Shown here: one piece after another, positions 1-64,000 of the stretch | Layout of the letters: each line of letters begins with the position of its first letter | Position numbering within the stretch: position 1 is the first letter of the stretch | NCBI GenBank assembly: GCA_010093745.1 | Contig: MU005977.1 | Coordinates: 1 to 64,000 of the forward strand | Direction: 5' to 3' | Length of the DNA: 64,000 bases | Origin: Piedraia hortae CBS 480.64 | Taxonomy: Eukaryota | Translations under genes and position numbers: made by a program | The notes under the pieces: generated by a model | Told to the model about the DNA's origin: nothing | Seen by the model: the letters and a program-made list of their open reading frames with translations, nothing else | Databases searched by the model: none

Positions 1-1284
1 CGTGAAGTCGAGAGCCGAGCGACGGTTACTAATAATGCGCGTAATATACCGCATATTCACAACACTCTTCGACCGAAGTCACTAGCGCGTCTTCCTCGCA
101 CATGGGCGTTTTTCAATTGTTTCCTCATTCTTACAACACCGACATCAGTTGGTATACACCAAAGTATGCTACGAGAAGGTGGTGCTCCGGCATATCTCGC
201 GCCACCACATCATACTGGTATTCGAATGGGGGTTCGTATCACTGGGAGCTCATTGGCGAGGCAGGATTGAGGTTTCGCGAGCTTGAAAGTCAAGCGTTTG
301 CCTTGAGCAAAATATTGACCACCATCCTCATCATGAGAGAGGACATTGACATGATTGCCATGCTTACACCTATCAGCTGCTAATTCTAAGCCAACTGCGT
401 GCACACAGAAACCTTCTCCAAGTCTTTCTCTTATTACTTCCCTGGGATGGGGTCACGTCAGTGCGTCATCTTATCATTCCCAAACCCTCTAAGACCCGAC
501 TAGAGAGCAATGAAGTTCAAGAGACCAGTGCTTCGTGGAGCACCCATCTTGACGACAGCCTAAGCTAAATCCATATCCAATCGAGTACATTGATAGAAAA
601 TCGTGGTTCGGTGGGCCCGCAGCATACTAGGGCCCATCCAACCACAAAGATCTGAAGATGTTTTGTTGTTTTCACCCATCTCTACGCCCAGCCGAACTTG
701 GATGACGAAGAGATTCAGTCCAGTTGGTTGCCATCAGTCTTGCCAGCTATGCACTACACCCCTGGAGTGCTGGACATTATCAAGTGACAAATTAATTTAG
801 TTTTCCAAATGCAGAAAGGGCATTAGGATGATGTCTTGGCACACCCATAATCCCGGCATCGTCTGGCCCATCTCATCAGCCGGGGGCTATAGAATGATTG
901 AGCAAGAGTCTATCGAAGCCCTCTTGCTCTTCTCGGGCGAGCATGGCGATTTTACACACCGAACGCACGCAACCCTACACCGTGGACGGTCGGCTAAACG
1001 ATGCAAAATCCCAAAGGGCCATTGTTGGGGCGTCGGTGTACAAGACGGTATGCCAGTCTGACTACGCCATGGTATTGCCCTCAGCGATCTACTCTGAATT
1101 GAACCATGAAGAGACCACCATACACCGATTGTAGTAATGGGAGGTGAGGCATGGGCTGGCCTGGGAAATACGTTGGAACCGCGTTCCTGATACAGGCCTG
1201 ATTCACCGGAAAAGTTTCCCTCGTGTGGGGCCTCTGGACGTCATGAACGGGATTTCTTCCGCGCGTTGTGTTGATCATTAACGC

Positions 1285-1365
1285 ACTTCGAAATTGAAGC
1301 TTTCCACGACAACACCGCGCCTCCTACCAACATGTCGAACTCCTCGCAATCATCTTCCGCCGACT
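1285..1365 (-). mobile_element. Possible Ty1/copia RNase H remnant
   Basis: Minus-strand peptide EEFDMLVGGAVLSWKASISKCV resembles the copia RNase H motif FxLxGGAISWKSxKQxxV. No long ORF. Confidence 0.3.
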
Positions 1366-3456
1366 CAATGCGGCCTATGCTCTTGAGAATCCCCCGCAGA
1401 GCTAGCGATGGCCACGGTACGGAGATCTGTTCACATGATCTTACTGCAATACTGACCTCTTGTTAGCCCAGAATGTTCCCTCAGCGGACCTCAATCTAGT
1501 GAATATAGGAATGGGAAGTGACATGAAAGACAATGTTGTTACTGCTACCCTTTTTCTAAGACTCTAGAGGAGATGAGGTTACTAGTCACCCTAGCCCTAT
1601 TGGGACTGGCTCCCGAGTAACATCAACAGAGCTTTCCTCATGATGGAAGTTTTATTGAGGAACTGCTAGTATAAGCTTGATGGCCGGTTCCGAGGCTGCA
1701 AGTCAGATTGAATATCTTCGAGACGTGAGGTGTCCTGACTGGAACATGGAAGCGCTGGCGCAACCCCTTCCCCATGTACGAATTTCGACAATGATTGAAA
1801 GAAGCTCATGATGAGTACGCATTGGATTGACCTCCATTGGCCGCATTGGAATCAGCAACTGATAAGGCATTTGGCGGCAGCTGTAATCGTAGCAATCATG
1901 TCAGCATCCTTCGCCATGGTGAGGCTCCACTTTGGATGTTAAGAGGACATCTTTCGCTTGCAAGCTTGCCAGGAACTCAGTCTCGCCGCCCAGCCAAAAC
2001 GCCCGCCTTTATCCGAATACCCATTAGGATGTTATTAGAAACAAAGTGGCAGCGCGAGAAATGTAGCGATATCATCCTTCGGTGGCATGGTTTGGTTTAT
2101 GCCACTGAGGTGAATGTTGCTTTGGGTAAGAAGAATAAGTCATTTGAAATTGATGTGTGCGAAGAAGATGCGCTAACGACCTTGGCCGAGGAATAGCCGC
2201 CTCGTGATGCATAAAACAATGGGGACTGTTCACACGCCAGTTCTGAACAGGCTACGCCAAATTTTGAGTACAGACTTCCCTTCTGAATAGTTCGACATGA
2301 TTGAACTTGGCTCTGGATCTGAAGATTGAGGTCGAGGCCTCTCAAGCATTTTACCTCCAAGGAGAAAATTTACCATGGGGTGGGTTACGGGACGGCCCTA
2401 CTTATGCTAGAGTTCGCGTTCAATGGCGTAGTCTCAGTCGATGCGGCTTATGTCGCATGATTGCATAGATCAGTGGGCTGCATGTGGGGAAAAGTTCGGT
2501 CCGTGCATCATAACAGGACGAACTGTGTAAGGTTCGATCTTCCGAACCTTTATTTTCCAGACCTAAGATTCAATCTCAAAGTTTTTCTATGGCATCTACC
2601 CATACCAACTTCTGATTGAACAGGATTCACAGTCGGGAAGTCATCTTTTTCTAGTGCGGCCCGGGAGGAGTCGTATCTTCATGACCTCGGCCTGGCCAGT
2701 GCTACTGTTTAGAAGATATGTGAGATAGAAGGCTGTGGAGAGCCTATGTAGCATAACGTCAAATCTAGCCTCTCATTCGAGTGCCAACCATCGAACTTGA
2801 AAGGACGTAACTTGGTAAAGAAAAACTCTGTTATCGGCTGTAGCTCCTTATTGAGGAATACTGCGGAGAGAAGTCGTGCACATAAATTGGCGAAACATTC
2901 TGGGAAAATCGGCTCACTTTGCCACAGCGATGGACAACGTTAGCGATGGTGGGGTCTATCGCAGGGAGGGAGAAGCTGGTGTGTTTCAAGTTGTCTGTTG
3001 ACACATCGAGGAATGCATTCTTTGCACCACACGAGCATTTGGAGGAGGCTGGAATGTAACTGACGTGGTGCTTCTTTATTTGACACGCTTCGGGCCCTGA
3101 TATGGAGAGATGTGGGCAGGTTCCCGTGGTTGGTCCTTTCCATCGTGTTTTCTTGCACACGTACAGCTGAGCCAGAGTCGCTGTTACAACACACCACAGG
3201 ACATATAGATAGATGATGAAGCAGAATGTCGGAATATGTGAGTTGGTTTTTTTGGTCTCTCCTTGCTGAACGCTGCATGCAGGTGGATCTGCTGAACTGT
3301 AAGACGTATTCAAAGTTCAACTGTATGCATACAGTATCAAACAGATATTCTCGTGGACAAGCTGAGATCTCAATGGAACATAGACTTCTCTTGCAAAAAT
3401 GATTTTGGAAGCGCGCACTAATAACACTAATTGTACAGAATCTCTTCACCATCTTA

Positions 3457-4767
3457 TCAAACAATACCCTTCATCCTTAATCGATAAAAACACGTATGCG
3501 GAGCACCCCAGTTTGTCGTGGCGCGAACAACGATTTTTGAGAAGCCTGAGGGAGCAACATCACGGTCCAGGTGCAAAGGGAACCTCTGCACCCAGTTGTA
3601 GGCATTAATGTTGTAAAACCCGGTACCCGCACACACGTGCAATGGAGTGGGTGGCTGGCTGATACATTTTTGTACATCTTCAAGAGCCATGCGCGCATCT
3701 GCCGCATCATCAATCTCCTCCGTCATCTCGGGAGTAGTCTCGACCCAGAACTCCAGATGCCTCGGCGCGGAGAGAGGGTTCATGGCGGCTGTCGCAGGAA
3801 TGTGTTCCACGATGACTTCTTCTGGGTGGATTTTAACGCCAAGGATAATGCTAAGCTGGATCATGGTCCCACTGTTTTTGGTGTGTTGTGCACACCAGCA
3901 CTCGCCCGGCTCATCCCAGCGTTGTAGGGCGGCGATGGGGCGTATGGTGTCTAGAGGACGTGAGGTCTTGCCAATATCAACGTGAGCGCCGAGTGCGGGG
4001 GAAAAAAAGTTTCGTTCAGTCAAGGCACGGAATTGATTATGGAAGGTTGGGTTGCCTGAGAGCTTCTCTGCACGATCGAGAGTCACTCCAGCTGACTCGG
4101 CTAGGTCGGAAAGCTTCTACGTAACTCGTGCTTCGGATTTCACCAGCTCCTTTTTAAATTCTGAGCGAACGCCGGAGAGGCGCTCGTTAACCAGTTTGCC
4201 GGCGAGGACGGCGGTTATACAATCGCTGTTGCTCTCATGGTACCTCGGTGAAGTCCACAGGGTGCGCTCTCGAATCTTGGACCAGTCGATATGCCCTGCG
4301 TAAGGGACGTGCACCTTCTTGGACGGACTCGCCCAATTTGGGCTGCTGAGGGAAGGGTACAAGGTCAAGTGCAGCAGCGCGAACACAACGAATATGAACG
4401 CAACTACTAGTTTAATGATGCCCCAAATTGAAAGAGGTGACTCTGGGGGTTGGACGGTCGCACGATATTGAGGCGTGCCTTGTACGAAACTGGCCGAATT
4501 GAAAGAGATGGACGAGTCCTCTAAATTCGACGAGGACTTTCCCGGACTGTTATCTGGCTCCCGCTTGATAGCCCTACCAATGCTTGCCCGCGCAGGAGAT
4601 GGCTCTCTGACTAGCCCTGGAACTGGTGATAGTCTGGTTCGCCTGATGTTGCCTCTCGGTTTCGCTGGAGTTGTGTACGGTAATATGTCCAGCACATATT
4701 CGGAATCGTCCCACGCAGAGGCTCGCGTAGCCCGGCGATAAGTATTCGCTCTGTTTCTTGGAGACAT
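3457..4767 (-). CDS. SUN-domain (Sad1/UNC-84) nuclear envelope protein, interrupted by one in-frame TAG at 4117-4119
   Basis: ORFs 4117..4767 and 3457..4086 share one frame (..ARVT*KLSDLAESAGVTLDRAEK..). S/R/P-rich N-terminus, one TM helix (IIKLVVAFIFVVFALLHL), and SUN motifs NFFSPALGA, WDEPGECWC, VIVEHIP, SAPRHLEFW, TNWGAPHTCFYRLRMKG. Confidence 0.8.
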
Positions 4768-5776
4768 GGCGCAGCTTACAACAAAGGGTTTGGTAGTAAA
4801 TGAAGATAGCAGAGTTGCTTGCGACGCCCTTCTTTAGATATGCGACAGAATTTGGGTGCTTTTCTGAGAATTGTCTTAGCAAAAAAAAGCTGCTCTGCAT
4901 TTGATTGAGTTGACTGTGGATGAATGTCAAGATTTACTTTACGCGCTAATGTCCATCATCTCAAGTCCCGGCGCGAAATGATCCTTCATCACTTTGACCT
5001 TCTAAAGTTTATACAGATGCACAGTGCTGTCAGGACGAAGTGTTAACCACATTATCAAGGTTAGGCGTAGCGGAAACACACATGTCCTCTTTGTTCCAAC
5101 CGCATTTGGTTTTGGGTACAAATCTGTCGTCAAGTTCTTTGTTCATTCTTTGTTACTTGTCGCATGCGGACCTCACGCTTCCATTGTTGCAGACCACCTA
5201 GTTTGACAAATGACAGCTGAATGCCACTTGCACTTTTTCGCTCCATTGTCGGCCGTCCATACCCAGTCAAGAGACTGCGGTTAATTAAGTGGCAATTGAC
5301 TGTTTCATGCTTGATATGTGCATAGAACGGAGAAGTCTTTGAAAGTCCCGCCCATTGCGTGGATGCTCTTGCGCAACAGTTCAATCGCGAATACCACAAC
5401 GCATAGCCATCGTACATGGTCATACATCATTTCATTCGAAAGCGCATGAGCTAGAGCTCCACATGGTCCACTCTTCAAATCTTACGGCTCCTTGCGCGGC
5501 AGTTATCTCGCGATCTCTGCCAAAATGCACCAACGCAAACATTGAATTAGCGCAGGAGCAGCTGAAAACAACTGCATTCTCAGAATTTCAATGAACATGA
5601 CTTTCGTCCCAGAAGCATAACTTCCGATACTCTTGCAACAGAAAATATGAAATTCTGATCGAGAAACGAAAGGCAATCTGTCTATACGATGTATGCCACT
5701 TTCTTAAACCGACTGTAAGCCCATCTCACCCCCCTTGGTCGTAATGCGTTGCGTACTCTTGTATTACATCATCTCG

Positions 5777-6453
5777 CTAAGTAGCTTTCGATTGTTTAAA
5801 CATCTCCTCCAGCTCTTGAATAACGTTCGTAGCGGACCAGTTTGGTCCCCTGTCTAACTCCAAAGTAAGAGCGAAAGCGCTGATTGAGTAAGTGGTGTAG
5901 AGATTTGGCTCTCGTGGGTGAGAGTGCGCAGCGACCCGAAGAGGACGGAGCGATAGACAGAATCAGGGACAGGAAAGATGTAGATGTATGTGAGTCAAAT
6001 ACCAGTTGCAGTATGGTAGTGTGAATGACTATTCTCTCATGTAAGGGGACGTCAGAATAAATATTCTGTGCCGGTGGGCCGGTGACGTCATGTCGTACAC
6101 TAGCAGGGCGTATTCACCATGTCACATATGACATGACCCTGAGGGAAAACCTCTGTGAGGGGAAAACCTAGGGTGCAGCTGGTAGTGTAGGAGGTATCGC
6201 TGACTTGCTATGCAAGTGCCCTGCACACGCGCTAGCGGCGATGCTTGAGTCCAACAAGTGGGACTTGAATGATCTTTCGACCCTTGAGAAGTTTCGGAAT
6301 GCTGCCGGATGAGGTCTTCTGGGGCTACTTAACTTCATGGAGGAGTCCGAAGGCGGCAACTGCTTGCACCAGTGGGTGGCGTTCCATGTCTTACGCATAA
6401 TTTTTGTGATGGATGATTTGAAGGAAGACGAGATCTTCCGCGAGGAAAAACAT
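5777..6453 (-). pseudogene. Orphan tandem-family copy 1, frameshifted and split by a solo LTR
   Basis: SSFKSSITKIMRKTW before the LTR and SISAFALTLELDRGPNWSATNVIQELEE after it match the intact paralog at 7040-7369. There is an extra T after the ATG, and the two halves are out of frame. Confidence 0.75.
5896..6256 (-). mobile_element. Solo LTR, family A (copia-like termini)
   Basis: TG...CA ends (minus strand begins TGTTGGA). 5-bp TSD AGTGG at 5891-5895 and 6257-6261. Four more copies in the window. Confidence 0.92.
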
Positions 6454-7039
6454 CTTGGTAGCTGAAGTGTTTGGTGGAGGAGAGGTATGTAATGGATGAA
6501 GAGAGGAAGTCGGAAGTTTACTTGACTGAGCGCCTGGCTCACATACTTGGCTCTGACTTTTCTCGGGTGTGATTTTTTACGTCACGTTTACTTGTATGCG
6601 CGCAGACTGGGTGAAGTTTGTTGTCGTGGGTGAAAAAGAAAACACGCAGCTTGGGCTGGGGAGTGATATGCTGTTCTTAAGTTTGAATTGTAATGGGGCA
6701 GTGGCCGCACAGTTGAGATGTGGTGTGAGAAATGATGGAATCAAGATGCGTATGCACGCGAGCAAAACGGAAAACCCCATTTGCGAGCAATAAATCTTGG
6801 CAAATCAGTCTCATCGACACAGCTAAGCTAGCTGGTACGCCCAGAAGCAATAACCTCTGACAATCTTGGAATCAGCGATGACTCCTTCGATACCACTCAA
6901 CCAGGTAAACGCAAGATTTTAATGTAAAAAGAAAGACCATCCGCACTTAGAACAGTTTGCATACAAACTCTCCTTAACAGACCGTTTATGCCCATTGCCC
7001 GCATTTCATTATCATAACCTGTTTGCACTTATTAACATT

Positions 7040-7369
7040 TTACCCCCGGATTCTGTCAATCGCCCCTTCTAGTTCTTGCATAATATTTTCTGTCGACCAA
7101 ACAGGTCCCATGTCCGAAAGCTGTAAAGTCAGAGCGGAAGCGCTGATTGTCGATGTCGTAGTTGATTCGGGTTTCGAAATTAGTGATGCTTCAAAATGCG
7201 AGACCTTCCAGGATGGGTCCTCTGCACTGATTGACTCCGGCGACGATGAGGTAGGGGACGATTCGTGAACAGGCGATTGCTTTCGCCGGAGGGTGGTGGT
7301 CCATGTCTTGCGCATAGTTTTTGTTATGGAGGACTTGAAGGAAGATGGAACATTTCGCAACGAAAACAT
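7040..7369 (-). CDS. Orphan small Ser/Thr-rich protein (109 aa), tandem-family copy 2
   Basis: Open frame MFSLRNVPSSFKSSITKTMRKTW...MQELEGAIDRIRG. Homologous coding and flanking sequence occurs in the neighbouring copies. Confidence 0.55.
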   Translation of the reverse strand: MFSLRNVPSSFKSSITKTMRKTWTTTLRRKQSPVHESSPTSSSPESISAEDPSWKVSHFEASLISKPESTTTSTISASALTLQLSDMGPVWSTENIMQELEGAIDRIRG

Positions 7370-8506
7370 CTTAGCAGCTTTGGTGTTTGATGGAGAAGAT
7401 GTGTGTTGTAAGGGAAAAGAGGAAGTCGAACTGTTGTGAAATGGAATTTTCAGCTCGTGAGGTTGAGGACGCAGTTTGGGCTGGGGCGTGACATGATTTT
7501 CTGAAGTTGTCATTTCGCACGCCCCTCTCATTTATACATACAGGCGAGATTATGCACTGTTCTATTGTATCTTCCTAATAGATTTCATTTCGGATTGATC
7601 ATCACGGGAACCAATCGAAGTCGAGATTGGTAGCTTTGGAGTGTACTAATTGAAAGGGTACACTCAACAGAGTTATAGATGAAGGCTGGTCATATATAGC
7701 CATCTTTGAAACGACTGTCTACGTCCATTCCATTTCCTCCCACTGGCAAACGCTGCACAGTGGCGTGCCAGATTTTTGATTTTCCATTATCCTGGAGGTT
7801 AGAAAAATGCTCCTGGAGGAGCGCCACAAATATAAAGCGAGAGTCGCGATCGCCGTCCGCACCACCTCCGACTCTTCCTGCAGGAGACCTCCCCCATCTA
7901 CCCCACCACCTCCTTTCCCTTCACCCTTCCCCTTCCCCTTCCCCGTTCCTCCAACCCCTCAGTCCCTCTGCGCTTTCCATTGCTAAGCCCGTGGAACTCT
8001 TGCTCATGGCGAATATCTAAGGACATCTTAGCCCCAGGGGTCACCTCTATGTAGACCTCTTCGGTCGCCTGGACACAAGTTGGCCAGCTCAATATCTCGC
8101 GCGTGGCTCTGCGAGAGATGGGATGAACAGCGTCAAAGCGGTACAGTATCACCTGCAGAGGCAGTGGGAAGACTATCTGGACCGCCCGTTCCTCTTGGTG
8201 GTTTCTTTCCACCTCCGCCACACCTCAATGCTCTTAAGCTTCCACCTCGTCTTATCTTTATATCGTGTTGCACCCTCCAGCGTCTTCACCCCTCATCCCC
8301 GCAAACACCTCCCCCAACTCCTTCATGATATCTGTATCGGACCAACCAGATTCCATGTCTGACAGCTCCAAACTATAAGCAGAGGAAATCGAAGTTGATA
8401 TGGTTTCCGACACTTGCGGTCCTTGAACATGCGAGCCTTCCCAGGATGAATCGTCTGAACTGCTCGACGGCGAAGACGATGAGACGGGTGATTTCTGAGT
8501 TTGAAA

Positions 8507-8668
8507 TTATTTTTGCCGGTGTATGTTGGCCCGTTTCTTGCGCATGGTTTTCGTCAGCGACGACTTTGGGGACGACGAGATCGACTTCTTTTGATCGTGA
8601 GCATGGTCCCATTTATTGCACATAGTTCTTGTAATGGGTGACTTGAGGGAAAACGGGAGTGAGAACAT
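8507..8668 (-). pseudogene. Orphan tandem-family copy 3, truncated, with an internal motif duplication
   Basis: MFSLPFSLKSPITRTMCNKW...SSSPKSSLTKTMRKK. Upstream 8761-8850 resembles 6544-6632. Confidence 0.55.
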
Positions 8669-9184
8669 CTTTGGTGTTGGATAGTCTAAGAGAGGTGTAT
8701 GCTGGAGCGTAGAAGCAAAAGCCAGGATGATAAGAAGGCAATTTCTTGGACAGGTGTGCATACTTGACTGTAACCTCTCTCGGGATCATGGAGGACTCCA
8801 TGTGAAATTTATGTATACGCAGGCTGAGTAGACTCTGTTCTCGTAGGTGTAAGGATGCTATCTGTGCTAGGGCGCGATTGGGTCGATTTTTATGACATGC
8901 TGTTCTTTGGTGGGAAGCTTGGTCGGTTGGCCCAACAGTTTCGCGCTGGTGCTGGAAGTAGACGCCAGAAGTGGTAAGTTGTTCAAATTTGCCCTCGTTG
9001 GGAAAACGACCCGGATAAAGAAGCTGGAGTGTCGATGGTCACGATGTATATATCCACATGAATTGTGAATAATTCAGTTTGAGCCTATTCTTCTGTGATA
9101 GTTCGGGGAGGGTATAAGGCTTCCAGTTGCAGACGTATGGCGAGCTTGATGTAGTTGCACTTTAGCGTCCCGTTTTCTGATGTC

Positions 9185-9365
9185 TATTATCACTGTTGTG
9201 GACAGAGGAAACAGCGATGAAAGAAAGACAACGCGACTGCCCGCCCAAGCCGGCGGGCGGAACTATGTACAAGAAACAACTAATCTATCAGCGACAACAA
9301 TGTCGATCATGCGATCGACATACCCCGAGGCACCGGCAAGGATTGACACTGGCCACCGCCTCGTA
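9185..9365 (+). repeat. Dispersed ~180-bp structured repeat, copy 1
   Basis: Closely matches the reverse complement of 50147-50320. Contains hairpins GCCCGCC..GGCGGGC and ATGTCGATC-N4-GATCGACAT. Confidence 0.85.
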
Positions 9366-9701
9366 TCTATTGCGTATAAAGCGAACATTGTGCGTTTGCC
9401 AATGGTGCAACAAATTTTTGGGAAGTGTGGGGCTGGCCAGTCGGGGATCGGCCGATTGATTGCCAGTGCTTTGTGACGTTTGTTGGGAACATTTACCATT
9501 TCCACTTCGCATAGCAATTGTTTCTATGTCAGCGCATCTACTAGTTAGTTTATTAATCGACGATTGATGCCTGAGAGATGACACAACCGAGTAGAATACT
9601 TGCGCTGCAAAGACTTGAACACCAGTATTCATACTAGTTTGGCTAATAACACCGTCGCTCATCCACTCATACAGATTCAACCAAGAAAAAAAATCATGTG
9701 T

Positions 9702-11103
9702 TTATTGCAACGGTTCCGAAGAAGAAGATAATCTATTCAAGTGCAGATAGACGTCTGTCCCGTACCTGTTCACAAGCACCAGTTAGCCCACGTTCCCGAT
9801 TGCGTAGGACATTTCAACTCACCCCTCCATGCTTATCAGCTTTAGATCGCCACCAAAGTATCTCGCGTACAATCTCGATATCGGTAGACCATAGCCAAAG
9901 CCCGCCATAGGAGCTTTGAAGTCAGACTGATTGAAATCCGGATCCAGGCTCGGTGTCTGGTCTACGGTTGTGTACATATATGTCCAGACCAAGGGGATTG
10001 CGCTCCTCGGTATGCCGCCCCCTTCGTCGCTGATTTTGAGCGTAATGTCCTCCCGCCCTTCACTGACGATGACCTGGGTGACGGGGAACTCTTCCTTCTC
10101 CGCGCCGTGCCGCTCAACGACGGCGCGGAGAGAGTTCTTGAGGATCTCAAACAGCATGTGTGACAAGTGACCTGGCACGTACATGAAATTCAAGTCCGGC
10201 GGACATACAAGGCGAACTTGGGGTGCATCGAAGAGACCGTAGTGGTCTTCGCATACAAAACGGGCGTTCTCAATCGCTTCCTGCGCTAGATCGCGAACGT
10301 TTGTTTTAGTGCAAATGATTCCCACGTAGTCGGGGTCATTATGGGCGCGTTGATCGGTTAGAGCTATGTGTTGTCCAATCAGCATCCGTATGCCGATGCG
10401 GGACATGTAAAAGCGATCGAGGAACGATTGGATATTGTGGTCAATCTGCATACGTTGCCTCTTGCGCTTGTATTCCAATATGCCCTGGGCTACAGTCGTC
10501 ACAACGCCGTCATGCCGTCGTTTGATGCCCTGTAGAGTCTTCGAGAACCGATTATTATAATCTGCCAGTTCGGGAGGCCACGGCTCGCTAGATTCGCCTT
10601 CTTCTGCAGCAGAATAATAGCGCTTGGCGTTCGTAGGCCGCCTGCTGCGCAGGTCCTGGGCATACTGTCCGGGTTTTACGCTAGGATTATGCGTGGTTTC
10701 GCTGAGAACCCGGCTGCGATCACCCTTGGTGGGCTGCGACAGGCGCTCCCTAACGGAGGGAGAAAGAACAGGCTTGGGGAGCTCAACGATTTCTTCAAAA
10801 GACTGAGCGTACCAGTCTTGCACGCGCTTGATACTCGGCATTTCACTGAGGCCGTCGGGAAGCTCCGAGAGCTCCTGGACGCGATGCGCGAGGCGGATGG
10901 GGAGTTCTTCGCTTAAAAATTGCGATGCGCGGAATAGCGTCCCAGTGCTCGATCGCTGGCCAAACTGGACCATTTGGCGCAGCGACACTCCTGTCGCCGG
11001 GAAGGCGCTGTAATGTGCGATGGCCTTGGCCAGCGCCGGACTCTGCGGAATTTTAGACAATCGTTGAATCAAGGTGTTTGCTACAGACCTGCGTCCACGA
11101 CAT
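9702..11103 (-). CDS. Mitochondrial pyruvate dehydrogenase kinase (PDK/BCKDK family)
   Basis: Exons 11103-11089 (MSWTQ), 11042-9823 and 9765-9702 (YGTDVYLHLNRLSSSSEPLQ*), with GT-AG introns of 46 and 57 nt. Motifs EELPIRLAHRV, FLDRFYMSRIGIRML, FEILKNSLRA, KISDEGGGI, MAGFGYGLPISRLYARYFGG. Confidence 0.95.
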
Positions 11104-11394
11104 TTTGGCTGTGCGCGACGTTTAACTCGTCCAAGCCGTCGTTCGTCGTCGAGCTCCGAGAAACCCCGCAATCACTGACTCTCGCCGAGGCCGTTGCAAC
11201 AAGCTTCAGACTCGATTCCAATTACGTCATCATATCGCTACAACTACACACGACCAACTACATGCGGAGTTAAAGGGGACGAACTGATAGTGTGAATACA
11301 CTGAGACGTTAATATTTACATAGTTATCTATACTGCATGCATGAGGGGACGTTGTTCATGGCCATCACGTGACCCATCCTTCAAGATGCAGTAA

Positions 11395-13442
11395 CTACTG
11401 TCGAACTACCTTCAGAATCGAGTCTACTACTGATGGATCTGACAGTGTCGAAGTATCCCCCAATTGGTCTTCCTCGCCCGCTAGGATCTTGCGCAAGACC
11501 CGCCGCATGATCTTTCCAGAGCGAGTCTTGGGCAAATCATCGACGCAGTATACCGCCTTTGGCGCTGCAAACGGGCCAATGGACTTGCGAACCTGCATGA
11601 CCAACTCTTTCTGCAATGCGGGGCTTCCTTCAAAGCCGGTCTTGAGGCTGACAAAAGCATTGACAGCTTGTCCCGTCAGCTCGTCATTGACGCCTACCAC
11701 AGCAGCTTCGCCAACAGCCTGATGCTCAATGAGTGCCGACTCAATTTCTGCTGTGGAGAGTCGATGACCAGAGACATTGACTACATCGTCAACCCGCCCA
11801 CGGATCCAGTAGTAACCCTCGTGGTCTCGGGCGGCGCCATCGCCCGTGAAGTAGTAGCCTTTGTAGACGTTGAGGTAAGTGTCCAGGTAACGATCGTGGG
11901 CTCCCCACACAGTTCGCGTCATTGAAGGCCATGGCTGCTTGAATACTAGTACCCCTTCGACATTGTTCCCTTTCAACTCCACACCTGTGACCGGATCGAT
12001 GATGGCAGGGTCAATTCCGAAGAAAGGCAGAGACGCAGAGCCAGGCTTGGTTGGAGTCACGCCGCCCAGAGGAGTGATGACGTTAGATCCTGTCTCAGTC
12101 TGCCAGTACGTCTGGTCCAAGTTAGCAAAGAACACACCCTTGATTGGGAAGCAGGGGATCGCACATCTACAACATGGGCGTCCTCTTGGCCCACAACATC
12201 ATGATACCATTTCCACACTTCAGCGGCGATAGGCTCACCAACGGAGCCCAAGACTCGCAGATGCTCCATCTGATGCTTCACATGTTCATCACCGGCACGT
12301 TTCAACAATCGCAAGGCCGTGGGAGCCACGTAAAACTGCGTGACCTTGTGCCGCTCGCAAACGTCCCAGTACCGGCTGAAGTCAGGATATGCGGGAGTGC
12401 CCTCAAACACCACCGTGGCCACCCCTAATAGCAGCGGGGCGTAGACCACATATGTATGTCCGGTGATCCAACCTACATCTCCACCACAGAAGAAGCGGTC
12501 AGTATCGTGAATGTCGAAAACGTACTTTCCTGTCATTGCCGCACCAAGAAGATAGCCTGCCGTGGAGTGCATTACGCCCTTGGGCTTTCCGGTCGAACCA
12601 GATGTGTAAAGCAGAAACAATGGGTCCTCAGAGCTCATGCTCTCGGGAGGGTAATAGGATGGCCATTTCCGGGTTTCCTCCTTCCACCAGTAGTCTCTGC
12701 CTTCGGTCCAGGGCACCTCAGCTTCGGTGCGTTTGTAGACCAAGCAATGGCTGACGTTGGGGCAGCTCTTGAGAGCTTCATCGACAATTTTCTTGGTATG
12801 AATGACTTTGCCTCCCCGTTTTCCCTCATCTGTCGTAATAATAACTCTGGACTTTGCGTCAACGATGCGGTCCCGCAAAGAATCCGAGCTGAAGCCAGCA
12901 AAAACAACAGAGTGGATGGCGCCAATACGAGAACAGGCGAGAAGGGCAATGACGGCTTCTGGAATCATGGGCATATACACAGCAACTGTATCACCCTTCT
13001 TGACGCCCATTTGTTTAAGCACCCAGGCAAGCTTGGAGACTTCTTGGCGAAGCTCTCCATAAGTGATGGTGCGTCCGTCGTTGGGATCATCAGCTTCATA
13101 AAGGAGGGCTGGTTTGTCGGGATTCTTGATTGCATGGCGATCAACGCAATTGAAAGAAGCATTCAGCCTTCCTTCCAAGAACCAGGCATTATCACCCGCA
13201 GCCAGCGATCCCGAATGCACCGTTTCGAAGTCGCGATCCCATGACAAAAGCTCGCGGGCTCTGGAAGCCCAGAATTTGTGAGGCTCGTTGATGGACTCGG
13301 CATACATGGCTTTGTAATGGTCCATGCCATACAAATGCGGCCTACTCGGATGTTTCTTGAGAAATGCATCAGGGACTTGGAAGGTGTGGACCTCGTAGGC
13401 CTCTGGCACAGCGCATTGGGGAACTACGTCGCCTTCTGACAT
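11395..13442 (-). CDS. facA: Acetyl-CoA synthetase
   Basis: AMP-binding motif [21 protein letters not shown] spans intron 12164-12112 (GTGCGA..GCTAAC..CAG). C-terminal [15 protein letters not shown]. Confidence 0.96.
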
Positions 13443-14346
13443 GTTCGAGATGAGATGTCAATCGGCATTCCCAGGACTAATAAATAGCTATTTAGGCTAC
13501 TTGTGGCGGAGCTCGTACTGCGGGGAATGTTGATCAATGCGGGGTTGGGCCGAGGACGGCAGTTAATAGTTTGGTAATGACCTGCCCCCTGGACCGTGCC
13601 AGACAAGCAATTCTTGGTAACCATGTTTCCCTGTCATTCTGGACTAGGTGACCACAGAACTGGGTGTAAACCTGCAAGTCATCGGAGTTGAGAATTGTGG
13701 TGCATCAAAAGCAATCCCGAATTGGCTTCCCCGTTCGCCTAAGTTAATCCTGGCATCGGCAATTCTCAGCCTCGTGACAAGTCATCGTTGTAAACCCCCA
13801 CTTGCCCGATTGGAGTTGGCGGCTACAAGTTGGGATCACGTGTAGCGGAAACCGCCTCTTCCCAATGTCTGGGCGTGGTCTTTAAACGGAGTCTTCGGGC
13901 GAGCGTGTTATATCAAACACCTAAAGCCCAAATTCGGTTTCGCGGGGTTTTCGGATGGAACGTGGTTTGTCTGAGGTTAGGTAGCAGCGGGTCGGGCCAG
14001 ACCGAGTGACAGGAACAGGCAACCCGGGAGTGAAGAAAGCAGGAACATGCATGTTGTGGAGAGGTTGTGAGAATTAGATTTTCTTCTCCCAATAACTCCC
14101 AGTTTCACAGTAGGCCCATGCAACAGTACAGTTCTTCGGACACGTGGCTCCAGGCGGCGACCATATACAGCCGCCTAAATAATTTTGCCAAGACAAAAAT
14201 TCTGTCACACTTGCCTACAAGCCATCCTCACGCCAACTCCGTTCAAGATAATACTCGACACAGATCTTCGTGAGGCCCAAAAGAGTATAAAAGCTCTTCT
14301 CAGGACGCGTAGGGAGACATGTTCATTGGCAAATTGACTCAAAGGC

Positions 14347-14618
14347 TGTCGGAAGGAGGGAGTGATCCACTCACATCACTTCGAGTTTGGTGAATGCTGA
14401 CGCAGTCAACAGTGTGTGTGATATACCTCACTATGGAATCCGTCTGAGGTCTAGAAAAGGCTTGCGCCGCAAGACTGCTCTAGACTCTCTTCCCGGCCCG
14501 AACCGCATTCGCCGTGACAACGTTCTTTGACGTAATCACGCTCCAGGGGAAACATCCTCCATGAGGTAAAAGCCCTGGAGAGCTCGGTGCCCTATCTTCC
14601 TAAGGTAGGCGTCCGATA
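14347..14618 (-). mobile_element. Solo LTR, family C
   Basis: Ends TGTCGGA...TCCGATA. TSD AAGGC at 14342-14346 and 14619-14623. Second copy at 26275-26534. Strand inferred from the U-rich hairpin. Confidence 0.88.
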
Positions 14619-14999
14619 AAGGCCCTTAAAGTAGAGTGCATCAAGTAATCGGCACAAGTATCGATTGAATCCCTCCTCACCAGCGTTCTCCTGCTCCGAA
14701 GTAAACACTTTAACTTTTCATCATACCGTATGGCGGCATCAAGGATGAGATGATTCGAAGGTCAAAGTTGTCATGCACTTCCGGTCGAACTTGCAACAGA
14801 ACTGCATGACAACTCCAGCTTGAAGTAAGCCTTTCAGAGGACGGCAAGTCAAGAAATGACAAGTCTAGGATCTGGCCAAACAGCAATGGGAGTAACCATC
14901 TGACACTTGTGTGTGGACGAATCTGGACCGGGCCCGGTCTAGGTCGCTCAAGGAAGAAAGAATTCCTCACTTCTGTTCTGACGAGGATTTCGCCGCATT

Positions 15000-15712
15000 T
15001 CACCAGCTTCTTATCGGTCCAGATGTTTTCACGATTCCTAGCCTCTAACCTTTACGTAGTGTGTCATCGAGCGAGGCCCGGGGATCCGCCAGGATATCTG
15101 CCACAATCTTGCTTGGCTTGGTAATGCGGCTGCCTTAGTTGAAAAGGGTTCATAATGGCCATAACTTTCTTTTCGAAGCAGAGCCGTGAGCTTGCGGGCC
15201 TACAGAAGAGACTCACCTCCTACTTCGATGTACTTCACCTGGGAGGTTCATCCTCCTTCCTGGGAATCAAGGTAAACAGGAACCCTGAAAAACGCCTTCT
15301 CTATATGTTGCTTTGTGGAAGCCTCGGATGGGCACGAATGGGCCCAAAACCAGCAATGGACAAACCTGTATTGGCACTACCTTGCCAAGAAACCCCGACA
15401 CAACACCATAAGTCAGTCTGACCAGCGCTAGCCATACCCATGGCAACCTGCCAGCGTTCAATCCCAAGCCTCGCCGAAGCAGCCATCGGGCACGCAAGGC
15501 TAGGGCAAATTGACAGTGAAACAACAATGCACTTGTCAAAAACCATGGGAGTGACAGTTCGAGGCGAACACGAAGCATGCAAAGCATGTCGCCTGACCAA
15601 AGTTCATCGATTGAATATTACAGAACTCAATTGGCATACGTCAAAAGAACTGCGTAAACCCTTACCACATATCCCTCTGGACATCTACGCAGACGGGTAT
15701 CAAATTGTTTAG
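15000..15712 (+). mobile_element. Degenerate Ty1/copia internal fragments (RT and GAG-pre-integrase)
   Basis: YFDVLHLGGSSSFLGIKVNRNPEKRLLY is copia RT-like. HARLGQI..CKACRLTKVHR..PLPHIPLD is GAG-pre-integrase/integrase Zn-like. Frames are broken. Confidence 0.7.
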
Positions 15713-16806
15713 AGACGTGCAAAAGCCAAGATACACCACCTTGGCTCCAGAAACACGTGATTTGCTGATACATGTCCACAGATACAGTCGATTACCACCG
15801 ATATTGCCAAAACCAACTGGGCAATGATGCAACAAAACACGCGACAAATATAGCTATCATCTGCCTTGCCTGGCGCATGTACTCAACTTGTCAAATTATC
15901 CTAGCGCTTCCTTCTGAACTGTATGGGGGATCGTGTTCTGGCGGCGCAATCGTATGAAGGCCTAGGTGTTGTATGGCGCTGAAGGATTGTGTCAGGAAAG
16001 ACATTGGGATCACTGATAAGCTCGAGGTGACAATGAAGAGGATGGTGAGGAGGCACTTCTGTGGAAGGTAAATCTTAGGTACATTATAAATTTCTGCTTT
16101 TCACGTATTGCCACACAGTAGAGTCAAATCTACTGGTGAGTCGCACTAGTATTGTCCTAGCCTGACGCCGAACATCGGCCCACCATCCAATGTCAGCGAC
16201 AGATCGGGACTGTTATAGGATATGATAGAGTAGATTAGGGAATTGAATCCATTTGACCTTCTTGTACTTGCTGTTCGCCCTTGACCCCGACACTCAAAGG
16301 CTCACAAGTTCAACTTTTCATGTGTTGATGATCCGCTTGCCCCTGTCATCGAGCTACAGACTAGGGTATGCGGTTATTACAGTATCACGGCACTTGCGTC
16401 TCATTTGCCTATAATGCTGGGGAATTAAGTCATTTGGGTTTGACCGCATCGATCGACTCCATTGTTGCAGTCGGTCAACAAGCGTGGTGAGCATAAAGAT
16501 GGACTGAAATGGAGTCTACAAGTCCTCTCCCGATGTATGCAGATGCAAGGCACTTATTACAGCTCCGATGCGTCTACAGTCCAAGAGCGTCAAATCGGAG
16601 CATTTTGGCCACTTTAACGCTATCCATCGCGTTCCGCGCGGTCAGGCCAAACCCAGTTGAGAAAGACCGGGCCGGCCCGACGTCATCAATAACATGTCAA
16701 GGGCAACACATTCCAAGGGAAGCGGCGACAGAACATGAGTGACGGCAATGAATTTGGACCAGAACCCAACTTGCCTTTGGGAACTGGTTGATGCAGAACC
16801 GGGATA

Positions 16807-19515
16807 ATGAACAGCCCCTCGATTCGATTCAGCTCTCCCTTGTCAAAGGGCCCGCGTTCTGCAGCCAAGAATTCATTTAGCGAGCCGGGACTGCAGTTGA
16901 GCAAGATCATTGGCACAACCACCACCTCTCCCACGGGATTCGACAGTTTACCCTCTGCTCGGACTTTCGCGTATGTTGCTGGGGCTGCTGCTGTTGTTGC
17001 CAAAGTTAGCGAATGTCAAGTCGTTGAGCAACGATTTTTCAGGGGCCGCCCGATCACTCAACGAGATCAGCCTAATTGTAACGAAGCACGTAGCGAAGTG
17101 CGTAGGGTTGGGCATGCTCGAGGTCAAAGTTTTCCCGGGTCACCGTCTTTGTCCGTACCAGATTCACCCACAGGACGCAGTGCAACAGCAAAAGACCGTA
17201 TCAAGGCCGCCACATCTGTTGCCCTGAGTCCGAATGGAAAGTGGCTGGCACTGGGAGAGACAGGCTACGTCCCTCGCATACTCATCTTTTCACTAGTTGA
17301 CGGCGGCGAAAGCCCGGTGACCGTCTTAACCGAGCACATGTTTGGCGTTCATGCCCTACGTTTCAGTCCAGACTCGAAGTATCTCGCCAGTTTGGGCGTA
17401 ATAAACGATGGATTTCTCTTCGTGTGGGCGATAGACGATCGATCAGGGAGCGCTACACTGTCTTGCAGTAACAAATGCACCACCGTCATCAACGATATGG
17501 TATGGATCAATAAAACGATTCTGACCGTAGGGCTACGCTTTGTCAAAGTGTGGAAACCAGACGAAGGCGACTGCCGACGTCAAGATTCCCCTAGGGTGCG
17601 CCCCGATGGCCCGCTCGGCAACAGTGTCTTGTCTCCTAGGCATAAAGTGCTAAATGGGAAGAACTGTCTTTTGGGTGACCTCATTGATGCAAACTTTGTT
17701 GCCGCTTTGCCAGTGGGTAATCAAGCAATCCTTTGCACCGAATCTGGTAGCATTTGTTTGATAGACGAGACGCGGCTAACTATTGTGAATGAAGTGGACT
17801 TTGACGTTTCAGCATTACGCTTGGAGGGCGATCAAGTAAGTGTTTGCGGTACTCAGTCCATATATATTCCCCTGGATGAGCTGAAAACTGGCATCACTGC
17901 AGTCAAAGAACAGAAAAGGGTAGCAAACCAGCAAGATGCCATTGTTGCAACTGCAGGTTTAGGCGCTACAGCTGTTGAGATTCTCTCGAACGGCAGCTTG
18001 AGGTTGACTTCGAAGTGGACTTCACACCAACTTCCGGCGCACAAGGGAGCTATCAACGGTGTTTTGCCCATTGACTCCAACGAGTTGCCCGATGCCGCTT
18101 TCCTTACGTTTTCCTGCGACGGAGGTGTGTGCATTTGGGACAAGTCTGGAAACATCGTATCAGAACTGTCTGTGCTGATCGAGACGTCCCCGCAAACGTT
18201 TGATCTGGTGAATGAGTTGAGGTCCGTTGCCTTGTTAACTACTAACGCTGTGATCTCTTGTGGAGATCGCTATGGCGCAATATCCTTGATGAACATTGAG
18301 ACTGGTCGTATCTTCCAGCAAATGCGTGCTCACTCAGCCGAAATTACCGACATGTGCGCCTTTCAATACGGAGAAACACACTGTCTAGCTACCTGCAGCC
18401 GAGATCGCACCGTCCAACTCTTTGCATGGACCGAAGGCAGGATTGAGTTGTTACAAACGTTGGACGAACATGCAGGTGCAGTAACGGGTCTGCTTTTTCT
18501 CAAGGACCGTTTGCTCTCAAGCTCAGCCGACCGGTCTATTGTCATTCGCGAAGCAATCCCACGAGACAACAACCCTTTGTCCCTCATATTCGGCAAACCC
18601 CGGCATCTCGTGCTCAAATCTGCCCCGACATCAATATGCGCAGGCGAAGATGGTAGCGTATGGGTGTCGAGCACTGACCGCACGATTGCAAGATATAGTC
18701 TTAAGTCAATCTCGCCAAGTTTCAGTTTTAAGTGTGCCGACCCAGACAGAGGTGAAGCGGCAACTATGTCCAACATCTTCTATACGCCATCACTGAATGG
18801 AATCCCCACTCTGGTTGGAATCTCTAGCAGCGACAAGTCCGTGAGGCTATATACCGACTACGGAGGCCTTTTGGCACGGGATTGGGGCCATACCGAAGGC
18901 ATAACAGGGCTTGCTGTTCTAGCAAGCGGAAAAGTTATAACAGTAGCAGCCGACTCAACCATCTTCATCTGGACTACTCAAGCACAATCCAAGCCTGCTG
19001 GCAGCGATGGTGAAAAGGACAAATCCTCTCTCACCCCCGGGCCGGTTATACGAAAAGTGATATCCCACTCCGAACTCAACCGCGCCGGTGCTTTATCAGA
19101 TACCTTTGGACGCAGAGGATCACGAGATCTCTCGCCCAGCGCAGGCGTTGGGGCATCTCCCAAGCGCACCCGCAATCGCGTGAACATGCCCATTTCCCGC
19201 ACGAGGACCCCTTCACCCCCTTCGCCACCAAACCGCATAAGAGAGGCAGCAGCCAAAGAGAACATTTCCTTCAAGCTGGACAATGCCAATCCCAAAAAGG
19301 CCAAGTTTGGAACCCTCAGCGCGTCCACGGAGTCTGTGTCTCGCACGCTGAGAGCATACCGGAAGAAGGTAACGTCTCCCGCCGAGGTTGAGCTAGACTC
19401 GCTGCGTGAGCTTGAACGAGAACTGAGATTGACCCTTGCCATCGTTGAAGAAAAGGTTGGGAGGAGTGGTGCTGCTTACAGTATGGCTTCTTCAAGGGGT
19501 GAGGAGTCTGTATAG
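16807..19515 (+). CDS. WD40-repeat protein, WDR62/MAPK-binding protein 1-like
   Basis: 902-aa ORF with LSKIIGTTT, LALGETGYVPRILIF, EHMFGVHALRFSPDSKYLASLG, TLDEHAGAVTGL, DWGHTEGITGL, and a C-terminal LRELERELRLTL helix. Confidence 0.88.
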   Translation: MNSPSIRFSSPLSKGPRSAAKNSFSEPGLQLSKIIGTTTTSPTGFDSLPSARTFAYVAGAAAVVAKVSECQVVEQRFFRGRPITQRDQPNCNEARSEVRRVGHARGQSFPGSPSLSVPDSPTGRSATAKDRIKAATSVALSPNGKWLALGETGYVPRILIFSLVDGGESPVTVLTEHMFGVHALRFSPDSKYLASLGVINDGFLFVWAIDDRSGSATLSCSNKCTTVINDMVWINKTILTVGLRFVKVWKPDEGDCRRQDSPRVRPDGPLGNSVLSPRHKVLNGKNCLLGDLIDANFVAALPVGNQAILCTESGSICLIDETRLTIVNEVDFDVSALRLEGDQVSVCGTQSIYIPLDELKTGITAVKEQKRVANQQDAIVATAGLGATAVEILSNGSLRLTSKWTSHQLPAHKGAINGVLPIDSNELPDAAFLTFSCDGGVCIWDKSGNIVSELSVLIETSPQTFDLVNELRSVALLTTNAVISCGDRYGAISLMNIETGRIFQQMRAHSAEITDMCAFQYGETHCLATCSRDRTVQLFAWTEGRIELLQTLDEHAGAVTGLLFLKDRLLSSSADRSIVIREAIPRDNNPLSLIFGKPRHLVLKSAPTSICAGEDGSVWVSSTDRTIARYSLKSISPSFSFKCADPDRGEAATMSNIFYTPSLNGIPTLVGISSSDKSVRLYTDYGGLLARDWGHTEGITGLAVLASGKVITVAADSTIFIWTTQAQSKPAGSDGEKDKSSLTPGPVIRKVISHSELNRAGALSDTFGRRGSRDLSPSAGVGASPKRTRNRVNMPISRTRTPSPPSPPNRIREAAAKENISFKLDNANPKKAKFGTLSASTESVSRTLRAYRKKVTSPAEVELDSLRELERELRLTLAIVEEKVGRSGAAYSMASSRGEESV

Positions 19516-19699
19516 CCTTATATGATATTTATGATGTTATGAAGAGTATACTCGTGACGTGAAGCCTTTCCTTTCGGTCTTAGAGTAGGTGATTACATGC
19601 AGAAACTTAAGGCTGCGTTCGTCAACATCCCCTGAGATCCCTCTTTTTGAAACAAGATGCGTTTGGTCTGTGTCCGCCGGTGTCACGTGCTAGTATAGC

Positions 19700-22600
19700 C
19701 CCATCGCAGTAAATCTCCTCTTTGAGTGTCACCAACCCATGGAAACGAACCCCAACAACCCATTGACGTTATTTCCACCAAAGCAGGGATGGTCCGACAC
19801 GAACACCAGCACCTGCATTGACGACAACAAAACCTCCAACACTTTCCCATCGACCCCTTCCAAAACGAACCCGTTCAATCTCACCTCATTCGCACCTCAA
19901 ATTACGACGCGCAAACGCACCATGAAGCTACTTCTTCAGCGTGTCGCAAGGAAGCTCAATCTAATCCTGCTATCGAAACACGCGACACTAACATCAGCTC
20001 TAAGCCAGTACAAATTGCCCTTATCGATACCTCCGGTCTCCGGCAACAACAAGCCAAGCTTGCCTGCTGGCTGAAGATGATTGACAGTCTCAACTCAACT
20101 CTCGCCTCGTTCTTGTATACTCAACCAGAGGCCGCACAACCACTAGCAGAGAAGCTGATTAGGGCCTCTCAAACAGTTGTCAATGAAGCCACCATCATCT
20201 CAACCCATAAGCCCAATGCGCCAACAACTCAACCGCATAAATATCTGACTGCGGAATAGGTGTTTACAAGTCTGCCGCAGCCATCCCCTGCGAAGAGGAC
20301 CCCTAGCGGCCCAGGAACAGATGATCCAAAGCAAACTTAGTCTCAAGTATTCCGCAAGTGTCCGAAGACTGACGACAACAGGCAGACAGAACCGAAACCG
20401 ACAGCAAAAATCCCATTCCCATCACATAAGACGGAAGAAAGTCGAACAGACAACAGAATCTTCGTTCGCCTCCGTGCGGACGATCCGAAACGAAAAGCTT
20501 ACAACCCCGCGATCAAAAACTCTCTCGTGGACTACGTAGGTTGCGGATTAGAATCGATCAAATATATTCAAACTGTCAAATCGGGTTTCGCACTTGTCCC
20601 GATCGACGAGCCTGCTCATACCTACCTGAATAGCCGTATGGCAGACATCTCGCATTTCTCCAAATGCCCCGTGGATGTTGGCACGCCTATGTCGTGAACC
20701 GCGTCCTCAAGTCACTCTGTGACTTGAAGAGCGAATCTATCCCAACAAAAACAGACATAGTCTTGGCAGATGCCACCCAGCGGGCAGGCACGAAGCTGCT
20801 CCAAGTAGAATGGTCCCGCTTTGAACAAGACGCAGACTCAGATTGTATGGTACTGCTCTCGTTCGGGCAGAGTGTCCGACCCTTCAACCTATTCGGAGTC
20901 AGTGCTCTCGCCACCCCTCTGCGACAAAAAGACAAGCTTGTACAATGTGATGCCTGCCATGAGTATCACCAGACCACCCGCGGCAGCCGGTCCAGAGTCT
21001 GCTCGCACTGCACAGGCCCGATACACGAGGGCGAGTGCTCAGGCCCCTCCTGCTGTTCGAACTGCCTAGATACTCATGATGCTCACGATCCAAAGTGTCC
21101 GGCAAGGCCAAAAAGAAAGAACGGCACTTTTGCCCCTGCGTCACGAAATCTTCTCAAATCAATCCGGAGCAACAACCGCGATGTTAGACACGCCAAAAAT
21201 AAGGAAGGATTACCCAGTTAAACTACTACTCAAGAAACACACGAATTCTAGTCGACTCAGCCGGATGAAACCCCCGGCCCAGATGTGGAATCATCCATGG
21301 ACACCTCAACTGCTTAGTGTCGAGTACAACCGAAAGGAACCGCTGCTTATCCCAACACGACCGAATTGTCTTCCTGCTGCAAGCGAACGTGCAGCAGTCC
21401 TAATCATGACCTTGCACTCTCTCATGGCGCATCGATTGGCACCTCCATACTTCTGGTGCAGGAGCCATGGAGTATGTTCGACAGAACCAGCCAGGTATTT
21501 CTCACCAAAACCCACCTCGACTATACCCTATTCATACCTCTTGGCGAGGAACATCTCAAAACGAGGGCCGCGACCTACATTCTCAAACCGTCCGGCTTGA
21601 GAATGTATAGCGCCCCTAGGCCCTCGCGGGACATCGTTTGGGTCAAAGTGTCGGGGCACAGCGACTTGCTGGACACGGTTAATGTGTACCGGCACGCTGG
21701 CACGCGCGCCCCACATCTCATTCACCAGCTACAGTCTGCAACTGGCGCCTTCCCCTCGAGAATTATCATGGCAGGCGGTTTCAACCTGCGCTCGAGGCTG
21801 TGGGAGCCAGGAGCCAGCAATACCGCTGAGGCACGGCTTTTTGCAGATTACGAACTAGGTACGTCTACAGAGACGGCGACGAAGAGGTACTCAGGGAAGC
21901 GTACCCCATCCGCCCGCTGCCTGAGGTGACACTCGAACCTAGCTCCATCGACGAGCTGGCCACTGCTCTCATTAACAACAACAAAAGCGCCATGGAAGCG
22001 TCGATACCGAAGAGAAATCTACAGGCGAGACGACGTACGCCTTGGTTGAACCAGAAGTGCAATAATGCCCTAGTGGACCACAACACATTGCTGAGGGCGG
22101 GAGCTGGACAGGACAATCGACGGCAAGATAGCCTTACGAGCCGCAGTGAGACGTTCCAAGCAACAATTCCGAACCAGACATATTGAAATTGCGACAGAAC
22201 AGAGCACCTCTGGAAGGTAGCTGGCTGGCGTAAGCCCAAGCGCCAAGCGGGTAACCCTCCAATACAGGACGGTAAGTTCAGTGCAACCACTCCAGCTGAA
22301 TATTGTGCGCTCCTCAAGGTCGAGCACTCTCGAACGAATATCCGCCCCCGACGATGTTCCGGCATGGGATACACCGTCTGTACCCTGTCGGTCTATCCCC
22401 CTTGACTCGGAAATCACCGCAGCCGAGGTCGGGCAGGTCACCATTGGCAATAGTGGAAACATGGCCCCGGGAGAAGATGGCATCACGATAAAGGTCTTGA
22501 CTGTTCTCTGGGACAAGCGGGAGGAGGGAGTCACTACATTGTTCCGAGCTTCACTGAAAATGGGGCACTTCCTCAAGCCCTTCAAAACGGCGGAGGTTGT

Positions 22601-24198
22601 CATGCTGCCGAAGCCTAACAAAGATCCAAGGACCACAAAGGGCTGGCGCCCGATATCGCTACTCTCAAGTCTGAGCAAAGGCCTAGAAAGAGTGCTCGCC
22701 AAAAGGGTGGCCTTCCTCGCGATTGATCCAGGAGTCCTGCACGAGCAACAATTCGGCACGCTCCCAAAGCGGTCCCCTGGCGTGCCTTTCAAACGACCCT
22801 AATCACACATGCTACCGAGACTGAGAGAACAAGGCTGGCCCGCATTTTCCGTCAACTGGACCGGATCTTTCATGACCAAAAGGGCATGCAGCGTGCGTCT
22901 GGGCGGACACACGACACAATCAGCTCCCTTGCAATGCGAATTGCCTCAAGGCTCCCCTATATCCCCTATCCTATTCCTCCTTTATGTTCAACCGATAGTT
23001 GAAAGATGAAGCAGTTTCAGCTACGCGGACGATATCGGAATCCTCACCACCAGCCATGACACCACTCAGGCCTCAGAACTGCTGAGAGCTGAATAAGAGG
23101 AAATTGAATCATGGTGTGACCAAATGCCATCACTCTTGAGCCGGGCAAGGCGGAGCTGATTCGCTTTTCGCGAAAGCGCGTGCGGCAGACGCCCTCGATC
23201 GATATCGGCAGAAGGGAGGTCCATCCCATCGAGGCTCTAAGATGGCTAGGGGTGTGGCTAGACCCAGCACTGACCTTCAAGCACCACATCGATACGTGGG
23301 CAGCAAAGGCTAGGCACTTCCTCCGCTCGCTCTCAAATACACAGAGAGGAATCCCCACAGCTAAAGCTCGATTGGCAGTCACGGCATGCGTGCTCACACT
23401 ACTCACATATGGCATGGAAGCTTACTAGCCGGGCCTCGCCCGGAGCATCGGCGACCGCCAGGTCGGGACGGACATGAAATCCCAAGTTTCGAAATTGGAT
23501 AGAGCCCTTCGCTCCTCACCGACCCATCGTACCCTGTTGGAAGATCACCATCACAGTCGAAGGCCAGGCCCCAGACCACCTTCACTCTCTCGCACATTAG
23601 GCGCATTGCTTGGGTATCGCACGTGGGGCCTCTGCGAGTATGGTGACAGGAAATGCACATAGGTCATACCAAGACCTCGCAATCTGTATCTCGACCAAGC
23701 CGCCGAAGGAACTACAACTCTCGCGCCCCGCTCTGTCTCATCTTGTTGCATGCAAAACCGGTCACGGCGATTTTGCAGACTATCACAAACGCTTTGATCA
23801 CCCGACGTACCCCGGCACTGCTCCTGCGGCGCCGTGAAGACGCCGACACACTTTTTCTTCTCCGAGGAGGGCCGCAGGTAGTCAGGGGCGCTGAGATGCT
23901 CAGACCACCGTCTGGACGTTTTGTGGGTCCTTTCGACCGCAGACAGAGCTCAGGCCTTCCAGCTGTTCCTCAAGCACACCAACCTCTTCAACTCTGTGTG
24001 CCCACAGCGCCAGCTGCCAAGTCAAGACGAGATGGCCGGCCGTAACGCGCAGGAAGACAAAGGATATTAAGCTCATGAAAGGATAGGTGGGATTGGTAAG
24101 GTAGCTTATACCCTGACCGCGGGGTTTAACCCGCCATCTAGCGCCCAATAAGGACATAGACGTAAAATGCAGGAAAAAAAAAAGAAGGAAAAAAAAAA
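19700..24198 (+). mobile_element. Degenerate Tad1-like LINE (non-LTR retrotransposon)
   Basis: ORF1 Cys/His knuckles (QCDACHEYH..CSHCTGPIH..CSNCLDTH, 20664-21221). APE endonuclease (ILLVQEPW, MAGGFN). RT (APGEDGIT, WRPISLLSSLSKGLE, LPQGSPISPILFLLY, YADD). C-terminal TGHGDFADYH. A-rich tail 24174-24198. Many stops and frameshifts; 5' boundary approximate. Confidence 0.93.
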
Positions 24199-24978
24199 GC
24201 CTCACCAGTCCTCCACCACTAAATGAGCTCATCCGATGCCGTCTTGACAACATAAAACAAACTCCACATGGTAATACTATCCGATGACGCACCGTCATTT
24301 TAGGGACATATCCCAGGCTGGGAATTCCGAGTGCCTGGACTAGACAGCGCATTATGCTCACGTAGATACTTGACGTGAGATTTGGTATACAGGCTCTTCA
24401 CACCGGTCTGATCTTGCAGGTAATGCAAATTGGCTTTGTTAAGAGCATTTTCCGAGCTTGCAATGTGAAAATGTATTAGACGCAAACGATAGGGGTTTTC
24501 TGCCTATGGGTTCCGTGGTGGGATGGAGATTAGAGGTAGTGGAAGAACAGACCCGTTCATGCAGGGGACAATCTCTTCGGAAGAGGTGCTGGATATTGTT
24601 CCCTCTTGGCATCTGCGCCATGGCCATAGATGAGGAGTAAATTCGTTTTACTGAACGTTGGGTCTTAATATAGTATCGACGTTGTGAAATCATATTATAT
24701 CTATATCATTCGCGTTGATGCTCACGAATATCCATTTCCAGCGCCCGAGAGGCTTTTTAGTTGTGGGAAATTATCATTCTTTCTTTAAGTGCAAGAAAAA
24801 CACTATTTCGGATAAATCATATGCATATCAGTCACACCCATTCACAGTATCAGAACACAACACTTCTCACCCTCCCCAGTTCCCCCCTGATGTACACCAC
24901 AGTGACCATCTCACTAAACCCCTATAAAAACCTCTTCTCTCCTCCCCTCTCCCCAATCCAAACCAAATCAATTCAAAA

Positions 24979-25194
24979 ATGTGTGAACGACTTCCGCTAA
25001 TCTTCAGCGTCTGCTGCGAGCAGGTTGCTCGTCACGACATCATTAAATGCAAGGCCGCGAAGGAGGGCGAAAAGTCCTGTAAGGAATTTGAGATGAAGAA
25101 GTTGAACGCAAAGCAAGGCCGGGGAGCATGTTGGCACCGCGAGAGTAAGATTCTTAAGGATGGTGATCGTGGTATGGAGATTAGTCTAGTGTAG
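24979..25194 (+). CDS. Small Cys-containing protein (71 aa), function unknown
   Basis: TATAAAA at ~24923, a CT-rich leader, and a CAAAAATG start context. MC..CC..C..C..C spacing. Confidence 0.45.
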   Translation: MCERLPLIFSVCCEQVARHDIIKCKAAKEGEKSCKEFEMKKLNAKQGRGACWHRESKILKDGDRGMEISLV

Positions 25195-25667
25195 AGGATA
25201 CACGTTTACTAAGACTGTTTAAGGTTTTCAAAGGACATACCACCATCTCGACCCGTTTCCACACCAGCCAGCGAACCCCAATCGTGTGCGGTTTTCCTCC
25301 TTCGAATCTAGGGGCGCTCCCAGGACTATGAACAGCGGCCTATAACAAGCAATGCTATCTCAAAGAAGCAGTGCTGTCTCATATCCCGAGACAACCTGTC
25401 GAACAAAAGACCCATCTTGTATCCTCTCAGCAACTTCCCGTATCCTCCAACAAATTCTGCTGCAGCTCAAACACCCTCATGTACCCCCATACCCCCGTTG
25501 CCTCAACACCAGGTCCTTGTTCCCTCGACGAAGGGCCCATTCCCGCAGTTGCAATGACACCGTCTCCAACAGATACTCAACTGTGTGTACATCGCATAAA
25601 GTTAGTTTTGATGGACAAGCTTTTCGCCCCCCTCGCAAGAATTTCGACCGAAATTGGGGTTCGAATA

Positions 25668-26029
25668 TGTCGAGATTTGGCTCTCGTGGGTGAGAGTGCA
25701 CAGCGACCCGAAGAGGACGGAGCGATAGACGGAATCAGGGACAGGAAATATGTAGATGTATGTGAGTCAAATACCAGTTGCAGTATGGTAGTGTGAAATC
25801 ACTATTGTTTTAATGAGGGGACGGTCAGAATGAAAATTCTGTACCGGTGGGCCGGTGACGTCACGTCGTACACTAGCGGGGCGTATTCACCATGTCACAT
25901 ATGACATGACCCCGAGGGAAAACCTCTGTGGGGGAAAAACCTAGGGTGCAGCTGGTAGTGTAGGAGGTATCGCTGACTTGCTATGCAAGTGCCCTGCATA
26001 CGCGCTAGCGGCGATGCTTGAATCCAACA
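25668..26029 (-). mobile_element. Solo LTR, family A
   Basis: TG...CA ends. TSD GAATA at 25663-25667 and 26030-26034. Confidence 0.92.
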
Positions 26030-26274
26030 GAATACTTTTGCATCGCAGATGTACAACGCCGTCGTCGCTAGCGTTCACCCATCATGCCGGTTCAGATTGG
26101 TAAATTTCTCGTTTTCACTGCCCCACGTTCAGTTTGGTGTAAGCAGTAATTTGTACGCAGAAGTGTTGTAAGCTCTGGTGCCTGTTCTCTCTTTATCTCA
26201 ATAGTTCAAAAGTGTAACAATTTTTGCACCATTGGGGAGAGCTTGGCCCCGCCTTGATCCAGGGACGGGTCCCT

Positions 26275-26534
26275 TATCGGAAGGAGGGAGGGATCTACTC
26301 ACATCACCTTAACATCGTTGAATGGTGACGCAGTCAACAGTTTGTGTGATACCTCACTATGGAATCCGTCTGAGGTCTAGAGAAGGCTTGCACCGCAAGA
26401 CTCTCTTCCCCACCCGAACCGCGTTCGCCGTGACAACGCCCTTTGACGTAACCACGCTCCTGGGGAAACATCCTCCATGAGGTAAAAGCCCTGGAGAGTC
26501 CGGTGCCCTATCTACCTAAGGCAGGCGTCTGACA
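26275..26534 (-). mobile_element. Solo LTR, family C
   Basis: TATCGGA...TCTGACA. TSD TCCCT at 26270-26274 and 26535-26539. Similar to 14347-14618. Confidence 0.88.
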
Positions 26535-27275
26535 TCCCTCTTCGCTCGTACGAACAGCCGATCGTGTGGACACCCCAGCTAGGGTCTCCCCTCCAGGTAG
26601 GAATGATCAGAGTGAAGTTGTCCGAATTACTTGTTCCAGATACTGATTCCAGCGGTTGCCCATCTTCTGCAAACGATAAAGCCGTACGTGTCCTTGTTCT
26701 ACCCCACGAGACCCGCAAGAATTCCACCGTCTGAAGAGATCTCGGGTGCGCAGTTTTCAATCACGCAAATTGGCTATCGCGTCATTATCTAGAGTCAAAG
26801 ATGGCGATCGTCAGGACCTCAGCCACCTTAATCATCCAACTGTATATACCTCCAGAACCAATGCCCCTTCAACAGAGATGGAAGATGTTTATCCCGGAAA
26901 AGTTTGTCAGTTGTGCATGTTTCGGATGCACGGCAGAGATGTTTGTGCAATGATTCGAGTATCCGTGGCGGCTGTAGATGGAAGCATTGCTTCCTTGATG
27001 CTATACCTACTATCATACAACAACGCCATGTCTTTCTAACCCTCAAACCCAATCAGTTCAACACACCCACAACATGCGGAAACCAGCCTTTACTGCATCC
27101 TCTGCGCATCAGAACCTACGAGCTTCTCAAACACGGACCCCCCAAAAACCGCCAGAAAACCCCAAACAAATAACCCACAGTAAAGCTGTTGGCAGAGCGA
27201 AGGAAATCCTCAAGAACAACCCACCCTTCCATGCACGAGTTCGAAATTATCCTCTCCCCAATACACCTTGATTCC

Positions 27276-27749
27276 TCAAACAACAAACCACCTCCCCTCC
27301 CTCTTTTCCGCAGTATGAAGCGGATCCCATCCCATCTCTGGGGGTCCCTCCATCATCCTCAGCGACCCCACTTCCCTCCCCGGGGCCCTCTCCTTCGACC
27401 CCTGAACAACCAACCTCCTAACCCCCCGTCCCCTCCATCTCTCCCCCTTTAACTCAGTTTGAATTTCATTTGTTTGGAGGGTAATCGCTCCCGGTTCAGC
27501 TATCAACGCCCCCAACGGCTCTACATGAGTTGTATCAACCCCCCTAACCGCCTCTACGAATGCAATCTGCCTGGCCAGCGACTCACGTAATCGTTCTCTT
27601 TCATCTTCAGATGACGGAACCGGCAAGGAAGAAAGCTTGCATAGATGCGTCAGCGCATCTTGGGAAATCGGCGGATGGGTCGTGAGGAGGAAGGTAAGAG
27701 ACCATGTTTTCTCCTTGGCGAGATGGGTCAGGAGGCGGAGGAGAGACAT
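27276..27749 (-). CDS. Mitochondrial Glu-tRNA(Gln) amidotransferase small subunit (GatC/GatF-like)
   Basis: Basic N-terminus followed by LTHLCKLSSLPVP..LARQIAFVEAVRGVDTTHVEPL..REGRWFVV. Confidence 0.75.
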   Translation of the reverse strand: MSLLRLLTHLAKEKTWSLTFLLTTHPPISQDALTHLCKLSSLPVPSSEDERERLRESLARQIAFVEAVRGVDTTHVEPLGALIAEPGAITLQTNEIQTELKGERWRGRGVRRLVVQGSKERAPGREVGSLRMMEGPPEMGWDPLHTAEKREGRWFVV

Positions 27750-27810
27750 TTGTCTAATCTACTGAGGTGAGGTCTCTCTCCTCGCCCCGATTAGTTGGTT
27801 AGTTGACACG

Positions 27811-27842
27811 TGATGTGATGTGATGTGATGTGATGTGATGTG
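27811..27842. repeat. (TGATG)6 microsatellite in a ~140-bp divergent intergenic region
   Basis: Direct reading. Confidence 0.9.
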
Positions 27843-27889
27843 GCGTGATTCCCACCACCCCTCAAGACGTAAGGGTGGTTTTTGCGACA

Positions 27890-28165
27890 ATGTCCTACAG
27901 CAGGATAATCGGCTTCGTGCTGGCAACAATCTGCGGCGTTACGACCGCCGTAACAACTCTCCAACCCGAACTGAAAAGACGCGCTCTTGAGCGGGAGGAA
28001 TTTACTGCACATACCACGACGACGGCAGACGCTGAGACAGCTATTTCACGGGCTATTAGGGACGACATTTCTGCTGCCAAAGCGCAGATTCAAGATGATA
28101 CAAAGGGCGGGTTTGCGTGGGGGTGGAGAAGACTACTTGCAGGAAAGAAGGACGAGAAAAACTGA
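27890..28165 (+). CDS. Small single-TM protein (possibly PIGBOS1-like)
   Basis: MSYSRIIGFVLATICGVTTAVTTLQPELKRR: N-terminal hydrophobic helix then a charged tail. The family label is tentative. Confidence 0.6.
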   Translation: MSYSRIIGFVLATICGVTTAVTTLQPELKRRALEREEFTAHTTTTADAETAISRAIRDDISAAKAQIQDDTKGGFAWGWRRLLAGKKDEKN

Positions 28166-28200
28166 TGACTCCATACCGACGGAACAACTCCAGTGACTGT

Positions 28201-29169
28201 TTAAGAAAAGTCCTCGCCTCTTGACTCGATGATTTCCTTGATTCGCAAGAAAATTGTCGTCTTCCACTTATCCAGTTTGCTCATTTGGTCGAATTGGAAG
28301 AGTTTGTCGGAGAATTTTTCGTCGTCGCATTCGGTGAGGGAGTCTTTGATGTCGATTAGCAGCTGATACTCACGGGTTGAAGGGAATGAAGGGTCGAGAT
28401 CTCGATAGCTGCTAAGGGCTTTTTCTATGGCCACGTTGTCATCGGAGCAGAGGTGGCAGGCGCCGGCTTTGAGAAGATAGTCCTTTACGCTCCATTTCAT
28501 CAAGTTATTGTTAATGCTGGACTTGGCGATGCGTTCGTAAAGAGATGTGGCTTTGGCATAGTCGCCGTCAAGGGCGGCGAGGTCGGCGACCTTGAGGTAG
28601 AGCTTGTTGGCGAGACTGGATAATTAGCAGGTTCCAGACAGGTTGGGATGAAGCTTACGCCTCTGCGCCGTCTTCTTCAAACCAGCCAGCTGCCAGTTCG
28701 TAAGCGGCTGCAGCACGCTTCATATCCTCCAGGTCAATCTCGTACAGCTCAGCCACCGTCTGCTTATGGCCGGCGGCACGTCGGAAGTTTCCTTTGATGG
28801 TGTATTGATTGATGGCCTGTTCCAGACACCGTGCAGCTGACTCTGGGTCTTCCTTGCGGTAGCCTTTGAACGCCTCCACGAGCGTATTGGCGGCGTCATC
28901 GGGTTCGTTCAGCTGCGATTGCTGGATTTTAGCCGCCTTCTCCAGCGTCTGGCCTGCCATCCGTCCATCCTTTTGCAGACGAAATGCGTTTGCAGCCTGG
29001 GTGTAGAGCTCTACGGCATTCTCTAGTTTGTCTGTCTTGCTGCTGAAGAAGCTGAAGCCTCCAGAGGCAGATTGTGCCGCTTTGTCAGCCTGAAACAGTT
29101 AGATACAGCATTTAGACGCTGGGGATGACGACTCACTTGCTGCAGCAGCGCCCTGGGATCCTGCGACAT
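28201..29169 (-). CDS. SEC17: Alpha-SNAP vesicular fusion protein
   Basis: Exons 29169-29137, 29089-28659 and 28615-28201 (introns of 47 and 43 nt). MSQDPRALLQQ|ADKAAQSASGGFSFF, KGNFRRAA, MKWSVKDY, KLDKWKT, EDFS*. Confidence 0.96.
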
Positions 29170-29312
29170 GTTGGCGTTGAGAGCGAGGTGCGGTGGTGGT
29201 GACGTAACACATCGGCTCGTCTAACTTGCCTTTTACAGCACAACGCGCCTCCACGTGTGTTGCGACGCGTCGCGTCTGTAACAGAGATCCGGAAGGGGCA
29301 CGATGCGGACCA

Positions 29313-32300
29313 ATGAAATCGTGGAGAGTTAGAGGAGAGGTAGACGACTCTGAGGATGAGGATCTTGCATTGTCGTTAGAGGAGGAGAAGAACCAGCCGT
29401 CGGAGCAGGATATTGAATCAAATGAGGTTGTAAAGAGCCAGGATTTTGACAAGACTGAGCATGTGAGAGTATTACATGGGCTGGAACGGGTGGATGAGGA
29501 AGGACAGAAGGCTGAAAACGAAGAGCCAAACGTTCAGAACGAGGACGATCGGGCTGCCAATGGAGCAGAGAAACAAGTTGAAAGTGAAGACGCCCCGGTG
29601 CAGGCAACTGAGACACAGCCAATGGATCCAAGACCACAACGAAAACCAGTCATCACATATGGGCGAAAATCCAGGGCTAAAAAAGCCAAGCAGGTCAAGA
29701 AAGAGGTCGTTCAGACTGAACCAATATTGGAAGACGACAGATATCAGAAGCCTGAATCTGACTCCCCTCGGGCTGAAATCTCCGTACATAGCGTGCCATC
29801 CAGCAATCCAGATGATCTGCCCAATCTCAGCCAGTTGATCACCGATCCAGCCACTGTAGCCGTACCAGAGGTGACAGTCTCCAGCCCTCTGTCCTCCTTG
29901 CCCAGCGTTTTTGGAGCTCGATTGCCAGTCCAACCGGAGGGGGGGGATGACATTGCAACCGCAGTCTCTGTCCAGCTGCCAGCTGCTCCTGACACTGCCC
30001 GAGCACAGACTTCCCTCACCGACCTGAAACTGGCTCAGCAGTTGCAGTCAGAGGGTCCAGAATATGCAGGGAGGAGACTGCGTGAGCGGACAGAAAAGCA
30101 GCTGCATCCCTATGTTTATTACCGGCAGATATACCAAGAACAATGGCGTCAGCGTGGACTTCGACCTGTCAATTTTATTATCGAGGAGCCTGCGAAAGAG
30201 ACCCAAGACCAGCCATTCGACGAAGAAGCTGGCCAGTCTCCGAGTCAGAACAGCCAACAGTCTGGTTATTCAGATCTGGGAGATGAACTTCAGCTCTTGC
30301 AGAACAGACAGAGCTCAACTGGACAGGCCAGAACGAACCAGAATCATGGCCCAAGACAGCCAACCGCCCGCGAATCTTGGGCACTACAGCTTGGCAGGAA
30401 AAAAAGAAAGGTGTCCGGTCCGGGTCGTCTGAAAAGTGCAACCACTCGACGGAGTCCAAATGGTCCTCCACAGGCTCATCGGAGTAATCTTTCCAATGCC
30501 GTATCTCACGGAGCGCAGGAGATTGCCAACGAACTCCCTGACGACCCTGCACCTTTTGAAGAATTTCCCCGGCCCATGTCCCCACCATTGACCTGCAGTA
30601 TCCCTGGGAGAATTGCACCTGCCCGAGTGCTGCCAACAGGTTTCATCATACCAGCTGGAGGCAGTCCTCCCCCTCTCCCAACTCCAGGTGTATCCTCAAG
30701 CATCCGTCCCAGACGCAGTTCAGCAGAATCATCAGTCCTGGACTCGCCCTTACTCCAATTTCAAATAGACCAAGAGGGGCCAAAGCCAGAGGTGATTGAA
30801 CTGAATAGTGATCCAGTATCAGAGCACGAACTCGAGGCTGGAGATCAAATGCTGCAGCGAGAGCAGAAGCGTATCAAGTATGTTCTCCCAGCGTCGTGGC
30901 TTAAGATCGATTGTGAGGCCCAGAAGAGACGATTGGATCGTCTTTCGAATCTTCAAAGAAGGTCTCGGACATCTATGGGGCAGCAACAGAGAGGGGTGGC
31001 TAGAAAGGTGAGGAGGCCATCAGGTGCTCATCGTGGGACGAGCCCGCTTCCGGTGTTAGTGGATGATGGTCCCGTTTCGCCGACACCGTCCTCACCTCCT
31101 TTATCAAGTGTGTTCAGAGCGTCGCCTTCGATGGATCTGGGAACGCCGTTGGCTGTCAGGACGTCACCGCAGCGGGGGAGTCTGTCTTATTCTGCTCATC
31201 CGCGCGGAGCCATCAGCTCCGCTGGCAGAGGTGGTGTGGCAGCATCTGAATCTGTCTCCCCATCTAGCTGGAGAGCTCTTGTAGTTGACCGGGTCAGAAG
31301 TTTGAACACGGGCCAAAGAAGAGCTAGAAATGAAAACCTAGTCCAGCAGAGGGTCAGGAATGACCAAAAGAAACCCGCAAAGCCAAGACAGCGCGCACCA
31401 GACTCCCTTGCGGTGAGACCGAAGAAGAAAGGAGGATCCACTGCCCACCGTCAAACTCGCCTAAACTTCGAACCACGACCAGCAGAAGCAGAAGTTGCTC
31501 CAAGTAGTAGGGCTGCCCAATCTAAGCGGTCTCGCTATCGAGTTGAGCCTCCACCGCTCCGCGTTCGCAACGCACAACTGGAGACATCGGAGCAAGCCTT
31601 CAACAGAGACCATCGCACTGCTGCGTTCAGAAGACGAATCAACACCCTGACCGAAACCGTAGCTCGTCCCAGCCGTCGTCATGATCTGCCGCTTGAGCGT
31701 TTCCTCGATGAAGATGCCGCAGACCCTCTTCCACACTCCCCTGATAGTGGCGGGACGCCCGCCCCAACGAACTTCCCCTCGTCCAGTCCAGCAATGGACA
31801 TTGGATCGCTGGAACATCCAGTAGAACTCGACAACGGGATCTCCACAACAGCCCCAACACTTCAAGGCCTTTATCCCTTCAACACCCCCTACGCGACCGA
31901 CTTTGGCATCCATCCCCTACCCATGGGCACAAAATTCCCCCCCGACACTTTCCTCGGAAGCGGTGACTTTGCCGCAGCCCTGCAACTCACCGAGCGGGAC
32001 ATGCGTGTCGTTGGCGGAAAAATGAATGTCTGCATTGGAAACGCTACGCTCGAATGGGGCGCGTGGACCGAAGACGTAGCTGCTGCTAATGCACGAATCC
32101 CTGGTGGGATTTTCGAGGCGTTTTCTACTTTGCTGTCTCATGATCAGGGGAGTACGTTTGAAGAGCAAAAGAGACTGGTTGCAGAGAATGTGGAGTATAT
32201 GCTCCGCTCGGTGATACGGTATTGCTCAAAGTGTATGGCTTTTCTCGATACTGTTGACAGAAGGTCCGCGGTGCTGTCTCTGCAGCGGTTAATCGAGGAT

Positions 32301-35198
32301 ACTGCTGAACATGTTGCAAGTTTTGAGCTTGATGGGGGGTTGAGGACGAAGTGTTGGGAGTATCTGCTCGTGCTTGCTACGCAGACAAGACTGTTGTCTA
32401 ATGATGATGTTGTGCCGGTGGAGATGCAAAGGAAGAGTAAGGAGTTGAGGGGCATGACTGAGGCTGAATTGGCAAAGGCAATAGTGCCGCAGTGTTTTGC
32501 ACATTTGCGCTCGCTTCAGAGTGGGGGTTTTGATGCGAGTGTGTCTGCTTTGGTCGTTCTTTATCACTGTCTGGAAGACAGCGGTTCCTTCTGGGATGTA
32601 CTGGCCGGAGCGATGAGCATCAATGTTGACAACACATACTCCATTGCAACTCTAGACTTTCACTGGCGCAACATCTTCACCCTCCTCCCTGTACTGGAAT
32701 TCGACGCCCAAGGACAAGTCCGCGTCGGGAGCAGATTCTCCTCGCTGCAGCAAGGCTGGTCATTAATCACCCCTCTCCTTGCACGGGTATTCCAACTCTA
32801 CCCACCCACAAGCTCTCTACCCGGCAACACAGTAAACGACTACATCCGCGCCGTGTTTGCCAGATGTGCCCATCTCCAAACGCAATGGGGCTGGTGCAAA
32901 ACCGAAGGAGTCCTACCTCTCATCTTCGACTTCTACGCCCACCGCTTCCTTTCCCCCTTAAACCACGAAGAATCACCCACCTCCCCACCCTTCCTCTCTG
33001 AAATCGAATCAAACCCCCCACTCGACGTCCGACCTGAAGACCGCTCCTTCCACATCTTCCTCAAAATGCTCGCCACCTCTTTACACGCAATGCGAAAATA
33101 CTCCATCTTCACCGAAAAAAAAATCCTCTCCAAAGCATGGCGGTATATGCCCATGTGGGAGGTAAAACCAGGCAATACTTCCGCTCTGCGGAACCACCAT
33201 GACTTGCTCTCAACCCTCTACGTCGCCTCCCCGTCAGGCCATCGGCCGAGATTCAACCTCTTCCAGAAACTCGTCGACTTCTCGACCGCCTCGAGGGAGG
33301 ACTGTAGGATAAGCCTCCGCGCGTGGGCGACTGTGACGTCTTTCCAAGCCTCGAGGGATGAAGGCTGCGAAGCCCTGGTACAATTCGCCGATGCGTTTCG
33401 CGATAGTGTAACTACAACTGTGACTCGCTACCGCGCAGCGAGGGATGATGAGGGCAAGAGACAAGTCGCGAGTATACTCCTCGACGCGATGATATCCATG
33501 AAACGAACCATCAGAGCATGTCGCACTAGCGAAGCTGTTATCCTCCTCTTATCAAACACAAACCTCTGGTCGCCGTTCACACCATTTGACGCCACAGAGC
33601 GGAAACTGCATAGTGTCCTCGAAACAGCCCTCGACGTGGTCTCTACCGCGCTAGCCACCCAACCGGCTGCGCCGGTGCATCAAGAAAGCGAGGAGAGCCA
33701 GGATTACGGCGATATCGCCGTCGTTGAAGAGCTAGCCGCGATGCAACTTGCCAACAACCACCTTAGCACTAACATTGCCACGCACATCCACGACCCAATC
33801 AACAAACTTTTACTAAACGTCTTCGGCGCGGAAGAGCCAGTTCCGGAATATATCCTCTCGACGCTAGTCACGCTCTGGGTCCAAATTGCGCGAAGCGGAC
33901 ATAAACCAATGGAAACGTACCTCGATAATTACAGTTCGCACTCGTGGCTCCAGCTACGTGATACGGAGCAGAAAAGAAAATTCACACCGCTCTTCGTGGC
34001 AAGGGTGGTGGACTCCCTCCCCTCTATTCCCGAGGGAGTCATCTCTATATGGCTGACATCCCTCGTCGAGCGCGAGGCGAAGCTGAAGTTTCAACATGTT
34101 CTGACTACATCCCTCCTAACCCATCCTAAATCTTGGACGGAGACGATCCTACATAACCTTCCCTTCACGGGGAGAAGCGTCACACTTTCGGAACTGCGGC
34201 AGAGACGGATCCCCCTTCTAGGTGCGGTCTTACAGAATATCGCTGCATTAACTCAGCGGAGCATGTCTCCTCCTCTCCGCGCAATGCAGAATGCTATGAA
34301 GAATAACTTCCTCTCCCTCGCTCCTAATCCCCAAGGGGGGAGTAGATATATCCCCTTCTTACACCAAATTATTGCGCTGCTGAGGGAGAATCATCTCACT
34401 GTTGACCCCTTCTTTCTCGATCCGGGGTGTTTTCCGCTTCCGGAGGAGGATCCGGGGTTTGTGACTTCAAGACTTAGGGGGTATGCCAACAGGATTGGCA
34501 ATTTTAGTGTGAAGAAGCAATTTGCGGTTTTTGTCAGGACGGTTGTTACGAGGGAGGTTGTGGAACAGGAGGCATGCTGCGCGGGGCAGGTTGCTGCTGC
34601 ATTGCGGGGAGAAAGGATGGAGGGTGTGAGGGGTGTTTTTTGGGGGGTTGTGACTGCGTATGTGGAGGTGGAGGAGGTGGGTGTGCTGCGGAATAAGGTG
34701 ATGCAGGCTGCGGCAAAAGTGATGGGGGGGTTGAGGTATGAGGATTATTGGAATTGGGAGGGCATTTTTGGTGCTCTCAGGTGTTTGGGCGGGAGGGAGG
34801 TGAGCACTGGTGGCTGGGAATTTGCGGCTGCCTCGCTTACGCTTGTTGAGTTTTTGAGGAGGGCGAGGGGGGTGTTTGATGACAGAGTTTGGGGGGTTTT
34901 GTTTCGTTTGAGGGGCTTGGCTGAGGGAAGAGTGATGTCGCAGATGGAGGTTGGTGAAGAGGAGAGTGAGTTCAAGGCTTTTGTGAAAAAGGAGTTGATT
35001 ACTGCGATCAAAGAGGATTGGATTGTTGTAAATGGGAAGACGAAGGTTAGGTTGGGGAGGGTATGGAGAGATGTGCCTCCTGAAAATGAAGAGGAGAAGG
35101 AGAGGGCGAAAGGGAGATATATTGCTACGTATGATAGGATTGTGAAGGGGAAGAGTGGGAGGAAGGGGGCTGGGGTGTTGATGGGTGGGCTGGTTTAG
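29313..35198 (+). CDS. MMS22: Mms22/Mus7 family replication-stress repair protein
   Basis: Intronless ~1960-aa ORF. MKSWRVRGEVDDSEDED, RLRERTEKQLHPY, KRIKYVLPASWLKID, IFDFYA..LNHEE..PFL, FHIFLKML, LRNHHDLLSTLY, SLVEREAKLKFQH. Confidence 0.85.
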   Translation: MKSWRVRGEVDDSEDEDLALSLEEEKNQPSEQDIESNEVVKSQDFDKTEHVRVLHGLERVDEEGQKAENEEPNVQNEDDRAANGAEKQVESEDAPVQATETQPMDPRPQRKPVITYGRKSRAKKAKQVKKEVVQTEPILEDDRYQKPESDSPRAEISVHSVPSSNPDDLPNLSQLITDPATVAVPEVTVSSPLSSLPSVFGARLPVQPEGGDDIATAVSVQLPAAPDTARAQTSLTDLKLAQQLQSEGPEYAGRRLRERTEKQLHPYVYYRQIYQEQWRQRGLRPVNFIIEEPAKETQDQPFDEEAGQSPSQNSQQSGYSDLGDELQLLQNRQSSTGQARTNQNHGPRQPTARESWALQLGRKKRKVSGPGRLKSATTRRSPNGPPQAHRSNLSNAVSHGAQEIANELPDDPAPFEEFPRPMSPPLTCSIPGRIAPARVLPTGFIIPAGGSPPPLPTPGVSSSIRPRRSSAESSVLDSPLLQFQIDQEGPKPEVIELNSDPVSEHELEAGDQMLQREQKRIKYVLPASWLKIDCEAQKRRLDRLSNLQRRSRTSMGQQQRGVARKVRRPSGAHRGTSPLPVLVDDGPVSPTPSSPPLSSVFRASPSMDLGTPLAVRTSPQRGSLSYSAHPRGAISSAGRGGVAASESVSPSSWRALVVDRVRSLNTGQRRARNENLVQQRVRNDQKKPAKPRQRAPDSLAVRPKKKGGSTAHRQTRLNFEPRPAEAEVAPSSRAAQSKRSRYRVEPPPLRVRNAQLETSEQAFNRDHRTAAFRRRINTLTETVARPSRRHDLPLERFLDEDAADPLPHSPDSGGTPAPTNFPSSSPAMDIGSLEHPVELDNGISTTAPTLQGLYPFNTPYATDFGIHPLPMGTKFPPDTFLGSGDFAAALQLTERDMRVVGGKMNVCIGNATLEWGAWTEDVAAANARIPGGIFEAFSTLLSHDQGSTFEEQKRLVAENVEYMLRSVIRYCSKCMAFLDTVDRRSAVLSLQRLIEDTAEHVASFELDGGLRTKCWEYLLVLATQTRLLSNDDVVPVEMQRKSKELRGMTEAELAKAIVPQCFAHLRSLQSGGFDASVSALVVLYHCLEDSGSFWDVLAGAMSINVDNTYSIATLDFHWRNIFTLLPVLEFDAQGQVRVGSRFSSLQQGWSLITPLLARVFQLYPPTSSLPGNTVNDYIRAVFARCAHLQTQWGWCKTEGVLPLIFDFYAHRFLSPLNHEESPTSPPFLSEIESNPPLDVRPEDRSFHIFLKMLATSLHAMRKYSIFTEKKILSKAWRYMPMWEVKPGNTSALRNHHDLLSTLYVASPSGHRPRFNLFQKLVDFSTASREDCRISLRAWATVTSFQASRDEGCEALVQFADAFRDSVTTTVTRYRAARDDEGKRQVASILLDAMISMKRTIRACRTSEAVILLLSNTNLWSPFTPFDATERKLHSVLETALDVVSTALATQPAAPVHQESEESQDYGDIAVVEELAAMQLANNHLSTNIATHIHDPINKLLLNVFGAEEPVPEYILSTLVTLWVQIARSGHKPMETYLDNYSSHSWLQLRDTEQKRKFTPLFVARVVDSLPSIPEGVISIWLTSLVEREAKLKFQHVLTTSLLTHPKSWTETILHNLPFTGRSVTLSELRQRRIPLLGAVLQNIAALTQRSMSPPLRAMQNAMKNNFLSLAPNPQGGSRYIPFLHQIIALLRENHLTVDPFFLDPGCFPLPEEDPGFVTSRLRGYANRIGNFSVKKQFAVFVRTVVTREVVEQEACCAGQVAAALRGERMEGVRGVFWGVVTAYVEVEEVGVLRNKVMQAAAKVMGGLRYEDYWNWEGIFGALRCLGGREVSTGGWEFAAASLTLVEFLRRARGVFDDRVWGVLFRLRGLAEGRVMSQMEVGEEESEFKAFVKKELITAIKEDWIVVNGKTKVRLGRVWRDVPPENEEEKERAKGRYIATYDRIVKGKSGRKGAGVLMGGLV

Positions 35199-35569
35199 GG
35201 AGTTTGGGAGAATTGGGACTGGCTTTGTTAGCGTGTAAGCAGTTGATCCATACATTTGCAGTGCGTAGCATATCTTGCCATTCAGAAGCATTGGGTTACG
35301 TGCAGTTTGACGGGAAGGGTTATGCAGAGGCTTGGCATCGAAGGAAAGGACGGTGCCCTAGACCGGCCAAACCAACAAACCGACACATCAGCGTTACCCC
35401 GCACTTTCGCACCACCCCAAACTCCCAACACACAGAACGCTAAACGACATGATAACGCATCATAAGCCTCGCGTTGCTGATTTGGAGGCATATCGCCGTG
35501 TTCAGCTGTTAGACTGGATGCTATTGCCCTACCGGCTCAAGTCTCTAGTTGGAGTTGCGGCACACAAAA

Positions 35570-35954
35570 TGTTGAACTCAAGCATCGCCGCTAGCGCGTA
35601 TGCGGGGCACTTGCATAGCAAGTCAGCGATACCTCCTACACTACCAGCTGCACCCTAGGTTTGTCCCTCTCAGAGGTTTTCCCTCAGGGTCATGTCATAT
35701 ATGACAGGTGAATGCGCCCTGCTAGTGTACGACGTGACGTCACCTGCCCACCGGTACAGAATTTTCATTCTGACATCCCCTCATAGAAATAGATAGTCAT
35801 TCACACTGTCATATCGACACTGGTATCGACTCATATACATCTACATCTATCCTGTCCCTAATTCCGTCTATCGCTCCGTCCTCTACGGGTCGCTGCGCAC
35901 TTTCACCCACGGGAGCCTAAATCTCTACAACCCACGGGAGCTAAAATCTCTACA
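35570..35954 (+). mobile_element. Solo LTR, family A, with a tandem duplication of its last ~25 bp
   Basis: Starts TGTTGAAC. Ends ..ATCTCTACA twice (35929 and 35954). TSD CAAAA/CAAGA. Confidence 0.9.
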
Positions 35955-36309
35955 CAAGATATCCGCTCCTGAGTTGTCGTGTACATCTGTAAACGTGTTC
36001 TAGCGTTCGCTCTATGTACTTGTTCTTCTAGCCTGTCATTTGCCCTGTTTCCTTTCAAATTATCATGTTCCAAGTCGGTCCTTCCCACGCACGCGGTGGA
36101 CAAGATTAGCTTACATAGTGCTCTCGCGCGACAACAATTAACATTTAACATGCGATAACTCTACCAATATGGCAGTCAAACACTTAAAAAAAGGCTCAAT
36201 AGATGGAGCTGCTGCTGCAGATCCTGATGCGCTCTTTCTGCATCGTTACGTTCGATCAATGGCCTACTAAACGAAGTTTTCGTGAGAATTTTTAAACATG
36301 CCTAGAGTA

Positions 36310-36490
36310 TGCCGATTTGGTGCTACAAGAAGACCAAAACTCTTCACGCGGAGGAACCGCGGACTGAGACGGTAATATCCAGCAAAGAAAATGCAGACAT
36401 GGCTTAAAAATCGATCCGATTACTCCGGCCTCCCAAACCTCTCACTAATCGAGAAAGCCTGGGAAAATTTGAAGCCGCCCATGAGGAAAG
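36310..36490 (+). mobile_element. Tc1/mariner transposase remnant
   Basis: DLVLQEDQNSSRG..HGLK.. then, after a frameshift, PNLSLIEKAWENLK, resembling the DDE tail SPDLNPIENxWxxLK. Confidence 0.6.
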
Positions 36491-36811
36491 AACTACATGG
36501 GATCAAATCTCTGGTCGAAGAAGTTGTCACTGGTGGGTCTTTTGCTGAATTCGATTCACAAATGCTGCTCTGCAATGCCAACATGTCTCTCGGCCAGTAT
36601 TGATGCTGACAGGAGCATCACGAAGTATTAACATTCCAAACCATGACCAAGATGTTCTATCTCTTGGCATGTGAAGTGCTATTGAAAACCTCCCGATTAT
36701 GAAAACCCAGAAGTCATGATGGTTGAAAGGAATCAAGCAATCGAGGATCAGTAAAAGAACTCCAAAGACACGAAGGTAAGCTACATGATTACTCGCCCTT
36801 ATATCCGTCTT

Positions 36812-37735
36812 TTAATCTTTCCTCAGCCTTCTGTTGTCCACGACCGAGTTTTGCGCCACGCGATTCTTTCCCTTCTCTTGCTGCTCTTCGTTTGCGGCAG
36901 GCATGCCTTCCGACTGTTCCGCGTTTGGCTGGTCTGTTACTTTTTCCGGCGGCTCTGCGGTTTGCTGGCTTGACGCGTCTCCCGATGATTCCGCCCTTGA
37001 ATGACTTCGTCCGTCTTCGGATGTAAAAGCGAAAGAATCTGGCATCGAGGTCCGCGTGTGTACTTGCTGCTCTTTTGCAAGGACGATCGGCACGCCACCC
37101 TTCACATAGATTATTGCCGGCAGTCGACTTGGGTCAATCACCTGTCTCCAAATTAGTTTGCGTCGAGTGAGGTAGGTGTTAACTTACCCTGTTGTCCCAC
37201 CTCTGTACCCTTTTCCGCCTCCTCCTCCGGGAAGCAGATGCTAATATCGTACTTCTTTCCTTACGGTTTCCATGGGACCAGAATGCTTGTGAGCGACTTT
37301 GGATCAGGTGACAGAGTCACCATTTCCGACGTCCCGTCCTTGGCAAATTTTGCGAAAAATGGGTCATTGGGCCCGGTTATGGTGTCAGTGTACCGCTCGC
37401 GAAGATCATATTCTTGGCACGGCCTCATTAGGTACCCCATGAGGCACCCACTGCGGACTACTGCTACCCCGGGCAGTCCCGCCTCAAATTCAGCTTCATC
37501 CAGACCCAGGTGCCAGGTCTGCAGCTTTTGGGGCTTGCAGCCTGACACCCAGATTCTCTTGCGGCCTTTCGTGAAGAAACAGCTACCATAGGCCGAGACT
37601 TCAAGATGGTTTGCCCTTAGCGCTACGGGCGTTGGGTGCGTGACACGCTGGACACTTTACAAAGCTTTTTATGGAGTGACCAATGCCTGAGATGGGGCAC
37701 GCCCCCGACCAAATGCCCGATGCAGTGGAGTTCAT
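36812..37735 (-). pseudogene. Orphan gene relic with one intron and in-frame stops
   Basis: Canonical intron ~37142-37187 (GTAAGT..ACTAAT..CAG). The frame continues past the TAA at 37261. No recognisable domain. Confidence 0.35.
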
Positions 37736-38395
37736 TTTGAGTGAAAGTTGTGATTGGATGTATACTCTCCGCGACTGAAAAAGTCTAGGACGATGGGTGA
37801 AAGGCTGCACGGTAATTAGAGTCATGGAAGATGCTACGCAAGGAGTTAAGATATGCAAAGCAAACGCACGATAACTGGGCCTGACTCCTAGAAGACAAGG
37901 TCAATTGCGACGACCAATAAACTAGAAAGAAGCTCTAGTCACCAGGCGTGCTGATGAAAGCTTGGCCGGTGGTTTGGACAGGCAGCCTGTGAGCATACTT
38001 ACCGATGTCTTCTATCTTGGATACTCGCTATGAGACATTAAAGGACCGGCCGTGGCAGGTCGCTCACCACCTCATACGGAAAGGTCTCTTGGGCCTGTAG
38101 GATGAACGATAAAGTTATGGTTAGAGATTTTAATAATGCAATCGCCATACTAGCGCAGGAAACAATAGCTTCGCAAGAAGCAATTCGCACTCGTACCAAG
38201 CGGGAACCAATGAGCAAATGCTCTGTCGAGGTCAAACTTTGCACCACCCCGGATCCAACCATCGAGTTTGTCCAATCTGCTGTCCAACATCAGCAGCATC
38301 TTTGCTGCGCAGCAACAGCATTGTTAATCAAACTAGTGACACCAACATTTACACTGTTCATCAAGCTTCATCCTTCCGTTTGCATGGGCCGGAGT

Positions 38396-41300
38396 TTAAC
38401 AGCGAGCTGGGCCCCGATCCTGTCCCGCTTTGGCACCTTTCTTTCGACCGGAGTCTGGCCTCCCCGGATTGCTATCGGCAACTGAACCTTTTGTACGTCC
38501 CGCAGTAGTATGATCAGTTGGGTGAATGAATGTACCGTTCGCACGCTGTTGATTTCGCACATCTCCCTTCCCATCGGACTTGATTTTGGTTCCAGCAGGA
38601 GAATCGTTAACTTGAGTTGGAGCACTACGGCAAGCTGGGTGAGCGGCGGTGCCATCCGCGTGCTGTTGCGTTCGAACGTTATTCTCCCCACCAAATCCAG
38701 TTTCACTCTGGTTTGTGCCGGTAGCAGCTTTTCCACCCACATTTGGAGCGGTAGAAGCATCAGTGGAAGTTGCGACTCTTGCCCCACTCTGTACCTGAAC
38801 TCCTCCCGTCTGATCAGACTCGCCCACATATGTATCTTGCGCTTTCCACCACACAAGGGGCGAACTCTTTCTGGCATTTTGGGCCGGACCTTTAGCTGAT
38901 GTGGCGGCATAGACATATTTACGATGAGCAGATTGTGTGCTCGCGTCCGCACCAGGTTGGATTTGACCTAACCCTTTACGGCCAGGCCTGTTCAAGTCTG
39001 TGGACGCGCCATTTTGACGATTCCATCTTTTTTTCCGGTTTCTGCTTTCATCCGCTTTCGCAGGAGCAGCCTCAATCGCTGGACTCGTACGTGCGCTCTT
39101 TTGAAGTTGGCATCCTTCCTCCTGGTCAGATCTGAGCATAGTCCCATTTATGATTTCAGTATTCGTTCCGTTTTGCACTTGGGCTCCTTTGTTCTGACCG
39201 AATTTGCTCCCGTTCGCAGCAACAGAATGGCCAACAAAAATATGAACGGCAATGTCATCCGGACTACTTCGAGCTTGACCCTTTTCCTCCTGATCAGATT
39301 TGCTTAACTCTGCATCGTTGCCTCCAGAAAACCCAATGGCGCCAAACGTAATGCCACTTGGAAGATGGACCACTCCTTTCTGAACCAGCCTCTTCCCGTT
39401 TGCAGTCACAGCAGTCACAGCAGCTCTCTTCGAGGAAGTAATAGCATTATGAGAAGAATCAGCTTCTTTACCGCTGCGAGCTCGAGGTGAAAGTTCTTCC
39501 CTCCGGGTATTTGCTCCAAAGATGCGTGGAAACCCGCCTCCCGAGTAAATCTTTTCGCGAATTCGATTTAAGGACTCTTCTTTTGGGTCAGCATTCGCAT
39601 TGGCTCTTGCAGCATTAGCTCTACCATAATCAGGGGGATATGCACGCTGAGGATAGACTCCCGTACCCCAAGTCGACTGGGTGATATCAGTTTGGACTCC
39701 ATCTTGCAACTCAGATGTGCTTACTTTGGCATTCGCACTATACTGGGAGTAAGAATCATAAGGAAAGTGAGAATTTTCTTGATGAACAGGCCTTGTTCCA
39801 TCAGTGCCCCATTCAGCAGCGGCGTTAGGAGCAGCGTGCCCATGAATTGGAGGATATACATTTCTAGTATACCCGTCCATATAGTGGGCGTACGGCTGAT
39901 TGATGTCAGTCTGTGCTCCATCCTGCAAGTCTGATGCACTTACGTATGGATAAGCACTATTTCCGTGGCAAACATTTCTGAAAATGCGGGGCGGTCTATT
40001 ATCATGTGTTCTTATAACATTAGCGGCGGTAATTGCATTAGGAGCAGCAACACCCGCTCCAAGATGGTCTCGTGGATAGCCAGTCCCAGTATACCCTTGT
40101 ATATAATGGGAGTACGCCTGATTGACGTAAGTTTGGGCTCTACTGCGCAGGTCGGATATATTTACGTTGGATAAAGCAGGAACTCTGTGGTATGCATTCC
40201 AGAGAGAGTGAGAATACCCGTCCTGCTGATTGCCCGCGGCGGCGGTAGCACCAAGAGCGGCAGGCTCATGATGTGGAGGGTATGCATCCCCATTATACCG
40301 ACTCTGTGCGATGTCAACCAAAGCTCCGTTCTGCAAATGAGATGGGCTTACACATGGATAAGCAGTATTCGCGGGGTTTCCATGCCCGAGAAAACGAGAA
40401 GGATACTCGTTTCGATCAGTGTCGGCATCAGGAGCAGCAACATCTGCACTGGAAAGGACTTGCTGGTACCCACCCCCGGTATAACCTTCCGCATTCCGAG
40501 TCGACTGGTTCATGTCAACCTGAGATCTGCTATGCTGATCAAAATTTCTCGTATCCACGGACGCAACATCCGCATGAGCAAGAGGCAGCGCAGCTTTAGT
40601 ATCGCTTTGAAGCAGTGAAGTTTTATCGTTAGCAGACTGTGTAACATTCCCACCCGTGGTAGGAGGAGCAGGAGGGAGTGAAGGGACCGGGCTATGATCA
40701 CATCCACGAGGGTGGCGGAAGGAACTCAAGTCAGAAGCAGACCGGTAATCATAACGTGGATCCCCGCCAGAATCGCACTTGTTTTCGTTTGCTTCGTGGG
40801 ATTGATGTTCTCTCTGCCAATGTCCCCTCTGACAAACAAATTCCTGGCCGTACGCAGTAGCAGCATCATACGGAGGGGCAGGATCAGGCGCGGCTTTAGC
40901 ACTCGTGCCGTTTTGAAGGCGATAATTCCCTTTGCAATCAGAACTTTTCATACCTGAGTTTACTCTGGCAGAAGTTGATGGAGGATTAGCATCCGCAGGA
41001 CACTTCTCAGAAAGAGTCGCGGCGTCACCCAGAGCAACACCCGTCCCCTGCTGGCTCTGAACGCGTTGCACTGTATCAAATTCCTTTGCATCCTGTAGCA
41101 AGCGATCGAGCTCAATCTTGCGGCTCTTTTGGGCTTGTGACTGAGTAAGAACAGGTGCAGCGTTGTTATTCGTGATGTCTCGAAGGTGTGCATTTTTTTC
41201 GCGATTAGGCTTTTTTATATCACCGCCTGCGTCAGCAAGAGTGGGAGAAGGAGTAGCGTCTGCAGCAAGTTTTTCAGGAGTGGAAGAAGCTTTAACTGGA

Positions 41301-42352
41301 GTAACATTCCTGGTCCATTGACTTTGAGCATATTGCTCCTGGCCCGAAATTCTCGCTTGCTGGAACGGTTCATCAATATCAAGAGTGAGGCTTTCTTGAG
41401 CTGGGGGTTCATTTCGCAAATCAGTACCAGTATGCGTAGTGTTTGCACCTGTGCTGCTTCGAGGCTGATAGTTCTCCTTCTGAACAGGTTTCGTTCCCTC
41501 CTGGTACGTGACAACAGGAGTCGCAGGAGCAGCGTCTGCTGGATGCTCATCAAATGAAATAGGAATTCCCCTATCATGGCTTGACTTTCCCCCAAGAGTA
41601 GACTGGTTTTCACCAACAAACAGCCATTCATTATCAATGTTGGTGTCGGTTTGATTTGGAGTCGTTTCCCGAGCAGATTGGCTGCTTTCGGCAAACAGCC
41701 GTTCAAGATCGATCTTGGTGCCACTATGGCTCGGGGTTGACTTCGCATTCGGATCCCATTTTGCGATTCCCCTAAGGGGAGAAGACTCTGCAGCAATCTC
41801 AATGTCTGCAGGTTGATCGTTCCCTTCATTCTCACCCACAGAGTGACTTCTGTCCTCCCCAGGCAAAGCATATTTATCAGCATCCTTATCTCCGACCAAA
41901 TCTCGAAATCTCTGAACAAGCCTCTCCCCAAGTCCCTTCAACCTATCATCATCTTCATATACCCAGAATCCAGCCACGCCGCTTGCCACCTCGAGCATAA
42001 TAAACTTCTTTTGGGGATCAAAATCCACTCCACTCACGGCGGCTAGGGGCAAGATCAAATTACTGAGGCTCTTGCGGTTCAAAACGACGGTTGTGTATCC
42101 CGATGAGGTTTCCCCCGCAGGGATCGTATCATTGCCGACGTTCTTGGCACTTCCTTTAGTCGAACAAAGAAACAGTGCACCCTCGCATTCAGCGGAATCC
42201 CAAGCCTGGCCCTCGGAAGAGAAAGAATACAGGACCACAAAAGGGGCGATCATTATGATTTCGTCGATCGAGGGGACGATTCGGCGAAGGACCCGGAGGT
42301 TGAGACTTTTGGTGTCCGATTCTGCGTTGGGGTTGGGGTTTTCGGGCGGCAT
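38396..42352 (-). CDS. Dcp1-like decapping cofactor (N-terminal EVH1 domain) with a very long low-complexity tail, 1318 aa
   Basis: LNLRVLRR.VPSIDEII.IAPFVVLYSF..QAWDS..CEGALFLC..YTTVVLNRKSLSNL..FIML..GFWVY matches the Dcp1 EVH1 pattern. Uninterrupted ORF. Confidence 0.85.
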   Translation of the reverse strand: MPPENPNPNAESDTKSLNLRVLRRIVPSIDEIIMIAPFVVLYSFSSEGQAWDSAECEGALFLCSTKGSAKNVGNDTIPAGETSSGYTTVVLNRKSLSNLILPLAAVSGVDFDPQKKFIMLEVASGVAGFWVYEDDDRLKGLGERLVQRFRDLVGDKDADKYALPGEDRSHSVGENEGNDQPADIEIAAESSPLRGIAKWDPNAKSTPSHSGTKIDLERLFAESSQSARETTPNQTDTNIDNEWLFVGENQSTLGGKSSHDRGIPISFDEHPADAAPATPVVTYQEGTKPVQKENYQPRSSTGANTTHTGTDLRNEPPAQESLTLDIDEPFQQARISGQEQYAQSQWTRNVTPVKASSTPEKLAADATPSPTLADAGGDIKKPNREKNAHLRDITNNNAAPVLTQSQAQKSRKIELDRLLQDAKEFDTVQRVQSQQGTGVALGDAATLSEKCPADANPPSTSARVNSGMKSSDCKGNYRLQNGTSAKAAPDPAPPYDAATAYGQEFVCQRGHWQREHQSHEANENKCDSGGDPRYDYRSASDLSSFRHPRGCDHSPVPSLPPAPPTTGGNVTQSANDKTSLLQSDTKAALPLAHADVASVDTRNFDQHSRSQVDMNQSTRNAEGYTGGGYQQVLSSADVAAPDADTDRNEYPSRFLGHGNPANTAYPCVSPSHLQNGALVDIAQSRYNGDAYPPHHEPAALGATAAAGNQQDGYSHSLWNAYHRVPALSNVNISDLRSRAQTYVNQAYSHYIQGYTGTGYPRDHLGAGVAAPNAITAANVIRTHDNRPPRIFRNVCHGNSAYPYVSASDLQDGAQTDINQPYAHYMDGYTRNVYPPIHGHAAPNAAAEWGTDGTRPVHQENSHFPYDSYSQYSANAKVSTSELQDGVQTDITQSTWGTGVYPQRAYPPDYGRANAARANANADPKEESLNRIREKIYSGGGFPRIFGANTRREELSPRARSGKEADSSHNAITSSKRAAVTAVTANGKRLVQKGVVHLPSGITFGAIGFSGGNDAELSKSDQEEKGQARSSPDDIAVHIFVGHSVAANGSKFGQNKGAQVQNGTNTEIINGTMLRSDQEEGCQLQKSARTSPAIEAAPAKADESRNRKKRWNRQNGASTDLNRPGRKGLGQIQPGADASTQSAHRKYVYAATSAKGPAQNARKSSPLVWWKAQDTYVGESDQTGGVQVQSGARVATSTDASTAPNVGGKAATGTNQSETGFGGENNVRTQQHADGTAAHPACRSAPTQVNDSPAGTKIKSDGKGDVRNQQRANGTFIHPTDHTTAGRTKGSVADSNPGRPDSGRKKGAKAGQDRGPARC

Positions 42353-43194
42353 TTCAGTTTGAACTGGGGATTTGGGTGGATCGGTGGTTAGGTTGGTTAG
42401 TTGGTTGGGTCGATGTGTTGGTGGCTGGGGTATCGATGGTTAATGTTTCAATGATAATTCGTGTGATGGCTGAATTTTGATAGATGAGTGTCGATGGTTG
42501 CGTGTTGCGATCATTGTCTGTCTGACTAAGTGATGACTATAGGATTGCACAGATCCAAGTGAAGAAGTCACATGGTAGCTGTTGCCTTCTCAGAATTAGA
42601 AATAAGAGGGAAGCAATTTTGGGAAATAGAGAACCGGAAAAGTATACAGTGCGCAAAGACTGCTCCACACATCATTGGCCACTTCATTACCAGCATACAG
42701 CCCAAGATTCTTTCTAACGTTGTCTAATGTCATGGTTCCCTCAAACATGTCCTTTGATGGCTTTGTGATTTCTCAGTCGATGCTTTGACTGAAGTCATAG
42801 AATCGCGCTTTGGCAGCATAAAATCCTTATCGTTAACGGCTTCGTACTCAATGCTTACTTCAAGTTACCCCTTTCCAATGCTGACGCCGGAGATGTTGAC
42901 AGGGTACGAGCTGTGTGTTCATCGAGCAAATCTTTGAGCTGGCTGATAAAGTGAAAAGAGCGTGGCCGTCTTGCAGCAAGACGTGGACCGTCTGGCAGTG
43001 TAGTTCGGATTATCATCCTTGCTGTCAATCAGCAGACTATGTATACAGATTACTCCTTGTTGAAAAATATTCTAGATATGACAATGTTATCCCACTGACT
43101 TTATCAATCAACCCCTTCCATGCTACTCTCACGCTTGGCTTCCCGCCAACCGATCCATCTTCTCTCTCAGGAGACCTTCGAGCCAAGGCGGCGA

Positions 43195-43657
43195 CTAGAG
43201 CAGAACTGGGACAACCCTCATGAGATTTTTCGGTTTCTTTCCTTCACAGTACGATACCGATGATAGTACGTTGCACCAAGTCCTAATAAGGGCCAGGAGG
43301 GTCCTAAGATCCATAATAGGGAGGCAGGCCAGTTGTTCGACTACTTCATGGGTCCTCAGATCTTTGGCCAGCGGCAGACAGATTGTCACAGTTGCTTCCC
43401 CTCCTTCCCTCCCAATGAGAATCATGCTCAGCATAAGAGGGCGCCGGAAATGCTCATTGTCTGGAGGGCACAGCATGAGCAGTTCAAAAGCAAAGCCGAG
43501 ATGTGTAAGCGGAGGTATCTTGGAAACAAATCCCTGGATGGTAACTTGAGATGATTGTTGAGAAACGGAGGCTCCCCCGATGGCCTTGTTATAAGGCTTC
43601 CTGACGGATTCTTCCAGGTAGTCCGTCGCCACATGCCAAAAGTGGCGAGGTATTGCA
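43195..43657 (-). pseudogene. Unidentified coding relic cut at its 5' end by an LTR
   Basis: A ~150-codon open frame runs directly out of the LTR terminus at 43658. No motif recognised. Confidence 0.3.
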
Positions 43658-43880
43658 TGTTGGATCCAAGTATCGCCGCTAGCGCGTATGCGGGGCACTT
43701 CCATAGCAAGTCAGCAATACCTCCTACACTTCCAGCTGCACCCTAGGTTTTTTCCTTCACAGAGTTTTTCCCTCAGGGTCATACTATATGTGACATGGCG
43801 AATGCGCCCTGCTAGTGTATGACGTGACGTCACCGGCCCACCGGTACAGAATAAATATTTTGTACCGGTGGGCCGGTGGC
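43658..43880 (+). mobile_element. Truncated family A LTR ending in a fold-back inversion
   Basis: Starts TGTTGGATCC and matches family A for ~195 bp, then reads back as an inverted copy (43831-43878). Confidence 0.88.
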
Positions 43881-43883
43881 GAC

Positions 43884-44175
43884 TGAAGAAATATGGAGGT
43901 GGTGAACTAGCGCAGCGTCATGTGCAGTATGGATTTCGGATTATTCGGGTTAGGAAAAGGTGTGTGAGGCACATATATGCGTGGCTGGGTGTGTGTATGT
44001 AGGTGTTGACGTGAAGTGGTGAGGTGAAGTGCGAAAATTCACCTCACACTAAACCAGGCCTAGCCGCATTTACCGAAACCACGTCACCGAGCACGCACCG
44101 AGCATGAATGGCACCGTGCTTCGTCCCAGGGGAAACTTCCTCCTATGGAGGTAAAAACCCTGAAAGGCATCGACA
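43884..44175 (-). mobile_element. Probable solo LTR, family D
   Basis: TG...CA bounded ~290-bp segment holding the same U-rich-loop hairpin (44127-44162). Single copy; TSD ambiguous (GCGAC/TCGAC if it ends at 44169). Confidence 0.45.
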
Positions 44176-44605
44176 TCTAAGCTCGCAGTTGCGACCTGGC
44201 TGCATACTATATGAGAGTGTTTACAGTCTCACACTTGCTTCTACGCATTTGTGTTGCTTTAATGTCGAATGATGATGGTTAATGAGATCCAATCGCGACT
44301 GCAACGAAACTCGCCTCAAAATTAGTTATCGGATAATTTTATCTATTTCGTGCTAGTGATAACCTACAAGTATGAGATATACTGCAATGGGTAGGCCATT
44401 CAAATTCTTATCGAGTGGCATCACTATGCAATTGTATTTCCCCTATGAATTGTTTGTGCCGGACATGTTGTCTAACTGGTGCTAAGTAGTTGGGAAGGTG
44501 TGTAGGGCTCCATTAGTGACATTGATTCTTCCGTTGTTCATCATTACAGTCTTGAGGATGCAAGACCTTAAATCCAACCACTCACAAGCATATGTGACAA
44601 TGCTG

Positions 44606-44979
44606 TGTTGGCATGAAGTCTCGTTGCTATCAGTGTACGATGCCACTGCGCGACACCTCTTACACCAGCAGCTGCACCCTAGGTTTTGTCCTCACAGAGG
44701 TTTCCCTCAGGGTCATGTCGCATGCGACATGACCAATGCGTCCTGCTACTGTTTGAGGTGAGTCAGGGAGTAAGACTGCATGCTGACAGTCTTACTGCAT
44801 GTATAACCTCTTGCTTACGGTCATACAATTGATGACTCTTCATACGAGGCTACGCACGGGTCTTCCAGCCCAGAATATATTCTCTGATGTTCCCTCGAAG
44901 ATATACTTGTATTCACTCATAAAACACATCTCTACTTTCCATCCATCGTTCTCACTCATACATACTATCTGTCTTTTCA
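44606..44979 (+). mobile_element. Solo LTR, family B
   Basis: TGTTGGCA...TTTTCA. TSD TGCTG at 44601-44605 and 44980-44984. Inverted copy at 51898-52268. Confidence 0.92.
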
Positions 44980-45946
44980 TGCTGCACTATGTTCAACGAT
45001 AGCCCCTGATCGTTATGACCCCAAGAACGCGTTTTCGCACAAGCTGCGGCATTCTGTGGCAAATGCAATCGCGACCACTCGAAAAAATAATGGTATGGAT
45101 CATCAGACCATGCACTTCGCGGAAAAGTAGTTTATAACTATGTTGGACTGTTGTAAGAGATGCTATGTATTCGCGTTGAAAGTGTTGCGCAAAAGTGTGC
45201 ACGCTATGGGGAACACTTATGGTGCGCTTCGCAAAAGAACCACAGGGTGCTCATGTGTCGCGGTGGATAAAAACTTCAACGACGCTTTAGACTTCTATCG
45301 GATATTATTCACCCAGAACAGGATTGCTATCCCCCATTTCTTAGTTCACTAAGCCTTCTTTAGTGGCCATGAAATGAATGTATTATAAGATATAGATAGT
45401 TTAGTGTCTTGAAGTCACGGCAGAACCTCGGCTGGTGAATGCGCGCATGGGGTTGGGGACCAATAAGCGAGCATATGCTTTCTCTCGCCCTTGCGGAACC
45501 TTCTCCTTCACTTGAAGCATAAAGCTCCCCGCTTTGGTTACTTGTCTTTTGACGCGTTATGTTTTGTTGTGGTTGGTCCCCATCTCCTGGACGAGGATTC
45601 CCACCTTGCAGCCGCGCCACTCACAGATATTGGGAATTTTAATTCTTGTCGTTCTCCATATTTCCGGGAATCAACGCACGCTCACTTCTAACTAGAGCGT
45701 GTGCAAGGCTTTGCATAAATAATGATGATGATGATTATGATCAAGCCCGTTTCATTTGTGTGAAATCCCAGGTCTTCATTTTCAATCGTTCGACTTCCTG
45801 ATTCATGAACTTCAAGAGTCAGTGTTCCTGTCATTCTGCTAGTGCTAACCCCAAGTACATATATTCCTCACTTTCTCTCTTCTTTTTTTTTTCTCCTATA
45901 TGCCTCGCCAGCGCATATTTAGGATTAGGAAAAAAAACATTTCAAC

Positions 45947-46746
45947 ATGCATCATTTTGATCCCACGGCTTTAACCTTCTTGCCCCACTCCGGGATCCCT
46001 TCCCCATCACCTTTACCATTCGACTCATTCCCGAATCTTGACCAGTGCATGAAAGCGCTTCTCGAAGAACACAGCCTTCGCACAGAAGATGTCAAGATCC
46101 TCTCCGCCGAAAATCTCGGCCTGGAAATTGAAAGGATTTGTTGGGCCTATCAGGATGATGTCGAGCCAGCAGCGAGAGAGGCGGTTACGATCTCCCAAGG
46201 CCCAACCTGCAGTCATTCTTTCACTCGGTCTTGGACCAACTGGCTCGGCCAAGACTCAAGGCGTCCGATGTAAAGGCAGTCTTAGCATCGTTCAAAGCTG
46301 CCAGGGTAAGCGCGCCATTACATGGCATAGTCTTGTTAGACCCCACTCTAAAGCATGTCTTGCTGGTCAAAGGTTATTGAAAGTCGGCGAAATGGATGTT
46401 TCCAGGTGGGAAACTGGAGCCTGGGGAGACAGACATTCAGTGCGCGGTGCGAGAAACTCTTGAAGAAACAAGGCTCAACTTGTTCGACATCGGCCTTGTA
46501 AGGTCCATGAGCGTTCCATTCCTGGATGCGTGCCTGCAAGGCAAACATGTCCGACACTTCCTCGTGCCAGGAATCTCCCTAAGCACGAACTTTGCACCCA
46601 TGACATGCAATGAAATTTCGGAAATACGCTGGTTTCGGGTTTCAGAGCTGGCGCAAAACTGCCAAAGCCAAAAGACCAGTATTTTTTGGGGCGTGGCTCC
46701 CTTCATTGGGCGCCTGAAGGGCTGGATTGGCTCTGGATTCCATTGA
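45947..46746 (+). pseudogene. Dcp2-like mRNA decapping enzyme core (Box A + Nudix) with one frameshift and one TGA
   Basis: Box A-like LEIERICWAYQDD. Frameshift in the GA run at ~46172-46181. HGIVLLDPTLKHVLLVKGY*KSAKWMFP (TGA 46378-46380). Nudix box GKLEPGETDIQCAVRETLEET. Dcp2-type FAPMTCNEISEIRWF and FWGVAPFIGRLKGWI. Confidence 0.85.
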
Positions 46747-47199
46747 CCACTGAATTAACTCGACATCAGTGTCAAGCTCATTCCATTCCTGATGGCTTCA
46801 CTAGCGTTCGATTCCGCCATATCCGACAGTGTTCAAGACTACCAGGCCCATCACACACAGAACTTGCAAGAGCACCAAGTCGATGCTGTGATCTCTTCTG
46901 CGACCTCAAGTTTACAAGTTTCCCCACGTGTCAAGTCTCACGTTTCTGGCATCGACTTACGTTTGCCTTGAATGTACACCTTTCCATGAGCGTAGGAGTC
47001 TCCTGTCACCACTGGTCGAATATTCAGGTATTCACAAAGCCTGTTATAGGAGCGTAGCCCAGCTGCTGAAAGCACCTCGTAACTGGCGAAGATATGACAA
47101 TCAAGTTCAAGAACTGCTTTCACCGCTGGGAGGCCCATCTGATAATTAAAATACCCGATCGGCTACAGAAACCAGCTCCAAAGACACAGAATGCCCTTA

Positions 47200-47520
47200 G
47201 CTTATACGGTCATCACCACCAGGAAACGGCCGGATACGATACCACCACTTCCTATCGACGAAAAGCACTCATACTCTGCTGGACGTCAAAAGCCAGTTTT
47301 GAGGACTCATTCCACCACCCGTAGGGGCCATCTACCGATCAAGAGCATGAAGTACTCGGCTGATGAACTTGTCACTCAGGATGCAAGCGCTGCCGCCCAC
47401 TTGAAGGCAATTCGATCGAGCATTAGCAGCAAGTGCCTTTCGGGGCTGGATCATCAGACTTGGAAATCCCAATGCCAATCATTGAGCTCATCCATGATTA
47501 CAGGAGACTAACCTTTCATC
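47200..47520 (+). pseudogene. Possible SF2/RecQ-like helicase relic
   Basis: KALILCWT..E, then LAASAF/GAG across a frameshift, resemble helicase motifs IV and V. Heavily degenerate. Confidence 0.25.
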
Positions 47521-49631
47521 GAATACATCCTTATGACATGAGAAGGTCGCGAGCCACAAAGGAGTCCCAAGATTCGTCTCGATCAAGAAACCTCTGCATA
47601 CCAGACCCAACCTGTGCTGAAGTACTAGATTAACAGGCCTACCGCCCACTGGGATATCTGGGTATCGTTTCGAGAGTGCATTTCGGCATATACAGTCCCC
47701 TTATTGGACTCAAGATTGGACTCAAGAACAGTTGGGTTGCATTCAGGCTCGTATCCATCAGCCTATTAGTACTTTCATTAGATGCATCTCAATGATGTCG
47801 CCAACATTCTACTTCCCAGCATGGTTCCTGCACCCTTGGGCTCCCTCTCATGTTTGTTCCACAGCATGGCAGCTTTTCGGGCTAGTTTTCATCAATCCAA
47901 GGCCATTGTCTCCCTCCAAATATACCCCTTCGTTTGTCTTGGTTCCAATGCCTTCCCGGGCTACGCATTCATCAGCTTCAGAGCTGATGATATCGTGGTG
48001 TCTCCTTGGATACTCAAGCAATATAACTGAAGCGCCGAGTCGACTTCTGGTTTTCTTTACCGGAACTGACGCAAAGCTCCAAGAGCCCTAAAAACATCGG
48101 TCTACTGGGTTGTGGCGTATTTCAGACAACTAATAAAATGCACCCGGTCACCATCATTTGACATCTCCATGTGTAAAGGGCAAGGTGCTCGCGAATCTTC
48201 TGGTCGATCAAATTTTGATCACAACCTCTGCATTGCGAGCATACCGTTTTTGGAATTTTCTTGGAAATCCTTGGTTTCTACTTTTTAACGGGATTCTGAG
48301 TTTGCCTTTCATGTCGCGTTAAATTTGTCATGAAGTATGCGCTCGCAAAAGACGTCAAGGCACACCAGAAGCGGGCGAAAATGGGAGTAGAGAAGGAGAT
48401 GAGAAGGGAAGCCCCGATTCTCGTATTGAGTAATATCGTTACATCGGATAAGAAGTCTGATAAGGAAGCGGATGGTGCTGCTACAGACGTTAGCGTTCCC
48501 AGAAGACTCGAAAGCCTGACCACGATCGTCCTAGTCCCTCTTCCCAACCCTAAGCCCCTAGACCGCTTCCTTTCCTTCCTTAAAGAGGGCTCTGCTGATT
48601 GATAGAGTTGCTTCACCCGAAAATGGCGGAATGGTTTAGACTGGACGCATTATGCCATCGAGTTAGGATGTTAATGGCGGTGTGCGCTTGTCAGCGTCGC
48701 TTATCTAGAAAATGAGGTGGAGGAGGAGGAGGAGTCTTGGCAAAACTCTCGATGTGACATTTCAAACTTGCATAAACTTTAATCACACATTCCCATATGC
48801 TTGTTTCCGACTGATAAGCAACGTAGTAGTAGGCTTAATTAACCGAGCATGTGCTCCCAATGTTGAAGCCGACTATGCTTCCATTTGGATCACGTTACTG
48901 CCGCCATTCTCCAAACGCCACACCGTGGTCGTCGCTTGTCTTCTTAAGATCTGCCAACTTCACCGAAGTACTGTCTTCGTGTCGATTGCTCATGGCCTTT
49001 AGAAATTAGCTGCGTTATGATGACTTCGTGGCGCACATCATTAATTTTCTTGTCCCGCATTTTCCGCTGATGCTTGGCACGATTGCAGCGCCATTTTACC
49101 ACCGCAATTATGACAGCAGCAACCGACATGAGTAGCAACTCAACGGCAGACTCTTTGGTTGAGCCAGCGGCGGAGTTTATCAGCAGAGAGTTGGTAGCAA
49201 GATGGGAGGTAAGCGGAGTCGATGGGTCGATCAATGCTGACACTTCCAGAGTCATTTCAGGCTCTGAAAACGGCTCCATGTATCTGGCTGTCATTTCCTA
49301 CCATAAGTTTCCCGCACATTTGCAGACTATGGAGGTTTCAAGGTGTTTAATGAGCTCACCCCTCGTGTTCTGTGAACTATTCCTACGAGGCTTGACGTAT
49401 GGGTCAGTTGTGGCGCTCGTTTCAATGCCCAGTCAACCATCTCCTACTCTTCATGTCGTCTGGGGAAAATTCAAGGCGACATGGCAGGCTTGGGTAATGT
49501 TGGAATCGTTACCAATGCTCGGGCTGGCGGCCGGTCTTGGTTCTTCGTCGTCCGAGGATGCTCTCTACAATGTCGTCGTGATAAATATCCTTTTCAGGCC
49601 TTTGGCTACAGCCTAAACGTCGCCTATCTAT

Positions 49632-49993
49632 TGTAGATATTTAGCTCTCGTGGGTGAGAGTGCACAGCGACCCGAAGAGGGCGGAGCGATAGACGGAATC
49701 AGGGACAGGAAAGATGTAGATGTATGTAAGTCAAAATACCAGTTGCAGTATGGTAGTGTGAATGACTATGTGTCTCAATAAGGGGACGTCAGAATGAAAA
49801 TTCTGTACCGGTGGGCCGGTGACGTCACGTCGTACACTAGCGGGGCGTATTCACCATGTCACATATGACATGACCCTCAGGGAAAACCTCTGAGAGGGAC
49901 AAACCTAGGGTGCAGCCGGTAGTGTAGGAGGTATCGCTGACTTGCTATGCAAGTGCCCTGCATACGCGCTAGCGGCGATGCTTGAATCCAACA
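49632..49993 (-). mobile_element. Solo LTR, family A
   Basis: TG...CA ends. TSD TCTAT at 49627-49631 and 49994-49998. Confidence 0.92.
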
Positions 49994-50146
49994 TCTATTG
50001 TAGTAGCCTACGAATGAATAGTCGGACGCCCCAGAAGATACTGCTTTTACAGATCTGAGAACCTTGGACCATTTCTGATAATTTAAACCAGTGAATCACG
50101 ACGATCTTGCCTTTCGTTTTGACCGCGAAGTCCATGTCTAAGGGAA

Positions 50147-50320
50147 TGTACGAGGCAGCGGCTAATGTCGATCCTTGCCGGTGCCTCGGTATGTCGATCG
50201 TATGATCGACATTGTAGTCGCTGATAGATTAGTTGTTTTTGTACATAGTTCCGCCCGCCGGCTCGGGCGGGCAGTTCTGCCTTTCTTTCATCGCTGTTTC
50301 CTGTCAACACCAGTGATAGA
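50147..50320 (-). repeat. Dispersed ~180-bp structured repeat, copy 2
   Basis: Reverse complement of 9185-9365. Confidence 0.85.
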
Positions 50321-51190
50321 ATACCCGATATGAGTAAGTATCCGACCGACTTTTCTCGCAAATGCGCCTAAGCGTGGGATAAAGGAGAGGATCCCCTCAA
50401 TCGCTGGTATGTTGTTGCCTATTCACACACCTGTTTATCGTCACACAAACCTAGAGAATTAATGCCCCGGGTCGACATTAAGCGACTTGAAGGTCCTCTT
50501 CCTTGGAAAGTTTTATTATCTGGCGGCTACCCTCTTCAGTTGGTAGCATGCATCGACTAAAATTCAATTTTAGACATCATCTGGTGGGAAACACGTGACG
50601 AATAATGTTCAGTTTTGTTCTCTATTCAATGATTGCAATAGACGATATGAAAGAGTAACAGCAGAAGAATCGAGTTCATCTTGGAATCGCATAAGTCTTT
50701 TGACGTTGATGATTGCGTCAATTTAGGACATTGAACAGCACAATTGTGAATCCTTGAACGAGACTACACGGTCACCTTGATCGGCGGAACGTATAAGTTT
50801 CAACAGCGCATGAACTTGCCGCCACTTGTTTGGTTGGCAACTAGTTGCTGCCAGTTTTGACGTTCGGGTAAGCAGGGTTATTTTCTGGGGAAAAAGGGCG
50901 TACCAGCTTCCTTTTTAACGCTAAGATGAGTCCTTATGAGATGTGTAAGACATGCCATGCCTTTGTCTGGCTTCTTTGGATAGTTAAATTCGGTTGGTGC
51001 GACGATTTTGTCCATTCGCGACGATCTCCAGTTTCCCAAATGGCTACAATCTGATTACACGCTGCTCACAAATGGCTGCGGGGATGGCCTTCTACAATCC
51101 CAGTCACGTTATGCTTCCTTCAATATCTTTCCAGGGCGCAACACATTAACTCATCGCCATCCCCACCGCAACCCTCACGCAACTCTCTTT

Positions 51191-52372
51191 CTACCACGTT
51201 TCATTCTCTTCTTCGTCCTGAATATCAACCTCCATAATCAACCTCGCTTCCTCTTCCTGCGCCGCAGTCGGCGGCAATCTAATCCCCTCCTCCCTCTCCC
51301 TCAACTGCATCAACACAACCATAATGATAACTTGCCACACAACAACCGCAAGTGTAACGACAATAATCCACCCCGCAACCGAACGATGTTCTCTCCTCCA
51401 CGGGCCAAGTCATTCTCTGCCCTCTCTCTAGGGAAACATCACAACACAGGCATCACTACCGTGGCTTCGGTCTGGAAATGGCCAGACCATATCTCGCGGG
51501 ATGGTGAGACCACAACACAAAAACGCATCCTGCACAGTGCGGATAGCAGCCGCATTCCTGTCGTGGAAGAGCTCTTGCCAGCGCTCGCGAATTAAGCAGT
51601 CGCTGCCGTGGATTTTTTTTGGCCCGCTAAGGGTGATTATAACGGTTTCATAGTTGAGTAAGATGGCGAAGAGGACGGCGTCGCGGATGAAGCGGCGGGT
51701 GGGAAGCTCACTTGCTTCGCTGCTTCGTGATCTGCAATGGGGAGTGGTTCGTATGATGGTCCTATTCAGGGCTACAATAACTGAGGCGAGGAAGGGAAAG
51801 ATGATTGATAGCGCGGGAAGAGCTCGGGAAATGACTAAAGAGTTGAGTGGAGTTTTTACAGAGGGTAGGAGCAGAGAAGGCTAGAGGAGGAATGAAGTGA
51901 AAAACAGATGGTATGTGTGGATGAGACGATGGATGGAGAGTAGAGATGTGTGTATGAGTGAATACAAGTGTATCTACGTGAGGACATCAGAGACTATATC
52001 CTGGGCTGGAAGGCCCGTGCGTAGCCTCGTATGAAGAGTCATCAACCGTATGACCGCAAGCAAGTGGTCATACATGCAGTAAGACCGTCAGCATGCAGCC
52101 TTACTCCATGACTCACCTCAAACAGTAGCAGGGCGCATTCACCATGTCGCATGCAACATGACCCTGAGGGAAACCTCTGTGAGGACAAAACCTAGGGTGC
52201 AGCTGCTGGTGTAAGAGGTGTCGCGCAGTGGCGTTGTACACTGATAGCAACGAGACTTCATGTTGGCATGAAGTACTTGATTCAGAGTCAGTGAGTATAT
52301 ACTCTATGGTTATCGACGACCAACTGCTATGCTCAAGACGAGAATGATCAGCTGGGGTTTGGAAAGAGCCAT
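51191..52372 (-). pseudogene. Tetraspanin Tsp3-like pseudogene split by a solo LTR (not in the ORF track)
   Basis: Manual translation gives CLIRERWQELFHDRNAAAIRTVQDAFLCCGLTIPRDMVWPFPDRSHGSDAC..*..*LGPWRRE followed by a TM helix. CCG motif present; two in-frame stops. Putative exon 1 MALSKPQLIILVLSI lies beyond the LTR. Confidence 0.8.
51898..52268 (-). mobile_element. Solo LTR, family B, with a terminal micro-inversion
   Basis: Reverse complement of 44606-44979. TSD TGAAG at 51893-51897 and 52269-52273. Confidence 0.9.
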
Positions 52373-53008
52373 GATGAGAGATGAAAGACGAAAGGTGAAA
52401 ATTGATCTTCTTCGATACCCACGATAAAGCTGTAGCTGCTATCCAGCCACTCATGCAGGGTCCATACAATGTAGCCCGCTACGTTGAGCGATGTGAATAA
52501 GACCTACAATCCTCCGAGCCGTATGCTTCGTATCCGTTCAAACTCGACAGCGCTGTGTCGCATGGTAAAGGCGACATGTCACGCAAATGATGTATGCTAC
52601 TTAACCATCCTCCCGGACATGACCGAGGTTTCATTTCAACTTATCTTTTACTATTTCAACTAGTTCCATTTTACACAGTTCAAAATATACGACCCAAACA
52701 CACACTGTTCACCATGTCGTTCCATATAGGTATTACTTCATTCATCGCTGTGAAATTGGTCGCGTATGTATGCTGGCGTGAAAAAAATGGTGCTGGCCAA
52801 GGGATATTCAGAATGAAAGGACATTCGAGACAGAAAACAAGATCTGGATATCCATCCAATAGAGTTGGTTTTCGGCCAAGGTCTGCTAAGAAACAGTCCA
52901 CCAACCGGGGTGGTCTGACACTCCGCAACCCTAACCACCCCACCTTCGGCACGGGCCGCATCACTCAACCTTCGTCACTTCATCCAAAATTTCCAACCCT
53001 CCACCACA

Positions 53009-54667
53009 ATGGAAACCAACGACCTTGTAAAAGCCAACGGGGAGGTAAAAGTACAGCGCAAAAAAGGACGGGCGCCGACAGCACGACAAAATGCAGAGGG
53101 GGCAAAGCAGCGCAAGCGATTGGCGGAAGCGAACAAGCAGTATGGACGAGGGCCGGGGATCGTAACGCGGCGAATAAAAGACAAGAAGCTGCGAGGAGTA
53201 ATGGGCGCTCTGGAAGAGCGCAACCGGGAGGCTGTCCTCCAAGCCAAGGATGCCGAGGTGCTGTTGGAGCACAGCGCCGGTTTCATTGAAGCCGAGGGCG
53301 AGATGGAGCGAACGTACAAAGTCCAACAGGATGAGATAAAAGCACAAGTAGGCATCGAGACAGCCAAGATGGGTTTCGAGCTAAAACTTCCCGATTTGGG
53401 CCCGTATGTCTGCGACTATATGTGGCAGACAGGGAGGGACCTGTTGCTTGCGGGACGGAAGGGACATGTCGCGACCATGGACTGGCGCAGTGGGAAGCTT
53501 GGCTGTGAGCTGCAACTGGGTGAGACGGTCCGCGATGCCAAGTGGCTGCACAATAACCAGTACTTTGCTGTTGCGCAGAAGAGGCATGTGTACATTTACG
53601 ACGGCGATGGCGTGGAGCTGCACAGCATGGACCAGCTGACAGAAGTCACACACATGGAGTTCCTCCCAAACCACTTCCTGTTGGCGACTATAGGCAACGC
53701 CGGCTGGCTCAAGTGGCTAGATACGAGCACCGGACAGCTGGTGATGCAGCGTAGCACGAAGAAGGGCAAGCCGGAGGCGTTTGCGCAGAACCCATACAAC
53801 GCCGTCGTGCATGTTGGCCATCAAGACGGCACGGTGACTTTATGGGCGCCTAACCAGTCGACGGCGTTGGCTAAAGTGCTGGCCCACAGAGGCTCGGTAC
53901 GCTCTCTAGCCATAGACCGCGAGGGTCGCTACATGGTGAGCACAGGACAGGACCTGAAGATGGCCGTGTGGGACATTCGTAACTTTCGCCCCGTGCACAC
54001 GTACGCGCTGCGACGGCCAGGGAGCAGCGTGGCCATTAGCGACGGCAACCTCACCGCCGTCGGCTGGGGCACTCACACAACCATCTGGAAAGACCTATTC
54101 ACCATCGACACAACGGATGCGGACCGGAAAAAGTCGTCGTACCTGTCATGGGGTGGTGACGGACAAAACGTCGAACGCGTGCGGTGGTGTCCTGAACAGG
54201 ACGTCCTCGGCATTGCGCACGACAGCGGGTTCTCTTCGATCATCGTACCGGGTGCAGCAGAGCCCAATTACGATGCTCTCGAGCGGAATCCCTACCAAAC
54301 CGTCAAGCAACGGCAAGAGTCCGAGGTGCAGGCGGCGTTGACGAAGCTGAAGCCGGAGATGATTGCGCTGGATCCAAACTTCATCGGTCGTCTAGACACG
54401 GAATCAAACCGCAAGACGCAAGAACAAAAAGATTTCGACCGTCTAACTGGCGATGCCGCCGAGCGGAAACGCATCGAAGACCTCAAGAACCGCGGCCGGG
54501 GCAAGAACAGCTCACTGCGGAAATACCTCCGCAAAAAGGGCAACAGAAACGTCATGGACATGCACAAACAGCGCGCCATGGAGCTCAGGGAAGAGCTCAA
54601 ACAAAGACGAGGCGGTTCAAAGAGACAACAACAAGCCTTGCCGCCTTCGTTGGCGAGGTTCGCATAG
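53009..54667 (+). CDS. UTP7: U3 snoRNP WD40 protein (WDR46/BING4 family)
   Basis: GRDLLLAGRKGHVA, VRDAKWLHNNQYFAVAQK, QNPYNAVVHVGH, SIIVPGAAEPNYDALERNPYQT, LTKLKPEMIALDP. Confidence 0.95.
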   Translation: METNDLVKANGEVKVQRKKGRAPTARQNAEGAKQRKRLAEANKQYGRGPGIVTRRIKDKKLRGVMGALEERNREAVLQAKDAEVLLEHSAGFIEAEGEMERTYKVQQDEIKAQVGIETAKMGFELKLPDLGPYVCDYMWQTGRDLLLAGRKGHVATMDWRSGKLGCELQLGETVRDAKWLHNNQYFAVAQKRHVYIYDGDGVELHSMDQLTEVTHMEFLPNHFLLATIGNAGWLKWLDTSTGQLVMQRSTKKGKPEAFAQNPYNAVVHVGHQDGTVTLWAPNQSTALAKVLAHRGSVRSLAIDREGRYMVSTGQDLKMAVWDIRNFRPVHTYALRRPGSSVAISDGNLTAVGWGTHTTIWKDLFTIDTTDADRKKSSYLSWGGDGQNVERVRWCPEQDVLGIAHDSGFSSIIVPGAAEPNYDALERNPYQTVKQRQESEVQAALTKLKPEMIALDPNFIGRLDTESNRKTQEQKDFDRLTGDAAERKRIEDLKNRGRGKNSSLRKYLRKKGNRNVMDMHKQRAMELREELKQRRGGSKRQQQALPPSLARFA

Positions 54668-54686
54668 ATGATAAATGTACGAAATT

Positions 54687-56508
54687 TTAACTGCCAAATG
54701 CTCGGATCCATTCTCCCAGCTCGAAGCTCAGTCTTCTCAGAGTACTGGCGTCCAGGCCGAGCTTCTCTTTTTCACCGCCCACCTTCCGGGTAACTACAAT
54801 CAGATTCCCGCCGCCCGTGATCTCCACCGCGGCCTTGCCGTTGCCGGCTACATCTTCAGTGCTGTCTTTGAGATAGATGGTGACGTCGGGCCCGACAATA
54901 CCGCGCCATTGCGTCGCAGTCCATTGCCAGTGGTCTGTGGGCGAGTAGGCGTCGTGCGGGCCGATTACGATCTTGCACGCAAACACGTTGGATGCGTGCA
55001 GGGAGAAGTTGGGGATAAGGGCGATTGGTTTGCGATCGCCGTCTTTGGGGCTGAGAGCCCTGATTATGTCTGATGAGCGGTTCAGCCATTCGGTTGCGAG
55101 GAGATGGTACTGCACCATAGCCGCCTTGTCGCTATTCTGCTGCACGTCGGGGCCAGGCATGAGGCTAGTGTCTAGCTCGGGGCTTTTGGAAAGTTCGTCG
55201 TGTAGCCACTTGCCTAAAACTGCTACAGCGGAGGGACTATCGCCTTCAATAGCAATCAGAAGACCGCGAGGCCTATCTTTGCTGAGGGGCGCGGGCGGCG
55301 CCACTTGACCTAGCACTCGCACCTTGTACTGGAACGACATGGAAAGAATTTGGTCCTCGGCGCTCTTGGCCGATGCGTCGCTTCCGCCCGCTTCCGAACT
55401 TGCCGACTGCAGCGGTGGCAGCGTCAGTGACCGGTCGTGAGGCCCTACAGGTGATTGAATGAAGCCACTGCCGGCGCCGTTCATTGGCCGTGGAGGCGGT
55501 GCCATGAGCCCGGGGTTTACCATGCCGCGAAGGCCTGGGAGACTCTCCCGTCGGTTATGATATGCAGTACGCGACGGGGGCTGGCTATATTGAAATGGTG
55601 ATACTGGGTTCAGTGAAGCGCTCAGTGGCCCTGGTACATCGTTCCGGAGAGGCATAACGCGGAGGTCACCGTTGAACCGACGCCGCTTCGGTCCCGGACT
55701 GAGCACGCTATCGTGAGGCTCGTCAGAATGTCGCGGGAAATCTGGAATCTGCCCATTGCGATGAGCGGGCGAGTGCAGGGTGAGGTCGCGAAATCCAGGT
55801 AGCGTTCGGGCTACTGGGGTGACTAGTCCCGGTGTCTGAGGAATGGCTGATGACGGAGGTAGCTGTGGATGATGAGGTGGATGTGCTGGTGTAGAGGGGT
55901 GGGCGACGGCGGACGGGGCAAGAATGGTGCGGCCACCGCATTTTTGACATTTGCCTCTCTCAGCAGGATCAGACGTTGAGAGACTGTTGCGGTGTCCGTT
56001 GCGCTTGGGCTGGTAGCGGTAGCTGGGATACTGCTGCTGGTGCCGCAGCTTCTCCTCCTCAGCCAGCGCTTTCCATTCGCTCTTGACTTCTGGGGGCGAA
56101 TTTTGCCATTGCTCTCCGATGATTTTGGAGATTTCTGGATTCGCCAGGCCGGGGTTTTGGGCGACTACCATGGCCTGATGATGCTGTCGATAGAGAATGA
56201 AGGCTACGGCTATTAGCTGAGATACACACAGTCACTCACAAAGACTCACCATTTCGAGGTCGAGGGATTTTTGGATCAGGCTGACAGATGCAGACGTGGA
56301 GGGGAGTTTCATGAACTGGTGCCACTGCTCGGGCATGATCAAGTGCCTTGTCCTCTTCTTCAACCGTGTCAGCGTCTCGTTTTCGGTTCTGTGGACTGCC
56401 CTCTGGGGTCAATGGCGTTTTTGAGCCACTCGGACTGGGAGAAGGATGCCGTGGGCGGGTAGACGGCCCAGCCTGCTCTCTTTTGACCTCTTGCTGGTCT
56501 TCTGGCAT
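54687..56508 (-). CDS. HMG-box transcription factor (Rox1/Rfg1-like)
   Basis: CICQPDPKIPRPRN|AFILYRQHH spans intron 56249-56204. NPEISKIIGEQW, HQQQYPSYRYQPKR, CQKCGG. Confidence 0.92.
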
Positions 56509-57353
56509 GCTGCTAATCAGGTTCTTCGTGGGCTGTTAAGAAAGAAGCCTCCTTTCTTCCTGGCACGCCCATACAATAAAAGACAAATTGCATCCAACAA
56601 CATGGCCATTATGGCAAAGATGAGCCTTTGTCTCTATTATCTGCTTATAGAAAGTGGCATGTGATTCTTTGTCCGACCAAAGGCGTGGCCGTGCAACACA
56701 TTGCTTTGATTGTGCCGGCCACCATCAAGCAGATGCCCGCTGGGCCGTTCTTTGCTCTTTGTTGGAAGGGTGCGCCTTACGGGCCCTCAGAAGGGTGGCT
56801 AGGAATGTCTCAGTCGGCCACGCAAGGAGGGTCGGGCTGACGACCGACAAACAAGGTGCCAAATATGCTCTTATGATGGAATGCTGCCGTGCAACTCTTC
56901 GCCGACGGTGTTACCGGATTCTGGAAACCCCATTCACGAGAATGGGCTTGAACGGGGCGTCCATCCAGAAGACGATTGCGCATCTGCTGCACGTGTAGTG
57001 ACGTCCGGGGCTTTATGCTGTGCTACCAACCTCAAAGGGCCTTAGCGGTGAGAATCCCATTGATGACCAAAGCATTTGTAAGGCCTCTCTGGGTCAGGCA
57101 CCAAAGCCACGACGTCGCTGTTGCCCTTTGACGTCTGGCACCCGTTGCATGCTTCGCTGCAGGTCCCCGGGGACCCTTCCCCCCCCCCCTTCCCCATTGT
57201 CTTTGATGTCTTTGTTGATACTGCACATGTCTTGGTGCGGACATCCCTTGGATGTCCCATTTCTGGGAGAAAATGGAATCGTAACAAGCCTCTGCGTAAG
57301 CTATCTGCACGTCTGGCTGAGCCCTTGATACTGAACTTTACAAATTCACTCTC

Positions 57354-58379
57354 CTACCAGACGCCGGGTATCATCGAATACCGCTTTCTCTTATACTTGC
57401 TGCCCAGCTCATTGCGGTAGCGCTTCTCCTTTTTGGCTGCCCAGGCCCCCATTTGTGCCGTGGCCACGGCCAAGAAGACGGCAGTGCTCCAAGACCGGTT
57501 GACGAGCAAGATGCCCAGCCAGGCTAGTGTCTCAAACAAGTAGTTGGGACACGTTACCCAGTCGAAACCAAGGCCCTTGGGCACACCGCGCTCGGTGCCA
57601 CCAGGCGAGCGCAGATTACGGAGCACCAGATGCGCATTTAGATTGCCCAGCTCGCCGACCGCATACAAAGCGAGTGCGAGCAGGGTGACGGCCGGGTTGC
57701 CGGGCGCAGCGGCGGGACAGTTGGGCGAGTAAGTAAAGTAGGCAATCAGCACGCCCGAGAGCAGCCAGTAGTGAGCGCTGTTCTTGAAGATGTTGCGCAT
57801 CGGCATCGTGGCGCTGCTGAAGCGATGCACAAACAGCGTCTCCAGCTCGCGCTTAATAAAGTGGGCGCAGATCATGGCGCAGGACAGCGTCTGAAGCTGC
57901 GACGGCGGGCCCTTGGCCGCTGACCCATAGATCATAGGGCGTAGCAGATAGGTCAGCGGGTGAATGAGCAGCGGCCCAAGGTACTCGATGACGAACACCG
58001 TCCGCCATGCTATCTGCGGGCCTATGACGCGATCAGCTCTGTCATCAACGTGCAGGAGACGCTTGGTAGCCTACCGAGGTCCTTGACGAGAATCGTCCCG
58101 CCAGCCTGCAGCCCCACGCCGGCAACGGTGCAAGAACGGTCATTGGGGACGACTGCGCCGCCCTCGGCATTCGTGATGCGCAGGCGGTGCACGCTGATGC
58201 CGGCCTCGTTGGCTATGCGGTCGTAGAGATCGCGGCCGCTGCCCTGGATGTAGATGGATAGTTGCGACGGCAGGCGCGGAATGGGCTTGCCTTGCGTTAT
58301 CAGCTACAGCTACAACCCCCTATGAAAGACGGCCTTTACCTCGTGGCTGAACGCTCAAAACGACCGGTTTAGACGCCAT
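57354..58379 (-). CDS. TSC13: Very-long-chain enoyl-CoA reductase
   Basis: Introns 58339-58291 and 58074-58022. VKDL|GPQIAWRTVFVIEYLGP, KRELETLFVHRFS, NIFKNSAHYW, VTCPNY. Confidence 0.93.
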
Positions 58380-58773
58380 GATGAGCGGTGCGCAGTCTGG
58401 GGCTGAAAGGGGTTCTAAGGCGGCCAATCACGGGCGTTCGTCTTCGCTACTCTGCCCAGAACACGACAGTTGCGAGATGCACCTTTAGTTCCGATTAAGA
58501 TTCCCCTCAGCTCATCCTCCCGTGGCTGCCCCGTATGTGCGTACTTTTTCCAATGCTCCACTTTCCCGTTCCGTTACCGCCCAGCCTCCTTGAACGGCAG
58601 GGACCGGTGACATGTAGTGGGCTGAGCATGCAGCCCGTAGCCGAGGGCTAGCTCGAGGCGGATGTATAAGGTAGTGGCAGAAGACGTATTGCGAGTTCCC
58701 CCCTCAATTTTCTTTTTCTCGGACAGATCCTGATCCAGCTATCTAAGCTGGGTCTGATCGCAGATAGACCGAG

Positions 58774-61700
58774 ATGGCATTCCCCAAAGGCAAGCGTGAC
58801 AAGATTATGGACGCTCTGCGCTATGTGTGGGAACAGCTAGATTCGTCCACCGTTCATGAAGATGAAAACCAGAATGGTGAAAGCTCTGATTCAATCGATT
58901 ACCACCAATCTGCCGATGAGGACCATCACAATACATATGAGAGCCATCGCCATACCGAAGAGGATCATCACCATACCAATGATGATCATCACCATACCAA
59001 TGATGACCATCATCGTGTCAATCAAGATCACCACCGTGCCGATGAGAAGCATCGCCATTCCCTCCGCCACCTTTTACATGACCTGGACAAGCTAGGGCCA
59101 ACAGAGTACAAATGGCTAGCTCGCATTGCGAGGAAATCCACGTTGGATGAGGATTTCAACGATAGAAAGTGCGACATGGAGCACCTGATCATAGCCAGTG
59201 CACTTTTGCAACATGGCACACTCGATGATGTTCTTACCGGGAAGCTGGTAACACAACTATGGAACGATTTGGAGCATCCCCCAACGAGCTCGGTCGTTCG
59301 TCAGTACCGCATGCCAGATGGCAGCGGCAACAGCGAAAGGTTTCCGCAAATGGGCAAGTCCTTCATGCCCTACGCACGCACAGTTGCGTCGGGGATAACC
59401 CAAGCTGGAGCCCTGCCGGATCCAGGAATCCTTTTTGATACTTGCATGGCACGGGAGACTAAAGACGGCAAACCACATCCCGCCAAGATCTCCAGCATGC
59501 TGTTCTATCTCGCGTCCATCATCACCCATGACCTCTTCAAAACCAACGGTCGAGATGCTGCCATTAACGAAACTTCTTCCTATCTCGATCTTGCTCCTCT
59601 TTACGGCTCCACGTGGGAGGAGCAGAAGGAAATGCGCACAATGAAGGATGGTAAGCTCAAGCCAGATTGTTTTTCCGAAGCGAAGCTCTTGTACTTTCCG
59701 CCCGGGGTTGGAGCGTTACTAATCATGTTTAATCGCTACCACAACTGGATGGCTGAGCAGCTGGCACTGATCAACGAAGGCGGCCGCTTCACCGAGAACG
59801 AAAAACAACCAGAGGTGGAGAGGTATGGCGAGAAGATTAACAAGCGTGACGACGATCTCTTCCAGACGGCACGACTGGTAACATGCGTGCTGTATGTCAA
59901 CATAATCCTCAAGGACTATGTGCGGACCATCTTAAATCTCAATTCCTCGGGCAATAAGTGGTCGGGCACTGAGTGGAACCTGGACCCCCGAATGGAGATT
60001 GAGAACGGCCCACCGCGTGGAACAGGGAATCAAGTCAGTTGCGAATTCAATTTGGTCTACAGATGGCACGCGGCCATCTCGTCTCGGGACGCTGAGTGGA
60101 CGTCTAAGGAGTACAATAACCTCATGAAGGCAGCGGGGGTAGACGTTGATCCCTCGGAGGCTTCGGAGCCGCAGAATATATACCAGTTCTTGGGGGCTCT
60201 GCGAAAGGCTGAAGATGGCATGAAGAAGCTTGATCCGACAGAGCGACCTTTCCCACCGTCTCAGCATGAAACCCTTCAACGCATCTCCGATGGGCCATTG
60301 AAGGGTCGCTACGATGACAACCAGCTTGCGGAGATCATCACCAACGGTATCGAAGACTGCGCGAACGCTTTTGGGCCCCTGCAGACTCCGCCCATCATGA
60401 AGGTTATTGAAGTGCTCGGCATCACCCAAGCCCGCCAATGGGGCGTGGCCTCTCTTAATGAATTCCGCCAGCACTTCAACTTGAAGCCACACATGCAATT
60501 CGAGGATATCACCTCGAACACGAAAGTGCAAAAGGCTCTCAGACACTTGTACGGCACACCTGACAAGGTCGAACTCTACCCCGGGCTCATGTTGGAAGAC
60601 GCCAAACCACACATGGAGCCAGGGTCTGGGTTGTGTCCGCCGTTTACGGTGTCCCGAGCGGTGCTTGCTGATGCAGTGGCCTTGGTCCGCGGTGACTGCT
60701 TCTACACTACATCTTGTACGCCCGGCCTGCTTACCAATTTTGGCTTCAAAGAGTCGTCTTATGACACCAATATCAACTCAGGTGGTGTCTTCTACAAGCT
60801 GATGCTGCGCGCACTGCCTCAAAACTTCCATCCATGTTCAGTCTACGCCCATTTCCCCTTTACAGTGCCACACAGGATGCAAACGATCCTGCGAGACCTG
60901 GCAAAGGAGAACTTGTACAACTTCGACAAGCCGAGGCCCATTCCACGGCCGCAGCAAGTGACCAGCTACAAAGCCGCAGTAGAGCTACTGGAAAACTCAA
61001 CCAGCTACAGGGTGTTCTGGACGCCTGCGATCGAGTTCCTCATGGGAGACAAAGGGCGGAATTTCATGCTCGCCTGTGACAACTCGGCGAGCTTCAAGAG
61101 TCGAAGCTTCATGGATAAGGCGCTATATCTGAATGACGGCCGCGGAACAGAGCCCTGCGGTCAGGAGAGATGGTTCGCAGCGGTGCGGGACTTTTATACG
61201 CGCGTTGGGACCGAATTGGTCCAGCAGAACAGCTGCAAACTCGCTGGCAAGGCATACATTGACGTGCTCCGCGACGTCGGCTACCGAGCACACCCTCGGT
61301 TCTGCGCGAAGTTGTTCGGCATCCAGCTGCGGGACCCTGATCAATGCGACCCAGGCGAATTCACCGAATCATCTTTCCTCGCAGCCTTGACAAGCGTATT
61401 CACAACCGTCTTCTACGACATCGAACCAGCCAAATCGTTTGCCTTACACCAACGCGCCAAAGAAGCAGCCCGCCACCTCGGCGCAACCCTAGAATTAATC
61501 ATCGACTTCCTCGCCGTAAACGACACTTTACCCAACGGATCGCCCCACGACGAGCTGCATCAATGGGGTCACCACATGTTGCGCTCCCTCCACGCCCAGG
61601 AGCCAAACGTTGACACCTTAATCTGGACCAATCTCATCGGCACTCTAGGTGGGATGTGCACAAACCAGGTCCAAATTCTAGGCCAAGTTCTCGACTACCT

Positions 61701-62223
61701 TCTCAGCCCACAAGGACTTCAAACCGACTGGCCCGCCATCCAAAAACTCTCCCAATCCGACGACCCCGACTCCTTCGCCCAACTAATGCGCTACTTCACC
61801 GAACTCTTCCGTCTCCACGGCGAAACAGCCCTCTTCCGCGTCGTCGCAGAAGATACACCCACCCACTCCAAAGGCGATGTCGTGTTAGTAAACCTACCCG
61901 CTGCGTCGCGAGATCCAGAAGCTTTCCCTGACCCTGAATCAATCAATCTCAACCGGCCTTGGAAGGATTACATCCATCTTGGGTGGGGAATGCACAAGTG
62001 TCTAGGCGCGGAAATGACGCTCGTGGCGAATACGGCATTGTTGAGGGTGTTGGGGAGGTTGAAGGGTCTTCAGCCTGAGAGGGTCGTTGCGAGGGGTGTT
62101 AGGGGCCCGGCGAGAGTGGATAAAATTCCGTTTGGAGATTCGGGGTTCCATGCGTATCTTGATGAGAGTTGGGCGGAGACGGGGCCGTTTCCGAGGAATT
62201 TGAGGTGTGTTTATGAGGTGTAG
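58774..62223 (+). CDS. Heme dioxygenase-cytochrome P450 fusion (Ppo / linoleate diol synthase family)
   Basis: IITHDLFKT (distal His), SSYLDLAPLYG, EFNLVYRWH (catalytic Tyr, proximal His). P450 part has NQVQ, ELFR and HLGWGMHKCLG (heme Cys). Confidence 0.93.
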   Translation: MAFPKGKRDKIMDALRYVWEQLDSSTVHEDENQNGESSDSIDYHQSADEDHHNTYESHRHTEEDHHHTNDDHHHTNDDHHRVNQDHHRADEKHRHSLRHLLHDLDKLGPTEYKWLARIARKSTLDEDFNDRKCDMEHLIIASALLQHGTLDDVLTGKLVTQLWNDLEHPPTSSVVRQYRMPDGSGNSERFPQMGKSFMPYARTVASGITQAGALPDPGILFDTCMARETKDGKPHPAKISSMLFYLASIITHDLFKTNGRDAAINETSSYLDLAPLYGSTWEEQKEMRTMKDGKLKPDCFSEAKLLYFPPGVGALLIMFNRYHNWMAEQLALINEGGRFTENEKQPEVERYGEKINKRDDDLFQTARLVTCVLYVNIILKDYVRTILNLNSSGNKWSGTEWNLDPRMEIENGPPRGTGNQVSCEFNLVYRWHAAISSRDAEWTSKEYNNLMKAAGVDVDPSEASEPQNIYQFLGALRKAEDGMKKLDPTERPFPPSQHETLQRISDGPLKGRYDDNQLAEIITNGIEDCANAFGPLQTPPIMKVIEVLGITQARQWGVASLNEFRQHFNLKPHMQFEDITSNTKVQKALRHLYGTPDKVELYPGLMLEDAKPHMEPGSGLCPPFTVSRAVLADAVALVRGDCFYTTSCTPGLLTNFGFKESSYDTNINSGGVFYKLMLRALPQNFHPCSVYAHFPFTVPHRMQTILRDLAKENLYNFDKPRPIPRPQQVTSYKAAVELLENSTSYRVFWTPAIEFLMGDKGRNFMLACDNSASFKSRSFMDKALYLNDGRGTEPCGQERWFAAVRDFYTRVGTELVQQNSCKLAGKAYIDVLRDVGYRAHPRFCAKLFGIQLRDPDQCDPGEFTESSFLAALTSVFTTVFYDIEPAKSFALHQRAKEAARHLGATLELIIDFLAVNDTLPNGSPHDELHQWGHHMLRSLHAQEPNVDTLIWTNLIGTLGGMCTNQVQILGQVLDYLLSPQGLQTDWPAIQKLSQSDDPDSFAQLMRYFTELFRLHGETALFRVVAEDTPTHSKGDVVLVNLPAASRDPEAFPDPESINLNRPWKDYIHLGWGMHKCLGAEMTLVANTALLRVLGRLKGLQPERVVARGVRGPARVDKIPFGDSGFHAYLDESWAETGPFPRNLRCVYEV

Positions 62224-62478
62224 ATGGGAAGGGTGTTGGAAGTGGTCTTTTTTTTTTTTTTTTTCTCTTGCTAGTACAGTCATAGATAGCACTCCGTCTT
62301 CCTCTGTGGACGTCGGAAACATTAAAATTGCGCTGATCTTCTTTCCACTCGTAGGTTCCTGTCAATTGAAGGACGACGGGCTAGATGCGACTCAACAGAC
62401 AAGGGTGTTCTACATCATTACATTCCTGCAACCACAAATTACTTCAGAATGGAAGGGGTATCATAAATTGCATTACAT

Positions 62479-63591
62479 CTAAGGGTTTCTACCATACGGC
62501 GTTGCGCCCCCCAAGCCTCCATACGTAGTTGTATTCCCGTACGCAGGCGTGGTTGAGCCGTAGCCGGGCGTATGTCCATAAGCCGTATTCTGTCCGTACG
62601 CCGTCGTCTGCACAAATGCAGGAGTCGTACCGCCATACGCAGTCCCATAATTTGTATTCTGAACATGCGCATCAGTGATTCCGCCATCGGGATTCATAGC
62701 CTCCTTTGGAACTTCACGAATCTCATGTCCCATGTCAGTCATGTTGAGGAGATCACGCACGATGCGGGTGACTTTGTGCTGGAGGGTGTAGACAGTGTCG
62801 TTCATGATTTGCTCGGGCGGCATGACGCCGGTGCCCTCGAGGTTGATGAAGAATTGCTTCGGCTCGGCGTCGTAGTTGAACTTGTCCATTTCCTGGGGCG
62901 CTTCTTCCCACTCGGCGTTGCTGCTGACGGGCCATTCTTCCTTGGGGTTGGGGCCCTCGTGCCAGAGGGTTGTGTGGCGGAGTTTGTTGTGCGGGTCGTA
63001 CTCGAACCCGATGGCTGCCGTGGGAACCCACTTGGCGTGCTCTTTTCCAATGCCTTTCTTCGCGATGCAACGCAGACGTAGCTCCTGACCGCGTCGGAGT
63101 TGGCAAATAAGAGCACCGTTGCCGGACGGATCGGTGATAACAGGCATGCCGCGCGGAGGGAGCTCGTCCTCGTGGCCGATGCCGGGTCGCTGAAGCGTAT
63201 TACCGCTGATGGTCTCGGTAAACAGGTCCTTGGCGTATACTTTGACGTTTTGATCGGAGCTGCGGTTCGCAGCATGCAGACGCAAGATGACAGCGCAGTT
63301 GTCGCACAGCTCGTCGCAATTGCAGTCGCGAGTATACGCCATCTGATCCATCTCGCGCGAAACCAGGGGAATCATACCCAGACGGTGCGCGAGAAACTCG
63401 TCCGCCAGGACCGACGTGTTGGTTTCAATCTCCACCAGGTCAATCGCAATCGTCGGCACCTCAGACAACATGACGCGGCGCAGGCTGTTGGCCATGGCGA
63501 GCGACGTGTTCCTCAGCACGAACTCGATCATCGTCGGAGTCGCATTACGGATGCTGACCTGCAGTTCATTTTCGTAGTCGTACGCGTCCAT
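62479..63591 (-). CDS. RPB3: RNA polymerase II subunit 3
   Basis: ANSLRRVMLSEVPTIAIDLV, NTSVLADEFLAHRLGMIPL, CNCDELCDNC, AKKGIGKEHAKW, FEYDPHNKLRH. Confidence 0.97.
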   Translation of the reverse strand: MDAYDYENELQVSIRNATPTMIEFVLRNTSLAMANSLRRVMLSEVPTIAIDLVEIETNTSVLADEFLAHRLGMIPLVSREMDQMAYTRDCNCDELCDNCAVILRLHAANRSSDQNVKVYAKDLFTETISGNTLQRPGIGHEDELPPRGMPVITDPSGNGALICQLRRGQELRLRCIAKKGIGKEHAKWVPTAAIGFEYDPHNKLRHTTLWHEGPNPKEEWPVSSNAEWEEAPQEMDKFNYDAEPKQFFINLEGTGVMPPEQIMNDTVYTLQHKVTRIVRDLLNMTDMGHEIREVPKEAMNPDGGITDAHVQNTNYGTAYGGTTPAFVQTTAYGQNTAYGHTPGYGSTTPAYGNTTTYGGLGGATPYGRNP

Positions 63592-63736
63592 GGTGATGTG
63601 GAGGAGAAGGAAAACGCGTCCCAGCTGGAAGCTGTGGAAATTCTTGGGTCAAGTGATGCTAGCGCCGGCCCCTCCCGTCACAACCCTGCGGTGAACGCCC
63701 CGCGTTCACCTCAGCAGCCCCGCATCGCGCAACAAC

Positions 63737-63985
63737 ATGGCAGACTCCCAGCCAGCAGACGGCTTTCGCGAATCCGACTTTGTACCAGACGCTGAAAAGG
63801 GGCAGCAGCGAGAAGCCATCGAGCAGTTTGAGTTGGATCGCGGACAGCCCACCCAAGAAGACACGGAGTTGGAGCAGCTGCGAAACGAGTTCCCAAGCGT
63901 AGATGGCAGCCTCATTGCGGCCTTATATGGAGACCACCAGAATGCGGCAGCAGTACGCGAGGTGTTGAATGCGATTGCAAAGTGA
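63737..63985 (+). CDS. Small CUE-like domain protein
   Basis: LEQLRNEFPSVDGSLIAALY contains the FP motif and helical spacing of CUE domains. Confidence 0.7.
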   Translation: MADSQPADGFRESDFVPDAEKGQQREAIEQFELDRGQPTQEDTELEQLRNEFPSVDGSLIAALYGDHQNAAAVREVLNAIAK

Positions 63986-64000
63986 GGAGTCTGGGACTAT

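Follow-up and report, generated by a model that had tools for sequence, protein, structure and literature searches.

More than 200 ENE-type elements have been predicted, including elements in plant and fungal transposons, and about 10 of them had been tested by 2020 (PMC7583470). According to the sections of the literature compared here, the ENE of the KSHV PAN RNA forms five U.A-U triples and three A-minor triples (PMC7583470), some transposon ENEs sit inside 5' and 3' LTRs, and double ENEs possess an adenosine triad and a pocket (PMC13541005). The same sections describe the ENE of Evade (Arabidopsis Copia93) as located between the ORF and the LTR and containing four U-tracts, with flanking G-C pairs that are essential; it raises RNA stability and transposition, and this in-host test of a transposon ENE was done in a plant (PMC12501189). 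Copia and Ty5 are described as priming at the anticodon loop of a tRNA (PMC10886601).

The motif described here lies in the LTRs of Ty1/copia elements of the fungus Piedraia hortae CBS 480.64. With the plant and fungal transposon ENEs (Tycowski, Shu and Steitz 2016; as covered in PMC7583470, PMC13541005 and PMC12501189) it shares a U-rich internal loop between short stems and a location in a fungal LTR retrotransposon, and the lower domain of double ENEs has a bulge-interrupted stem as does the lower stem of our LTR families A, B and C. It differs from them in being a single domain of ~40 nt without a second U-rich loop, and in having an abutting hairpin and a GYRAAUGCG word, both of which are absent from the review descriptions compared. 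The KSHV PAN ENE is similar in its one U-rich internal loop, the G-C pairs below it, the upper stem and poly(A) as the third strand proposed for our motif, but its five U.A-U and three A-minor triples stand against 3–4 possible triples here, and the upper stem-loop of our motif is much shorter. As far as it is described in the part compared, the Evade ENE resembles the motif in belonging to a Ty1/copia element, in a 3' UTR position that is likely for our motif as well, in the G-C pairs beside the U-tracts and in the proposed block of deadenylation (PMC12501189). MALAT1 and MEN-beta also have the U-rich internal loop but, in the accounts compared, use a genome-encoded A-rich tract and RNase P processing. 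The anticodon-loop-primed copias (Drosophila copia, yeast Ty5), as covered there, show the same order of gag, protease, integrase and RT and the same 5-bp target duplications. No publication on this LTR motif was found in literature searches whose reach excluded most subscription papers. Fungal-transposon and intra-LTR ENEs have already been published, so the motif opens no new class and is, as judged from the review descriptions compared, likely a further ENE of an already reported sort; the accessory module formed by the abutting hairpin and the conserved word is possibly new.

The window, the whole stretch of 64,000 nucleotides that was analysed, belongs to a 16.9-Mb genome in 132 contigs and carries fungal-type genes (MMS22, DCP1 and a peroxidase-P450 fusion). 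The last of these is a haem peroxidase-P450 fusion ORF at 58768-62223 (+), which we take to be linoleate diol synthase-like. The window also contains a decayed LINE-like element at 21318-23117 with an endonuclease domain (PF14529) and an RT match with stops, and a dispersed repeat of ~180 nt at 9188-9365 (+) and 50149-50318 (-), whose two copies are 88% alike; it has a GC-rich palindrome and is not a family that bears the ENE-like motif.

A preliminary description of this DNA had reported a 39-nt motif at 6136-6174, which is indeed present on the minus strand with 0 mismatches to the sequence as written there; at up to 3 mismatches it has 3 matches versus 0.00 expected from 100 shuffles. The architecture proposed at the same time, a lower stem, opposed U-tracts, an upper stem and a 3-nt loop, equals the minimum-energy fold, in which an 8-bp lower stem with one bulged C is followed by a 6x5 pyrimidine internal loop and by a 4-bp upper stem with an ACA loop (Table 1). 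The energy of this predicted fold is -12.5 kcal/mol (z -2.2), and 4 of 200 shuffles were equally stable. Folding of the single hairpin does not discriminate the strands (minus z -2.2, plus z -1.5), and with 136 nt of context the antisense strand folds better (z -3.3 vs -1.25). A scanner for the architecture alone found three sites in the window, each of them inside one of these LTRs; the mean for 100 shuffles was 0.01. The two Rfam hits at 5800-6400 (E 5 and 7.4) do not exceed chance, and on five loci of other LTR families no Rfam model reached its gathering score.

Table 1. Predicted parts of the motif at 6136-6174 and motif-bearing LTRs in the window (positions in the window).
Feature	Position	Strand	Remarks
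ENE-like hairpin	6136..6174	(-)	nt 83-121 of family-A LTR; sequence and fold
Lower stem, 5' arm ACCCUAGG	6167..6174	(-)	GG closes U-rich loop (predicted A-minor stem)
Internal loop, 5' strand UUUUCC	6161..6166	(-)	fold
Upper stem CCUC/GAGG with ACA loop	6150..6160	(-)	fold
Internal loop, 3' strand UUUUC	6145..6149	(-)	fold
Lower stem, 3' arm CCU-C(bulge)-AGGGU	6136..6144	(-)	fold
Second hairpin CAUGUCA-UAUG-UGACAUG	6118..6135	(-)	directly abuts lower stem; fold
Conserved word GGUGAAUACG	6109..6118	(-)	after second hairpin
Outer stem, 6179-6189 with 6096-6106	6096..6189	(-)	closes predicted three-way junction; families A and B only
Family-A solo LTR, Ty1/copia	5896..6256	(-)	361 nt, TGTTGG..TCTACA; TSD AGTGG at 5891-5895 and 6257-6261
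Family-A solo LTR	25668..26029	(-)	TSD TATTC; motif 25909-25947, upper stem broken, folds differently
Family-A LTR	35570..35929	(+)	3' tip duplicated; motif 35652-35690, 5' U-tract interrupted (UUUGU)
Truncated family-A LTR	43658..43852	(+)	motif 43740-43779, U-tracts longer, upper stem weaker
Family-A solo LTR	49632..49993	(-)	TSD ATAGA; motif 49873-49911, 5' U-tract interrupted (UUUGU)
Motif, family-B LTR (about 44606-44979)	44676..44713	(+)	covariance model
Motif, second family-B LTR (51898-52262 matched)	52161..52198	(-)	scanner, covariance model
Diverged motif, LTR family G	44123..44166	(-)	5-bp upper stem, unbroken 8-bp lower stem
Diverged motif, LTR family H	14540..14581	(-)	lower stem CUCCAGGG/CCCUGGAG
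Family-H motif	26456..26497	(-)	in 260-nt LTR 26275-26534, AGGGA on both sides
Weak, decayed motif-like match	2339..2381	(+)	18.2 bits

The distance of ~80 nt from the 5' end of the LTR given in the preliminary description agrees with the complete TG..CA LTR, and the four further positions named there all hold real copies, although they are unequally intact and three of them are damaged. Beyond that list we found five more clear copies in other LTR families (the rows for families B, G and H in Table 1). A covariance model, which was trained partly on the window copies it then found, gives 10 clear copies (families A, B, G and H) and one weak match. Solo LTRs would not transcribe their own U3. 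Since the family-A copies of the window, including the one at 6136-6174, sit in solo or truncated LTRs, they probably persist as relics that stay silent except where a host gene is transcribed through them. The LTR at 35570-35929 is located 372 nt downstream of an MMS22-like ORF on the same strand (29208-35198), and a long 3' UTR of this gene could read into the motif there. Two further arrangements were seen next to these LTRs: a direct repeat of 158 nt with 76% identity (6355-6512 and 7272-7428) beside the LTR at 5896, which is possibly a local gene duplication, and, at 43658-44220, the truncated family-A LTR, which terminates in a short inverted duplication (43821-43881) and directly adjoins one end of a family-G LTR of opposite orientation.

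From the genome we collected 221 instances in 10 LTR families (A 74, E 56, B 49, D 19, F 8, G 8, H 3, I 2, C 1, J 1), a set drawn from the loci examined and biased toward the best matches, with one or two copies each for C, I and J. Genome-wide, an A/B-type pattern matched 200 times and its reversed control not once; for the other types a looser pattern gave 237 matches versus 20, some sites being counted twice. Copy numbers derived from the patterns and from first-look candidates are 403 for A, 366 for B (overlapping), 211 for E and 52 for D, and judged by these figures related motifs occur in the hundreds throughout the genome. When 20-nt windows were slid along a family-A LTR and compared with one LTR from each of the nine other families, only those starting at nt 81-111 clearly beat the reversed controls (mean 8.9-11.8 vs 6.4-6.7; 6.1-8.0 elsewhere). 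By this measure the motif is the sole part of the family-A LTR that scores over background against most other families. The LTR of family E has 306 nt, with exact duplications in 23 of the 34 copies in which both ends were found, and in one motif-bearing family the LTR sits behind a copia whose RT/RNase H identity is 32-36%.

The motif was not found in a copia family with ~125-nt LTRs, the owner of most of the 37 PBS hits, and it is therefore not needed by all copias of this genome; nor was it found in the gypsy-type loci tested. Among 80 metagenome copias (33-43% identity) the scanner gave 0 hits in 303,233 bases and the best model hit had an E of 0.16, these elements being either too distant or without the motif. 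Viral contigs held no relatives by protein or pattern search, and no pattern match to the motif was seen in prokaryote genomes. Many PBS hits of the ~125-nt-LTR family (L291-L319, L064, L065, L067) lie at contig ends, which suggests recent, near-identical full-length copies that were collapsed in the assembly. At another locus (L283, G000:C1:519178-519832) 650 bases contain five copia PBS words, every one of them preceded by its own short stretch ending in CA, and this locus looks like a pile of truncated element starts. LTRs nested in one another, often chimeric, were common among the loci examined; a family-E solo LTR, for example, is inserted in the RNase H region of a family-B copia (L031:3170-3478, minus strand). 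One family-A LTR (L085, G000:C19:254846-254923) holds four tandem copies of the motif's 16-nt core unit.

The sense of the LTR could be read from coding sequence. Among 20 reverse-transcriptase regions examined, one full-length element carrying family-A LTRs was present (L061), with the order LTR, GGTTATGAGCCC PBS, gag (PF14223), protease-integrase-RT (PF22936, PF00665, PF07727), purine tract and LTR, all on the strand that begins TGTTGG. From its domain order L061 is a Ty1/copia element, and its PBS is presumably of the half-tRNA-iMet type. The preliminary description had read the LTR with the TGTTG end first, and with PBS and PPT located the U-rich strand is the coding strand of L061; sense is thus assigned to the U-rich and not to the A-rich strand by gene structure, not by RNA, and for family A by this single full-length element. 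The two LTRs of L061 are 88% alike, belong to different family-A subtypes and are without a matching target duplication. Its gag and pol (L061:3453-7604, minus strand) share one frame and are separated by a single TAA, which is either a mutation or a read-through signal. Family B, a sister copia family whose RT/RNase H is ~70% identical at the amino-acid level, has the same sense, with RNase H followed by a purine tract and then the LTR at three loci. The single copy of family C, which lies downstream of a decayed copia RNase H, agrees with this, as do one family-D copy preceded by a purine tract and another LTR (L288) that has the PBS of L061 after it; these assignments of sense cover families A to D. 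Exact 5-bp target duplications surround 23 of the 30 best family-A loci, and therefore most of these copies are solo LTRs. Two family-A LTRs on contig C96 were considered as one element and rejected, as the first copy has its own target duplication. The LTRs thus show the TG..CA ends, 5-bp TSD, flanking gag-protease-integrase-RT, PBS and polypurine tract of Ty1/copia. Judged from these sequences, a motif predicted to form a hairpin is conserved on the coding strand of the LTR in one clade of fungal Ty1/copia elements.

In families D to J the 8 bp of the lower stem follow one another without a break, and in A, B and C a bulge interrupts the stem. Its outer pairs change from family to family between U-A, C-G, U-G and G-U/G-C forms with pairing kept, as seen in the arms of family E (UCUCAGGG/CCCUGAGA), H (CUCCAGGG/CCCUGGAG) and F (UCGCAGGG/CCCUG(U/C)GA) and in the U-G pairs of D and G. 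For the pairing counts 206 of the 221 copies were parsed and 15 dropped, the inner four pairs served as anchors, and for A, B and C we fixed the bulged registers by hand. When the commonest pair state of each family is counted in this way, G-U comes up at 11 positions and A.C at one, which favours pairing on the U-rich RNA strand; the 11 G-U states share ancestry, and we estimate ~6 events against 1 (p about 0.06). A raw MAFFT alignment of 16 rows, several of them out of register, showed no covariation above shuffles (196 of 500 reached the number of paired cells and 230 of 500 the score). In eight in-register rows, picked afterwards from the 16 for being in the MAFFT register, three pairs changed on both sides and the covariation of 0.217 was reached by 1 of 500 shuffles, which related sequences can beat; slid registers of the same subset gave 0.007-0.113. 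Stem covariation is thus visible in the eight-row subset and in the anchored counts but not in the raw alignment, and across the families we regard it as suggestive, not decisive. The upper stem is nearly invariant in sequence and therefore uninformative on pairing.

In a context of ~165 nt the nested fold reaches a median predicted probability of 0.97 in A, 0.96 in B, 1.00 in E, 0.94 in D, 0.99 in G and 0.84 in H, and it loses in F (0.05), I (0.10) and J (0.15). In A, E, G and H these stems are also predicted for the antisense strand (0.82-0.98), and with both strands folding in several families the thermodynamic comparison of the strands is uninformative. Within families, shared variants were not significantly rarer inside the motif in A, B and E (p 0.55, 0.34 and 0.076), with variant columns numbering 7/39 in the motif vs 76/316 in the rest for A, 1/38 vs 28/337 for B and 5/41 vs 69/264 for E (rows kept: 58/72, 43/46 and 50/54, respectively).

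As to membership in the ENE class, the predicted folds show an internal loop that is rich in U, with U-runs on its two strands and flanked by two stems, and G-C pairs close this loop on its lower side, so that at the level of sequence the features of a single-domain ENE are present; an ENE architecture had been proposed in the preliminary description. In most of the 221 copies the U-tracts are 4-5 and 3-4 long. Allowing a one-base slip, four stacked U.U oppositions are counted in 49 of 65 parsed A copies and 43 of 54 parsed E copies, and three in 46 of 49 B copies; the ENE descriptions compared name no lower limit for the number of triples. The 5' strand of the internal loop varies among the 65 parsed family-A copies (UUUUUC in 30, UUUUUG in 13), and the loop of the upper stem differs in length and sequence from family to family. 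At the two innermost pairs of the lower stem G-C is the commonest state in 10 of 10 families, these positions being anchors as well, and in the unanchored alignment the middle G-C pair occurs in 16 of 16 rows. Every family fold has one U-rich loop, and not the two of a double ENE. A run of at least six A follows in the LTR in 1/74 A, 0/49 B, 0/56 E and 4/19 D copies. A blunt-ended ENE of the MALAT1 type was rejected, as A-runs are nearly absent downstream, no tRNA was called in the window and Rfam gave no match beyond chance at 5800-6400 or on the five loci of other families. Because most copies are without a genomic A-run downstream, the poly(A) tail would have to serve as third strand.

The motif starts 50-83 nt from the 5' end of the LTR in families A, B, D and E and ~38 nt from it in one family-H copy, the one at 26456-26497. 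It likely lies in U3, since 38-83 nt from the LTR end leave too little room for an upstream promoter. TATA-like words occur in a minority of A copies at nt 200-240, and near nt 260 they are present in 38 of 46 B copies. In family E, 44 of 54 copies have a TAGATA word at nt 20-40, which precedes the motif and counts against certainty on U3. As such words lie upstream of the motif in E and occur in only a minority of A, they do not map the promoter. Contigs of one sequencing run (X1), possibly RNA-derived, gave neither start nor end sites and, among the rows listed, no loose poly(A) end, and speak neither for nor against the model. A position just upstream of the poly(A) site, as given in the preliminary description, found no support: 240 nt of family-A LTR follow the motif, and the poly(A) site is probably located ~150-240 nt downstream of it.

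From this combination of features we regard the motif as a likely ENE of a compact, single-domain form, placed in the 3' UTR of the copia element RNA. According to this model it would be copied from the 3' LTR only and so enter the 3' UTR of the element RNA. The tail would then fold back, the two facing U-runs would clamp the poly(A) in 3-4 U.A-U triples, and A-minor contacts may form on the G-C pairs below the U-rich loop. Such a clamp would slow deadenylation and thereby stabilise the element RNA.

The motif is accompanied by further elements. A second hairpin abutting the lower stem is predicted in 9 of 10 families with unrelated sequence and varying length, its median z being -1.9 to -3.9 in nine families and +0.6 in family I (up to 12 copies per family). 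It is followed by a word with the pattern GRYRAAYRCG (GYRAAUGCG), which occurs in 171 of the 221 copies, with every one of the 10 families represented, at a distance of 50-90 nt from the anchor that varies with the hairpin length, and whose RAA is mostly predicted to be unpaired.

An ENE does not need this larger conserved unit, and one might thus propose that the 3' UTR contains an RNA structure with a different task, e.g. binding of a protein or Gag, packaging, choice of the 3' end, export or help in strand transfer, and that the U.U loop has a structural part in it without binding poly(A). This reading is also in line with the covariation and the G-U excess, which all support an RNA stem and not a triplex, and with U.U oppositions that number only 3-4. 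However, what persists as loops and flanks are replaced is the two U-runs with the G-C pairs beside them, this set matches the described ENEs, and a 3' UTR position in the RNA of an intronless, polyadenylated retroelement fits an ENE, so that we regard a different RNA role as unlikely.

The strand bias of the pairing bears on an explanation at the level of DNA. LTR enhancers reside in U3, and the motif could be an enhancer element made up of two head-to-tail, half-palindromic G-T4-C sites for a host factor, the hairpin shape being a by-product. The halves of family A are near-direct repeats (median local score 10), L085 holds the 16-nt unit four times, the near-invariant CCTC/GAGG and the downstream word could be sites read as sequence, and the antisense strand folds about equally well in several families. 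But in B and D to I the halves are not direct repeats (median 5-6) and the nested 8-bp stem is nevertheless kept with changes on both sides, a bias for G-U over A.C on the coding strand is unexpected for double-stranded DNA sites, and the spacing from half to half differs between families, which makes the enhancer reading improbable in our view. That the motif has no function, its shape having arisen by tandem duplication and its block having been spread between families by LTR recombination, would agree with the tandem amplification that does occur in L085, with the often nested and chimeric LTRs of this genome and with variants that are not depleted in the motif within families, but it is highly improbable given that the block is retained in ~ten families whose remaining LTR parts do not align, that one carrier family sits behind a copia as distant as stated above, and that the sequence changes preserve pairing.

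Returning to the compact ENE, a more far-reaching version would treat the hairpin and its neighbours as a composite subclass, in which a minimal clamp of 3-4 triples is reinforced by the abutting hairpin and the GYRAAUGCG strand and kept across the copia radiation, with solo LTRs acting as cassettes for stability plus poly(A). We consider this version doubtful. If it were true, the GYRAAUGCG strand could cap or dock the end of the tail, and the solo LTRs, in their hundreds, would offer portable cassettes for stability plus poly(A) to host transcripts that read into them, e.g. that of the MMS22-like gene.

If the simpler assignment is true, P. hortae would possess a compact fungal ENE together with a natural series of ~ten variants in one genome, spanning 3 or 4 triples, a bulged or unbroken lower stem and extra purines at the top of the loop. 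With this series it could be possible to test the minimal size of a working ENE and the contribution of the neighbouring helices.

Follow-up and report, generated by a model that had tools for sequence, protein, structure and literature searches.

Linked, rapidly diverged paralogues of Dcp1 and Dcp2 in Piedraia hortae: possible remains of a second decapping module

The first 64,000 nucleotides of contig MU005977.1 of Piedraia hortae CBS 480.64 (GenBank assembly GCA_010093745.1), the whole stretch analysed here and termed the window, harbour additional copies of the decapping genes Dcp1 and Dcp2 that have evolved fast and lie side by side as a pair. Judged from their sequences, there is about one chance in two that these copies once formed a second, specialised decapping module, the Dcp2 half of which has since been broken, likely in recent times. 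The Dcp1-like gene (38396..42352, minus strand) and the Dcp2-like pseudogene (45947..46746, plus strand) stand head-to-head across a spacer of 3,594 bases (42353..45946), which is the divergent arrangement of an EVH1 gene and a Box A plus Nudix gene, separated by about 3.6 kb, that the original prediction had described.

Results

A census of the genome returned three Dcp1-family and three Dcp2-family loci. Canonical DCP1 and DCP2 are both intact and lie on two other contigs (C1 and C6), so the window genes are extra copies; a further Dcp1-like relic is found on another contig (C13). The earlier claim of a lineage-specific paralogous pair is thus sustained for both genes by genome search and trees. 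Among 1.84 billion representatives, the closest to the Dcp1-like domain was the genome's own Dcp1 (98.8 bits, the next scoring 78.9), and a 45-row tree grouped the two at 97/98, a pairing that joins two long branches. By homology, the frame is a Dcp1-family paralogue, the canonical Dcp1 being elsewhere in the genome. The Dcp2-like branch is saturated in the tree, so that an origin from the lineage's own Dcp2 is neither demonstrated nor rejected (AU p 0.20). Both non-canonical Dcp2 loci lie less than 8 kb from the Dcp1-like gene and the Dcp2-like relics are therefore not scattered; the contrary picture, of a sole Dcp1 orthologue beside one of many scattered Dcp2 relics, was checked and does not describe this genome.

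The Dcp1-like gene is a single open frame of 1,318 aa with no evident intron. Its EVH1 domain (41942..42310, minus strand) is matched by the Pfam DCP1 family (PF06058) at aa 15-137 with an E value of 3e-24 and 85.4 bits, against a curated cut-off of 22.5, and keeps all 11 invariant columns of a 36-row alignment; the NR loop (N88 and R89, alignment numbering), Y38, W47 and W126 are invariant in all 36 rows, query included. The first helix is canonical, as is the NR loop, the role of which is described in PMC4005699. About 1,150 residues follow C-terminal to this domain, as the original prediction had noted. Two leucine-rich, HLM-like motifs in this tail (aa 213-220, 41693..41716, and aa 412-419, 41096..41119; both minus strand) are its only LxxL[LF] motifs and match the C-terminal motif of canonical Dcp1, a motif that is present in 108 of 148 fungal Dcp1 homologues. 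Degenerate Tyr-rich repeats also occur in the low-complexity tail, four in number and spaced at 62-74 aa (aa ~662-925; 39578..40369, minus strand), and in 1,000 shuffles five of the six unit pairs beat every shuffle, the sixth being reached by eight. The tail has no match in the ESM Atlas and no second copy in the genome, and a Pfam scan found in it neither a trimerisation domain nor any other family. The proposal that the scaffold had moved from Dcp2 to Dcp1 failed, since the tail gives no significant match to the tail of canonical Dcp2 (best E 0.48) and both LxxL[LF] motifs copy Dcp1's own. Word-based searches, which are weak for so diverged a query, found no scoring long Dcp1 homologue among 2,092 candidates of 724-2,307 aa and, at 87-279 aa, returned only the window's own partial model.

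The Dcp2-like pseudogene runs from an ATG at 45947 in a Box A frame to ~46180, switches frame at 46181-46182 and continues in a Nudix frame, broken by a TGA at 46378, to its end at 46744-46746. Read as 266 codons with X placed at both breaks, it matches a profile of 120 fungal Dcp2 cores at E 2e-44, and in a PDB search its top 14 matches were all Dcp2, with S. pombe Dcp2 the best. Box A alone is a weak match (E 0.003 against the fungal profile, unscored by Pfam PF05026), the W, Y and D of its W-x-Y-x-D motif being retained. Also retained are the cap-binding residues equivalent to S. pombe W43 and D47 and, in canonical numbering, the Nudix-box residues R153, E154, E157 and E158 together with the conserved E210 downstream, whilst G160 is changed; 43 of 85 near-invariant columns are kept versus 5 of 36 variable ones. 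Retention of cap-binding and catalytic residues at 37% identity, with only two lesions, suggests that the copy was functional for long and broken late, and the break is likely recent. Both lesions fall within the 800-base Dcp2-like gene and none within the 3,954-base Dcp1-like gene (p = 0.028), in keeping with the original view of a locus decaying on the Dcp2 side, where a frameshift and a stop are found opposite an intact Dcp1-like frame. Recoding by editing, read-through or an intron was considered and rejected, since it would require two independent events and both lesions sit in coding sequence that aligns. As regards a retrocopy origin, canonical DCP2 is intron-free and no poly(A) remnant was seen.

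A DNA-run contig across both lesions shows 0 differences from the assembly, as does a DNA contig at 36608-43699 that covers the Dcp1-like gene; as this run is possibly the assembly's own sample, the agreement speaks against assembly error without representing an independent strain. In a run presumed to be RNA, the Dcp1-like frame was covered only in part and by contigs of low depth, among them a stretch of 377 bases (38424-38800) with 0 differences. In the same run the flanking genes are covered and no contig lies over the Dcp2-like relic, such contigs being able neither to rank genes nor to show absence.

The Dcp2-like frame stops 7 codons past the last conserved Trp. The earlier statement that this copy ends right after its catalytic core therefore stands for the 266-codon sequence, whilst a tail-less state in life is only suggested: both Dcp2-like relics terminate near the last Nudix helix with nothing common beyond, and it is possible that a tail was once present and has since decayed. 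Canonical Dcp2 is 793 aa long and has five LxxL[LF] motifs. The second relic (49995..50147, minus strand), which lies 3.3 kb from the first and was missed by the original prediction, comprises the last 50 codons of the Nudix domain and is 50% identical to the first. It is cut upstream by a small repeat (50149-50318), and a solo LTR with a 5-base target duplication (49632..49993, minus strand) lies at its end.

The two sides of the Dcp1-Dcp2 interface are not equally conserved. The Dcp1-contacting Arg-Phe of helix 1 (R18-F19 in S. pombe) is lost from the Dcp2-like copy in both plausible registers (Glu-His in the ungapped, Lys-Ala in the gapped), the D14 equivalent is retained in the gapped register only and the R33 equivalent is also lost; D14 and R18 are described as predicted Dcp1 contacts and R33 as required for Edc1 activation (PMC4005699, PMC5861098). 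A literature search for R18A/F19A data found none. The lost Arg-Phe makes a physical complex of the two proteins uncertain, and the combination of lost contacts in the Dcp2-like copy with a canonical Dcp1-like side is an asymmetry unlike the prediction of tight co-evolution. The dedicated holoenzyme of the original prediction is accordingly not borne out, and no second linked pair was found.

This asymmetry bears on the first of the alternatives, which we regard as unlikely: that the genes were co-regulated with no complex between their products. The Dcp2-like protein would have been a Dcp1-independent cap hydrolase, like the viral decappers, the Dcp1-like protein would always have partnered canonical Dcp2, and a shared, stage-specific bidirectional promoter would have held the genes together. 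Loss of the three contact-helix and activation residues alongside retention of W43, D47 and the Nudix box is what Dcp1-independence would produce, and the canonical NR loop and first helix of the Dcp1-like protein, as well as the survival of its frame beyond that of its neighbour, point the same way. However, the alignment of helix 1 is uncertain, as two registers are plausible, an interface rebuilt privately between the two proteins would be indistinguishable, and the shared promoter is putative.

The chance that one extra Dcp2 lies within 3.6 kb of either extra Dcp1 is 0.0009 genome-wide, or 0.017 when landing sites are confined to 5% of the genome. Chance linkage is thus unlikely, at about 0.001-0.02 before counting orientation, for a pair noticed post hoc among many possible paralogue pairs. 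The presence at the locus of two separate Dcp2-like copies, 50% diverged from each other, indicates that the association is old. A linked pair elsewhere, sought as a check on the original prediction, was found neither beside the C13 relic, where no Dcp2 occurs over 30 kb, nor in the flanks of any of 80 metagenome Dcp1 loci (38 with at least 4.5 kb upstream), these being ordinary Dcp1 genes, many of them redundant, and so a weak linkage test. Literature searches on duplicated or linked fungal Dcp1 and Dcp2 and on the genome of this species, mostly open-access in coverage, returned nothing relevant.

A second alternative, which we hold to be quite improbable, is coincidence: a duplicate-collecting island would have taken in a Dcp1 copy and Dcp2 copies side by side, and these would never have acted together. 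The island does gather unrelated host fragments, two of which are joined end to end at 48332..49362 (one copied from part of a Brix-domain coding sequence on C27, the other from C20 DNA, each at 93% identity), and it holds a repeat with eight other genomic copies at 36089-36664. No second instance of the pair was found, and the extra TBP genes described below likewise lie near LTRs with no recognisable partner. Against coincidence stand the low estimated chance, albeit for a pair noticed after the fact, and the siting of both diverged Dcp2-like copies at this one locus. A search for a third decapping factor among 45 of the 59 listed short frames of the island gave no credible Pfam match, two island frames gave chance matches only against the PDB, and no RIP signature was seen (TpA/ApT 0.35-0.74).

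Of the three LTR-type insertions originally placed in the spacer, two stand: a young, full solo LTR with TG...CA ends and a 5-base target duplication (44606..44979, plus strand; sharing 95-98% identity with 39 further copies) and, from a related family, a partial LTR (43657..43881, plus strand; 87-91% to other copies). The third (44019..44179) is an old dispersed repeat, 70-74% identical to other copies, whose LTR nature is putative. Both the full and the partial LTR carry an ENE-like hairpin whose internal loop is U-rich (44677-44712 and 43741-43778, respectively), and folding of the native sequences of 9 distinct LTR variants predicted a U-rich internal loop flanked by short helices in 7 of them; Rfam gave three sub-threshold matches only and, up to E 1, none to an ENE. 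The action ascribed to ENEs is a block of deadenylation (PMC12501189), and their presence had been taken as a hint of host-transposon conflict. The hairpins remain but the link to conflict does not, as the LTRs are genome-wide and, given the 95-98% identity of the full LTR to 39 copies, far younger than genes diverged to ~40%.

Eight TBP loci are found in the genome, seven of them extra, in contrast to the usual two XRN loci. Six of the extra TBPs have open frames whose products are 38-56% identical to canonical TBP, and one is broken; they are single or adjoin another TBP, LTRs occur near them, and within ~7 kb no partner gene could be recognised. One genome therefore holds several diverged, intact core-factor paralogues, namely the six open extra TBPs and the Dcp1-like gene. 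No such set was found described in fungi in a literature search on fungal TBP expansions, mostly open-access in coverage.

Discussion

The least probable explanation, and a very unlikely one, is a selfish or mobile origin, in which the pair would have been carried by a gene-capturing transposon or by an element resembling a virus or, on the model of toxin-antidote systems, would have been a poison-antidote locus (an unregulated decapper as poison, the Dcp1-like protein as antidote) defused by loss of the poison: tight linkage, rapid divergence, copy birth and death and loss of the enzyme before its regulator would fit such elements, but no transposase, recombinase or terminal repeats enclose the pair, both genes are single-copy at the DNA level, an antidote is not expected to stay intact long after its poison is lost, and a viral origin was rejected after short-pattern searches of viral contigs, which detect close relatives only, found no relative of either protein.

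On the preferred reading of a former second decapping module, the Dcp1 and Dcp2 copies would have arisen by separate duplications within the lineage, landed in an island that absorbs host DNA and stayed together through shared expression from the spacer or through joint function. A core-only Dcp2 would lack the autoinhibition (bioRxiv 10.1101/266718) and the targeting motifs (PMC9170289) ascribed to the normal tail, so that targeting would fall to the Dcp1-like tail, whose leucine motifs may provide Edc3/Scd6-type binding and whose repeats may favour condensate formation. With its partner dead, the Dcp1-like protein, if active at all, might offer canonical Dcp2 an alternative activator or adaptor.

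Given the seven extra TBP loci, the best reading of the pair is that it belongs to a gene-expression toolkit built from paralogues, probably as a single component of a set of diverged gene-expression factors spread across the genome. More tentatively, the fungus might run a parallel, paralogue-built line of gene expression from promoter to decay, including several TBP-like proteins, of which this locus would be the decapping arm in the course of losing its catalytic subunit. Such a line could serve a particular stage, e.g. sexual development, or transposon control, and by analogy would be the fungal equivalent of the paralogue complexes of animal germlines.

Fungi are credited with a single Dcp1-Dcp2 enzyme, with selectivity derived from the Dcp2 tail (PMC9170289). 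A natural duplicate that combines a core-only Dcp2 with a hugely extended Dcp1 would test whether targeting can shift from enzyme to activator, and how the Dcp1-Dcp2 interface can be rebuilt, within the limits set by an enzyme that is dead in this genome, a single case and a function proposed from sequence. The genomic context is the broader prospect: with seven extra TBP loci in a small genome, this fungus would offer an unusually simple setting for the study of paralogue-based gene-expression systems.

Comparison with known systems

In common with the fungal Dcp1-Dcp2 holoenzyme (S. pombe, PDB 2qkm and 5j3t; K. lactis, 6am0), the pair comprises an EVH1 domain with its NR loop, a putative Dcp2 regulatory domain that keeps the Trp and Asp of cap binding, and a Nudix domain that keeps the catalytic glutamates. 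It differs in that the copies are additional to intact canonical genes and physically linked, and in that the Dcp2-like copy is core-only, broken and devoid of R18/F19/R33 equivalents. The length of the Dcp1-like protein, 1,318 aa, also compares with 111-653 aa (median 299) in the 149 listed homologues. Humans reportedly have two Dcp1 paralogues with specific roles, DCP1a and DCP1b, and Dcp1 paralogues likewise occur in this genome; we know of no linked Dcp2 paralogue in animals. Metazoan Dcp1 resembles the Dcp1-like protein in its long extension bearing a helical leucine-rich motif (PMC3877753), although the tail described here has no trimerisation domain and its motif derives from fungal Dcp1's own tail. 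The spacer hairpins share with the ENEs of plant and fungal LTR retrotransposons a U-rich internal loop between two short helices within LTRs (PMC12501189); they are predicted only, have an age and a distribution that set them apart from the decapping genes, and represent nothing new. Finally, animal germline paralogues of core machinery form alternative complexes (PMC11535153), examples being the tTAFs, tPAF, TBPL2, Moonshiner and RNA exporters. Whilst the likeness is one of analogy, with homology limited to the core families and known here from genes alone, both cases involve diverged extra copies of normally single-copy factors, in this fungus TBP together with Dcp1 and Dcp2.

Locus and gene content

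The head-to-head pair of Dcp1-like and Dcp2-like genes is real and diverges as the original prediction described. The stretch analysed is the first 64 kb of contig C21 of the 16.9-Mb fungal assembly. An MMS22-family gene and a BING4/WD40 gene (Pfam) flank the pair, which sits in ~17 kb of LTRs and fragments. The Dcp1-like gene is uninterrupted over 1,318 codons on the minus strand (42352 to 38396), has a Pfam Dcp1 domain at residues 15-137 and is separated by 3,594 bases from a Dcp2-like relic on the plus strand (45947 to 46746; 266 codons with X at both breaks). Decay is indeed on the Dcp2 side, where the frame is broken by one frame switch (46181-46182) and one TGA (46378). Searched against a profile built from 120 fungal Dcp2 cores, the relic scores E 2e-44, and its top 14 matches in a PDB search are all Dcp2 proteins. 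In a public DNA run, which may be the assembly's own sample, a single contig covers the entire relic with 0 differences. The spacer also holds a unique 153-codon minus-strand frame (43198-43656), truncated by a partial LTR and giving no Pfam and no credible PDB match; Cys-rich, membrane-protein-like minus-strand frames at 51000-51900, which by eye recall a fungal tetraspanin, have no Pfam match.

Paralogy and origin

Both genes are additional copies beside canonical genes, as predicted. The genome has at least two Dcp1-domain loci by family search, with a third found by protein query, and at least three Dcp2 loci. Canonical DCP1, on C1 (positions 1350-1869 of extracted stretch L001), encodes a protein that, at 161 aa, is unusually short for a fungal Dcp1 homologue (median 299); the gene has one intron before its only leucine motif, a C-terminal one on a 13-codon second exon. 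Canonical DCP2, on C6, encodes 793 aa without an intron and carries five LxxL[LF] motifs in its tail; by their names, the closest Dcp2 homologues come from Oleoguttula, Teratosphaeria, Hortaea and relatives. The two canonical genes are on different contigs, each more than 100 kb from an end; the pair therefore did not arise as a duplicated block.

Among 1.84 billion representatives searched, the genome's own Dcp1 scores highest against the Dcp1-like domain, at 98.8 bits, ahead of 78.9 for the runner-up. The two group at 97/98 in a 45-row tree of best-scoring hits, which left out the Dcp1-like relic on C13, one long row and lower hits; both branches are long, so the grouping could reflect long-branch attraction. 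In a 36-row Dcp2 tree (34 of the 120 homologues, picked for spread) the Dcp2-like relic sits on a saturated branch and no sister group gains support; its grouping with canonical Dcp2 is not rejected (AU test, p 0.20). Canonical Dcp2 and four of the ten homologues shown have a four-residue insertion that the relic appears to have too, but the frameshift falls inside it.

A second Dcp2-like relic (50147-49995, minus) is 50% identical to the first, with a deletion and a Tyr-to-Trp change common to both, while the C13 relic (232774-233031) has three stops and an insertion in common with the Dcp1-like gene. On each side, copies have thus arisen and died within a small family. The C13 relic sits just past a myosin-like gene.

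Retention and loss in the two proteins

Conservation in the Dcp2-like relic is graded, with 43/85 near-invariant columns kept, 17/63 and 16/51 in the intermediate classes and 5/36 variable ones. A pseudogene drifting to 37% identity would have many stops, whereas there are only two lesions here, which argues that the gene was functional over a long period before breaking. Residues corresponding to S. pombe W43 and D47 are kept; so are the Arg and three Glu of the Nudix box, the Lys preceding it and a Glu downstream of it. Whichever alignment register is used, the counterparts of R18 and F19 are lost, and that of R33 is lost too. D14 and R18 are reported as predicted Dcp1 contacts, with binding strongly reduced when the human equivalents are mutated (PMC4005699), and R33A is reported to block activation by Edc1 (PMC5861098). 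These losses favour a rival reading, in which the two genes were co-regulated without forming a complex; we regard it as unlikely, though the strongest of the rivals.

The Dcp2-like frame ends seven codons past the last conserved Trp and the second relic ends at the equivalent Trp; downstream, nothing common to the two was found (54/300 shuffles score equally well). A core-only protein while the gene was alive is therefore likely, though not proven.

The Dcp1-like gene, judged from its sequence, looks alive: its domain keeps 11/11 invariant columns, NR loop included (36-row alignment), and under equal freedom to decay in the two genes, p = 0.028 for both lesions landing in the shorter one. The longest of 149 fungal Dcp1 homologues has at most 653 aa, against its 1,318 codons. 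The low-complexity tail has no match in Pfam or a protein atlas search and contains four Tyr-rich repeats. LxxL[LF] occurs in it exactly twice, each time as a copy of the C-terminal motif found in canonical Dcp1 itself. A motif of this type lies beyond residue 170 in 108 of 148 other fungal Dcp1 hits (a loose pattern, without shuffle control). The tail is thus an expansion of a Dcp1 feature, and the proposal that a scaffold moved from Dcp2 to Dcp1 does not hold.

A proposed second decapping module

We favour, at a probability of roughly 0.5, a scenario in which the linked copies formed a second decapping module whose enzyme half later broke. Separate duplications would have given the Dcp1 and Dcp2 copies, which later came to share a divergent spacer. 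The Dcp2 copy would have stayed a cap hydrolase, as the residues seen suggest, and probably lacked the tail reported to autoinhibit (bioRxiv 10.1101/266718) and target (PMC9170289) the normal enzyme. The Dcp1 copy would have gained a long tail, likely recruiting Edc3/Scd6-type factors and favouring condensates; with the enzyme broken, this activator would now work via canonical Dcp2 only.

Linkage and coincidence

That the copies are neighbours by coincidence is improbable, somewhat more so than co-regulation. By rough estimate, an extra Dcp2 would fall no more than 3.6 kb from one or other extra Dcp1 with a chance of 0.0009 genome-wide, or 0.017 if copies land in only 5% of the genome, figures weakened by the pair having been noticed after the fact. 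The recurring linkage sought on the original prediction did not emerge: no Dcp2 trace lies within 30 kb of the C13 relic, and a Dcp2 is likewise missing around all 80 Dcp1 loci examined from metagenomes, 38 of which extend 4.5 kb or more upstream. The island also absorbs host DNA, for 48332-49362 is a chimeric capture in which two 93% copies, of a Brix-domain coding sequence (C27) and of C20 DNA, are joined exactly at 48662. The extra pair is a single case, half dead.

Transposable elements

Of the three LTR-type insertions originally described in the spacer, a solo LTR with target duplication and a partial LTR stand; the third is an older repeat. The solo LTR is 95-98% identical to at least 39 other copies (40 of 488 candidates scored). 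Both LTR families have a predicted hairpin whose internal loop is U-rich, a form matching the ENE motifs that are reported to protect plant and fungal LTR elements against deadenylation (PMC12501189). These insertions occur throughout the genome and are far younger than the two genes, so they are uninformative about the pair, and the suggested transposon conflict over RNA stability is not supported. A selfish or mobile origin of the pair is improbable, the least likely of the readings.

Other repeats were also noted. Beside the solo LTR, TGTT and AACA bound a stretch at 44990-45320, for which the matches listed include no further copy; no target duplication was found. A small dispersed repeat with a G+C-rich terminal hairpin (50149-50318 and 9236-9365; another copy in the genome stretch L144; no Rfam match) cuts the second Dcp2-like relic. 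The decayed repeat at 36089-36664 has eight other matches (71-83%) and no Pfam match, its translation recalling by eye a Tc1/mariner transposase.

Genome context and comparison with known systems

TBP gives 16 half-domain hits, corresponding to eight loci, and XRN, a comparison family, only two loci. Besides canonical TBP on C31 there are seven extra TBP loci (C30:37860-38369; C24:219882-220388; C20:73998-74498, 75396-75908 and 142782-143276; C4:364991-365512; C55:58113-58610). Six of these are open, at 38-56% identity to the canonical protein, and the seventh carries stops; two on C20 are convergent, 900 bases apart. LTRs lie near all six regions inspected, and no partner factor was recognised beside the extra loci there. 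In animals, such gene-expression paralogues are reported to form germline-specific complexes (PMC11535153). The extra TBP loci and this parallel lead us to read the pair as an arm of a wider set and not an isolated oddity, although its membership of a genome-wide toolkit of gene-expression paralogues is only a tentative suggestion. No such pair was found in searches of the literature on duplicated or linked fungal Dcp1/Dcp2. By analogy only, the layout of the Dcp1-like tail is similar to that of animal DCP1, on which the leucine motif is reported (PMC3877753).
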